A DNA stretch of 28,139 nucleotides from the NCBI GenBank assembly GCA_051002495.1, contig JBPCMH010000223.1, forward strand, positions 1-28,139, read 5' to 3'. This stretch comes from Acidimicrobiales bacterium. GTDB taxonomy: Bacteria > Actinomycetota > Acidimicrobiia > Acidimicrobiales > CADCTF01. The position numbers were made by a program, and so were the translations under genes. The notes below the pieces were generated by a model. That model made no database searches, was not told the DNA's origin, and worked only from the letters and a program-made list of their open reading frames with translations. Positions 1-28,139 of the stretch are shown in pieces. Positions within the stretch are counted from its first letter, which is position 1. Every line of letters begins with the position of its first letter.

Positions 1-508
1 GGGTGGCCGGCCCCGCCGCGACTCTCTGCATGCGAGACACATCGACAATGAGCGGCGACACCCTCACATCGGCGTAGCCCATCTCGATCAGTTCGCCGGC
101 GTTGAACTGCGAGTCGGCCAGCGTTATCTCCGCGCGATCTCTCAGCAAACGGAGCTCGCGACGTCCACCCTCGAGAAGCCCCGCGAACGCAGGATCGTAC
201 GGATAGAAGTATGGCGCCGGAGAAATGTTGTGATAGATGATCCCGAGTCGCTCAGGCCGTCGGCGCAGGAAAGCAAACACTTCCGGCGCGCCAATCGAGG
301 CGTGGAAAAGGAGCACATCTCGTGTGATGTCGGTACTTCGACTCCCGTAATGCTGCAGCGGCAGGACGTCGTCATGGAGCTCTGGATGGATGTAATAGGC
401 AAACACCTCGGAGCGGCAGGCCTGCCGGAGGAGCGACCGACATTCGAGGGCCGAGTTGGTAACCGCATCGCCTGGCGTCGCCGAAACGACAACCTGGTGA
501 ATCTCCAT
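1..508 (-). CDS. Glycosyltransferase, GT4-like, N-terminal part (runs off the left edge)
   Basis: Hand translation from ATG at 508 gives MEIHQVVVSATPGDAVTNSALECRSLL...LLFHASIG...IIYHNISPAPYF...LADSQFNAGELIEMGY, open to position 2. The GDAVTN, YHNI(S/T)P and ADSxFN motifs are typical of a GT4 subfamily. ATG overlaps the upstream gene's stop (TGATG). Absent from the ORF track. Confidence 0.8.
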   Translation of the reverse strand, partial: MEIHQVVVSATPGDAVTNSALECRSLLRQACRSEVFAYYIHPELHDDVLPLQHYGSRSTDITRDVLLFHASIGAPEVFAFLRRRPERLGIIYHNISPAPYFYPYDPAFAGLLEGGRRELRLLRDRAEITLADSQFNAGELIEMGYADVRVSPLIVDVSRMQRVAAGPAT

Positions 509-1722
509 CAGCGGCGGGCGATGACGGCGTAGTCCTGCGAGCCGAAGAGCAGCTGGTTCAGTCGCTTCGTGTTCGCATTGTGCACCGACGCCCCGGGCGC
601 GTCATCAGCCACGTCGTCCAACACATCGCTGGCCGGCGTCGGAGAGCGCCAATCGATCTCAACGATGGCAAATCCGATCTGCTGAAACAAGAACGACAGG
701 TAGGAGGGATGGACCGGTTGGGAATGCGTCGGGTCGAGGTAGAAGGAGTGCGCGTACACGTAGAGCGACTGCGGGTTGACGGTCTCGACCACGAGCAGGC
801 CACCCTTCTTCAACTTCGTGGCCGACAACGCGACGAAGTCGACTACTTCCTGGGGGCTGAGGTGCTCGATCACCTGGATGAGGCTTAGCGCGTCAACCGA
901 CTCGTCGTCCTGTAACCGGAGCCACCCAATTGCATCGCCCTCAACGATGTCGAGCCCGCGAGCTCGGCCGGCTTCAACCAAATCTGGATCGATCTCCACA
1001 CCGGATGCTTCCAGCCCATTGGCCCGCAGGATATCGATGAACTCACCGCGCCCGCAGCCGATGTCGACAACGCTGAGCATGCCCTCGAACCGGCCGGCCA
1101 GATCGGCGTAGCGACCGCGTAACTCATCTGCGCTCCCTCGAAACGCCTCTTCGAAGTCCTCCGCCGAGAACCACGGACGGAACCCGCGCTTTAGTGCGTC
1201 CGCTTCGAGGTCGGCAACGCGGCGTCGCAAGTCTGCGACGGCGGCGCCGCTCTCCACCGGTGCTCGCTCAAAGGCTGAGACTCGGTCGAACAAGGCGTCG
1301 ATCTGGCCCATGAGGGAAACATGGTCGTGGCCGTGGGGATGCTCGATCGCGGCCACGACCTCGCGTAGTGCATCACGGACAGCCTCGGCGAACGTCTGCG
1401 ACTGGGCCAGGATGCCTGCGGTCTGTCGGCCGACAACCTTGGCCGCGGCCTTGTGTATGGCACCGCCGCCCGGAACCGACGAGTTGACCTCGATGCGTGC
1501 GGGGCTGAAACCCATGTTCTGTTCGAGGTTGCCCAGGGCGGCGTGCAGCCGCTCGTGGTCATACGGTCGCTGCAGGTGGGCCGCCACCCGGTCGAAGTGT
1601 TCGTCGAGCTTGTCCTCAAGGTCGGGCGGGTACGCCCCCGCCTTCCGCCGCTCCTGCACTCGCGCTCTCAGGCGGCGGATGAGCGCGTCGACGTTCTCCT
1701 CTTCGGGTTGCGTGGTCGTCAT
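508..1722 (-). CDS. Class I SAM-dependent methyltransferase with N-terminal helical/coiled-coil region (glycan-modifying type)
   Basis: SAM motif VVDIGCGRGEF, plus GVEID, LIQVIEHL, LVVETVNP and FYLDPTH. Heptad-like segment VADLRRRVADLEADA precedes the catalytic domain. Start moved from 1869 to ATG 1722 (MTTTQPEE), which has TAACCT 8 nt upstream; the longer start overlaps the FkbM gene. Confidence 0.85.
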   Translation of the reverse strand: MTTTQPEEENVDALIRRLRARVQERRKAGAYPPDLEDKLDEHFDRVAAHLQRPYDHERLHAALGNLEQNMGFSPARIEVNSSVPGGGAIHKAAAKVVGRQTAGILAQSQTFAEAVRDALREVVAAIEHPHGHDHVSLMGQIDALFDRVSAFERAPVESGAAVADLRRRVADLEADALKRGFRPWFSAEDFEEAFRGSADELRGRYADLAGRFEGMLSVVDIGCGRGEFIDILRANGLEASGVEIDPDLVEAGRARGLDIVEGDAIGWLRLQDDESVDALSLIQVIEHLSPQEVVDFVALSATKLKKGGLLVVETVNPQSLYVYAHSFYLDPTHSQPVHPSYLSFLFQQIGFAIVEIDWRSPTPASDVLDDVADDAPGASVHNANTKRLNQLLFGSQDYAVIARR

Positions 1723-1730
1723 CGACGGGG

Positions 1731-1736
1731 AGGTTA
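1731..1736 (-). promoter_or_regulatory. Putative -10 element (TAACCT) for a leaderless or near-leaderless methyltransferase mRNA
   Basis: TANNNT hexamer 8 nt before ATG 1722, no Shine-Dalgarno sequence. Confidence 0.4.
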
Positions 1737-1795
1737 GTGCCAGGCATGCCGGGCCAACGGCCGAGGGCCACGGAGACTCGATGCTCGCCGACAGC

Positions 1796-2581
1796 TCAGA
1801 AGTCGACCATCGGGCACTCGGTGTAGCGCACTCGGCCCGGGCCGACGATGGCCTCCACCTTCGCGCCAAGATCGCCCATCAACAGCCCCTGGCTCTTCAA
1901 GTTCGTGTTGTAGTGGAACTCGCCTCTGACGTGTTCGACCCGATCGAGGATGGTGGTGGCTGGGAGCACCTCGTACTCGCCACCCTCGATGTCGATCTTC
2001 AACATCTTGCACCGTTCGATGCCGTTGGCGGCAAAGATCTCGTCGAGGGTCGTCGACGGCACATGCCGGGAACGACCTTCGAACGCTGGGTTGTCCGGGT
2101 CCGCGTACACCGCCGTGCCACCGGCTGAGTTGTCGTCGAGCCACACCACCATTTCGAGGTCGCGGCCGTCCCCCGTGACGGCGACGTTGAAGGCGACGAC
2201 GTTGGTGATGTCATTGCGCTCAAGGTTGGCTTGGAGCTGCGAGAACGACTCAGGGATCGGCTCATAGGCGTAGATCTTCAAGCCGGGATACTTCTTGGCC
2301 AGCCAAATCGAAACAGCACCAACGTGGGCACCGAGGTCGACGACCACATCACCCGGCTCAAAGGTGATGTCGGAGAAGTCGTAGGCGCCAACGCCGATCT
2401 CGGTAACGATGATGTCGAGGGCCTTGGCGCCGACCGCATCGCCCAGAAGCAGTTCCTGACCGGCGACGTCGAAGGTGCGCACCCGCGCTGATCCCTCGAT
2501 TCGGTCGATCGGTGGAGCGGGCGGCGGCGCCGACGGTCGCCTCAGCAGTCGGCGAGCAATGCGGCGCAGGAGCTGTTGCAT
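1796..2581 (-). CDS. FkbM family methyltransferase
   Basis: VVVDLGAHVG, YAYEP, NLERN, VAV, TTLDEI and KIDIEGGEYEVL are the FkbM motif set. Start placed at ATG 2581 (MQQLLRR) rather than 2752, which would overlap the divergent gene. Confidence 0.85.
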   Translation of the reverse strand: MQQLLRRIARRLLRRPSAPPPAPPIDRIEGSARVRTFDVAGQELLLGDAVGAKALDIIVTEIGVGAYDFSDITFEPGDVVVDLGAHVGAVSIWLAKKYPGLKIYAYEPIPESFSQLQANLERNDITNVVAFNVAVTGDGRDLEMVVWLDDNSAGGTAVYADPDNPAFEGRSRHVPSTTLDEIFAANGIERCKMLKIDIEGGEYEVLPATTILDRVEHVRGEFHYNTNLKSQGLLMGDLGAKVEAIVGPGRVRYTECPMVDF

Positions 2582-2589
2582 GGCGCGTG

Positions 2590-2595
2590 ATCCTA
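2590..2595 (-). promoter_or_regulatory. Putative -10 element (TAGGAT) upstream of the FkbM gene
   Basis: TANNNT 8 nt before ATG 2581 in a divergent intergenic gap. Confidence 0.4.
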
Positions 2596-2665
2596 GTTGC
2601 AGTCGCAATCGGATCTTCAGCCCGGCGGCGGGGCCAAGCAGCTTCGGCACCCCGCCGACGGTCGG

Positions 2666-2671
2666 TATCGT
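2666..2671 (+). promoter_or_regulatory. Putative -10 element (TATCGT) for the membrane-protein gene
   Basis: TANNNT 7 nt before in-frame GTG 2679. Confidence 0.35.
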
Positions 2672-2678
2672 GGACCTG

Positions 2679-3218
2679 GTGGAGGCGCTCTTGTGGACCC
2701 TGTTCGGCCTGACCGCACTGGTCGCCCTCATCGTGATCGTCGCGCTGTTCATCGTCGTTAGGACTGTTCGCCGATCCAGCCGGGTCGTTCCTGAGGTTCG
2801 GGGGCCGGCGCCCTTGTCCTGGCAGGCCTCTGTGCGGCGCCCGGCCCGCCTCCATCGCCGCCTCCAACAGAGCGTCTCGTCGGTTCGCCTCGCCCTCGAC
2901 GCATCGACGACCTCACTCGACCTGCAGTCCCTCGTCGCGGAGCTTGAGTCTCACGCGTGCGCGCTCGATGAGCAGTTGGTGTTGGCCGCTCGAGCCCCGA
3001 GCGCGCAGCGAGGTCGACTGCTGAACGAGCTCGATGGCGAGAGCGCAGCATTGTCTGAAGCCGCGCGCCGGATCATCCAACTGGCGAGACAGCCCGACGG
3101 CGGCCAGCGCGCCATCGATCGCATTGCAGACCGGCTCGACGCGCTCGATGCCGCCCTCCATGAACTTGACGGGCAGCCGATGCCTCGGCTGCCCAGGCCT
3201 CAATCCGACTCTGCTTGA
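2679..3218 (+). CDS. Hypothetical membrane-anchored helical protein
   Basis: One strongly hydrophobic N-terminal stretch (ALLWTLFGLTALVALIVIVALFIVV) followed by basic residues and a Leu/Ala-rich amphipathic helical domain. Start is GTG 2679 or 2670. The stop overlaps the convergent trpD end by 19 bp. Confidence 0.65.
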   Translation: MEALLWTLFGLTALVALIVIVALFIVVRTVRRSSRVVPEVRGPAPLSWQASVRRPARLHRRLQQSVSSVRLALDASTTSLDLQSLVAELESHACALDEQLVLAARAPSAQRGRLLNELDGESAALSEAARRIIQLARQPDGGQRAIDRIADRLDALDAALHELDGQPMPRLPRPQSDSA

Positions 3219-4258
3219 GCCGCTGCCTGCGACGTGGCGACGAGCCGGTCGAGCACCGACGCGGCCAGGCCTTCATCGATTGAGGACGCGGCTCGATGTA
3301 GACCATCGGCCAGGTCGGACGCGATGTCGGCCACCACCAGCGACGCGGCCGCATTGAGCAAGACAATGTCTCGATGAGGTCCGACCTCACCCTCCAGCAC
3401 GGCGCGAGCGAGCCGAGCGTTGGTGGCGGGATCGCCACCCCGCAGGTCATCAATCGTGGCGGTCGGAAGGCCAAGCGCAGCCGGGTCGACGGCGTAGGTG
3501 CGCACTCGCCCGTCGACGAGCTCCATTGCCGTGCTGGTCGTTGTCGTGGTCAACTCGTCCAACCCGTCGTGGCCATAGGCCACGATCGCATGCTCCGCGC
3601 CGTTTGCCTGGAGCACACCAATCATCTTCTCGGCCATACGAGCGTCGCTCACGCCGACGAACTGGCGCTTGGGGCGAGCCGGGTTGGCTAGGGGCCCGAG
3701 GTAGTTGAACACAGTCGGGATGCCCACCTCGCGCCGGGGCAGTCCGGCGTGCCGCATGGCGGGGTGAAATCGGACGGCGAAGCAGAAACCCATCCCCGCC
3801 TCCTCGAGACACCGGGCGACGCCGGCCGGACCAAGGTCAATGGCTACACCGAGCGCTTCGAGCAGGTCGGCCGACCCGGTCGCGGAGGATGCGGCGCGGT
3901 TCCCGTGCTTGCATACGACCGCTCCCGCTCCAGCGGCCACGAAGGACGCGATCGTTGACACGTTGATGCTGTGGCTGCCATCTCCGCCAGTGCCACACGT
4001 GTCGATCACGTCGCCGACCGTTGGCACCGGTTCTGCGAAGCTCAGCATCGCTCCCACGAGCCCGGTCATTTCCTCGACCGTCTCGCCTTTCATGCGCAGC
4101 GCCACCATGAACGCCGCAATCTGAGCGGGGGTCGCCCGTCCCTCAAGGATCCCGGTCAGCGCCGCGCCAGCCTGCACCGACGTCAGGTCTTCAGCCGCGA
4201 CCAAGCGCGCCAGAACAAACGGCCACCCGCCGAGCTCCTCGAGCGTCACCTCCGGCAT
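3200..4258 (-). CDS. trpD: Anthranilate phosphoribosyltransferase
   Basis: DTCGTGGDGSHSINVST, KHGNRAASSATGSADLLEALG, FHPAMRH, TVFNYLGPLANP, GHDGLDE and LLNAAA are all canonical TrpD motifs. Confidence 0.97.
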   Translation of the reverse strand: MPEVTLEELGGWPFVLARLVAAEDLTSVQAGAALTGILEGRATPAQIAAFMVALRMKGETVEEMTGLVGAMLSFAEPVPTVGDVIDTCGTGGDGSHSINVSTIASFVAAGAGAVVCKHGNRAASSATGSADLLEALGVAIDLGPAGVARCLEEAGMGFCFAVRFHPAMRHAGLPRREVGIPTVFNYLGPLANPARPKRQFVGVSDARMAEKMIGVLQANGAEHAIVAYGHDGLDELTTTTTSTAMELVDGRVRTYAVDPAALGLPTATIDDLRGGDPATNARLARAVLEGEVGPHRDIVLLNAAASLVVADIASDLADGLHRAASSIDEGLAASVLDRLVATSQAAAQAESD

Positions 4259-4264
4259 GGCCCG

Positions 4265-5434
4265 TCAGTCCCACCAGATGTCATGGTCGAGGACTCCCTT
4301 GGCGATGAGGCCTAGCTGGATCTGCGACGTGCCTTCGACGATGGTCAGTTGCTTGGCGTCGCGGTAGTAGAGCTCGGTCATGTGGTCCTTCATGTACCCG
4401 GCTGCTCCGAGCAGTTGAAGCGAAACATCGGAGGCTCGGACAGCCAGTTCAGTGGCGTAATACTTAGCCATCGACAGGAAAGGCACCCACTCCTTGGTGA
4501 ACCTGCCCTGATCGGCGTATGACGCGGCCCGGTAGGTCAGGAGGCGGGCTGCCTCGATCTCCGTAGCAATCTTGGCGATCTCCCACTGAATGCCTTGGAA
4601 GTCGGCGACGGTCTTGTTGAACGCGGCCCGCTCCTTCACGTACTCGGTGGCATACATAAGCGCACCCTCGGCCAAGCCGATGCCGCGAGCCGCGACGATC
4701 GGGCGCATCGAGTTGAGACCCATCATGGCCAGCCGGAAGCCTCCGACTTCGCCGATGACGTTCTCGGCTGGGACCCTCACGTCGCGCAGGAGCAGTTCGC
4801 CGGTATCGACGCCCCTGACGCCCATCTTCCGGTCGGTAGAGCCGACCTCCAGCCCATCGAGGTTGCGGTCGACGATGAACGCGGTGATGGAGTCGTGCTT
4901 GCGCTCGGTGACGTCGGTTGAGGTCTTGGCAAACACTGTGTACCAGTCAGCTTGGACCACACCTGACATCCAGCACTTGGTGCCGTTCAGCACCCAGTCG
5001 CCGCCGTCGAGCACCGCTTTGGTGCGCATGCCCATCACGTCGCTCCCGGCCTGCGACTCGGAAAGCCCAAACGCCGAACGCGTCGACCCGTCAGCGATGT
5101 CTGGGAGGTATTTCTGCTTCTGTTCCTCCGAGCCGGCGATCATCACCGGACCGGTCGGTAGCCGGGTGAGCAGCAGCATCAGCGCCGCGGTGTTTGAGTA
5201 CTTGGCCACCTCTTCGATGGCGATCGTGAGGCCAAGGATGCCGGCTCCGCCGCCGCCGTACTCCGTCGGGATACACAGCCCGAGCAGGCCGGCGTCGCGG
5301 AAGACCTCGAAGATGTCTTGCGGGTACTCGCCGGTCTCGTCGATCTCGCGAGCGCGCGGCTTCACCTTCTCCTGGGCGATCTTGCGACACGTGGTCTGCA
5401 GCTCGGCAAGTTCTTCAGGGAGATCGAAGTCCAT
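4265..5434 (-). CDS. Acyl-CoA dehydrogenase family protein
   Basis: AFGLSESQAGSDV, LNGTKCWMSG, KMGVRG, R-x-AF-x-KTVADFQGIQW, QLLGAAGY and IVEGTSQIQ are the FAD-dependent ACAD signatures. Confidence 0.95.
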   Translation of the reverse strand: MDFDLPEELAELQTTCRKIAQEKVKPRAREIDETGEYPQDIFEVFRDAGLLGLCIPTEYGGGGAGILGLTIAIEEVAKYSNTAALMLLLTRLPTGPVMIAGSEEQKQKYLPDIADGSTRSAFGLSESQAGSDVMGMRTKAVLDGGDWVLNGTKCWMSGVVQADWYTVFAKTSTDVTERKHDSITAFIVDRNLDGLEVGSTDRKMGVRGVDTGELLLRDVRVPAENVIGEVGGFRLAMMGLNSMRPIVAARGIGLAEGALMYATEYVKERAAFNKTVADFQGIQWEIAKIATEIEAARLLTYRAASYADQGRFTKEWVPFLSMAKYYATELAVRASDVSLQLLGAAGYMKDHMTELYYRDAKQLTIVEGTSQIQLGLIAKGVLDHDIWWD

Positions 5435-5440
5435 GGCGGG

Positions 5441-5446
5441 AACCTA
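5441..5446 (-). promoter_or_regulatory. Putative -10 element (TAGGTT) for a leaderless acyl-CoA dehydrogenase mRNA
   Basis: TANNNT 6 nt before ATG 5434, no Shine-Dalgarno sequence. Confidence 0.45.
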
Positions 5447-5461
5447 CCGCCACTCCGCGGA

Positions 5462-5695
5462 TCAGGCCGACTTGCGGCGCTGCCGGATGAGCCGGCGGCG
5501 CTCCTTCTCGGTGGCGCCGCCCCACACACCGTCGCGCTCGCGGCTCGTCAGCGCCCATTCGAGGCACGGTTGGCGAACTACGCACGCGTCACAGACCGAC
5601 TTGGCCGCCTCGGCCTCGTCATCGGTGATGGGATAGAAGATCTCTGGTTCGATGCCCTGGCAGGCGGCACGCTGCCGCCACTTCAGATTCGTCAG
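5462..5695 (-). CDS. whiB: WhiB family Fe-S transcriptional regulator (77 aa, CTG start)
   Basis: Hand translation: (M)TNLKWRQRAACQGIEPEIFYPITDDEAEAAKSVCDACVVRQPCLEWALTSRERDGVWGGATEKERRRLIRQRRKSA*. It has four Cys (C-x22-C-x2-C-x5-C), GVWGG and a basic tail. An in-frame TGA lies three codons upstream of CTG 5695, so no ATG/GTG/TTG start is available. The symbol is family-level only. Confidence 0.93.
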   Translation of the reverse strand: MTNLKWRQRAACQGIEPEIFYPITDDEAEAAKSVCDACVVRQPCLEWALTSRERDGVWGGATEKERRRLIRQRRKSA

Positions 5696-5701
5696 GGGGG
5701 A

Positions 5702-5709
5702 TCACCCTC
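5702..5709 (-). promoter_or_regulatory. Shine-Dalgarno-like site GAGGGTGA for whiB
   Basis: One mismatch from GGAGGTGA-type complementarity and 6 nt upstream of CTG 5695. Confidence 0.55.
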
Positions 5710-5796
5710 GCGCTACTCGTGGTCGAAAATATGGACGTTCGGCCCCGGCCGCAGCCCCTACCCGCCGGTGGGGGGCCGCATGCAGACCGGCGGCGC

Positions 5797-5826
5797 AGTA
5801 TGGACGACAACCGGCGGTGAAGTCCA
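5797..5826 (-). promoter_or_regulatory. Possible whiB promoter (TGGACT-N18-CATACT)
   Basis: Near-consensus -35 and -10 hexamers with 18-nt spacing in the 212-bp gap. The first base of the -10 deviates from TANNNT. Confidence 0.25.
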
Positions 5827-5907
5827 AACGATCAGTCAGCAAGCAAGTCGCTGACCAGGGATGACACTGCGTCGATGGTCAGGACGGTGTCGTGCTCGAC
5901 CTCTCGG

Positions 5908-7299
5908 TCAGGCTCGGGGCTGGCAAGCCAGCGAGACCTGCTCCATGGAGTAGCGGATCCGGGCCAGCGACTCCCGACTGGCTTCCTCTGCCGGACGGAC
6001 GGCCCAGCCTCCAAGCCATGCCAGTTCAGCCTCTGATGGGCCGAGCGCGGGATCAAGCGACGCGGCGGCGACCAAGTGCGGGCTCACGGCATCAACCACG
6101 GCTCGTGTCGCTTCCTGAGTGGGAAGCTCCCATCGCGGCGACGAGGCGAAGGTTTGCCATGCCGGACAGGTCTGGCCGAGCGAATCCCGGATCGCCGTTT
6201 CCTCAGCCGAAAGCGGCGCGGGCCCGGCGACCGCCTGTTTCGGCGGCGGATCGCCAGCCAGGATCGACCCAAGCACCGTGCCGCCGACGGAGACGACGAT
6301 CACGGCCACGACGATGGCCACAAGTCGCGGCACGAAAAACCTGGCCCACGTGCGGGGATCGGGGCTGACCTGATCGACCCGGCCCCGGAAACAGGTGCCC
6401 AAGGAGCCTTCCGCGTCGACGGCCTTGTTGGCCCGCCCAATCCAGGTCAAGGCAATCGGCGCGGTGTGGCGCCGCGTGATCGTCACCTGCCCACCGATCG
6501 GGCACTGCCAGACGTCGGCCGCGACGATCTGTTCGTCTGGGATCACAACGGCGGACGGGTCCGCAGTCCGCAACTGTCCGACCGACATGCGGACGGCGTT
6601 CGCTGGGCTGACTCGCTTGGCTCGCACCAAGGCCAACCATCCGGGGCCAATGACTAGGTGCCGGGCGCCGCGACCCGCGCCGCGAAGCCCGAGCAGCGCG
6701 GCCGCCGGCGCTCCTTCCGGGTTCGACGCCGGAACTACTACCTCACCGGTGGCCCGCACGGCTTGGGCATCAGCCCGAGCGCTGGCGGTGCGATCCTTGC
6801 GCGACGGCCGACCCTTGACAGGCGCGTGAGCGGTCTGGGCGGTCTGTGCCGGCGATGGGGCTGGCGATCCGGCTGGCGATGGGGCTGGGCGCGCGGGCGC
6901 GGCCACGCCTCCACGCCCGGATTGCTCGACCCGGGGGGCAGGACGGGCCGCGGTCACCGGTTGGGCTCGGCCGGCCATGCTCGGCGGGGGTGCCGATGGT
7001 CGAGCGGCGGGTTGGGCCGGACTCGGCGCGCCAGTCGTCGGCGGCTCAGAACGCGCCATCGGTGCCTGCGGCGGAGCGGGCTGGGGCCGATGCGTGGGTC
7101 GCGCGACAGGCGCCGGCGGCGGGACGGGCCGCTGAGCGACCGGGGCCGCTGGTACCGGCGGGGCCACTGGTGCGGGCGCGACGGTATTGACCGGCGGCGG
7201 CGCGCCGCCGTCCCAGGTCTCACAGACGCACTTGCCGGTGACCCGATTCAGCAGGCGCCCGCAACTTGAACACGTCTTGACGGTTCCAGGCTCACCCAC
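5908..7299 (-). CDS. Hypothetical membrane protein: N-terminal Cys cluster (Zn-ribbon-like), long Pro/Ala-rich linker, globular domain, one TM helix, C-terminal helical domain
   Basis: CSSC-x10-CVC near the N-terminus; about 150 aa rich in P/A/R; TM segment LVAIVVAVIVVSVGGTVLGSILA; GTG start at 7299. It fills the space between whiB and the divergent antiporter. Confidence 0.7.
   Translation of the reverse strand: MGEPGTVKTCSSCGRLLNRVTGKCVCETWDGGAPPPVNTVAPAPVAPPVPAAPVAQRPVPPPAPVARPTHRPQPAPPQAPMARSEPPTTGAPSPAQPAARPSAPPPSMAGRAQPVTAARPAPRVEQSGRGGVAAPARPAPSPAGSPAPSPAQTAQTAHAPVKGRPSRKDRTASARADAQAVRATGEVVVPASNPEGAPAAALLGLRGAGRGARHLVIGPGWLALVRAKRVSPANAVRMSVGQLRTADPSAVVIPDEQIVAADVWQCPIGGQVTITRRHTAPIALTWIGRANKAVDAEGSLGTCFRGRVDQVSPDPRTWARFFVPRLVAIVVAVIVVSVGGTVLGSILAGDPPPKQAVAGPAPLSAEETAIRDSLGQTCPAWQTFASSPRWELPTQEATRAVVDAVSPHLVAAASLDPALGPSEAELAWLGGWAVRPAEEASRESLARIRYSMEQVSLACQPRA
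6851..6886. repeat. Three tandem 12-bp units (GGCGATGGGGCT / GGCGATCCGGCT / GGCGATGGGGCT) inside the Pro-rich linker
   Basis: Read directly from the sequence; lies in the stretch encoding PAPSPAGSPAPSP on the minus strand. Confidence 0.8.
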
Positions 7300-7377
7300 A
7301 GTGCCCTATTCATCGGCAGCCCCCACCCCCCAACTTGAGGATCAAGGCCAAAGTGTCGGAGGGCCCGTGGCGACTCC

Positions 7378-7383
7378 TAGGAT
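7378..7383 (+). promoter_or_regulatory. Putative -10 element (TAGGAT) for the antiporter-glpD operon
   Basis: TANNNT 8 nt before GTG 7392. Confidence 0.4.
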
Positions 7384-7391
7384 GGCCCGGC

Positions 7392-8702
7392 GTGACGACA
7401 ACCGACCAGGATCTCCACGAAGACATCCACCCCGGCCGGCAGCAGCTTTCGCTGGTTCTGGCCATCGCCACCACCGTCCCTGGGATCGTGTTCCGGCTGG
7501 GTGGCATCCACGTCTCCGACCCGATCGACGCGCTGATCTACGGCATGTCGATCATCGGGGCGGCTTTCTTGTTGTCGTGGGCCGCTGAGGCCGCACAGCT
7601 CGACATCAGCGCGGGCTTGGCCATCGCCGTGCTCGCCTTCATAGCCGTCCTGCCTGAGTACGCCGTCGATCTGGTGTTCGCCATCAAGGGCGGCAACGCG
7701 GTCCAGGAGTTCGGAGCGGCGTGCCAAGCGCCTGGCGCGACCGGCGAGACTAACTGTGCGCTGGCCCTGGCCAACATGACCGGCGCCAACCGCTTGCTCA
7801 TCGGCGTCGGCTGGACGGCAGTCGTGTTCATGGCGTGGTGGCGCTACCGAGGGCGTGGCGTGAAGATGCACGGCATCAAGCTCAACCGAAGGCACTCCGT
7901 GGAGTTGTCGTTCCTTGCCATCGCCACGATGTACTCGCTGACGTTGCCATTGAAGAAGTCCATCACCCTCGTCGACGCGGCCATCCTCGTCGCGATTTTC
8001 ATCGCCTACACCATCCGGATCTCGCGAGCTCCGGCGGAGGAGCCGCACCTGGTCGGACCGGCACGCTGGATTGGATCGTTCTCGACAGCCGGGCGACGGG
8101 GCAGTGTGATCGGCCTCTTTTTCTTTGCCGCCACGGTCATCCTCCTGACCGCTGAGCACTTCGCCGAAGCCCTTGTAAACACCGGAGCCACGCTCGGCAT
8201 CAGCGAGTTCTTCCTGGTTCAGTGGCTGGCCCCGCTCGCATCCGAGGCCCCAGAACTGCTCGTGGCGCTGCTGTACGCCTATCGCCTCAACACCAACGCC
8301 GCCCTCGGCACCCTCGTATCGTCGAAGGTCAACCAATGGACGCTGTTGGTCGGCACCTTGCCCATCGCCTTCGCCATCGCGTCGGGCAGCACCAACGGGC
8401 TCCCACTCATCGCTCGACAGCGCGACGAAGTCCTCCTGACCGCGGCACAGTCGTTCTTCGCGGTGACAGTGCTGTTGAACTTGGAGATGTCGGTCAAGGA
8501 GGCCTGGGCGCTGTTCACCCTCTTCTGGGCGCAGTTCATCCTGGGCGCGGTGGTTCCGGCCGAGCACCACAACACCGAACTGGTGGCGTTTTCGATCATC
8601 TACGTCGTCATCGGGTTGGTCCTGCTTGCCCGACGCCTCGGTGTAGCCAAGACCCTGCTCAAAGATGGAATCCGAACGCCCTATTCGGAGATGGGCGCGT
8701 GA
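7392..8702 (+). CDS. CaCA-family (Na+/Ca2+ exchanger-like) cation antiporter
   Basis: About 10-11 hydrophobic segments and two alpha-repeat-like motifs (AVLPEYAV...NMTGAN and ASEAPE...LVSSKVNQWTL). Start set to GTG 7392. The stop overlaps the glpD start (GTGA). Confidence 0.8.
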   Translation: MTTTDQDLHEDIHPGRQQLSLVLAIATTVPGIVFRLGGIHVSDPIDALIYGMSIIGAAFLLSWAAEAAQLDISAGLAIAVLAFIAVLPEYAVDLVFAIKGGNAVQEFGAACQAPGATGETNCALALANMTGANRLLIGVGWTAVVFMAWWRYRGRGVKMHGIKLNRRHSVELSFLAIATMYSLTLPLKKSITLVDAAILVAIFIAYTIRISRAPAEEPHLVGPARWIGSFSTAGRRGSVIGLFFFAATVILLTAEHFAEALVNTGATLGISEFFLVQWLAPLASEAPELLVALLYAYRLNTNAALGTLVSSKVNQWTLLVGTLPIAFAIASGSTNGLPLIARQRDEVLLTAAQSFFAVTVLLNLEMSVKEAWALFTLFWAQFILGAVVPAEHHNTELVAFSIIYVVIGLVLLARRLGVAKTLLKDGIRTPYSEMGA

Positions 8703-10360
8703 GCCAGCCGGCCGCCCGCACCGCCTTCGACCGGGCGACATCGCTCAAGCGACTCGCAGCCGACCAGTACGACGTGCTCGTGATCGGCGGCGGCATCACC
8801 GGGGCGGGGGTGGCGCTCGACGCGGCCGCGCGCGGGTTGCGCACCGCCTTGGTCGAGAAGGACGACTTCGCATCAGGCACGTCGTCAAAGTCGTCGAAGT
8901 TGATCCACGGCGGGCTCCGGTACCTGCAACAGAAGGAGTACCGCCTGGTCTACGAGAACCTGGCCGAACGGCAGCGCCTTCTCGAGAACGCTCCGCACCT
9001 GGTGAGCCCATTGCCCTTCCTGATCCCGCTGTTCGGCAAGGATGGCGCGGTCAACAAGGCCGTGGCCAAGGCCTACCGCACCGCGCTGTGGCTCTACGAC
9101 CTCACCGGAGGCGTGCGGATCGGGCGCCGGCACTCTCGGGTGACGAAGGAGGAGGTGCTCGAACACTTCCCCACCCTTCGAACTGATCGCCTCGTGGCCG
9201 GGTTCCTCTACTGGGACGCCAGAGCCGACGACGCCAGGCTCACCCTCGCCGTGCTCCGCACCGCGGTGCTCGACCACGGCGCGGTCGCGGTCAACCACGC
9301 ACCAGTCACCGACCTGATCTCCGAGGACGACACCGTGACCGGCGCTCGCCTCGCCGACGGCACCCAAATCAGGGCTGCGGTGGTCGTCAATGCCACCGGC
9401 GTGTGGTCGGATGAGATTCGGGCGATGGCCGAAGGCTCCGACCCCGACTCGATCCGGCCAGCCAAGGGCGTGCACATCACCGTGCCGAGGGCGAAACTGC
9501 CGTGCGACATCGCGTGTGTCGTACCCGTCCCGAAGGATCGCCGGTCGATTTTCGTCGTGCCATGGGGCGACGAGGTCTATCTGGGCACAACCGACACCGA
9601 TTACGACGGACCGCTCGACGATCCCCGCTGCACCGAAGCCGACGTGCGGTACATCGTCGATGCCATCAACACCTTCATCACCGCACCCATCGAGGCCAGC
9701 GACGTCGTGGGCACCTGGGCCGGGCTGCGCCCCCTCGTGAAAGAGACCGACGACGTCCGCACCGCTGACCTGTCCCGTCGGCACAAGGTCATGGTCTCCG
9801 GGGGTCGGCTGGTCACCATCACCGGAGGCAAGCTCACGACCTACCGGAAGATGGCGGCCGACACCGTTGACACCGTCGTCGATCTGCTCCCTAACCGAGC
9901 CCCCAAGTCGGCCACCAAGAAGCTCCGTCTCGTCGGCGCTGTCGGCCATGAGGCACTCACGCGCGATGGCGCCGCCGCTCGGCTTGGGACCGATGCCGCA
10001 ACGCTCGACCACCTGGTCCATCGGTATGGCACCGAGGCTCGCGTGATCCTGGCCATGATCGAGGCCGATCCCGATCTGGGCCGACCCCTGGTCAACGGAC
10101 TCCCCTACTTGCGGGCCGAGGCCGTCTTTGCCGCCCGCTACGAGATGGCGATGACGGTCACCGACGTCTTGAGCCGGCGGACTCGCGGCATCCTGCTCGA
10201 CCGCGACGGTTGTGCCGCAGCGGCCGATGATGTTGCCCGGCTCCTCGCACCGGAGCTCGGCTGGACTGCCGATGAGGCCACCAACCAAGCCGCCGCGTTC
10301 CGCGCCGTGGCCGACGCCGAGCGTCAGACGGCGACCGAAGTCGACTTGGAGCTGACCTGA
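8699..10360 (+). CDS. glpD: FAD-dependent glycerol-3-phosphate dehydrogenase/oxidase
   Basis: DVLVIGGGITGAGVALDAAARG, DFASGTSSKSSKLIHGGLRYL, DDARL, VVNATGVWSD, AKGVHI, GTTDT, WAGLRPL and TITGGKLTTYRKMA. True start is GTG 8699, overlapping the antiporter TGA; the ORF-track start 8222 lies inside the antiporter. Confidence 0.92.
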   Translation: MSQPAARTAFDRATSLKRLAADQYDVLVIGGGITGAGVALDAAARGLRTALVEKDDFASGTSSKSSKLIHGGLRYLQQKEYRLVYENLAERQRLLENAPHLVSPLPFLIPLFGKDGAVNKAVAKAYRTALWLYDLTGGVRIGRRHSRVTKEEVLEHFPTLRTDRLVAGFLYWDARADDARLTLAVLRTAVLDHGAVAVNHAPVTDLISEDDTVTGARLADGTQIRAAVVVNATGVWSDEIRAMAEGSDPDSIRPAKGVHITVPRAKLPCDIACVVPVPKDRRSIFVVPWGDEVYLGTTDTDYDGPLDDPRCTEADVRYIVDAINTFITAPIEASDVVGTWAGLRPLVKETDDVRTADLSRRHKVMVSGGRLVTITGGKLTTYRKMAADTVDTVVDLLPNRAPKSATKKLRLVGAVGHEALTRDGAAARLGTDAATLDHLVHRYGTEARVILAMIEADPDLGRPLVNGLPYLRAEAVFAARYEMAMTVTDVLSRRTRGILLDRDGCAAAADDVARLLAPELGWTADEATNQAAAFRAVADAERQTATEVDLELT

Positions 10361-11862
10361 TGGGCGACGGGCGGCACGAGGGTCCGCCGCTGCCAACGCC
10401 GCGGCACGACGCGCCCACTCGCTTTGAACCGACCGATCTTCCCGCAGGCTTCGCCGATCGACTCGCTCAGGTTTGCCCCACGGTCACCACCGAGCCCGGC
10501 GACCTGGCCGAGGCCGGGCGCGACTGGTGGCCGCTGTCGATCAACTGGGCCGCGGGAGGCGAGCTGCCGGCGCGGCCGGGTGTCATCGCTCGGCCGAGTA
10601 CCACCGCTGAAGTCGCCGCCGTCGTTGGCCTGTGCAACAGCGAGCGGGTCCCGGTCACCGCAGCCGGTGGGCGGAGCGGCGTCTGTGGCTCTGCGGTGCC
10701 GGTGCACGGAGGGGTGTCGCTCGACACAACGGGCCTCGTCGGCATCGAGGCCGTTGACGACGACTCGCTGTTGCTGCAGGTGTGGTCGGGAACCTACGGA
10801 GATGACCTCGAGCGCGACCTGCGCGCCAACCACGGTGTGACGCTCGGGCATTGGCCGCAGTCGATGGCGCTGTCGACCGTCGGCGGTTGGCTGGCCTGCC
10901 GATCAGCCGGTCAGTACTCAAACCGCTACGGGAAGATCGAGGACATGGTGATGGGCCTCGAGGTGGTGCTGGCCGATGGTTCGGTGATCCGCACGGGAGG
11001 CCGCGGGCCACGATCCGCTTCCGGTCCTGACCTCAACCAACTATTCGTGGGCAGCGAAGGCACCCTGGGGGTGATCACCCGCTCCACGCTGCGGGTGCAC
11101 CCGCTGCCCGCGTCCGAACAACGGTCAGCGTGGTCGTTTTCGTCGTTCGCAGAAGGACTCGCGGCCTGTCGCCGAATGCTGCGTCGAGGCGCAACGCCGG
11201 CTGTCCAGCGCCTGTACGACCATCGAGAGTCAAAGCAAAATTTCGATATCGAAGACCGCCATGTACTCATCATCCTCGACGAGGGCGACCCGGCCATCGT
11301 CGATGCTACCATGTCCATCGCGGCTGAAGAGTGTCGAGATGGTCAGCGAGAGGACGACGCCCTGGTCGAGCGGTGGCTGGGGCATCGCAACGACGTCAGC
11401 GGGCTGGGGAGCGCCATTTCCCAAGGTCTCGTCGTCGACACGTGTGAGATCGCCGGGCCGTGGGCGATGTTGCCGGGGCTGTACGAGGCAGCCGTTGAGG
11501 CCGTGAAGGCGGTTCCGGGGGCGTGGACTGCCTCCGCGCACCAGTCTCACGCCTACCTTGACGGCGCCTGCCTCTACTTCACCTTCGCCGGCCAACGGGA
11601 GGACGACACCGACGGGCTCTACCGGGAGGCGTGGGACGCCATCACCAACGCCACCCTGGAGCGGGGAGGGGCTCTCAGCCACCACCACGGCATCGGGCTC
11701 AACCGGGCCCGGTTCATGCAGGAGGCCCTCGGCGACAGCTTCCACACGCTGGTCGCGATCAAGGCAGCACTCGACCCAAACGGGATACTGAACCCCGGCA
11801 AGCTTGGGCTGCCGACCCCGTTCGGCGACGGCGTTGTCTGGCTGGCCGGAGGCGCGGTCTGA
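10360..11862 (+). CDS. FAD-binding oxidoreductase, alkyldihydroxyacetonephosphate synthase (AGPS/ADPS)-like
   Basis: GGRSGVCG, LGHWPQS, STVGGWLACRSAGQYSNRYGKIEDMV, GSEGTLGVIT, SHAYLDGACLYFTF and SHHHGIG match the VAO/PCMH fold and ADPS-type motifs. TGATG coupling on both sides. Confidence 0.85.
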   Translation: MGDGRHEGPPLPTPRHDAPTRFEPTDLPAGFADRLAQVCPTVTTEPGDLAEAGRDWWPLSINWAAGGELPARPGVIARPSTTAEVAAVVGLCNSERVPVTAAGGRSGVCGSAVPVHGGVSLDTTGLVGIEAVDDDSLLLQVWSGTYGDDLERDLRANHGVTLGHWPQSMALSTVGGWLACRSAGQYSNRYGKIEDMVMGLEVVLADGSVIRTGGRGPRSASGPDLNQLFVGSEGTLGVITRSTLRVHPLPASEQRSAWSFSSFAEGLAACRRMLRRGATPAVQRLYDHRESKQNFDIEDRHVLIILDEGDPAIVDATMSIAAEECRDGQREDDALVERWLGHRNDVSGLGSAISQGLVVDTCEIAGPWAMLPGLYEAAVEAVKAVPGAWTASAHQSHAYLDGACLYFTFAGQREDDTDGLYREAWDAITNATLERGGALSHHHGIGLNRARFMQEALGDSFHTLVAIKAALDPNGILNPGKLGLPTPFGDGVVWLAGGAV

Positions 11863-13307
11863 TGAGCAGCGTTCTCGTCGTCGACGTCGGCACCAGCGGC
11901 GTCCGAGCCGCGGTTGTCCACGGGACGGGAGAAATCGGGGCCGTCCGCTACCGCGAGGTGTTGCCCGAGACACCCATGCCGAACTTCGTGCAGTTCGACG
12001 CCGGGCTGATGGCCCGAAGCGTGATGGAGGTGACCGCCGCGGCCATGGCCGACGCCGGGACGGTCGACGCGGTCGGTATCGCCAACCAGCGGGCATCAAC
12101 CATCGTCTGGGATCGCGCCACCGGCGAGCCCGTCGGCCCCGGCGTCGGATGGCAGGATCTGCGCACCGTCGGCACCTGCCTTGCCCTGCGCGACCAAGGC
12201 CACCGCGTGGCCCCAAACGCCTCAGCCACCAAGCTGTCGTTCCTCCTCGATATGGCCGACCCTGACCGGTCCCGCGACCTGTGCTTCGGGACCGTCGACA
12301 CCTGGGTTGCGTGGCATCTCTCCGGTGGGTCGCTGCACGTCATCGATGCAACCAACGCGGGCGTGACGGGCCTACTGCTCGGGGACGGCACCGACTGGAA
12401 CGACGAGATCCTCGCCGCGCTGAACATTCCTCGCTCGGTCCTGCCGACCATCGTCGACTCGAGCGGTGTCATCGGAGAAGCGACAGCCGTGAGCGGCTCA
12501 CCGCCGATCGCCGGAATCGCCGGCGATCAACAGGCGTCGCTCATCGGCCAGAGTTGCGTCGAACCCGGACAGGCCAAGATCACCTTTGGCACCGGCGGGA
12601 TGCTTGACATGTGCGGCGACGAGTCTCGACCGTCCTTCGACGTGCGCGGCGGTGGTGGCTGCTTCCCGATCATCGCTCGCCGCATTGACGGCCGGACCAC
12701 TTGGGGCGTCGAGGCAGTCATGCTCTCCGCCGGAACCGCCGTCGAGTGGCTCCGCGACGACCTCGGGCTCGTTCCTGATGCCGCCGCCACCGAGGAACTG
12801 GCCAACAGCATCGACAGCACCGGCGACGTGTGGTTCGTGCCCGCGCTCATGGGGCTGGGCACCCCCGATTGGGACTTCGGTGCGCGCGCCGCGCTGGTTG
12901 GGTTGACCCGTGGGACGGGTCGGGCCGAAATTGTGCGAGCCGTGCTCGAGGGAGTGGCCCACCGTGGAGCCGATCTGGCCGAGGCGGCCGAGACGGACGG
13001 GTCAACGACCATCGAACGACTACGCGTTGACGGCGGCATGGCGGCAAACGGCTTCTTTGTGCAAGCGCTGGCCAACGCCTGCCAGCGTCCGGTCGAGGTC
13101 TCCCCTGTGCTGGAGGCAACGACCCTCGGTGCGGCCTACCTCGCCGGGCTGGCCGTCGGCGTGTGGTCAGGCCTCGATGAGATCGCCGGGCTCTGGTCAC
13201 CGGCGGAGGTCGTCACGCCGACCAAGGCACCGTCACGGGAGCGCTGGAAGGCCGCCGTGGAACGCTCGAAGAACTGGGTGCCTGAGTTATCCAGCCTGGA
13301 CTTCTGA
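11862..13307 (+). CDS. FGGY-family carbohydrate kinase, glycerol-kinase-like
   Basis: VDVGTSGVRA, GIANQRASTIVWD, WQDLRT, AGDQQASLIG, KITFGTG, RVDGGMAAN and EATTLGAAYLAG. Start is ATG 11862 (TGATG overlap), not 11631. glpK symbol withheld because pocket residues differ. Confidence 0.88.
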   Translation: MSSVLVVDVGTSGVRAAVVHGTGEIGAVRYREVLPETPMPNFVQFDAGLMARSVMEVTAAAMADAGTVDAVGIANQRASTIVWDRATGEPVGPGVGWQDLRTVGTCLALRDQGHRVAPNASATKLSFLLDMADPDRSRDLCFGTVDTWVAWHLSGGSLHVIDATNAGVTGLLLGDGTDWNDEILAALNIPRSVLPTIVDSSGVIGEATAVSGSPPIAGIAGDQQASLIGQSCVEPGQAKITFGTGGMLDMCGDESRPSFDVRGGGGCFPIIARRIDGRTTWGVEAVMLSAGTAVEWLRDDLGLVPDAAATEELANSIDSTGDVWFVPALMGLGTPDWDFGARAALVGLTRGTGRAEIVRAVLEGVAHRGADLAEAAETDGSTTIERLRVDGGMAANGFFVQALANACQRPVEVSPVLEATTLGAAYLAGLAVGVWSGLDEIAGLWSPAEVVTPTKAPSRERWKAAVERSKNWVPELSSLDF

Positions 13308-13312
13308 ATCAA

Positions 13313-15466
13313 TCAGAACGATGACCGGGCTTCTCCAGCCGCGACCCGCTGCTCGAGCTCCTCTAGCAGCGCATCAACCTTGCCCCGTTCCTCATCGCCG
13401 AGTGGACGTGGTCCGAACCCGTCAGCCTCGATCGCCGAGCCGAGCGCTTCCAACCGTGGATCCGGCAGCACGCTGAACCGCAAGGCTCTGGCGTAGCGGG
13501 CTGGCGCCTCGGTCGGGCGTCGCTCGCGTCCCGCTTCTGCACCGAGCTCTTCGAGGCGATCCATGGCCACCACCCGCCAAGGGCGCGCCCGGCGTTCGCT
13601 CCTTCCGACGACGACGCGCCGCGTTCGGTCACCGATCAGGCCGGCCAGCAACAACCCACCGATCGCCGTCGCGATCAGGATCATGGTGGAGCGGGAAGGA
13701 AGACGACCACCGAGCCAGGTCGCCAGGCCGGAACCAGCACGGTCGGACACGTAGTCGCCAGCGAGCGGAACCTCCGCGGTGGGGTCGAATGCCTGCCACC
13801 CGACGCCGGGGAACAGCACCTCAGCCCAGGAATGCGCGTCTGACGCACGAACCTCGTAGAGGCCGGTGAAGGGGTTCCGTTCGCCCGGCGTGTAACCAAC
13901 CGCCAAGCGGGCGGGAATGCCGAGGGACCGCAACATCACCACCAGCGAGGAGGCAATCTGTTCGCAGAAGCCCTGCCTGTCCTCGAACAAATACTGCTCA
14001 ACGGCGTCGGCCCCACGGGGCAGCGGTGGGATGTCGAGGGTGTAGGTGGTGTTGACCGCCATCCACCGTTCGAGCGCCCTCACCTTGTCATAGGTGCTGG
14101 GCTCGCCCTGGGTGACATCCCGGGCCAGAGCCGCAACTCTGGCGGGCAGAGGCTCGGGCAGTTGCAGATACCGAGCCCGCAGCGACTGCCAATCCGGCGA
14201 GTCGGGAAGGAGGACCGCGTCAGAGCTGCGCAGCATGGGCTCATCAACCCGAAGCCGGCGGCTCGACACGGTGTAGACGGCGCCCTCGTTCAGCTCGACA
14301 CCGGTTCTGATCGTGCCATCGCTCATCTCGAAGACGGCGCGATCGGCGATGTAGAGCTGGTCAGCCACGTTGGCCGCGAAGATCACGTTTGGCCCGGCCC
14401 GCTCGATGTAGAAGGTCTGCACGAACGGTTCGCCCCGCTCCCGGATCTGCTGGGCGACGTCCTCGGGCGCGCCCCGGAGGCTGATCGGCGACTCGCTGCG
14501 ATTCACTTCGGGCTTGTCATCGGTCTGACGCCACGTCCGGCCGTCCCAACTGTCAAACGTCTGACCTCGCCAGAAGTCTGGTCGGGAGGCCTTGACCCGC
14601 ATAACGAGGGTGTTGTCCGGCCGGCCTCGGATCGATGTGTCGAGCTCGGTCGAGAACCCGAAATAGCCGAAGGATGCCCGGCCGCCCTGGTCCTCGCCGG
14701 GCCGGCCAGGGTCACTTTGGCCGAGCGACGAGTTGGAGAGCCCACCCGCTTGCGGGACGGCGAGTCGGCTACGCAGGCTGGCCGGAAACGTGACCGCCCG
14801 ACCGGGACCGGCCTGGGGCACGACCAGCATCACCAGCAAGCCGAGCGCCAACACGAGCGTTGCCGCGGCGACGATTGGCCCAATACCGCTCGCCTTGATT
14901 GGCGGAGGTGACGGTGCCCCGTCGCGCACCGAAAGCGCCGGCAGGTCACGGAGCTCGCTGCGATAGGCCAACGCCAGCGAAACCAGAGCTGCCACGGCCC
15001 ACACCGCGAGGTTGATACCCAAGCCGGTCGAGCGGGAGAGCACGCCAGCAACGCCGATGAGCACGAGGCTCGACACGAGGGAGAAGAGAAGATCGCGCCT
15101 GGCGGGAACATCCATGGAATGCAGCACCTGCACCCAGAGGAAGAGCTCTGCTAGCGGCACCTGCACGGCCAGAACCTCCGATGCGCTGAACACCCGCATC
15201 AGGAAACCGGCGAACGCGACAACCACACCGATCGCGAGGAACGCCTTCAGGACAAACCCTGGTCGGAATCGCGCCCAGTGCGAATAGGCGAACCCACCGG
15301 CGACGCCGGCGGTCGCACCGATCTGAAGCCCGATACCGCCGATCCCCTGGCCCACAACCGCGTGGATGGCTGCCAGCACAGCGATGAGCACTGCGACCCG
15401 GAACGGGATCGACTCCTCCGGGGTGGCCTTGGCGTTGACCTTCCGGATGCTGTCCATCGCGCTCAT
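13313..15466 (-). CDS. Membrane transglutaminase-like protein (TgpA/DUF3488 type)
   Basis: Multi-TM N-terminus, YWRG-like FWRGQTFD, and a Cys-His-Asp triad in GFCEQIAS...GIPARLAVGY...DAHSWAE...FDPT. Confidence 0.9.
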   Translation of the reverse strand: MSAMDSIRKVNAKATPEESIPFRVAVLIAVLAAIHAVVGQGIGGIGLQIGATAGVAGGFAYSHWARFRPGFVLKAFLAIGVVVAFAGFLMRVFSASEVLAVQVPLAELFLWVQVLHSMDVPARRDLLFSLVSSLVLIGVAGVLSRSTGLGINLAVWAVAALVSLALAYRSELRDLPALSVRDGAPSPPPIKASGIGPIVAAATLVLALGLLVMLVVPQAGPGRAVTFPASLRSRLAVPQAGGLSNSSLGQSDPGRPGEDQGGRASFGYFGFSTELDTSIRGRPDNTLVMRVKASRPDFWRGQTFDSWDGRTWRQTDDKPEVNRSESPISLRGAPEDVAQQIRERGEPFVQTFYIERAGPNVIFAANVADQLYIADRAVFEMSDGTIRTGVELNEGAVYTVSSRRLRVDEPMLRSSDAVLLPDSPDWQSLRARYLQLPEPLPARVAALARDVTQGEPSTYDKVRALERWMAVNTTYTLDIPPLPRGADAVEQYLFEDRQGFCEQIASSLVVMLRSLGIPARLAVGYTPGERNPFTGLYEVRASDAHSWAEVLFPGVGWQAFDPTAEVPLAGDYVSDRAGSGLATWLGGRLPSRSTMILIATAIGGLLLAGLIGDRTRRVVVGRSERRARPWRVVAMDRLEELGAEAGRERRPTEAPARYARALRFSVLPDPRLEALGSAIEADGFGPRPLGDEERGKVDALLEELEQRVAAGEARSSF

Positions 15467-15467
15467 G

Positions 15468-16385
15468 TCACCACGCCCCGACCACGATCACTTCGCCTGT
15501 GGCGAATCCATCTGGGACGGGCTGTGGGCCTGATCCGTGAGCACGGGCCAGACGCCGGCCCGCCTCGGTGGCGGTGGTGACGGGGCCGGCGACAGTGCCG
15601 GAGTGTTCCCGGGTGACGAGCACCACGCGGCGACCAGCGATGAGCGCGGCCCCGATCAGCCCCGCGGTCTTGCCGGCAGCACGTTCGGCCTGATCCACCG
15701 GACCGCTGAGGTCGGGAGTCACGACGAGCACGCGCTCAGGGTCTCGCTCAAGTTCCTTGATCATCGGCTCGCCGCGGCGGGCCGTGGCTGGCCAGTGCAT
15801 CAGCCGAACCGAGTCACCGGCACGGTATTCGCGGGCGCCCCTGACAGTGTCGCCATCTCCGGCTGACCGGGCAAGTGCGTCGCCATCTTCAGGGGCTGCA
15901 CCGTCTGCCTCGGGAACGTCGTACGGAAGCGGGGCGGGACCGACCTCGATCGCGGGCGTGAGCGGACGCTTCCACCGCCGCTTCCACCAGAAGACGCCAA
16001 GCGGCGCCCCGCACTCCGCAGCCAACCGCACCTCGGTCAGCACGCCTCGGCATTCCGGCACGAACGCCAGGCCGCCAACCGCGCCGCCCACCACGCTTGT
16101 CCATGGCCCCGGCGGGTCGACGACCCTGATCCGCATGGCGGGACCAGTCACGGTCACGATGAGTTCGGATGGTGAACCCGCCGTCGCGTCGTGAGGGCTT
16201 TGTAACTCGATGTCGGCGCGAATCATGGCCAGAGCGGGCATCACGACACCAGCAATCAGCAGACCGGCCGCCACCGACACAACCACGATGATCCATCCTG
16301 ACCCCGTCGTGCGGGCGATCCCCCACAACGCCAAGCTGACCGCGATCAGCGTGACCGCAGTCCGGCTCAGCCGGCCAGGGCGCAT
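15468..16385 (-). CDS. DUF58 domain-containing protein
   Basis: Two N-terminal TM segments and GAREYRAGDSVRLMHWPATARRG (REY-x2-GD...HW-x-ATAR, the DUF58 hallmark); sits between moxR and the transglutaminase. Confidence 0.88.
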   Translation of the reverse strand: MRPGRLSRTAVTLIAVSLALWGIARTTGSGWIIVVVSVAAGLLIAGVVMPALAMIRADIELQSPHDATAGSPSELIVTVTGPAMRIRVVDPPGPWTSVVGGAVGGLAFVPECRGVLTEVRLAAECGAPLGVFWWKRRWKRPLTPAIEVGPAPLPYDVPEADGAAPEDGDALARSAGDGDTVRGAREYRAGDSVRLMHWPATARRGEPMIKELERDPERVLVVTPDLSGPVDQAERAAGKTAGLIGAALIAGRRVVLVTREHSGTVAGPVTTATEAGRRLARAHGSGPQPVPDGFATGEVIVVGAW

Positions 16386-16387
16386 CG

Positions 16388-17398
16388 TCAGGCCTTCGGC
16401 GTCGGTACCGTTTCGAGCAGTCGCTCGACGATGGCCGCGGCCGCTCCTCCGTCGGCCGATCCGGCCAGCACGAGGCGATGGCTGAGTGCGGCGACGGCGA
16501 CAGCCCGAACGTCATCGGGCGACACATAGGGGCGCCCACTGAGCGCGGCGTTGGCCTTGGCCGAGTGGAGCAGGGCAATGCTCGCTCGCGGGCTCGCACC
16601 GAGCCGCACATCCGGGTGATGTCGCGTGCCGTCGGCCAGGTCGAGCACATAGTCGGCAACGGCGGGCGCGCAATGCACCTGCCGGACGATCCCGACTGCG
16701 GCCTCGATGCCGTCCGTAGGACACACCGGGCCCAGTTCGGCGAGGTGATCGGTGCCGCCAACGCCAAGCAGGAGCTCCTTCTCGGCATGGCGAGGCGGTG
16801 GTCCGAGCTCGACCAGCAAGCCGAACCGGTCGCGTTGGCCTTCGACCAACGGGAAGGTGCCAGCGTGATCGATTGGGTTCTGGGTGGCGACCACGAAGAA
16901 CGGTGCGGGGAGGGGCCAGGTGGTGCCGTCGACGGTCACCTGCCGCTCCTCCATGGCCGCGAGGAGCGCCGACTGCGTGCGGGGCGTTGCCCGGTTGATC
17001 TCATCGACCAGCACAACGTGGTGGAACAGGGGACCAGGACGGAACTCCCAATCGTCGGTGTCCCTTCGCAGCACGCTGACCCCAGTCACGTCGGCTGGCA
17101 GCAGATCGGGCGTGCCCTGAACCCGGCCGAACGAACCCCCTACCGATTGGGCCAGAGCTTTGGCCAGCAAGGTCTTACCGACGCCGGGCACGTCCTCGAG
17201 CAAAAGGTGATGGCCACTGAGGAGTGCGACCAGCGCGAGGCGCACAGCATCGGGCTTGCCCCGCACGACCTTGCCCAAGTTGTCGGTCATGGCCCGGCCA
17301 AGGTCGGCAACGGCTTCAACAGCCAGGCCATGAGCCGTCGCGGTGCGCGGCAAGTCAGTCGACGCTGAGGTCACGTCTCCATCATCGGCCATCTGCAC
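16388..17398 (-). CDS. moxR: MoxR family AAA+ ATPase
   Basis: HLLLEDVPGVGKT (Walker A), RVQGTPDLLPADVTG, LVDEINRATPRTQSALL (Walker B), ATQNP, DRF and GASPRA. Start uncertain (17398, 17392 or later). Confidence 0.93.
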   Translation of the reverse strand: MQMADDGDVTSASTDLPRTATAHGLAVEAVADLGRAMTDNLGKVVRGKPDAVRLALVALLSGHHLLLEDVPGVGKTLLAKALAQSVGGSFGRVQGTPDLLPADVTGVSVLRRDTDDWEFRPGPLFHHVVLVDEINRATPRTQSALLAAMEERQVTVDGTTWPLPAPFFVVATQNPIDHAGTFPLVEGQRDRFGLLVELGPPPRHAEKELLLGVGGTDHLAELGPVCPTDGIEAAVGIVRQVHCAPAVADYVLDLADGTRHHPDVRLGASPRASIALLHSAKANAALSGRPYVSPDDVRAVAVAALSHRLVLAGSADGGAAAAIVERLLETVPTPKA

Positions 17399-17415
17399 CG
17401 CTTCTTGACGCCAGG

Positions 17416-18318
17416 TCAGCCGGAGAAGTCCGGTAGGTCCTGTTTTCGCGAAACGACCTCGGCGAACAGGTCACCGTGCGCGGCCACTCGGTCCAACACT
17501 TGACCGGTCTCGAAGACGAGTGCTGTGGGGTCGCCAGCATCGACCTCCGCCCAGGTCACGGGGGTCGAGACGGTCGGCCGGGCTCTGGCGCGCATGGAGT
17601 AAACGGCAATCGTCGTCTTGTGCTGGTCGTTCTGGCTCCAGTCCACGAAGATCTTCCCGGTCCGTTGATCTTTGGCCATGATCGACGTGACGAGCTTGGG
17701 GTGTTGTTTCTCGAGAAGTTGGGCCACGGCCATGGCGAACGACTTCGTGTCGTCATACGTCGTTGTGCCGTTGTTCAGCGGCACGTACACCTGCATGCCG
17801 TTTGACCCGGACACTTTCGGCCACGCCTCCAGTCCGAGTACACCGAAGAGCTCCCTGAGGAGCAGCGCGACCTCGCAGCACTCCGCCAGTCCGGCCGGGG
17901 GCCCAGGATCAAGGTCGAACGCGACCACGGTCGGATGGTCGGGCGCTTCGCCCTGATGCAACTGGGGGTGCAACTCGAGCGCGGCCAACTGAGCCAGCCA
18001 CACGATGGTCGCCGTGCTGTCGGCCACCACGAAGTCGATGGTCCGCTCGCTGTGCCCGCTCCACACGGCCGAGGTGGTGACCCAGTCCGGCTTGTGTGAA
18101 GGCGTGTTCTTCTCGAAGAAGAACTGCTGGTCGACCCCGTTGGGATAGCGCTTGCGGGTGAGCGGTCGTCCGTCGAGGTGAGAGAGCAGCACCGGGGCGA
18201 TGCGGGCGTAGTAGTCGATGACCTCGCCCTTGGTGAAGCCGGTCTCGGGGTAGAGAACCTTGTCGAGGTTGGTCAGGGAGATCTCGTGGCCGTCGATCTC
18301 GACGGTCGCTTTCTTCAC
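17416..18318 (-). CDS. ligD: Stand-alone LigD polymerase (AEP/PrimPol) domain of non-homologous end joining
   Basis: LTNLDKVLYP, TKGEVIDYY, RYPNG, FFEKN, FDLDPG and FVDWSQN. At 300 aa it has no ligase or phosphoesterase domain. GTG start overlaps the ku stop (GTGA). Confidence 0.92.
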   Translation of the reverse strand: MKKATVEIDGHEISLTNLDKVLYPETGFTKGEVIDYYARIAPVLLSHLDGRPLTRKRYPNGVDQQFFFEKNTPSHKPDWVTTSAVWSGHSERTIDFVVADSTATIVWLAQLAALELHPQLHQGEAPDHPTVVAFDLDPGPPAGLAECCEVALLLRELFGVLGLEAWPKVSGSNGMQVYVPLNNGTTTYDDTKSFAMAVAQLLEKQHPKLVTSIMAKDQRTGKIFVDWSQNDQHKTTIAVYSMRARARPTVSTPVTWAEVDAGDPTALVFETGQVLDRVAAHGDLFAEVVSRKQDLPDFSG

Positions 18319-19145
18319 TCGGCGCCGTCGTTCTGTTTGTCGTCTTCCGGCTTGTTGCCCCGGGCCTCCCTGGCCGCGTTGACGCTGGCCTCGAGGGCGG
18401 CCAACAGGTTTTCGACCTTGGCCGGCTCGGCTTCGGTAGCCGGCGCGGTGAAGACCTCACCGGCTGCTTTGGCCTCGATCAGTTCCATGACCTTCTCGCG
18501 ATAGGTGTCTTCGTACTTCTCCGGCTCAAAGTCATCCGCGGTCAAGGAGTCGATGAGCTGCTTGGCCATCTTGACCTCCTTCTCGGTGAGCTCGATGTCG
18601 TCGCCGGGGAGGCCTTCGAGATCATCGGCGTCAACGATCTCATCGGCGTAGTTCATGATCTCGATGATCAGCACACCGTTCTTGACGCGAATCGCGGCGA
18701 GATACTCTTTGGTGCGCATCACAAACTTCGCGATCGCCACCTTGTCGGTCTCTTCGAGGGCCTCGGCCAGCAACTTGTACGGCTTGCCAGCTCGTTGGTC
18801 GGGCACCAGGTAATACGGCTTGTCGAAATACAGCGGGTCGATCTGGTCGAGGTGTACGAACTCCTCGATCTCGATCGTGTGGGTCGCCTTCGGATCGAGC
18901 GATTCGAGCTCGTTTGGCTCGAGCACGACGTATTGGTCGGGCGCGACCTCATAGCCCTTAACGATCTCGTCGTACGGAATCTCTTCGCCGGTGACCGCGC
19001 TGACACGCTTCTGCTTGATGCGGGCGTTGTCCTTGCTGTGCAGCTGGTTGAACCGCACGTCTTTCTGCGACACCGCGGTGAACAGCTTGACCGGGACATT
19101 GACCAAGCCGAAGCTGATGGATCCACTCCAGATGGGGCGAGGCAT
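18315..19145 (-). CDS. ku: NHEJ Ku protein
   Basis: MPRPIWSGSISFGLVNVPVKL, VKGYEV, IEIEEFV, YFDKPYYLVP and YEDTYREKV; minimal Ku with a short acidic tail. Confidence 0.97.
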   Translation of the reverse strand: MPRPIWSGSISFGLVNVPVKLFTAVSQKDVRFNQLHSKDNARIKQKRVSAVTGEEIPYDEIVKGYEVAPDQYVVLEPNELESLDPKATHTIEIEEFVHLDQIDPLYFDKPYYLVPDQRAGKPYKLLAEALEETDKVAIAKFVMRTKEYLAAIRVKNGVLIIEIMNYADEIVDADDLEGLPGDDIELTEKEVKMAKQLIDSLTADDFEPEKYEDTYREKVMELIEAKAAGEVFTAPATEAEPAKVENLLAALEASVNAAREARGNKPEDDKQNDGAE

Positions 19146-19182
19146 TCCCCCATTGTTCCCGAAAACTCAAGTACGTGGTCCC

Positions 19183-21021
19183 TTAGCGGTACGACGCGGC
19201 CTGGAGCTCGAACAGCTCGGCGTAGGTTCCACCCTGGGCCACGAGCTCCGCGTGGGTGCCAACCTCGGCAATCCCGTTGTCGGCGATGACCACGATGAGA
19301 TCGGCCATGCGGACCGTCGAGAAGCGGTGGCTGACGAGCAAGGTGATCGCCCCTCGCCCAACGCCGGCGTCGCGTGCCGCGGCGGCATAGCGCTCGAACA
19401 GCTCATGTTCGGTCTGCGGATCGAGCGCGGCGGTCGGTTCGTCGAGCAGGAGCACCAGCGGTTCGGTCCGCATCATGGCGCGGCCGATGGCCAACTTTTG
19501 CCACTGACCGCCAGAGAGCTCGACGCCACCTTCGAAGCTGCGCCCGAGCAGCGTCTCCCCTCCGGCGGGCAGCTCACCGAGAACGCCGTCTGCCGCGGCT
19601 CGGGACAATGCGGAGTCGACAGCGCCGGGTGAATCGGCCTCCGAGAGGTCGCCGATACCCACCGTCTCAGCGGCCATGAGCTCAAACTTGGCGTAGTCCT
19701 GGAATCCGGCCGAGAGCACGTGCCGCCAGTGGTCTACGTCGAAGTCGCGCAGGTCGACACCATCCACGGTGATTTGACCTTCCGTAGGGTCGTAGTACCG
19801 AGCGAGGAGCTTGACCAGCGTCGACTTGCCTGCCCCGTTGTCACCCACGATCGCGACGATCGACCCGGCGGGAATGTGCAGATCGGTCGTCGTGAGCACG
19901 GGCTTGTCGGTGCCCGGATAGACGAAGCTGACCGCCTCGAGCCGTATCCCATCGGTCAACCGTTCAGGGACCGCTTTGGGCTCGGGTGGATGGGTGGCCG
20001 CGACGGCCGTTCGGTGATGAGCCATGAGCCAGGCGTATCGGTCAGCGGACTTGAGCGACTCGATCAGCCACTGCCACATGCTGGTCAACTGCTGCACGCG
20101 CCCTCGCACTTGGGCGCCCAGGCTCACGGTCACGACCACGTCGCCGACGGTTGCCTGGCCGCGGCTCGCTCGGTTCACCATAAGCAGCAGGGCGGCGACG
20201 TAGCCGGCAGCAAACACCGACCACCCGATGGCCGCGACCAGTTGGTAGCGGATGGTCACCCGCAGCGTGTCGGTCTCCATCGACTTCCAGATCCGATCGC
20301 GGTGATCGATGACTTCGTCCTGCAGCCCGAAGACCCGGATCTCCTTGGCCGGCGCGGCCTCGGTTGCCATCTGGAACAGGTGCCGACGGATCCGGCCCCG
20401 CTCGGCCAGGTCTTCCCTGAGCTTCTCCAGCGAAGTGGATGTTCGGTGGCTGATGACGGCACTGGGGATGCCGCACAGAGGGAGCAGCAGGAGGGGCGCA
20501 TCCAGGCGACCCAAGATGGCGACAGTGGTGATGAGCTGGATGACGCCGTTCGCGAGCCAGATCACCGCGCTTGGCGCGCTGGCCAGCGCGCTGCGCTGCT
20601 GGTGCAAGAGCTGCAACTTGTCGGCGTAGTCGGCCCGTTCGAAGTGCTCGAGGGTCGGTGTGGTGGCGGTGAGCCTCACCAGCTCCTCGTCGATGTAGTG
20701 GGTGGTTCGTTCCCTTACCTGCATGTCGAGCGGGAAGCGCAGCGCGCTGCCCCATGACTGCACGATGAACAACCCCACGAAGATGGCGAGGCCCATCACG
20801 GCCCGCTCGCGATCAGCCTGCACGACAGCCTCGGTGAGGATGCCGAGTCCGACCGCGTAACCCGGCGTCGCGACGCCTTGGACGATCCTCAACAGCGTGA
20901 CCGCCGATGAACGCCAAGGATCGGCCTTGAAAGCCGCGGTCACAACGGCTCTGGCGCCCACCCAGCGATCAGCCACCGATGCCAGCCTCTGCGATCTTGG
21001 TTGGGTCGGATTCCGGGTCAT
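19183..21021 (-). CDS. ABC exporter, fused permease/ATP-binding subunit (second half of the pair)
   Basis: TM domain followed by GDNGAGKST, LSGGQWQK, LLLDEPT and SHRFST. Start may instead be GTG 20976. Confidence 0.92.
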   Translation of the reverse strand: MTRNPTQPRSQRLASVADRWVGARAVVTAAFKADPWRSSAVTLLRIVQGVATPGYAVGLGILTEAVVQADRERAVMGLAIFVGLFIVQSWGSALRFPLDMQVRERTTHYIDEELVRLTATTPTLEHFERADYADKLQLLHQQRSALASAPSAVIWLANGVIQLITTVAILGRLDAPLLLLPLCGIPSAVISHRTSTSLEKLREDLAERGRIRRHLFQMATEAAPAKEIRVFGLQDEVIDHRDRIWKSMETDTLRVTIRYQLVAAIGWSVFAAGYVAALLLMVNRASRGQATVGDVVVTVSLGAQVRGRVQQLTSMWQWLIESLKSADRYAWLMAHHRTAVAATHPPEPKAVPERLTDGIRLEAVSFVYPGTDKPVLTTTDLHIPAGSIVAIVGDNGAGKSTLVKLLARYYDPTEGQITVDGVDLRDFDVDHWRHVLSAGFQDYAKFELMAAETVGIGDLSEADSPGAVDSALSRAAADGVLGELPAGGETLLGRSFEGGVELSGGQWQKLAIGRAMMRTEPLVLLLDEPTAALDPQTEHELFERYAAAARDAGVGRGAITLLVSHRFSTVRMADLIVVIADNGIAEVGTHAELVAQGGTYAELFELQAASYR

Positions 21022-22897
21022 CCCAGTAGCGGGATGCCTGCAGGGTGAACAGCCGGGCGTAGGTACCAGCCAGGGCCATCAGAGAGTCGTGGTTGCCGTC
21101 CTCCACGACCCTGCCCTCATCAAGGACGACGATGCGGTCGGCGCGGCGGACAGTCGAGAACCGGTGGGAGATGACGATGGTGGTCAACCCGGCGGTGAGG
21201 TCGAAGAACCGCTCGTAGATCTCGGCCTCGGTGCGCACATCGAGATTCGCGGTCGGCTCGTCAAGCACCAACACTCCTGCCCCGCCTTCGACCGCCATCA
21301 GAGCCCTGGCCAAAGCCAGACGCTGCCACTGGCCGCCGGACAAGTCGGTGCCGCCGGTCATCTGCCTGGACAGCGGCGTGTCCCAGCCCGACTCGAGACC
21401 CTCGATGATGCTCAGGGCGCCGGCGCGATCGGCGGCCCGCTCGACCAAGGCCATGTCCCCGTGATGAGCGGGCGCGCCGTACCCAACGTTGTATCGGGCG
21501 GCCAGTTCCCACCGCTGGAAGTCCTGGAAGATGGCGGCGATGCGGGTTTGCCAATCGGTGGCGTCAAGATCCTCAACCGGGATGCCGTCGACCGTGATGC
21601 GGCCTCCGGTCGGAACGTGAAGCCGGGCGAGCAACTTCACCAGAGTGGTCTTGCCTGCGCCGTTGGCTCCGACAATGGCCAAGCTCTCACCGGCGCGAAT
21701 AGTGAGGTCGAGATCGGTGTAGACGTGGTCGGGACGGCCCGCGTAGCAGAAGCTCACCGACTCAAAACGAATCTCCCGCTTGGGGAGTCCGGTTGCCGGC
21801 GCACCTCCTTCGGAGCGCATCGCGAGCAACTCCTGTTCGAGTTCGAGCATGACTGGAATGGTGGCAACACCCTCGGAGATCATGTGGTCCCAGTCGCCGA
21901 CCGCGCCGAGCGAGCTCGCATTGAAGACTGCGCTCATCGTCATCACGACCACTGCCAACGTGATCTGTCCGTCGATGCCGGCCAGGACGACGGTCGCCAA
22001 GGTGCCGATCTGCACGACGAAAGCCAAGCCGGTCACCAAGAACGTGGTCGGCCTCCCCTTCATCTTCGGCCACACCGTCGCCATCGCCTCGCGCCAGGCC
22101 TGATCGAATCGCCGCCCGATCCACGACTCCAGCGAAAACACGCGCAACTCTTTCGCCGCTTCAGGGGTCAACGCGGCGTCGCGGAAGTAGTTGGACCGCC
22201 GATGAATCTGACCCTTGTCGAAGATCGCGATCGTGACGTCGTCGAACAGCCGGCGCCACCAGGCCCGCTCGAGCAACACGGCAACCGAGATTGCCACGGC
22301 CAGCCACCAGCGGAACCGGCCGATGATCAGGAGGGAGCCAATGCCGGCCAACCGGGTGCTGTACATCTGCACCATGCCGTTGACCGCGCCGCCCGGAGTG
22401 AAGCTGCCGATCAATCCTTCGGCCTTGGCGATCTGATCGAGCACGGCTGGGTCTTCCAGGTGGGCGATCGACGGCGGGGCGAGCGCGGCCGCGGTCAGCC
22501 GGTTGCTGATGTGGCGATCGAACCGTCGGGCCAGGGTGCTCTGAGCCAACCCAAACATCGGCAACAGACCGAGCTGCGCGACATACAACAGAGCCACGAT
22601 CGCGAGCGCCCGGTAGAGCGCCGAGCCAGCACCGCCGTCAAGGCCGTCGGTAACTGCAGCCGGTATACGGCCGACGAGCACGCCAGTGGCGATCGTGAAC
22701 GCCGGGGTGAGGACCGCGCCAACGACCATGCCGACGAGCGTCAGAAACGTGAGGAGCCGGCTGACGCCCGGAAGTTGGCGGACCAGCAGAACCCGGGACG
22801 AACCCCAGATGGCCGATGGCCGCGTGCTGTCGAGGAACGCAGCCACCCTGCCAACGGGGCGCGCGGTCGCATCAGCACCGTTGGAGGGGGTGGGCAT
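20969..22897 (-). CDS. ABC exporter, fused permease/ATP-binding subunit (first half of the pair)
   Basis: TM domain followed by GANGAGKTT, LSGGQWQR, LVLDEPT and SHRFST. Confidence 0.92.
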   Translation of the reverse strand: MPTPSNGADATARPVGRVAAFLDSTRPSAIWGSSRVLLVRQLPGVSRLLTFLTLVGMVVGAVLTPAFTIATGVLVGRIPAAVTDGLDGGAGSALYRALAIVALLYVAQLGLLPMFGLAQSTLARRFDRHISNRLTAAALAPPSIAHLEDPAVLDQIAKAEGLIGSFTPGGAVNGMVQMYSTRLAGIGSLLIIGRFRWWLAVAISVAVLLERAWWRRLFDDVTIAIFDKGQIHRRSNYFRDAALTPEAAKELRVFSLESWIGRRFDQAWREAMATVWPKMKGRPTTFLVTGLAFVVQIGTLATVVLAGIDGQITLAVVVMTMSAVFNASSLGAVGDWDHMISEGVATIPVMLELEQELLAMRSEGGAPATGLPKREIRFESVSFCYAGRPDHVYTDLDLTIRAGESLAIVGANGAGKTTLVKLLARLHVPTGGRITVDGIPVEDLDATDWQTRIAAIFQDFQRWELAARYNVGYGAPAHHGDMALVERAADRAGALSIIEGLESGWDTPLSRQMTGGTDLSGGQWQRLALARALMAVEGGAGVLVLDEPTANLDVRTEAEIYERFFDLTAGLTTIVISHRFSTVRRADRIVVLDEGRVVEDGNHDSLMALAGTYARLFTLQASRYWDDPESDPTKIAEAGIGG

Positions 22898-22904
22898 TTG
22901 CCCG

Positions 22905-22910
22905 AGTCTA
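22905..22910 (-). promoter_or_regulatory. Putative -10 element (TAGACT) for a leaderless ABC-pair transcript
   Basis: TANNNT 7 nt before ATG 22897. Confidence 0.5.
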
Positions 22911-22970
22911 GGGTCGGCCCGGCACCGTCCCGAGTGGAATTTCGGAGGCGACGAGCGCGATCACCCCGCC

Positions 22971-22992
22971 TGTCACGGTTGACTGGCACCCT
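22971..22992 (+). promoter_or_regulatory. Putative DNA-damage-inducible promoter (TGTCAC-N10-CACCCT) upstream of nurA
   Basis: Same geometry as the element before mre11. It resembles the PafBC/RecA-NDp consensus TGTCGG-N10-TANNNT. ATG lies 5 nt downstream. Confidence 0.45.
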
Positions 22993-22997
22993 GGGGC

Positions 22998-24005
22998 ATG
23001 ACCGATCTCGCCGCTGGCCCGGCCGCCAACGCTGCCCCGTTGGAAGTAGCCGCAGCCCGGCTGGCCGCGCTGCTCACCGGTGAGGCCACGGCCATCTCCG
23101 ACCCCGGCAACGGCACCGACCTGGTCTTCGAGTCAGTCATCGGGTTGCGACCGTTGGTCCGCACCGACGCGCCAGCCGATGTCTGGGCCGTCGATGGCGG
23201 GCAAGCGCTCGTGGCCGACGGTCGGTGCCTCCAGGTCGTCGTGACCCGTGCGGGCCGCGTCCGCTTCCAGGACCGTGTGGCGACGTTCGAAGAAGAAGGC
23301 CAGCTGCGACCCGCGCTGCTTGGCCTCGGCGAACAGGCCGACGCCCGGGCCGGGTTGGCACTTGATGGGCTGGCCGCGGACTGCGCGGTTGATCTCAACC
23401 TGCTCCGCGACCGCTGGGAATGGGATGCGGTCGAGCGATCGATCGCCGAGGCTGATCCGGGGGCTCTGGTCCTCGTCGACGGCGATTTGCAACCCGACTG
23501 GCGCATCCCATCGCATTACCTGGCAAGACTCTTCGCCGCGGCATCCTCAAGGGGCGTGATGCTGGCAAGCGTCACTAAGCACTCGTCGCTGGCTCGGGGA
23601 GGCGCTCCGCTTCTGGGTGCTCTCGAGCGGGAGGCGGCCGAGCTGTTCGGTGAGCGGGCGATGTGGTGGGCCCCGGTGGCCCGCACCCGCAGCGATGTCG
23701 AGCCGGGCATCCAGGTTGCGATGGCTCGCCTCGACCCCGATGCCCGCTTCTCGTTCAGAATCGACCTGCCGGGCGACGCCGATCCGGAGATCGTTCTCGG
23801 CTCCCTGTCCGCGTTGTGCGACGACGCGGCCTTTCCTGGCTACCCGTACCCGCTGACGGTCGCCGACCGCTTGGCGGCGTGCCCGGGCTGGGTCCGCCAA
23901 GAAGTACGCATGCAACTCGACGACCTGCTCGATGCAACCGGGGTCCCGTTCGATGTCCGCGAGCGAGCCTTCGCCGACCGCCACCGACTCATGGAGCGCT
24001 CATGA
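22998..24005 (+). CDS. nurA: DNA double-strand break repair nuclease NurA
   Basis: WAVDGG (D66), RWE (E141), LVLVDGDL (D161), ASVTKHS and GYPYPLTVADRLA follow the NurA motif order. The stop overlaps the herA start (ATGA). Confidence 0.85.
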   Translation: MTDLAAGPAANAAPLEVAAARLAALLTGEATAISDPGNGTDLVFESVIGLRPLVRTDAPADVWAVDGGQALVADGRCLQVVVTRAGRVRFQDRVATFEEEGQLRPALLGLGEQADARAGLALDGLAADCAVDLNLLRDRWEWDAVERSIAEADPGALVLVDGDLQPDWRIPSHYLARLFAAASSRGVMLASVTKHSSLARGGAPLLGALEREAAELFGERAMWWAPVARTRSDVEPGIQVAMARLDPDARFSFRIDLPGDADPEIVLGSLSALCDDAAFPGYPYPLTVADRLAACPGWVRQEVRMQLDDLLDATGVPFDVRERAFADRHRLMERS

Positions 24006-25582
24006 CCGAGTCCACGATCAGAGGTCGGCTGTATGGCCGCAACGTCCTAGAGGGCGAGTTCCGGGCCGCGCCGGATGACGACCTGTTCCTCGGCGAGCTG
24101 CTGGTTGGCGTCGACGACTCGACCGGTCGCCGCTATCTCTTCCGCATCACCGACGTCACCTACGGCACCGAACACCGGGAGCCAGGCTGGGCCGAGCGAG
24201 TAGCTGGCACGCTCCTCGCCGACGACGCTCGGGGGGAAGCCGGAGCGCACCCGCTCTATGAGCAGGCGAGGCGCACGTACCGGGTGGCGAAGTGTTCGTG
24301 TCTCGGCTATCTCACACCCGACGGCACCGAGTTCCGCAAACCTAAGAGCCTTCCGACCCAGTTCAGCCAGGTGGTCGCGCCGGAAGCGACCGACTTCGCG
24401 TTCCTCGAAAGTCGCATGGGCGACCTTCCTATCGGGCTGCTGCGATCGGGCGAGACCACCGTCGACTTCTCCGTCGGCATCCCGGGCTCCGCCCTCGCCA
24501 CCCACGTCGGCATATTCGCCACGACCGGCATGGGCAAGTCGAACCTGATGCAAGTGTTGGCTGGCGGCGTCATGCGGGCCAACGGCGCCTACGGCCTGCT
24601 CGTCGTCGACCCCCACGGCGAGTACCGCACCTCGCTGGCCAAACATCCGTGGGCCGGCGAGCGACTGCGAACGTATGCGGCTCGCCGCCTCCCCAACACG
24701 TCGATGCTGCGCGTGAGCCTCGGCGAACTGAGCGTCGACGACCTCCGAACCGCCTACGAGTGGAGCCGACCCCAGGAGGAAGCGCTGTTCGAGCTGGAGC
24801 GGCACTACGGAACCTCTTTCGGCACCGGGCTGGCCTGGCTGCTTCCGTTCTCTCAACTCGACCAACTCCCCGAGTTTCGCGACATCGAGCTCGGCAACCG
24901 GGTCGCGCTCAACACGCTGCAGGTGGTGCACCGCCGGGCGCGGCGCATTGTCGACCTGCCGTGTGTTGCCACCGACGCCAACGTCTCCGTAGGCGGCTCC
25001 GTCGTGCGCGACCTCGAGGACGGCCGCGTGGTCCTCATCGACGTCAGCGGCTTGGGATCGACCGAGGAAGTGCTCGTTGCTTCGTTTCTGACCCGGCGTG
25101 TGCTCGATCACTGGCAGAGCGCCTATCTCGATGAGCCCGACCTTCATGAACGGATGCCGGTGGTGGCGATCGTGCTCGAAGAGGCCCAACGCGTGCTGTC
25201 GCGCAACCGCGACCGCGAGTCCAACGTGTTTCCACGGGTGGCGAGGGAGGGTCGCAAGTTCAAGACGGGCCTGGTGGCCATCACCCAGCAGCCGAAGTTG
25301 CTCGACGATGAGCTGCTCAGCCAGTTCAACACCTTCTTCATCCTGGGCTTGGCCGACGAGAAGGACCGCAACATCCTGCGGTCATCCTCGAAGCAGGACA
25401 TCTCCGCCCTCGGTAATGAGATCCAGACGCTCATGCCCGGCGAGTGCCTGGTGGCGTCGCTGGCCGCGCCGTTCGCCATTCCGGCCCGCATCCATCTGTG
25501 GTCACAACTTTGCAAAGACACACCGCCAGCGCCGGCTCCTCGCCCCTCGCCTGCCGCGAACGTCTCCGCCCTGGTCGACTGA
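24002..25582 (+). CDS. herA: HerA family DNA translocase/helicase (HerA/FtsK-type ATPase)
   Basis: N-terminal beta-rich HAS-barrel-like region, HVGIFATTGMGKSN (Walker A), VVDPHGEY, IVLEEAQRV (Walker B), RVAREGRKF, ITQQP and SQFNT. True start is ATG 24002 (MTESTIRG), not 23663. Confidence 0.92.
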   Translation: MTESTIRGRLYGRNVLEGEFRAAPDDDLFLGELLVGVDDSTGRRYLFRITDVTYGTEHREPGWAERVAGTLLADDARGEAGAHPLYEQARRTYRVAKCSCLGYLTPDGTEFRKPKSLPTQFSQVVAPEATDFAFLESRMGDLPIGLLRSGETTVDFSVGIPGSALATHVGIFATTGMGKSNLMQVLAGGVMRANGAYGLLVVDPHGEYRTSLAKHPWAGERLRTYAARRLPNTSMLRVSLGELSVDDLRTAYEWSRPQEEALFELERHYGTSFGTGLAWLLPFSQLDQLPEFRDIELGNRVALNTLQVVHRRARRIVDLPCVATDANVSVGGSVVRDLEDGRVVLIDVSGLGSTEEVLVASFLTRRVLDHWQSAYLDEPDLHERMPVVAIVLEEAQRVLSRNRDRESNVFPRVAREGRKFKTGLVAITQQPKLLDDELLSQFNTFFILGLADEKDRNILRSSSKQDISALGNEIQTLMPGECLVASLAAPFAIPARIHLWSQLCKDTPPAPAPRPSPAANVSALVD

Positions 25583-25622
25583 GCCAGATCCGGCGAGAAC
25601 GAACCGGCTGACGGGCCTTGGC

Positions 25623-25641
25623 ACCGGCGTGTCACACCGGT
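25623..25641. promoter_or_regulatory. 19-bp imperfect palindrome ACCGGCGTGTCACACCGGT overlapping the TGTCAC element
   Basis: Reverse complement is ACCGGTGTGACACGCCGGT, so 16 of 19 positions match. Confidence 0.4.
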
Positions 25642-25651
25642 CTGCGACCAT
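25630..25651 (+). promoter_or_regulatory. Putative internal DNA-damage-inducible promoter (TGTCAC-N10-GACCAT) upstream of mre11
   Basis: Lies in the only sizeable gap (75 bp) of the four-gene operon; ATG is 6 nt downstream; same hexamer and spacing as before nurA. Confidence 0.45.
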
Positions 25652-25657
25652 GAGGTC

Positions 25658-26773
25658 ATGAAGGTTGCTGCCATCGGCGACGCCCACCTGGGCCGCTCGT
25701 ATCTCAACGTCGTCTCCGACGCGGGCATCAACCAGCGCGAGCACGACTTCGAGTTGTCGTTCTCCGCTGCCGTCGACCTCGCCCTGGCCCAAGAGCCCGA
25801 CGTCATCGTGTGGCTCGGCGACATCTTCGACCATCCTCGACCGAGTTATCGGTCGTATCGGGTCGCCCAGCGGGCGTTGGGCAAGATTCGCGACCACGGC
25901 GTGCCGTTGGCGCTGATCACCGGAAACCACGACACCCCCCGCCTTCCTGGCACCGGCAGCCCGTACTCACCCCTGGCCGATGCCTTCCCGGAGATGCACT
26001 TCGCACACCGGCTCTCCTATGAGCGTTTCGAACTGGCTGGCCTGGTTATCCATGCCGTCCCCCAGATGATGACCGTCGAGGCCACCCTCGACGCCCTAGC
26101 CGAGGCCGACCGCCAGCGCAGCGCCGACAAGTCAAACCTGCTCCTGACCCATCCCCGCATCACCCAGGTCGAGCCGCGCTATGCCGACATCAACGAGATC
26201 GAGGTCGACGCGTCAGTTCTGAAGAGCGACTTCGTGCTGCTTGGCCACTACCACTTCCACACCAAGGTCCGCGAGGGCATCTGGTACGCGGGATCCACCG
26301 ACACCTTCACTTTCGCCGACGACCCTGACAAGGCAAAGGGCATCCTGGTGCTCGACACCGACACCGGCGACTGTCGCCACGTTCCGCTCGCCGATCAGCG
26401 ACCGATGGTCACGCTCGACACCATCGAAGCCATCGGTCTCGGTCACAAGGAGTTGGCCGAGTTGGTGCTCAGCCGCGCCGCCTCCGCACCGGACGGATGC
26501 GTGGCCCGCCTCTACATCGACGGCGTCGACCCGGAGGCCTACCGCCTGCTCGACGTGGAGGAGATTCGGGCGGCCTCGGCGCAGACGCTCCACCTCAAGT
26601 TGGAGCCCTCGTTCATGGGCGTCACGGTGCCGGTCGAGCTGCCAGAGATGGACTCCATGCCCGCCCGGTGGGATCGCTACATGGAAGATCAGGATCTAAC
26701 CGGCTACGACCGAGAGAAGGTCAAGTCGCTCGGGCACGACTACCTGTCCCGCGCGGTGGAGTCGGCCGGCTGA
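25658..26773 (+). CDS. mre11: Mre11/SbcD-type DNA repair metallophosphoesterase nuclease
   Basis: Five phosphoesterase motifs: GDAHLG, GDIFD, GNHD, LTH and GHYH. The stop overlaps the rad50 start (TGATG). Confidence 0.92.
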   Translation: MKVAAIGDAHLGRSYLNVVSDAGINQREHDFELSFSAAVDLALAQEPDVIVWLGDIFDHPRPSYRSYRVAQRALGKIRDHGVPLALITGNHDTPRLPGTGSPYSPLADAFPEMHFAHRLSYERFELAGLVIHAVPQMMTVEATLDALAEADRQRSADKSNLLLTHPRITQVEPRYADINEIEVDASVLKSDFVLLGHYHFHTKVREGIWYAGSTDTFTFADDPDKAKGILVLDTDTGDCRHVPLADQRPMVTLDTIEAIGLGHKELAELVLSRAASAPDGCVARLYIDGVDPEAYRLLDVEEIRAASAQTLHLKLEPSFMGVTVPVELPEMDSMPARWDRYMEDQDLTGYDREKVKSLGHDYLSRAVESAG

Positions 26774-28139
26774 TGCTGATCCATCGCCTCTACCTCCGCA
26801 ACTACCGGGTCTACGAAGACGAGCTCGACCTCGCCCTGCCCGGAGGATTGGTCGGCATCTTCGGGCCCAACGGCGCGGGCAAGAGCGCCCTCATTGAGAG
26901 CATCCGCTGGACGCTGTGGGGCAAGAGCCGCACCGACAAGAAGGAGATCCGCACCTCCGGCGTCAACGCCGATTGCATCACCGAGGTCGAGTTTGAGCAC
27001 GAGGGCCACCTGTACCTGGTCCGTCGCACCATCTCCGGCGTGGGCCACACCGTGAAGGCAGAGGTGCACGCCGACGGCAACATCGTCAACGAGGGCGTGA
27101 ACGACGTGAAGCGCTATCTCGAGTCGGTGCTGGGCATGGACGACACGGCATTTCGCGCGTCGGTCTTCGCCGAACAAAAGCAACTGGCCTCCTTCAGCAC
27201 CGACGTCCGACCCGAGCAGCGTCGCCAGCTCGTGTTGGCGTTGCTTGGGATCACGCCGCTCGAGGGTGCCCGCGACCTGGCCCGGAAGGATGCCAGGGAG
27301 GCCAAAGACCGATACGACCGGCTGCGCGGCTTGCTGGCCGACGTCGAGGCACTGCAGATGGCCGCGGAGATGGCCGACGCCAAGGCGGTCACGGCTGAGG
27401 CTGAGGCCGAGACCGAGGCAGAGGTCGCCGGCACGGCCAAGGAGCGCGTGGGCGGCGCCGAGGCCGCGGTGGAGGCGCTGGAGGCGGCGCGGCGCGAATA
27501 CGACGAGATCGTCGCCGACGGCAAGGCGGCCCGTTCTGAGGCGGAGCGCGCGGCCAAGAAGGTGGATGCCCTCACCATCGAGGTGGCCGAGCTCGACGGG
27601 CTGGAGCAGCGCATCGCGGAGTTGCGGCCGAGAGCCGACGGCCTCGATGCCGCGCAGGCGCGGCTGTCGATGGTGGAGCGCGTCGTCGAAGCCGAGGAGG
27701 CACTGAGGGGCGTCGCCGTCGGCGATGAACCACCGGTTCCCGACACGGATGGCCTGGCCGACGCTCAGCGCGGAGCCGAGCAGGCTGCAGCCGCGTTGGC
27801 CGAGACGATGGGGGCGTTGTTGGGGGCGCGAGAGCAAGTGAAGCGAGTCGAGCTGGCCCTGGCCCGGGCGGCGGAGGCCTCCGCCGATGACGTATGCCCC
27901 ACGTGTGGGCAAGCGCTGGGTGATGCCTTCGCCCAGGTACGGGCCCACCGCCAGGACGAGGTCGAGGCTGAGCGCGACCGGGTCGGCGCCCTTGAGGCAC
28001 GCCAGGTCGACGACAAAGAGGCCGCGGCGGCGGCCGCCGAGGCGTTGCGGCAAGCGACCGCGACAATCCGCCAGGCCGAACAAGCGCGCCGCGCGTGGGA
28101 GCAAGCGGCCACCCGGAAGGCCGAGGTGCAGGCCCGCTT
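26773..28139 (+). CDS. rad50: Rad50/SbcC SMC-like ATPase, N-terminal part (runs off the right edge)
   Basis: Hand translation: MLIHRLYLRNYRVYEDELDLALPGGLVGIFGPNGAGKSALIESIRWTLWG..., Q-loop VFAEQKQ, long Ala/Glu-rich coiled coil and zinc-hook CPTCG at 27895-27909. Open to the window end; absent from the ORF track. Confidence 0.93.
   Translation, partial: MLIHRLYLRNYRVYEDELDLALPGGLVGIFGPNGAGKSALIESIRWTLWGKSRTDKKEIRTSGVNADCITEVEFEHEGHLYLVRRTISGVGHTVKAEVHADGNIVNEGVNDVKRYLESVLGMDDTAFRASVFAEQKQLASFSTDVRPEQRRQLVLALLGITPLEGARDLARKDAREAKDRYDRLRGLLADVEALQMAAEMADAKAVTAEAEAETEAEVAGTAKERVGGAEAAVEALEAARREYDEIVADGKAARSEAERAAKKVDALTIEVAELDGLEQRIAELRPRADGLDAAQARLSMVERVVEAEEALRGVAVGDEPPVPDTDGLADAQRGAEQAAAALAETMGALLGAREQVKRVELALARAAEASADDVCPTCGQALGDAFAQVRAHRQDEVEAERDRVGALEARQVDDKEAAAAAAEALRQATATIRQAEQARRAWEQAATRKAEVQAR

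Follow-up and report, generated by a model that had tools for sequence, protein, structure and literature searches.

An operon that joins an AGPS-annotated FAD oxidoreductase, a GlpD homolog and an FGGY kinase has been described in Pseudomonas aeruginosa as PA3026-PA3025-PA3024, beside the cell's normal glpK/glpD genes (Kotecka et al. 2021, PMC8151288). This operon includes PA3023, a DAG-kinase-like lipid kinase gene, has a divergent AraC activator, GliR/PA3027, that it has in common with a phospholipase C; deletion of PA3026-PA3024 gave no phenotype on glycerol or BIOLOG plates, and synthesis of ether-lipid precursors was proposed as its role (PMC8151288).

AGPS/ADPS itself (alkyl-dihydroxyacetonephosphate synthase, EC 2.5.1.26; guinea pig 4bby, Dictyostelium 2uuu, M. 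xanthus MXAN_1676) combines a VAO/PCMH FAD fold with Arg/Tyr/HHH catalytic residues, an N-terminal extension bearing a gating helix and a hydrophobic tunnel that takes up the fatty alcohol; it replaces the acyl group on DHAP by alkyl, and true AGPS genes stand without GlpD and kinase company. The canonical glycerol regulon (GlpF-GlpK-GlpD; B. subtilis glpP-glpFK-glpD) pairs an intact-site GlpD with a GlpK-family kinase. In the erythritol pathway of Brucella and Rhizobium, the FGGY kinase EryA phosphorylates the polyol and the GlpD homolog EryB oxidizes the product to a keto-phosphate, which needs more chemistry at the carbon beside the carbonyl.

Here we describe a locus in a 28,139-nucleotide window, the whole stretch of DNA that was analyzed, from an uncultured Acidimicrobiales MAG. 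Its genes are real and conserved and belong to an already described module type: the three families stand together on one strand as one operon, apart from ordinary GlpK, a likeness to PA3026-PA3024 that is drawn by family only. Having been described as PA3026-PA3024 (PMC8151288), the module itself is therefore not new. In P. aeruginosa the AGPS-like gene comes first, then GlpD and the kinase, and both the divergent AraC regulator and the DAG-kinase-like gene are part of the arrangement; in the Acidimicrobiales operon GlpD leads, followed by the AGPS-like gene and the kinase, all three lie behind a CaCA gene and no regulator is seen. Unlike true AGPS genes, the kind found here always keeps both GlpD and kinase. 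Compared with the glycerol regulon, the operon has no GlpF, its kinase pocket is changed, the AGPS-like gene is extra and the true GlpK lies elsewhere, although some module relatives also carry a GlpP-family gene. The kinase-then-GlpD-type logic is shared with EryA/EryB, but the operon has no EryC/TpiA2/RpiB-type isomerases, its third enzyme is AGPS-like and its kinase matches best as GlpK.

Operon layout and spread of the module

The operon is a co-directional run on the + strand. Its first gene (7335..8702) encodes a multi-pass membrane protein of the CaCA (Na/Ca-exchanger) family, matched by PF01699 in two stretches at 1.2e-18; the start codon is uncertain, TTG at 7335 being the first in frame. 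The genes that follow encode a GlpD-type FAD-dependent glycerol-3-phosphate dehydrogenase of 553 residues (P0001; 8699..10360, GTG 8699 to TGA 10358-10360; the DAO FAD domain PF01266 and the DAO_C domain PF16901), an AGPS-family flavoprotein of 500 residues (P0002; 10360..11862, ATG 10360 to TGA 11860-11862; FAD_binding_4 and FAD-oxidase_C) and a GlpK paralog of 481 residues with an altered glycerol pocket (11862..13307, opening at ATG 11862; FGGY_N and FGGY_C, PF00370 and PF02782). The initial annotation had read the last three as an operon fused by TGATG overlaps. Both TGATG overlaps, each of one base, are present at the GlpD/AGPS-like and AGPS-like/kinase junctions, but the CaCA stop also overlaps the GlpD start, as GTGA, and the co-directional unit therefore comprises four genes, not three. 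Because a CaCA gene lies upstream of the module in one relative (L087) and in none of 80 other loci, it is a lineage-specific addition. A promoter and terminator scan of positions 7000-13600 gave nothing above chance, and an Rfam scan of the window found no RNA family.

Related loci were sought with a 10-sequence alignment as the query. Of 80 independent loci, ~40 (Acidimicrobiia) repeat the same-strand order GlpD, AGPS-like, kinase, and the module is present in about half of the sampled Acidimicrobiia genomes. The order kinase, GlpD, AGPS-like is found in Streptomyces, Nocardia, Nonomuraea, Actinomadura and Paraburkholderia, and the carriers beyond Acidimicrobiia include Streptomyces, Nocardia, Paraburkholderia, Bacillota, Pseudomonas and Asgard archaea, so that the three genes co-travel across phyla and even domains while their order varies. 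The earlier suggestion that similar clusters may exist in other bacteria is thus borne out, by these loci and by PA3026-PA3024, and across the loci compared the trio is a conserved unit. A gammaproteobacterial sample of 300 genomes held 2 matches at E <= 1e-60. Cultured carriers are a record labeled Ferrithrix thermotolerans, Streptomyces pulveraceus and a Paraburkholderia sp.

The company of the module also varies. In Streptomyces, Nocardia and Paraburkholderia the module comes with an MFS transporter of the sugar-porter type and with a GlpP-like protein, not with lipid genes, and other versions carry a GntR regulator or an alpha/beta hydrolase. A HAD phosphatase fusion was found among the relatives, and some genomes have the module-type GlpD, or this GlpD and the kinase, without an AGPS-like gene. 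Two GlpD-AGPS fusion proteins (P0145 and P0205) were set aside as possible frameshift or gene-calling artifacts of the TGATG overlap. A complex prediction for GlpD residues 15-540 and AGPS-like residues 30-495 with alignment inputs scored 0.01, which carries no weight either way. A literature search for the gene trio, bacterial alkylglycerol catabolism or ether lipids in Acidimicrobiia returned nothing pertinent, and it found no functional study of the Mtb glpD1/Rv2251 neighborhood.

The dehydrogenase and the altered kinase

The closest solved relative of P0001 is Bacillus halodurans GlpD (3da1, 1.5e-92), and the NCBIfam glycerol-3-phosphate dehydrogenase model NF008899 is narrowly missed at 331.5 bits against a cut-off of 360. 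P0001 keeps E. coli GlpD residues R54, H233, T270, R317, R332 and K354, every active-site residue that could be mapped. These residues, among them the Arg, His and Lys of the G3P substrate site, are invariant across 33 module GlpDs. P0001 is the only GlpD match in its own genome, and among 51 related high-quality genomes (>=90% complete) that carry the module, the module GlpD is the only GlpD match in ~42; a separate canonical GlpK is present in nearly all of those genomes. Judged by its sequence, P0001 is a near-canonical GlpD, and because of the retained residues and its position as sole GlpD in most of these genomes it most likely oxidizes plain glycerol-3-phosphate, at least as one of its jobs.

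The kinase was first called GlpK-like, and it does belong to the FGGY family, with glycerol kinases as its best solved relatives (down to 4e-101), yet it cannot be classed with the ordinary glycerol kinases, its TIGR01311 score being 381 bits where the cut-off is 590. In an alignment to E. coli GlpK (1bo5), R83, W103 and D245 are kept, while E84 is replaced by Ala, Y135 by Asn and F270 by Met, so that the glycerol-binding set R83/E84/W103/Y135/D245/F270 of E. coli GlpK reads R, A, W, N, D, M. The altered signature is common to 50 kinases that adjoin AGPS-like genes; E84 and Y135 are lost in all of them, while R83, W103 and the catalytic D245 are kept. QRA[ST] without Tyr135 marks the module kinase across phyla, and the signature is found beside AGPS-like genes in other Actinomycetota, Paraburkholderia and Asgard archaea. 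Searched against the atlas, the kinase matched nothing but kinases of its own type. The same genome encodes a canonical GlpK elsewhere (G000:C454:7078-8544), which scores 628 bits and has all six pocket residues.

With a near-canonical GlpD that is the only copy, the operon might be a plain glycerol operon whose kinase is redundant and whose flavoprotein rides along with some unrelated task, and the lack of a phenotype in the P. aeruginosa deletion (PMC8151288) agrees with this. We regard it as very improbable: the trio keeps together across phyla and domains through changes of order, its genes overlap stop to start, and the kinase signature is specific to AGPS-like company.

The AGPS-family flavoprotein

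P0002 has the VAO/PCMH-type FAD-binding domain and the cap domain of AGPS, and among solved structures its sequence is closest to AGPS enzymes (E of 7e-50, against 3e-34 for D-lactate dehydrogenase), at 25-28% identity to known AGPS. A HMMER alignment to guinea-pig AGPS (4bby) pairs Arg419 with R284, Tyr578 with Y406, which lies in CLYF, rather than with Y399, and His615-617 with H441-443. The initial annotation, which had called the middle enzyme AGPS-like, had placed the HHH codons at 11680..11688 (+ strand), exactly where His441-443 are encoded, and had likened SHAYLDGACLYFTF to the catalytic Tyr region of AGPS; this segment spans residues 396-409, including S396, and indeed holds Y406. Across 70 homologs H441 is invariant and H442 and H443 are each at least 90% conserved, and the family as a whole retains the AGPS-type catalytic Arg, Tyr and HHH. 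On these residues and similarities, the middle protein is a member of the AGPS family.

AGPS is also the top Foldseek match of the predicted P0002 model, but fold alone gives a tie and does not separate P0002 from D-lactate dehydrogenases. The active-site signature does: P0002 reads R, S, H, Y, Y, H, H, H at positions where GlcD-like relatives read E, G, H, gap, H, G/A, E, H, a set whose His and Glu are metal ligands in D-2-hydroxyacid dehydrogenases. On this signature we rejected a D-lactate or glycolate dehydrogenase identity. Residue 4 of the model aligns with AGPS chain residue 89, leaving ~88 N-terminal AGPS residues without a counterpart, and ~100 residues modeled in the guinea-pig crystal have no aligned P0002 partner.

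An Fe-S CCG protein accompanies the AGPS-like protein in anaerobes and Asgard archaea, either as a fusion or encoded by the next gene. P0152 and P0285 are fusions with Fer4_8 and CCG domains, a separate CCG gene follows the AGPS-like gene in Bacillota and Asgard loci, and a tblastn search of one of these Asgard loci (L056) with P0001 found no GlpD. Since the CCG-linked forms retain the Tyr and HHH and the fold ties with D-lactate dehydrogenases, the AGPS-like protein could be a true redox enzyme, a dehydrogenase acting on a small hydroxy compound or phosphate that resembles glycerol, working beside GlpD rather than after it and passing electrons to quinone, O2 or an Fe-S partner. We consider this rather doubtful for P0002, whose signature departs from the GlcD-like one and which has no Fe-S partner in the window. 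A CCG/Fer4 gene near L087 was rejected as such a partner because it sits in a divergent rubrerythrin/DUF3501 group, and it has no counterpart among the annotated ORFs of the window.

In a midpoint-rooted tree that contained neither eukaryotic AGPS nor a named M. xanthus sequence, the module AGPS-like proteins form their own clade (SH-aLRT 100), apart from Myxococcota-type proteins, whose genes have no GlpD or kinase neighbors. This bears on the role proposed for the P. aeruginosa operon by Kotecka et al. 2021 (PMC8151288), in which glycerol would be converted through G3P to DHAP, an unlinked acyltransferase would supply acyl-DHAP and the AGPS-like enzyme would make alkyl-DHAP as an ether-lipid precursor. 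The retained AGPS catalytic residues agree with such a synthesis, as does the naming of many P0002 homologs as alkyl-DHAP synthase by JGI. For the operon described here we nevertheless find it quite improbable: the proven Agps type, that of Myxococcota, belongs to the other clade, the kinase pocket is unlike that of glycerol kinase in a genome that already has an ordinary GlpK, neither a DHAP acyltransferase nor a fatty-acyl reductase gene is linked to the operon, the regulators and transporters found in other versions of the module are of catabolic style, and our literature search found no report of ether lipids in Acidimicrobiia.

Possible reactions of the module

From the observed domain content, residues and gene linkage we infer, tentatively and with somewhat less than even confidence, that the operon, as the Acidimicrobiia version of a widespread module of kinase, G3P-type dehydrogenase and AGPS-like protein, serves the breakdown or salvage of a 1-substituted glycerol. 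The paralogous kinase would phosphorylate not free glycerol but a glycerol derivative altered at the end away from the phosphorylated hydroxyl, and GlpD would oxidize C2 to give dihydroxyacetone phosphate with the substituent still on C1. The AGPS-like flavoenzyme, with its Tyr base, HHH loop, Arg and a flavin N5 adduct at C1, would then swap the substituent for water and free DHAP for glycolysis. In AGPS, this adduct reportedly makes the C1-O bond an N,O-acetal, whose oxygen substituent becomes exchangeable. The same GlpD would also act as the general glycerol-3-phosphate dehydrogenase of the cell, fed by the ordinary GlpK encoded elsewhere.

The other versions of the module have a catabolic look, with their MFS sugar porter and GlpP-like protein, GntR regulator or alpha/beta hydrolase, and we count this toward breakdown. 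Several observations count against it. The PA3026-PA3024 deletion had no phenotype, and some genomes keep the module GlpD, with or without the kinase, in the absence of an AGPS-like gene. The Fe-S CCG fusions and neighbors imply a net electron transfer that AGPS exchange does not require, the HAD phosphatase fusion fits poorly with DHAP as the end product, and the fold tie with D-lactate dehydrogenases also counts on this side.

The C1 substituent could be a long-chain alkyl ether, with a small soluble group no less likely. If the substituent were a long-chain alkyl, the module would salvage ether lipids: alkylglycerol would be phosphorylated to 1-O-alkyl-glycerol-3-phosphate and oxidized to alkyl-DHAP, which the AGPS-like enzyme would cleave to DHAP and fatty alcohol. 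The retained catalytic residues of P0002 are consistent with this, as are the membrane seat of GlpD-type enzymes and the absence from the kinase of two polar side chains by which glycerol is held at its distal end. The P. aeruginosa operon, moreover, runs into a DAG-kinase-like gene, and its activator also acts on a phospholipase C gene (PMC8151288). [quoted passage not shown] Ether-lipid salvage is still unlikely: the window operon contains no lipase, acyltransferase or fatty-alcohol gene, the transporters of the Streptomyces, Nocardia and Paraburkholderia versions are of the sugar-porter type and accompany a GlpP-like protein rather than lipid genes, and P0002 lacks the ~88 N-terminal residues and has no match for the ~100 crystal residues of AGPS. 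FGGY kinases, in addition, are soluble sugar or polyol kinases. The chemistry of the alkylglycerol reading would be plausible, but a soluble glycerol derivative or a redox role is suggested just as much by the transporters of sugar type, the GlpP-like protein and the iron-sulfur partners found in other versions.

Distinctly unlikely is an O2-independent cutting of glycerol ethers, in which an alkylglycerol-type kinase and GlpD would deliver 1-O-substituted DHAP and the AGPS-like protein would hydrolyze it through the flavin N5 N,O-acetal, working opposite to the direction of ether-lipid synthesis. To our knowledge, no gene has been assigned to alkylglycerol kinase activity (EC 2.7.1.93).

What the window adds to the described module is the QRA[ST]/no-Tyr135 mark of its kinase, the finding that the module GlpD is the only GlpD in most Acidimicrobiia carriers, and the existence of cultured carriers for testing. 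Were ether cleavage the reaction of the module, the recycling of ether lipids without oxygen would be accounted for, and in bacteria and Asgard archaea alike the AGPS family would then break ethers as well as make them.

Arrangement of the operon in the window

The window (G+C ~67%) holds four co-directional genes on the + strand: a CaCA (Na/Ca-exchanger family) membrane protein (7335-8702), the GlpD-type dehydrogenase P0001 (8699-10360), the AGPS-like FAD-linked oxidase P0002 (10360-11862) and an FGGY kinase (11862-13307), joined in order by GTGA, TGATG and TGATG. The two TGATG junctions, and the HHH codons of P0002 at 11680-11688 (+), are exactly as the initial annotation had described them for a three-gene operon. 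To these three we add the CaCA gene, which heads the operon since its end overlaps the glpD start by GTGA, a pairing found only in the window and one close relative (L087) and absent from 80 other loci. Immediately beyond the kinase, a convergent three-gene set (13313-17398, − strand) encoding a TgpA-like transglutaminase, a DUF58 protein and a MoxR AAA+ ATPase closes the co-directional unit. No Rfam family stood out in the window, nor did a consensus promoter or terminator in a scan. A 463-residue Pro/Ala-rich ORF (5908-7299, − strand) has a Cys-rich N-terminus (CSSCGR...CVC), no Pfam match and a moderate third-position G+C of 0.75, as against 0.80-0.85 for neighbouring genes, and is an uncertain gene call.

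Signature residues of the AGPS-like flavoprotein

By sequence, the best solved relatives of P0002 are the AGPS enzymes of Dictyostelium (2uuu, 7e-50) and guinea pig (4bby, 5e-49), followed by mouse D-lactate dehydrogenase (3e-34). Guinea-pig Arg419, Thr568, Tyr578 and His615-617 align with R284, S396, Y406 and H441-443 of P0002, residues that are invariant or nearly so in sets of 32 and 70 diverse homologues, and the aligned tyrosine is that of CLYF, inside the motif that had been proposed as the catalytic-Tyr region. Among the 80 fetched loci, all proteins down to 32% identity carry R, S, H, Y, Y, H, H, H at the signature positions, whereas the next tier below, which is GlcD-like, carries E, G, H, gap, H, G/A, E, H. 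In D-2-hydroxyacid dehydrogenases, the His and Glu found in this second pattern form the metal site. It is this difference in signature residues, not the fold, that places P0002 in the AGPS family. P0002 is shorter than AGPS: its model residue 4 aligns with AGPS residue 89, and ~100 crystal-modelled AGPS residues have no partner in the model alignment. AGPS-like proteins also occur in three fused forms (P0152/P0285, P0194, P0142 and similar), namely joined to Fer4_8 and CCG iron-sulfur domains, joined to a HAD phosphatase of the Cof type, or doubled in tandem (900-1000 residues).

The partner dehydrogenase and kinase

P0001 has DAO and DAO_C domains, scores slightly below the NCBI GlpD cut-off (331.5 versus 360) and is closest to Bacillus halodurans GlpD. 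Equivalents of R54, H233, T270, R317, R332 and K354, which we take to form the substrate site of E. coli GlpD, are all kept (6/6) and are invariant in 33 module GlpDs. P0001 is the sole GlpD match in its own genome (78% complete). Among 120 sampled Acidimicrobiia genomes, each at least 90% complete, ~51 have a close AGPS-like orthologue, and ~42 of the ~51 show no GlpD match (E <= 1e-30) besides the neighbouring one; six others have the same GlpD type and no AGPS-like gene. From the kept residues and the sole occurrence we conclude that P0001 is most likely the cell's working glycerol-3-phosphate dehydrogenase, whatever further substrates it may have. At G071:C8:102964-106473, in another Acidimicrobiales genome, a module-type GlpD gene directly adjoins a module-type kinase gene, the only AGPS-like genes being distant ones ~80 kb off.

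The window kinase is a GlpK relative whose score of 381 bits falls short of the cut-off (590); a canonical GlpK (628 bits) is encoded on another contig (G000:C454:7078-8544), beside genes for an Eis-like GNAT/SCP2 acetyltransferase and a GAF-GGDEF-EAL protein and with neither glpF nor glpD next to it. Relative to E. coli GlpK, the window kinase retains R83, W103 and the catalytic D245 and carries E84A, Y135N and F270M, whereas the genome's canonical GlpK retains all six compared residues. Across 50 kinases whose genes adjoin AGPS-like ones (from Acidimicrobiia, Streptomyces, Nocardia, Nonomuraea, Actinomadura, Paraburkholderia and Promethearchaeota), QRA/G-S/T invariably replaces QRET and Tyr135 is missing. 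Nearly all module-bearing genomes contain both kinases, the canonical gene lying roughly 15-30 kb away in many Acidimicrobiales. Given these shared pocket changes and the coexisting canonical enzyme, the window kinase belongs to a distinct subfamily tied to the AGPS-like gene. Its substrate most likely presents glycerol's reactive CHOH-CH2OH end and differs at the far end.

Module versions and a candidate reaction

The module is of a kind already known, of which the window is a further member. In P. aeruginosa, the same three families are encoded together in one operon, PA3026 (annotated AGPS-like), PA3025 (GlpD homologue) and PA3024 (FGGY kinase), which is activated by the AraC regulator GliR, shares an activator with the phospholipase C PlcA and is followed by a DAG-kinase-like gene; a route from glycerol to alkylglycerone phosphate has already been put forward for it, and its deletion left growth on glycerol and BIOLOG profiles unaltered (Kotecka et al. 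2021, PMC8151288).

The one-strand order GlpD, AGPS-like, kinase is found at ~40 Acidimicrobiia loci. At many Acidimicrobiia loci, but not in the window, a small hydrophobic protein (~130-140 residues, no Pfam family, probably four membrane spans) is encoded between the AGPS-like and kinase genes (L087:9488-9907; loci L022, L028, L029, L031, L038, L039, L050). Streptomyces, Nocardia and Paraburkholderia have an MFS sugar porter, kinase, GlpD, AGPS-like enzyme and, last, a GlpP-family protein (PF04309, "G3P-responsive antiterminator"; L049:8574-9233, L042:8440-9066 and L053:8453-9028), with an alcohol dehydrogenase gene next in Streptomyces and Paraburkholderia. These GlpP-family genes are distant from the Bacillus setting that defined the family. 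The Bacillota version comprises GntR, the AGPS-like protein (sometimes fused to Fer4/CCG), a CCG protein, a GlpA-like protein and the kinase, then an FAD oxidoreductase and DUF1667. In Promethearchaeota the AGPS-like protein, a CCG protein, the kinase and an alpha/beta hydrolase are encoded, and the window GlpD query found no GlpD there; one metagenomic form fuses the AGPS-like protein to a HAD phosphatase. Linkage across phyla makes an ordinary glycerol operon carrying a passenger gene very improbable. The main rival, in which the AGPS-like protein acts as a genuine dehydrogenase, would account for the Fe-S partners in anaerobes and archaea; these forms still have the Tyr and HHH, and we consider this rival unlikely, if the strongest of the alternatives.

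In a quick-search tree rooted only at the midpoint and lacking eukaryotic sequences, AGPS-like proteins with both neighbours form one fully supported clade, separate both from those Myxococcota and Chloroflexota sequences that lack these neighbours and from a Kribbella/Streptosporangium type with a divergent GlpD. Ether-lipid synthesis, to which M. xanthus Agps contributes, agrees with the annotation (many P0002 homologues are already named alkyl-DHAP synthase by JGI's pipeline), but the separate clade, the altered kinase and the missing acyltransferase and reductase make it improbable here.

What is shown is domain content, residues and linkage. Our best reading of these, a tentative one, is C1 exchange yielding DHAP. 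The kinase would activate a glycerol modified at C1, GlpD would oxidise C2, and the AGPS-like enzyme would swap the C1 substituent for water via a flavin N5 adduct. Such chemistry is reasonable by analogy: in the AGPS mechanism reportedly described by Nenci and colleagues in 2012, the adduct carbon bears N5 and an oxygen substituent, and since this makes it an N,O-acetal, either an alcohol or a carboxylate could leave. The initial annotation's salvage or degradation of alkylglycerol ether lipids is one case of this reading. That interpretation is partly supported: it gains from the AGPS signature, the distinct kinase and the conserved linkage of the three genes, and loses in that GlpD appears to be the cell's working glycerol-3-phosphate dehydrogenase. 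An alkylglycerol substrate is favoured by the lipid-related neighbours in Pseudomonas and by the position of GlpD at the membrane, but the sugar-type transporters of other versions, the kinase's membership of a soluble family and the shortening of the AGPS-like enzyme leave it doubtful. The reaction of the module deserves to be worked out, and carriers are available in culture.

Follow-up and report, generated by a model that had tools for sequence, protein, structure and literature searches.

Recurrent linkage of a ku-primpol unit with a nurA-herA-mre11-rad50 operon in part of the Acidimicrobiales

The protein families NurA, HerA, Mre11 and Rad50 are known together from an archaeal operon, present in Sulfolobus, Pyrococcus and Thermococcus, in which the gene order is said to be herA-mre11-rad50-nurA. 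In eukaryotes, the end binder Ku and the Mre11-Rad50 nuclease of MRN(-CtIP) occur in one cell, with a long-range resection motor/nuclease acting downstream, and it is from this side that competition, Ku removal and cell-cycle-like control are known. In mycobacteria, NHEJ based upon Ku and a multidomain LigD exists alongside AdnAB and RecBCD. Among bacterial HerA-NurA pairs, that of D. radiodurans (PDB 7f6d) is, according to the excerpted text of a review, the only one studied biochemically, and the excerpt describes it only as HerA-NurA, with a contact between HerA and RecJ (PMC8708640).

The DNA that was analysed (hereafter the window) is one whole contig of 28,139 nucleotides belonging to a MAG (78% complete, 5.6% contamination) of an uncultured Acidimicrobiales bacterium. 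Its operon differs from the archaeal one in that the host is bacterial, the gene order is nurA-herA-mre11-rad50, and the operon is linked to genes for Ku and a Prim-Pol and carries a promoter box of the actinobacterial damage type. In contrast to the D. radiodurans pair as reviewed, HerA-NurA is encoded here in one operon with Mre11-Rad50 and beside Ku. All of the repair genes named in the original prediction were located in their predicted places by profile searches and direct reading of the sequence. Its claim that the Ku and NurA-HerA-Mre11-Rad50 routes are divergent neighbours about 3.9 kb apart was borne out: nurA, herA, mre11 and rad50 follow one another on the plus strand, ku and primpol are on the minus strand, and the start codons of ku and nurA are 3,852 bp apart, with two ABC half-transporter genes in between. 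The genes are as follows.

13313-15466, minus strand: TgpA-like transglutaminase (Pfam Transglut_core, 1.9e-27)
15468-16385, minus strand: DUF58 gene (Pfam DUF58, 3.7e-10)
16388-17398, minus strand: MoxR AAA+ protein (Pfam AAA_3, 3.5e-56)
17416-18318, minus strand: primpol, stand-alone NHEJ primase-polymerase, 300 aa (PF21686, 8.3e-89; TIGR02778, 285.5 bits against a cut-off of 214.7)
18315-19145, minus strand: ku, bacterial Ku, 276 aa (TIGR02772, 1e-97, 326.7 bits against a cut-off of 150; PF02735, 3.3e-53)
19183-21021, minus strand: ABC1, MsbA/CydDC-like ABC exporter half-transporter (ABC_tran and ABC_membrane)
20969-22897, minus strand: ABC2, MsbA/CydDC-like ABC exporter half-transporter (ABC_tran and ABC_membrane)
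22998-24005, plus strand: nurA, NurA-type nuclease candidate, 335 aa (Pfam NurA, E 0.013, below its cut-off)
24002-25582, plus strand: herA, HerA-type hexameric ATPase, 526 aa (PF01935, 9e-20)
25658-26773, plus strand: mre11, Mre11-type nuclease, 371 aa (Metallophos, 1.2e-9)
26773-28139, plus strand: rad50, Rad50-type ATPase, N-terminal 455 aa, cut by the contig end (AAA_23, 2e-17)

A chimeric join is unlikely to account for this arrangement, because Logan contigs from the best-holding run span both the Ku/ABC1 junction (18590-19611) and the ABC2/nurA/herA region (21294-25339), and a locus from an independent MAG (L065) has a gene order identical to that of the window. In relatives, Rad50 is 756-772 aa long; the remaining piece of the truncated rad50 was not found anywhere else in the assembly.

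The likeness to the archaeal operon extends to the individual proteins. Against NCBIfam, HerA, Mre11 and Rad50 each scored best with archaeal repair models (archaeal Mre11 models for Mre11; PRK01156, with 104 bits, for Rad50), every one of which stayed below its equivalog cut-off. Mre11 contains the phosphoesterase motifs GDAHLG, GDIFD, GNHD and GHYH, Rad50 a Walker A motif (GPNGAGKS) and a CPTC zinc hook, and HerA the Walker A and Walker B motifs TGMGKS and VLEEAQ. The AlphaFold model of NurA (pLDDT 84.7) is closest in fold to S. solfataricus NurA (2ygk, E 1.8e-11) and in the fold search also matched TdpB, T. kodakarensis NurA and D. radiodurans NurA (7f6d_G, E 4.5e-7). Residues D66 and D161, among others, are invariant, and NCBI names its relatives NurA. 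The start of herA overlaps the nurA stop (ATGA), and the two genes are translationally coupled.

On the minus strand, Ku is encoded by the single copy found in the assembly (one match), and primpol overlaps the ku stop by 4 nt. The latter gene had been called LigD in the original prediction, and a Pol domain is indeed present beside Ku; however, full-length LigD models match this protein over the Pol part only, no ligase or phosphoesterase domain was found within the window, and the ligases are encoded on other contigs (C369 carries a LigD-type ligase domain, C493 a ligase of the LigC type). The genome resembles mycobacteria in possessing RecA, an AdnAB-like pair, Ku above the equivalog cut-off, a LigD-type polymerase, and ligases of both the LigD and the LigC type. 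It differs in that the LigD domains are split over genes on different contigs, there are two Prim-Pol genes, and an extra archaeal-type resection operon is linked to ku. The suggested check for AdnAB/RecBCD yielded the AdnAB-like pair, whereas RecC was not found in this 78% complete assembly.

As originally described, the ABC pair separates ku from nurA and shares an intergenic region of 100 bp (22898-22997) with nurA. However, a conserved promoter-like element belonging to ku itself lies just after ABC1, so that the 100 bp do not serve ku and nurA as a common control region. The matches of the pair to MsbA-like NCBIfam models were all below their cut-offs. At the ku/nurA junction the pair was found only in L065 and, in part, in L066, L067 and L073, other relatives having different genes there; within the window's clade the junction holds the ABC pair, a DAO-Rieske oxidoreductase or a two-component system. 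The pair is thus unrelated, lineage-specific cargo inserted between ku and nurA. Originally, primpol-ku and nurA probably stood back-to-back, and the ABC pair would have entered the junction later, in the window's lineage.

The linkage was examined in GTDB species-representative loci, which were the best 80 of 189 NurA relatives and were chosen by similarity to the NurA of the window, not at random. Among these best 80 of 189, Ku is divergent from and less than 1 kb away from nurA in 32 loci and lies 1-7 kb upstream in seven others (39/80 linked in total). No Ku was found near nurA in 36/80, all of them loci whose upstream DNA spans 300 bp or more (1 kb or more in 33 and 6 kb or more in 12), and five loci were too short to judge, which leaves 75 informative ones. 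Ku was also directly adjacent in 3 of 53 metagenome loci. The proximity is therefore not peculiar to one genome, and an adjacency of ku and nurA that is met again in 39 of these 80 related species loci (the best of the 189) is not due to chance. The linkage is nevertheless dispensable, since 36 of the 75 informative species loci from the same best 80 of 189 have no Ku near nurA. Co-occurrence was examined as well, as originally proposed: HerA was found in 8 of 301 genomes of the class sample, all eight of which possess Ku, and in the phylum sample Ku is present in 30/37 HerA-positive versus 188/364 HerA-negative genomes. Seven relatives with the operon in the class sample carry Ku on a different contig. 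In 18 loci from other Actinomycetota classes, neither Ku nor PrimPol was found within about 10 kb upstream (0/18), and nurA-herA-mre11-rad50 was kept in all 18. Among the carriers of the direct primpol-ku/nurA arrangement is a strain in culture, Acidiferrimicrobium sp. IK (L141), and experiments could be based on this strain.

Three promoter-like elements were identified in the window.

19146-19182, minus strand: ku promoter-like element, GGGAACAATGG, with the -10 AACAAT at 19157-19152, 6 nt from the ATG
22971-22997, plus strand: RecA-NDp-like promoter of nurA, TGTCACGG-N8-CACCCT, 5 nt from the ATG at 22998
25630-25657, plus strand: RecA-NDp-like box of mre11, TGTCACAC-N8-GACCAT-N6-ATG, in the 75-bp herA-mre11 spacer

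The majority of the 39 related loci listed have the same GGGnAnAATGG-N4-5-ATG pattern, read by eye, in front of ku, whatever the upstream neighbour, and the spacings suggest that the ku and nurA transcripts are both leaderless. The nurA box, defined by sequence, spacing and start pattern, was found in 48/78 nurA upstream regions (shuffles: mean 0.28, maximum 2) and in none of 69 herA-internal coding controls. The same configuration precedes mre11 in 5/60 related loci (shuffled mean 0.27), and a TGTCAC-type box precedes ku in only 1/39. Upstream of recA in the same genome, TTGTCACAC-N8-TAGGGT is accompanied by a LexA box (CGAAC-N4-GTTCG); the nurA and mre11 boxes have the identical layout, TGTCAC-N10-(-10), with weak -10 elements (CACCCT and GACCAT), and such a box also stands before DUF222-type and SprT-like genes. 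This layout resembles the presumed consensus of the mycobacterial PafBC/RecA-NDp damage promoter, and the boxes in the window are candidates for promoters of this type; in the present genome, a non-palindromic, TGTC-containing box directly precedes the -10 element of recA and of other genes. As in that regulon, recA also has a LexA box, and a tandem pair of WYL genes is present (contig C72), PafBC being an activator with WYL domains. Because its boxes match that of recA and resemble RecA-NDp, and the tandem WYL pair is present, the nurA-herA-mre11-rad50 unit is probably switched on by DNA damage. According to excerpts from two articles, PafBC works through RecA-NDp, and recA is under dual-pathway control (PMC6789036; PMC8223512). 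In the literature searched, no listing of nurA-herA-mre11-rad50 as members of the PafBC regulon was found.

The interpretation that we favour, with moderate confidence, is that the locus consists of two separately regulated and separately transcribed DSB-repair units, which are persistently linked in part of the Acidimicrobiales. The first, ku-primpol (here with moxR-DUF58-tgpA), would be transcribed from the short leaderless promoter of ku; binding and holding of broken ends would be the task of Ku, filling or extension that of Prim-Pol, and sealing that of the ligases encoded on C369 and C493. The second would comprise nurA-herA and mre11-rad50, each pair here with its own TGTCAC-N10-(-10) box, and would produce 3' tails for RecA alongside the AdnAB-like enzyme. 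With 3.85 kb between ku and nurA in the window, any promoter cross-talk of compact loci cannot apply there. Functional coupling of the units, as well as the pathway choice and the desiccation or radiation adaptation put forward originally, may be envisaged, and the linkage may be relevant to the choice that bacteria make between two routes of mending breaks. The present data support neither competition between Ku and Mre11-Rad50, nor removal of Ku by the latter, nor cell-cycle-like control, nor adaptation to desiccation or radiation; the eukaryotic system provides an analogy only.

Alternatively, ku-primpol may have landed beside nurA once, in an ancestor of the Acidimicrobiales, and synteny may since have decayed slowly with no functional or selective tie. 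This historical accident is possible, although we regard it as rather unlikely. In roughly half of the informative loci the linkage was lost or had never existed, unrelated genes enter the ku/nurA junction freely, the promoters of the two units differ, and the HerA tree, which includes 26 directly linked rows, places 25 of these in one 27-row clade (support 99), in keeping with simple inheritance. However, linkage is also seen outside this large clade (in the window's clade, L088, L069/L070 and L090), and the adjacency persists down to 56-63% NurA identity while the flank past primpol varies: in the 22 direct loci that extend 3 kb or more beyond primpol, the next gene, found as an ORF in 20, belongs to one of 10 unrelated families. 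Further, herA and mre11 are repeatedly split, often by MarR, NUDIX, NERD or metabolic genes, while the ku-nurA adjacency lasts, and both partners have DSB end-handling functions. The NurA and HerA trees conflict in placing the directly linked loci as basal or as one nested clade; neither the ancestral state nor repeated loss is settled by these trees, and the counts from related species are non-independent.

The converse proposal, that NurA-HerA, alone or together with Mre11-Rad50, joins Ku/Prim-Pol in one integrated machine working on the same end through direct protein contacts, appears improbable. Such a machine could carry out limited resection, fill-in and joining, or HerA-NurA/Mre11-Rad50 could strip Ku; eukaryotic MRN acts on Ku-bound ends. 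The constant core of linked loci, primpol-ku beside nurA-herA, from which mre11-rad50 drifts away, would fit this proposal, as would the start codons of compact loci, only tens of bp apart by estimated gene starts. The separate, different promoters and the many species that keep both units unlinked argue against it. It is very improbable that HerA/NurA/Mre11/Rad50 form an anti-phage defence or mobile-element module with a coincidental Ku neighbour: HerA- and SMC/Rad50-like ATPases are known in defence systems, weak PADLOC matches were obtained (HerA up to 89.9 bits, LmuB 72 bits) and the NurA fold matches TdpB, but the HerA and Rad50 matches cover a partial ATPase domain and do not surpass the matches to archaeal repair models, NurA, Mre11, Ku and PrimPol had no PADLOC match, HerA is 78-84% identical to many Acidimicrobiales proteins across many MAGs, the four-gene order holds in the 18 loci of other classes, the window has no tRNA and an even G+C content, and the promoter box is common to recA.

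Downstream of primpol, the moxR, DUF58 and tgpA genes follow with gaps of 17, 2 and 1 bp. The same trio is found behind primpol in L064, L065, L068 and L088, and MoxR alone, at a contig end, in L072; these genes are context and not repair genes.

The locus lies on two strands. Seven tightly packed genes, from ABC2 through the TgpA-like gene, occupy the minus strand, and the four genes of the nurA operon follow on the plus strand.

Genes of the locus (positions on the forward strand of the window)
13313-17398, minus strand, MoxR AAA+, DUF58 and TgpA-like transglutaminase genes, in close succession after primpol (intervals of 17, 2 and 1 bp)
17416-18318, minus strand, Prim-Pol, 300 aa
18315-19145, minus strand, Ku
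19183-21021, minus strand, ABC1 half-transporter
20969-22897, minus strand, ABC2 half-transporter
22998-24005, plus strand, nurA, beginning 100 bp from ABC2
24002-25582, plus strand, herA, with an ATGA overlap with nurA at 24002-24005
25658-26773, plus strand, mre11, after a 75-bp spacer that follows herA (25583-25657)
from 26773, plus strand, rad50, incomplete, the contig ending at residue 455

The window is an entire contig (C223, 28,139 bp). The assembly to which it belongs comprises 3.18 Mb in 503 contigs (78% complete, 5.6% contaminated), and close protein relatives are labelled Acidimicrobiales. The joins Ku/ABC1 and ABC2/nurA/herA were bridged by DNA contigs of the best-holding public run, and the gene order is identical in L065, a related locus from another MAG. 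No tRNA was found in the window, along which the G+C content is even. The MoxR/DUF58/TgpA trio was also observed behind primpol in the related loci L064, L065, L068, and L088, with MoxR alone in L072 where the contig ends, and it was not seen in the large clade of directly linked loci.

The repair genes named in the original prediction are present at this locus, with corrections to LigD and Rad50, and each of its parts falls within or close to a known family. The Ku protein exceeds the TIGR02772 equivalog cut-off (326.7 bits vs 150, residues 3-255) and that of PF02735 (180.8 bits, cut-off 25), and the Prim-Pol likewise exceeds its cut-offs (TIGR02778, 285.5 bits vs 214.7; PF21686, 297.9 bits vs 27.4). 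The latter had been called LigD, a name that does not hold, as the 300-aa protein matches just the polymerase part of the LigD models and lacks an ATP-dependent ligase domain. The PF01068 domains of the assembly are found on two other contigs, C369, with a LigD-type ligase domain (TIGR02779, 276.6 bits), and C493, with a LigC-type ligase (NF006078, 523 bits); a second Prim-Pol gene is present on contig C309.

The NurA sequence scores under the family cut-offs (PF09376, 15.5 bits vs 21, E 0.013; NCBIfam NF041033, 13.6 vs 400), and several of its close relatives have a precomputed PF09376 match. Its predicted structure (pLDDT 84.7, pTM 0.82) has as its top Foldseek match in the PDB the Sulfolobus solfataricus NurA (2ygk, E 1.8e-11), followed among the further top matches by TdpB, the NurA proteins of T. 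kodakarensis and P. furiosus (3tal) and D. radiodurans 7f6d_G, and this model points to a NurA RNase-H-like fold. Two acidic residues, D66 (AVDGGQ) and D161 (VDGDLQ), are invariant across 11 aligned sequences and are candidates for the catalytic site. In related loci with enough DNA nurA lies beside herA, the two being split at times by an aldo-keto reductase or patatin gene. For HerA, the central ATPase domain is recognized by PF01935 (72.2 bits vs 23.2) and contains the Walker A TGMGKS and Walker B VLEEAQ motifs, and for Mre11 the phosphoesterase domain is recognized by PF00149 (39.3 bits vs 21.5), with the motifs GDAHLG, GDIFD, GNHD, and GHYH. The N-terminal head of Rad50 matches AAA_23 (65 bits vs 27), with GPNGAGKS at residue 31 and a CPTC hook at residue 375 within a protein that also shows a coiled coil. 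These three proteins miss every NCBIfam equivalog cut-off, including those of the repair HerA (NF040937/NF040819, 92.8 bits vs 800 and 71.9 vs 970) and of Mre11 (best NF041031, 62.4 bits vs 500; TIGR00619, 47.9 vs 77.65), and their best matches are to archaeal repair models. The rad50 gene had been correctly recognized, except that the contig holds only the N-terminal 455 of about 760 residues; the rest was not found elsewhere in the assembly, and the relatives are full-length (756-772 aa).

The linkage of ku-primpol with nurA holds up: it recurs, and it is specific to a subset of the Acidimicrobiales. In a sample of the class, 8 of 301 genomes, including that of the window, contained a close HerA, and Ku was present in all eight (the Ku tally of the class sample takes in the unpublished genomes G212, G254, and G275). 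In the seven relatives among them Ku and nurA are on different contigs, with no Ku-like gene within 9-10 kb upstream of nurA. On this first sample the adjacency looked confined to the window's genome, an impression that wider scans overturned. A scan by NurA alignment with one genome per species gave 189 relatives, of which the best 80 were kept and Ku was located in them by tblastn with the window's proteins. In 32 of these 80 loci primpol-ku is divergent from and less than 1 kb away from nurA ("directly linked"), and in another seven it is found 1-7 kb upstream. In 36 loci no Ku was seen upstream of nurA over an available stretch of at least 300 bp (at least 1 kb in 33, at least 6 kb in 12), and five were uninformative. 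Because the 80 were selected for similarity to the window's NurA, the fractions should not be read as population estimates. One of the linked loci comes from Acidiferrimicrobium sp. IK (L141), which is a cultured strain, and a metagenome scan of 53 loci found three directly linked, 44 unlinked, and six uninformative. A proximity confined to this genome, which the original prediction had named as counting against it, is not what was found, since it recurs in 39 of the best 80 species loci and in three of the 53 metagenome loci.

The archaeal-type nurA-herA-mre11-rad50 operon is itself common in the Actinomycetota, with a HerA ortholog in 37 of 401 sampled genomes of this phylum (one of them, G383, unpublished). 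The four genes are kept together in all 18 loci examined from other classes (in one, L158, rad50 lies past the contig end), and in the same 18 loci, which leave out G383, no Ku or Prim-Pol was found within about 10 kb upstream. Two genomes of other classes that consist of a single contig have Ku at distances of 1.4 and 1.9 Mb from herA. In the phylum sample Ku was present in 30 of the 37 HerA-positive vs 188 of the 364 HerA-negative genomes, a tally that takes in 13 unpublished genomes and in which related genomes are not independent counts.

The surroundings of the linked genes are variable. Beyond primpol, genes of 10 unrelated families were found over the 20 directly linked loci with an ORF there (22 have at least 3 kb of DNA at this place), and herA and mre11 are often split by minus-strand MarR, NUDIX, and NERD genes together with assorted metabolic genes. 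The MarR, NUDIX, and NERD genes at this position were observed in the directly Ku-linked clade (e.g., L102, L110, L125, and L127), and the NERD (nuclease-related domain) gene next to mre11 could be another neighbour with a part in repair. A seemingly conserved plus-strand ORF between herA and mre11 was discarded as an off-frame artefact of high G+C, because third-position G+C places the real genes mostly on the minus strand.

The clade of the window consists of eight rows, with support of 96 in the NurA tree and 95 in the HerA tree. Within it, the ABC pair at the ku/nurA junction is shared by the window and L065, and partly by L066, L067, and L073; three other loci, L064, L068, and L072, carry at this junction a fused FAD-oxidoreductase (DAO)-Rieske gene, with or without a two-component system.

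Fused DAO-Rieske genes at the ku/nurA junction
L064, 8371-9891
L068, 8400-9960
L072, 2214-3842

At the junction of L070, L090, and L137, which are loosely linked as well, the genes are different and again unrelated. Since relatives hold unrelated genes at this place, a functional tie of the ABC pair to repair was rejected and the pair is regarded as cargo, the junction being a frequent insertion site. The original interpretation of the locus stands in part: its linkage is real and recurrent, its LigD is without a ligase, and its ABC pair is unrelated cargo.

The NurA tree, obtained by a quick search, contained all 80 species loci, two metagenome loci, the window and two long-branch outgroups, and in it the linked loci fell into two basal groups. 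The HerA tree was based upon 67 of the 80 loci (13 with HerA matches of less than 480 aa were dropped) and 17 of the 18 loci from other classes. Here, 25 of the 26 directly linked rows formed one nested clade with support of 99, within an unresolved polytomy, and outside this clade linkage was seen in the clade of the window and in L088, L070, and L090. Because the NurA tree, with its long-branch outgroups, and the HerA tree disagree, no claim is made on the ancestry of the linkage; one origin followed by several disruptions would be the simpler reading.

The two units are, by their predicted promoters, separately promoted. In most of 39 related loci, whatever the upstream neighbour, ku is preceded on visual reading by GGGnAnAATGG at 4-5 nt from the ATG. 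The window contains a matching element (AACAAT at 19157-19152) within the 37 bp after ABC1, and ku, having a conserved element of its own, is therefore independent of the ABC2/nurA intergenic region. Upstream of nurA, the window reads TGTCACGG-N8-CACCCT-N5-ATG (22971-23000). This pattern of box, spacing and start was present in 48 of 78 nurA upstream regions, with a mean of 0.28 and a maximum of two in shuffles; it was found in none of 69 herA-internal controls and before ku in one of 39 loci. A second box, TGTCACAC-N8-GACCAT-N6-ATG (25630-25657), precedes mre11 inside the 75-bp spacer, as it does in five of 60 related loci, which implies that mre11-rad50 could start independently of nurA-herA.

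The recA gene of the same genome has a similar arrangement, TTGTCACAC-N8-TAGGGT, together with a CGAAC-N4-GTTCG LexA box. The boxes resemble the RecA-NDp consensus of mycobacteria, and the resection genes appear to belong to a recA-like damage regulon. In this genome the strict box is also found ahead of several near-identical gene starts, a related DUF222 gene, and a SprT-like gene. Five of the near-identical starts (MADRVVRVKGEVG...), on contigs C46, C201, C354, C376, and C460, have the strict TTGTCACACCC-N-TAGGGT as a predicted leaderless promoter. Of the strict-box genes, the two scanned, the C376 copy and a gene on C45, had no match in Pfam, and the related gene on C445 is the DUF222 gene. 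These copies look like a multi-copy damage-regulon family, presumably resembling the mycobacterial 13E12 repeats. As set out in two published studies, PafBC activates via the non-palindromic RecA-NDp motif, and recA is under both PafBC and LexA control (PMC6789036; PMC8223512).

In 19 of the 78 regions upstream of nurA, the TGTCAC box is directly preceded by a palindrome, ATnACA-N4-TGTnAT (strict pattern, against a mean of 0.31 in shuffles), which is a candidate operator. The loci bearing it (e.g., L066, L068, L089, and L113) are mostly from clades without an adjacent Ku, and the window does not contain it. As a genome-wide operator the strict palindrome was rejected, with just six matches in the window's genome, none of them informative.

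The repair of double-strand breaks in bacteria is usually attributed to RecBCD/AddAB/AdnAB recombination and, in some lineages, also to Ku-LigD end joining. This picture is extended by an archaeal-type operon that is common, is linked to ku-primpol in part of the Acidimicrobiales and carries a recA-type box that is not at ku. The conserved ku-primpol/nurA-herA association and its regulatory layout are new here, and the full-text literature searched, which covers few subscription journals, contained nothing relevant that joins Ku/LigD with HerA-NurA in bacteria or the Acidimicrobiia. If the linkage is functional, it offers a minimal setting for how a cell decides between holding and resecting ends, with all components within a few kilobases and carried by at least one cultured strain. 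One such reading, which we consider unlikely, is that primpol-ku and nurA-herA are a co-evolved module for pathway choice. Four compact loci have predicted start codons of ku and nurA an estimated 52-80 bp apart. In this compact form, two putative leaderless starts would lie back-to-back at that distance, so that RNA polymerase bound at either promoter would block access to its neighbour. Upon damage, a PafBC-type activator sitting on the TGTCAC box between the promoters would flip Ku joining to HerA-NurA/Mre11-Rad50 resection. The window would then be derived from this form, its toggle relaxed by the inserted cargo. If true, this would be a transcriptional switch of repair choice of a kind not known to have been described in bacteria. 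A complex prediction for two Ku and one NurA, each given as an alignment and run without controls, returned a score of 0.00 and is evidence for neither side. Any interplay between the two units, removal of Ku or ecological adaptation is hypothetical. An anti-phage defence system was rejected on the PADLOC result for the window, which gave no system-level match, no match for NurA, Mre11, Ku, PrimPol, MoxR, DUF58, or TgpA, and partial ATPase matches only for HerA and Rad50.

If the linkage is synteny alone, a third resection machine beside AdnAB is still documented in Ku-bearing bacteria. The window's genome contains an AdnAB-like pair on contig C222: one protein, of 916 aa, has a PD-(D/E)XK domain at its C terminus, and the UvrD-type helicase beside it is truncated where the contig ends. 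RecC was not found in this 78% complete assembly. The genome also encodes RecA and LexA and has two WYL genes in tandem, and contig C486 carries CRISPR-Cas genes, namely those for a Cas3 HD-domain protein and a Cas4-Cas1 fusion.

What the first reader, a model, noticed from the sequence alone, without database searches (positions are those of the whole stretch)
22998..28139. Complete archaeal-style nurA-herA-mre11-rad50 operon in an actinobacterium
Seen: four consecutive co-oriented genes, nurA/herA coupled by ATGA and mre11/rad50 by TGATG, each with its family motifs. Known: the herA-mre11-rad50-nurA operon is the hallmark resection system of thermophilic archaea; bacteria normally use RecBCD, AddAB or AdnAB, with SbcCD encoded separately, and bacterial HerA-NurA has been studied mainly in Deinococcus. 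The Mre11 N-terminus (QREHDF...F, RPS) reminds me of the Pyrococcus sequence. Inference: a little-studied bacterial version with permuted gene order, either horizontally acquired or ancient. I cannot confirm it is undescribed.
Basis: partly seen in the sequence, partly recalled or inferred. Interest (0 to 1): 0.85.

Follow-up and report, generated by a model that had tools for sequence, protein, structure and literature searches.

The report
Archaeal-type DNA-break resection cassette, Acidimicrobiales
An uncultured actinobacterium (order Acidimicrobiales) carries, in place of the usual bacterial SbcCD, a four-gene NurA-HerA-Mre11-Rad50 cassette whose proteins belong to an archaeal subfamily and which sits behind DNA-damage-type promoters; it is a real but not unique example of a known repair machine in a host group where it has not been described.

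Summary
Four co-oriented genes lie at 22998-28139: nurA and herA overlap by ATGA, and mre11 and rad50 by TGATG. The contig end cuts rad50 after residue 455, just past its CPTC zinc hook. ORF1 misses Pfam's NurA cut-off on its own, but its homologues reach the profile and its predicted fold matches archaeal NurA best.

The order nurA-herA-mre11-rad50 is kept in all 20 actinobacterial loci examined. HerA relatives turn up in at least 591 species-level genomes; the best 80 are all uncultured MAGs.

On the tree, Mre11 lies with a subfamily from Thermoplasmatota and Methanomicrobiales-type archaea, apart from actinobacterial SbcD. No NurA-positive genome sampled has a canonical SbcD. Some Thermoplasmatota show the same gene order.

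A RecA-NDp (PafBC)-like box ends 5-6 nt before the start codons of nurA and mre11. The same box precedes radA, uvrD-like and DUF222 genes elsewhere in the genome. A sister lineage has LexA-type boxes instead.

Best reading: a damage-inducible end-resection machine, alongside AdnAB-like genes and Ku/LigD.

No paper I could search describes it, and a 2026 review states the opposite. However, this scan has already noted the same cassette many times on other DNA, including Acidimicrobiales. It is a new member of a known kind, of moderate interest.

The parts
22971..22992 (+). Promoter-like box TGTCAC-N11-A-N3-T (RecA-NDp/PafBC-like), ending 5 nt before the nurA ATG. This implies a leaderless or near-leaderless transcript.
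   Evidence: There are 4 matches in the window against 0.31 expected. The box is conserved before nurA in L013-L015 and L017-L019. The same box precedes radA, a uvrD-like gene, a PD-(D/E)XK nuclease gene and DUF222 genes elsewhere in the genome.
22998..24005 (+). nurA: a 335-aa RNase H-like 5'-3' nuclease. The predicted catalytic residues are D66, E141, D161 and D290; D290 stands where other NurA proteins have His.
   Evidence: The AF2 model (pLDDT 82) has S. solfataricus NurA 2ygk (E 1.4e-9) and P. furiosus NurA 3tai as its top fold matches. All 25 homologues hit PF09376, and NCBI names several homologues NurA.
24002..25582 (+). herA: a 526-aa FtsK/HerA-type DNA translocase, with Walker A GMGKS at residue 176 and Walker B in the ...LEEAQ stretch.
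   Evidence: It matches DUF87 at 5.6e-20. The best NCBIfam models are archaeal HerA. The best solved relative is S. solfataricus HerA 4d2i at 9.6e-22. Identity to Thermoplasmatota HerA is 42-46%.
25630..25651 (+). Second copy of the TGTCAC-N11-A-N3-T box, ending 6 nt before the mre11 ATG.
   Evidence: It is also found before mre11 in L013 and L018, the relatives that have a herA-mre11 gap.
25658..26773 (+). mre11: a 371-aa phosphoesterase nuclease with motifs I-V intact.
   Evidence: It matches Metallophos at 1.2e-9, with archaeal Mre11 models scoring above sbcd. The best solved relative is M. jannaschii Mre11. On the tree it lies with archaeal Mre11 and apart from actinobacterial SbcD.
26773..28139 (+). 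rad50, 5' part only (455 codons): the N-terminal ATPase lobe, the ascending coiled coil and the CPTC zinc hook (27895-27906). It is cut by the contig end.
   Evidence: It matches AAA_23 at 1e-17 and the archaeal Rad50 model PRK01156 at 105 bits, against 70 bits for sbcc. The hook is conserved at about residue 375 in full-length relatives of 758-806 aa. The C-lobe of relative L018 matches solved Rad50 C-lobes.

Best explanation
This is a chromosomal, DNA-damage-inducible machine for resecting double-strand-break ends, built from four proteins of an archaeal subfamily. Inferred from the archaeal and Deinococcus systems, Mre11-Rad50 would recognise and open or clean DNA ends, with the dimer bridged through the Rad50 zinc hook. 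A HerA hexamer would then pump the duplex into a NurA dimer, which degrades the 5' strand and leaves a 3' tail for RecA. What is shown here: the four identities, intact motifs, conserved gene order and start/stop overlaps, phylogenetic affiliation with archaea, no canonical SbcD found in the carriers sampled, and damage-regulon-type promoter boxes. What is inferred: the complexes, their activities, the induction itself, and that the cassette entered Actinomycetota by transfer between the domains and took over the SbcCD role.
For: Gene order is kept, with overlaps or small gaps at most junctions, in 20 of 20 actinobacterial loci from several families. This NurA type is found in 11 of 12 genomes of the host family, in 21 of 21 genomes of another family (f42), and patchily elsewhere. 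Mre11 forms a clade with Thermoplasmatota and Halobacteriota Mre11 (support 93) that is separated from actinobacterial SbcD by a 99* branch. HerA groups with Thermoplasmatota HerA from loci of the same gene order (100*). None of the 16 NurA-positive genomes in the 151-genome sample has an SbcD above the TIGR00619 cut-off, against 70 of the 135 others. Promoter boxes end 5-6 nt before the start codons of nurA and mre11. The same box stands before radA/sms, a UvrD+HRDC helicase gene, a PD-(D/E)XK nuclease gene, DUF222 genes and an SprT/YgjP-like gene. The genome has a tandem pair of WYL genes resembling pafBC. PafBC acts through RecA-NDp in Actinobacteria according to PMC6789036 and PMC8223512. 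Loci of family f42 carry GAAC-N4-GTTC boxes before nurA. Defence-system profiles give no match for NurA or Mre11. Ku and LigD lie 3.8 kb away.
Against: There are no expression or biochemical data, and every carrier I could name is an uncultured MAG. In Deinococcus and Thermus, nurA/herA deletions give modest or even improved damage resistance, so a repair role for the bacterial proteins is contested (PMC9960219). An AdnAB/AddAB-like gene pair is present in the same family, so the cassette is not needed as the only resection enzyme. In Acidimicrobiales the motif III His of NurA is Asp, and whether that form is active is untested. The RecA-NDp consensus was recalled from memory, not read in a held paper. 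The window lacks the rad50 3' part.
Confidence: 0.75

Rival explanations
1. The cassette is an anti-phage or anti-plasmid defence system. HerA-NurA-like pairs such as TdpAB and Rad50-like SMC ATPases such as Lamassu LmuB degrade foreign DNA, and a 2026 review assigns bacterial NurA-HerA mainly to such a role.
For: The only sequence-profile match of the NurA alignment in the PDB is TdpB, the nuclease of a defence pair (E 0.09). HerA and Rad50 give partial matches to defence HerA and LmuB models (about 90 bits each). The review statement is in PMC13748450. Distribution among families of the order is patchy.
Against: NurA and Mre11 match no PADLOC model, and the HerA match covers only the shared ATPase core. 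The cassette is fixed in whole families (11 of 12 and 21 of 21), in one order and in differing chromosomal contexts. It sits behind the same promoter box as radA and uvrD-type genes, or behind a LexA-type box. Canonical SbcD was not found in the sampled genomes that carry it. No mobile-element or defence genes flank it in the window.
Confidence: 0.08
2. The locus holds two independent modules that are merely neighbours. Mre11-Rad50 would do the ordinary SbcCD job of cleaving hairpins and protein-blocked ends at replication forks. NurA-HerA would do something else, such as modulating RecJ or handling DNA during division or transfer, with no joint resection pathway.
For: In the window the two pairs have separate promoter boxes and a 75-nt gap. 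Some relatives have 0.9-1.5 kb inserted between the pairs (L013, L016). Some archaeal relatives keep mre11-rad50 without herA nearby (L147, L148), or nurA-herA alone (L036). In Deinococcus, HerA works with RecJ (PMC4663267).
Against: The four genes stay together in 20 of 20 actinobacterial loci. In many of them herA and mre11 abut or overlap (gaps of -1 to 4 nt in L014, L015, L017 and L019-L024). The archaeal relatives also keep all four together, in two different orders. Both pairs carry the same promoter box.
Confidence: 0.15

Closest known systems
herA-mre11-rad50-nurA operon of thermophilic archaea (Sulfolobus/Saccharolobus, Pyrococcus, Thermococcus)
   Same: It has the same four protein families encoded side by side. 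HerA's best solved relative is S. solfataricus HerA, and the NurA model's best fold matches are S. solfataricus and P. furiosus NurA. The presumed joint role in 5' strand resection is also the same.
   Different: The gene order here is nurA-herA-mre11-rad50. Sequence identity is low: all NCBIfam archaeal equivalog models score far below their cut-offs. Rad50 is shorter (about 760 aa). NurA lacks the euryarchaeal M domain, and in Acidimicrobiales motif III has Asp for His. The host is a bacterium, and the promoters are of actinobacterial damage-regulon type.
The same cassette family in mesophilic Euryarchaeota: Thermoplasmatota MAGs (nurA-herA-mre11-rad50) and the Methanomicrobiales-type phylum (mre11-rad50-nurA-herA)
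   Same: These are the closest relatives found outside the phylum. Thermoplasmatota HerA is 42-46% and Mre11 27-33% identical over the full length, in the same gene order. Mre11 from both archaeal phyla joins the cluster's clade, and Thermoplasmatota HerA its HerA clade. The Thermoplasmatota contigs have the same G+C as the ribosomal-protein contigs of their bins.
   Different: They belong to another domain of life. The Methanomicrobiales-type loci have the two gene pairs in the other order and HerA only 32-34% identical. As far as I could find, these archaeal loci have not been characterised experimentally either.
Deinococcus radiodurans / Thermus thermophilus NurA-HerA (PDB 7F6D, 7WRW as cited in earlier notes; PMC9960219)
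   Same: It is a bacterial nurA-herA pair encoded as an operon, and a HerA hexamer plus NurA dimer forms an ATP-driven nuclease.
   Different: In those bacteria the pair is not linked to mre11-rad50/sbcCD. Neither protein appeared among the sequence or fold matches of the window's proteins. The review describes their DG motifs as degenerate, whereas here both DG motifs are intact.
Bacterial SbcCD (E. coli, and canonical SbcD/SbcC of other Actinomycetota) and the bacterial-type X-sbcD-sbcC-nurA cassette seen in the same class (G087)
   Same: The Mre11/SbcD phosphoesterase and the Rad50/SbcC zinc-hook ATPase are homologous and are encoded as a coupled pair.
   Different: The window's Mre11 scores 45-48 bits against the sbcd model (cut-off 77.65) and only over its first 90 residues. 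It lies across a 99* branch from actinobacterial SbcD. The HerA-position protein and the NurA of the G087 cassette show no meaningful similarity to the window's proteins.

Membership tests
NurA (PF09376) | Score at or above Pfam's gathering cut-off of 21 bits | tested here: not met
   The window protein scores 15.5 bits, E 0.013, and has no hit at E 0.01. However, all 25 homologues of 65-78% identity hit PF09376 at E<=1, the best at 4.9e-7, and several carry the precomputed domain and the NCBI name NurA.
NurA (PF09376) | RNase H-like NurA fold | tested here: met
   The AF2 model has pLDDT 81.9 and pTM 0.80. The top Foldseek PDB matches are 2ygk (NurA, S. solfataricus; E 1.4e-9, TM 0.54/0.56) and 3tai (NurA, P. 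furiosus; E 5.6e-6), followed by endonuclease V and Argonaute PIWI domains.
NurA (PF09376) | Motif I and motif II 'DG' plus the catalytic Glu | tested here: met
   VWAVDGGQ (D66), RWEWD (E141) and LVLVDGDL (D161) are invariant in the homologue alignment and align with the archaeal sequences. The motif definitions come from PMC13748450.
NurA (PF09376) | Motif III catalytic His (LxxAHxxxA) | tested here: not met
   The window and all seven Acidimicrobiales relatives have Asp (YPLTVADRLAAC). The other actinobacterial lineages and the archaeal relatives have His. An acidic residue at this position is compatible with RNase H-like catalysis, but activity is untested.
NurA (PF09376) | Dimeric ring with Mn2+-dependent 5'-3' exo/endonuclease activity, stimulated by HerA | not testable with these tools
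   This needs purified proteins.
HerA (FtsK/HerA clade, DUF87) | DUF87 central ATPase domain with Walker A and Walker B | tested here: met
   PF01935 matches at 5.6e-20, 72.8 bits (cut-off 23.2). GMGKS lies at residue 176, and the EEAQ Walker B is invariant.
HerA (FtsK/HerA clade, DUF87) | Equivalog-level match to characterised archaeal HerA (NF040937, NF040819) | tested here: not met
   The scores are 93.7 and 72.9 bits against cut-offs of 800 and 970. They are the best-scoring models, and 4d2i (S. solfataricus HerA) is the best solved relative at 9.6e-22.
HerA (FtsK/HerA clade, DUF87) | N-terminal HAS barrel that docks NurA | tested here: inconclusive
   No HAS-barrel family was reported at E 0.01. 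The N-terminal 140 residues are well conserved, including in the archaeal relatives. No structure was predicted for HerA.
Mre11 (archaeal/eukaryotic type) versus SbcD | Five phosphoesterase motifs | tested here: met
   GDAH at residue 7, GDIFD at 54, GNHD at 89, THP at 164 and GHYH at 196. Metallophos matches at 1.2e-9.
Mre11 (archaeal/eukaryotic type) versus SbcD | Phylogenetic position with archaeal Mre11 and outside bacterial SbcD | tested here: met
   A profile of the cluster's Mre11 scores 250-395 bits on 37 archaeal proteins over their full length, 49-110 bits on other archaeal Mre11, and 57-92 bits on actinobacterial SbcD. On the tree a 56-row clade with archaea has support 93, and SbcD is split off at 99*.
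SbcD (TIGR00619) | Score at or above the curated cut-off of 77.65 bits | tested here: not met
   The scores are 47.9 and 45.4 bits, covering only positions 1-88 of the model.
Rad50/SbcC | N-terminal Walker A, Q-loop, coiled coil and central CxxC zinc hook | tested here: met
   GPNGAGKS lies at residue 31, FAEQ at 132 and CPTCG at 375. AAA_23 matches at 1e-17, and the best NCBIfam model is archaeal Rad50 PRK01156 at 105 bits.
Rad50/SbcC | C-terminal lobe with signature motif, Walker B, D-loop and H-loop | tested here: inconclusive
   This part is not in the window because of the contig end, and it was not found elsewhere in the MAG. In relative L018, residues 619-743 align with solved Rad50 C-lobes at about 1e-14.
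Thermophile herA-mre11-rad50-nurA operon | Gene order herA-mre11-rad50-nurA | tested here: not met
   The order here is nurA-herA-mre11-rad50, as in 20 of 20 actinobacterial loci.
Known anti-phage systems (PADLOC-DB 2.0) | Full-length matches of the components to the models of one defence system | tested here: not met
   NurA and Mre11 have no match. HerA matches only over the ATPase core (residues 339-501). Rad50 gives generic SMC-like matches.

The most novel reading that the evidence does not exclude
Several actinobacterial lineages swapped the bacterial SbcCD for a complete four-gene resection cassette of an archaeal subfamily, acquired by more than one exchange between the domains. They then wired it into their own DNA-damage regulons: PafBC/RecA-NDp in Acidimicrobiales and LexA in another family. 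On this reading it works as a second long-range resection machine beside AdnAB. That would be a clear counter-example to the published view that bacterial nurA has no stable link to herA, mre11 and rad50.
Probability: 0.5. Interest if true: 0.6.

Novelty: new member of a known kind. Interest (0 to 1): 0.45.

Why it matters
The HerA-NurA/Mre11-Rad50 pathway is treated as the archaeal answer to end resection. The role of the few studied bacterial NurA-HerA pairs is disputed, and they are not linked to Mre11-Rad50. Here a large, mostly uncultured part of the Actinomycetota keeps all four genes as one unit. No canonical SbcCD was found in the carriers sampled, the cassette carries damage-regulon promoters, and AdnAB-like and Ku/LigD systems are also present. 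This offers a bacterial setting in which to ask how the four proteins cooperate and how pathway choice between NHEJ, AdnAB and HerA-NurA works. It also documents the sharing of a whole repair cassette between archaea and bacteria. The practical limit is that every carrier I could name is an uncultured MAG.

Tried and rejected
1. A direct sequence search of ORF1 against the PDB found nothing relevant. The profile search gave only a weak TdpB match. The fold search was needed to identify ORF1.
2. I looked for the missing rad50 3' part in the MAG and did not find it.
All were actinobacterial MAGs, so it gave no view of other phyla.
4. A HerA search from the complete genome G337, meant to name that lineage, returned only 'Actinomycetota bacterium' labels.
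5. The papers by Constantinesco 2004, Iyer 2004 and Cheng 2015 are not held, so an early mention of bacterial four-gene clusters cannot be excluded.
6. I tried to show that the Thermoplasmatota contigs are archaeal from their neighbouring genes. The result was uninformative, and ribosomal L7Ae/L30e genes lie on other contigs. Matching G+C is the only support beyond 19 of 61 genomes having the gene.
7. The defence reading was tested with PADLOC and judged unlikely.
8. The idea that the cassette is the sole resection system was rejected because of the AdnAB/AddAB-like pairs.
9. A single origin of all actinobacterial cluster Mre11 was tested and rejected at p-AU 0.017. The HerA tree does not show the same split, so this remains unsettled.

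Full report
**What is in the window**

The window is the whole of contig C223 of a 3.18-Mb, 503-contig MAG that is 78% complete. Close homologues of its proteins are labelled Acidimicrobiales, Acidimicrobiia or Actinomycetota bacterium.

From 22998 to the contig end there are four co-oriented ORFs:
- ORF1: 22998-24005, 335 aa.
- herA: 24002-25582, 526 aa.
- mre11: 25658-26773, 371 aa.
- rad50: 26773-28137+, 455 codons, open at the contig end.

herA and mre11 are 75 nt apart. rad50 is not complete. It runs through the N-terminal ATPase lobe, the coiled coil and a CPTCG zinc hook at residue 375. Full-length relatives have 758-806 residues with the hook at about 375. The missing part was not found elsewhere in the MAG.

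**Identities**

- HerA matches DUF87 at 5.6e-20.
- Mre11 matches Metallophos at 1.2e-9.
- Rad50 matches AAA_23 at 1e-17.
- In NCBIfam the best-scoring models for all three are archaeal ones (HerA_Thermprot, Mre11_Sulfo, Rad50 PRK01156). They score above sbcd and sbcc, but all lie far below their equivalog cut-offs.
- By sequence, the best solved relatives are S. solfataricus HerA (9.6e-22), M. jannaschii Mre11 (3e-15) and M. jannaschii Rad50 (2e-17). E. coli SbcC reaches 2.4e-10, and E. coli SbcD is not found.

ORF1 gave no Pfam hit at E 0.01 and scores 15.5 bits for PF09376, below the 21-bit cut-off. Even so, all 25 aligned homologues reach that profile, the best at 4.9e-7, and NCBI names several of them NurA. 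An AlphaFold model built on the alignment (pLDDT 82) has S. solfataricus NurA (E 1.4e-9, TM 0.54-0.56) and P. furiosus NurA as its top PDB matches, followed by other RNase H-like nucleases.

Both 'DG' motifs and the glutamate are intact (D66, E141, D161). The motif III histidine is Asp in the window and in all seven Acidimicrobiales relatives. It is His in the other actinobacterial lineages and in the archaeal relatives (motifs as defined in PMC13748450). The catalytic motifs of Mre11, HerA and the Rad50 N-lobe are all present.

**Conservation and distribution**

- This NurA type is found in 11 of 12 other genomes of the host family and in 9 of the 28 other families of the order that were sampled.
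- In an even sample of 300 genomes of the phylum it occurs in 31. One family (f42) has it in 21 of 21 genomes, another in 3 of 4, and the rest are scattered.
- In every locus I fetched, 7 from the order and 13 from other families, the order is nurA-herA-mre11-rad50. Most junctions are overlaps or gaps of a few bases; two loci have insertions of about 1 kb between the pairs.
The best 80 are all uncultured actinobacterial MAGs.

**Relation to bacterial SbcCD**

Canonical SbcD, meaning a score above the TIGR00619 cut-off, occurs in 70 of 151 sampled Actinomycetota. None of the 16 NurA-positive genomes in that sample has one. Where one of these genomes shows an sbcd match at all, it is a weak N-terminal one, and where I could place it, it lies in the cluster's own mre11. 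The window's genome likewise has only the cluster gene.

Within the same class there are also genomes with plain sbcDC. One (G087) has a different cassette: a 555-aa ORF, then sbcD, sbcC and a NurA-family gene. Its outer proteins show no meaningful similarity to the window's HerA and NurA. The window's cassette is therefore a type of its own and not the common bacterial one.

**Relation to archaea**

At 50% clustering, the NurA profile finds 764 representative clusters. The named representatives include Thermoplasmatota and Methanomicrobiales archaea, a Zixibacteria bacterium and an actinobacterial MAG.

Going into those archaeal genomes and their phyla gave a bimodal result:
- 19 of 61 Thermoplasmatota and 18 of 81 genomes of the Methanomicrobiales-type phylum have an Mre11 that is 27-33% identical to the window's over its full length.
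- The other genomes give only weak N-terminal matches or none.

High-GC Thermoplasmatota contigs carry nurA-herA-mre11-rad50 in the same order, with HerA 42-46% identical. The Methanomicrobiales-type genomes, some of them single-contig, carry mre11-rad50-nurA-herA with HerA 32-34% identical. The Thermoplasmatota cluster contigs have the same G+C as the ribosomal-protein contigs of their bins. That argues against misbinning but does not prove it.

In an Mre11 tree, actinobacterial SbcD is split off at 99*. The cluster's Mre11 joins the two archaeal groups in a 56-row clade (support 93). Sixteen actinobacterial sequences, including the window's, form one clade (100*). Three sequences from small-genome families fall among the archaeal ones. 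Holding all 19 together is rejected at p-AU 0.017, although I named the group after seeing the tree.

The HerA tree unites the actinobacterial and Thermoplasmatota loci (100*) against the Methanomicrobiales type, but it does not reproduce the split of the three outliers. The direction and number of transfers therefore remain open. An archaeal origin is the more economical reading, because the next outgroups are other archaeal Mre11 sequences.

**Regulation**

The box TGTCAC-N11-A-N3-T occurs 4 times in the window against 0.31 expected. Two copies end 5 and 6 nt before the ATG of nurA and of mre11, which implies leaderless or near-leaderless transcripts. The box is conserved before nurA in six of the seven relatives from the order, and before mre11 in the relatives that have a herA-mre11 gap.

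Genome-wide there are 60 matches, 26 of them directly before an ORF start; a reversed control pattern gives 11 and 2. The ORFs behind the box include the following:
- RadA/Sms;
- a UvrD-type helicase with an HRDC domain;
- a PD-(D/E)XK nuclease;
- several DUF222 proteins;
- an SprT/YgjP-like peptidase.

This resembles the RecA-NDp motif of the PafBC regulon. The consensus tTGTCRgtg-N8-TAnnnT (Gamulin 2004) is recalled from my own knowledge. The regulon itself, and its spread in Actinobacteria, are described in PMC6789036 and PMC8223512. The genome has a tandem pair of WYL-domain genes.

In family f42 the region before nurA instead carries GAAC-N4-GTTC, a LexA-type box, in four loci. Two different damage-response elements in two lineages point to a repair function.

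**Alternatives**

Defence was considered for three reasons: the only PDB profile match of NurA is TdpB, defence-type HerA models match the ATPase core, and a 2026 review assigns bacterial NurA-HerA to defence. Against it, NurA and Mre11 match no PADLOC model. The cassette is fixed in whole families, it shares its promoter type with radA and uvrD-like genes, and the window shows no mobile or defence neighbours.

The second rival is that the two pairs are merely neighbours with separate jobs. The separate promoters and the occasional insertions are compatible with this. The strict co-occurrence, and the abutting herA-mre11 junctions in many loci, argue against it.

The cassette is not the only resection system. 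Adjacent ORFs of about 1000 aa, each with a C-terminal PD-(D/E)XK domain (the AdnAB/AddAB layout; their helicase domains were not checked), occur in two relatives of the same family and in G337. One such ORF is on a short contig of this MAG. Ku and the LigD polymerase domain lie 3.8 kb upstream on the other strand.

**What is known**

Reviews mention NurA/HerA homologues in Actinobacteria in passing (PMC8708640). A 2023 structural paper says bacterial NurA-HerA occurs in only a few bacteria (PMC9960219). [quoted passage not shown] I found no paper describing a bacterial four-gene cluster, but three key older papers are not held.

Within this scan the same cassette has been noted many times on other DNA. 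That includes several Acidimicrobiales windows with follow-ups that reached similar verdicts, and other phyla.

**Verdict**

- rad50 is truncated in the window.
- The gene order is shared with archaea.
- The cassette coexists with AdnAB-like genes.

This is a new member of a known kind. It is well supported as a damage-inducible end-resection cassette of archaeal affinity that stands in for SbcCD. It is of moderate interest because it is undescribed in the literature I could read, yet widespread and made of known parts.

Noticed in passing
window 17416-19145 (- strand): A LigD primase-polymerase domain gene (300 aa) and a Ku gene (276 aa) lie 3.8 kb upstream of nurA on the other strand. Two ABC-transporter genes (19183-22897) separate them from nurA. 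An NHEJ module therefore sits close to the resection cassette.
   Followed up: partly
G000 contigs C207, C430, C4, C445, C47, C354, C376, C460, C301 and others: The box TGTCAC-N11-A-N3-T sits 2-11 nt before 26 ORF starts genome-wide. These include RadA/Sms, a UvrD+HRDC helicase, a PD-(D/E)XK nuclease, an SprT/YgjP-like peptidase, two confirmed DUF222 proteins, and a multi-copy family beginning MADRVVRVKGEV whose one scanned copy gave no Pfam hit. It looks like a PafBC/RecA-NDp-type regulon of leaderless genes. A tandem pair of WYL genes lies at C72:3649-4781.
   Followed up: partly
L014, L018, L019 (before nurA); L013, L018 (before mre11): A near-palindrome of the form ATCACAACGTTGTAAT lies just 5' of the TGTCAC box in several relatives, as if a second regulator bound there. 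It is absent from the window.
   Followed up: no
L027, L030, L031, L032 (family f42), upstream of nurA: GAAC-N4-GTTC boxes of LexA/Cheo type precede nurA in this other actinobacterial family. They take the place of the TGTCAC box.
   Followed up: partly
window 23865-23867 (NurA D290) and relatives L013-L019: In Acidimicrobiales only, the conserved motif III histidine of NurA is replaced by aspartate. All other actinobacterial and archaeal relatives examined keep His.
   Followed up: partly
L224 (G087:C1:1203000-1220000), 4401-10498: A genome of the same class has a different cassette: a 555-aa ORF with no Pfam hit, then sbcD (with the SbcD_C domain), sbcC (770 aa) and a NurA-family gene (PF09376, 22.9 bits). 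Its outer proteins are unrelated in sequence to the window's HerA and NurA.
   Followed up: partly
L030 (G331:C22:59000-73000): In this relative herA and rad50 are each split into two frames. These are either frameshift mutations or assembly errors.
   Followed up: no
G005:C24:32436-36733; G003:C128:2217-6523; G337:C1:411183-415171; G000:C222:2189-2914: Pairs of adjacent ORFs of about 1000 aa, each ending in a PD-(D/E)XK nuclease domain (the AdnAB/AddAB layout), coexist with the cassette. No such pair was found in G040, which is 98% complete.
   Followed up: partly
L026, L028, L029 (families f41, f91, f64; genomes of 1.3-1.8 Mb): The Mre11 proteins of these small-genome Actinomycetota sit among archaeal sequences and not with the main actinobacterial clade. 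This hints at separate acquisitions, although their HerA does not show the same placement.
   Followed up: partly
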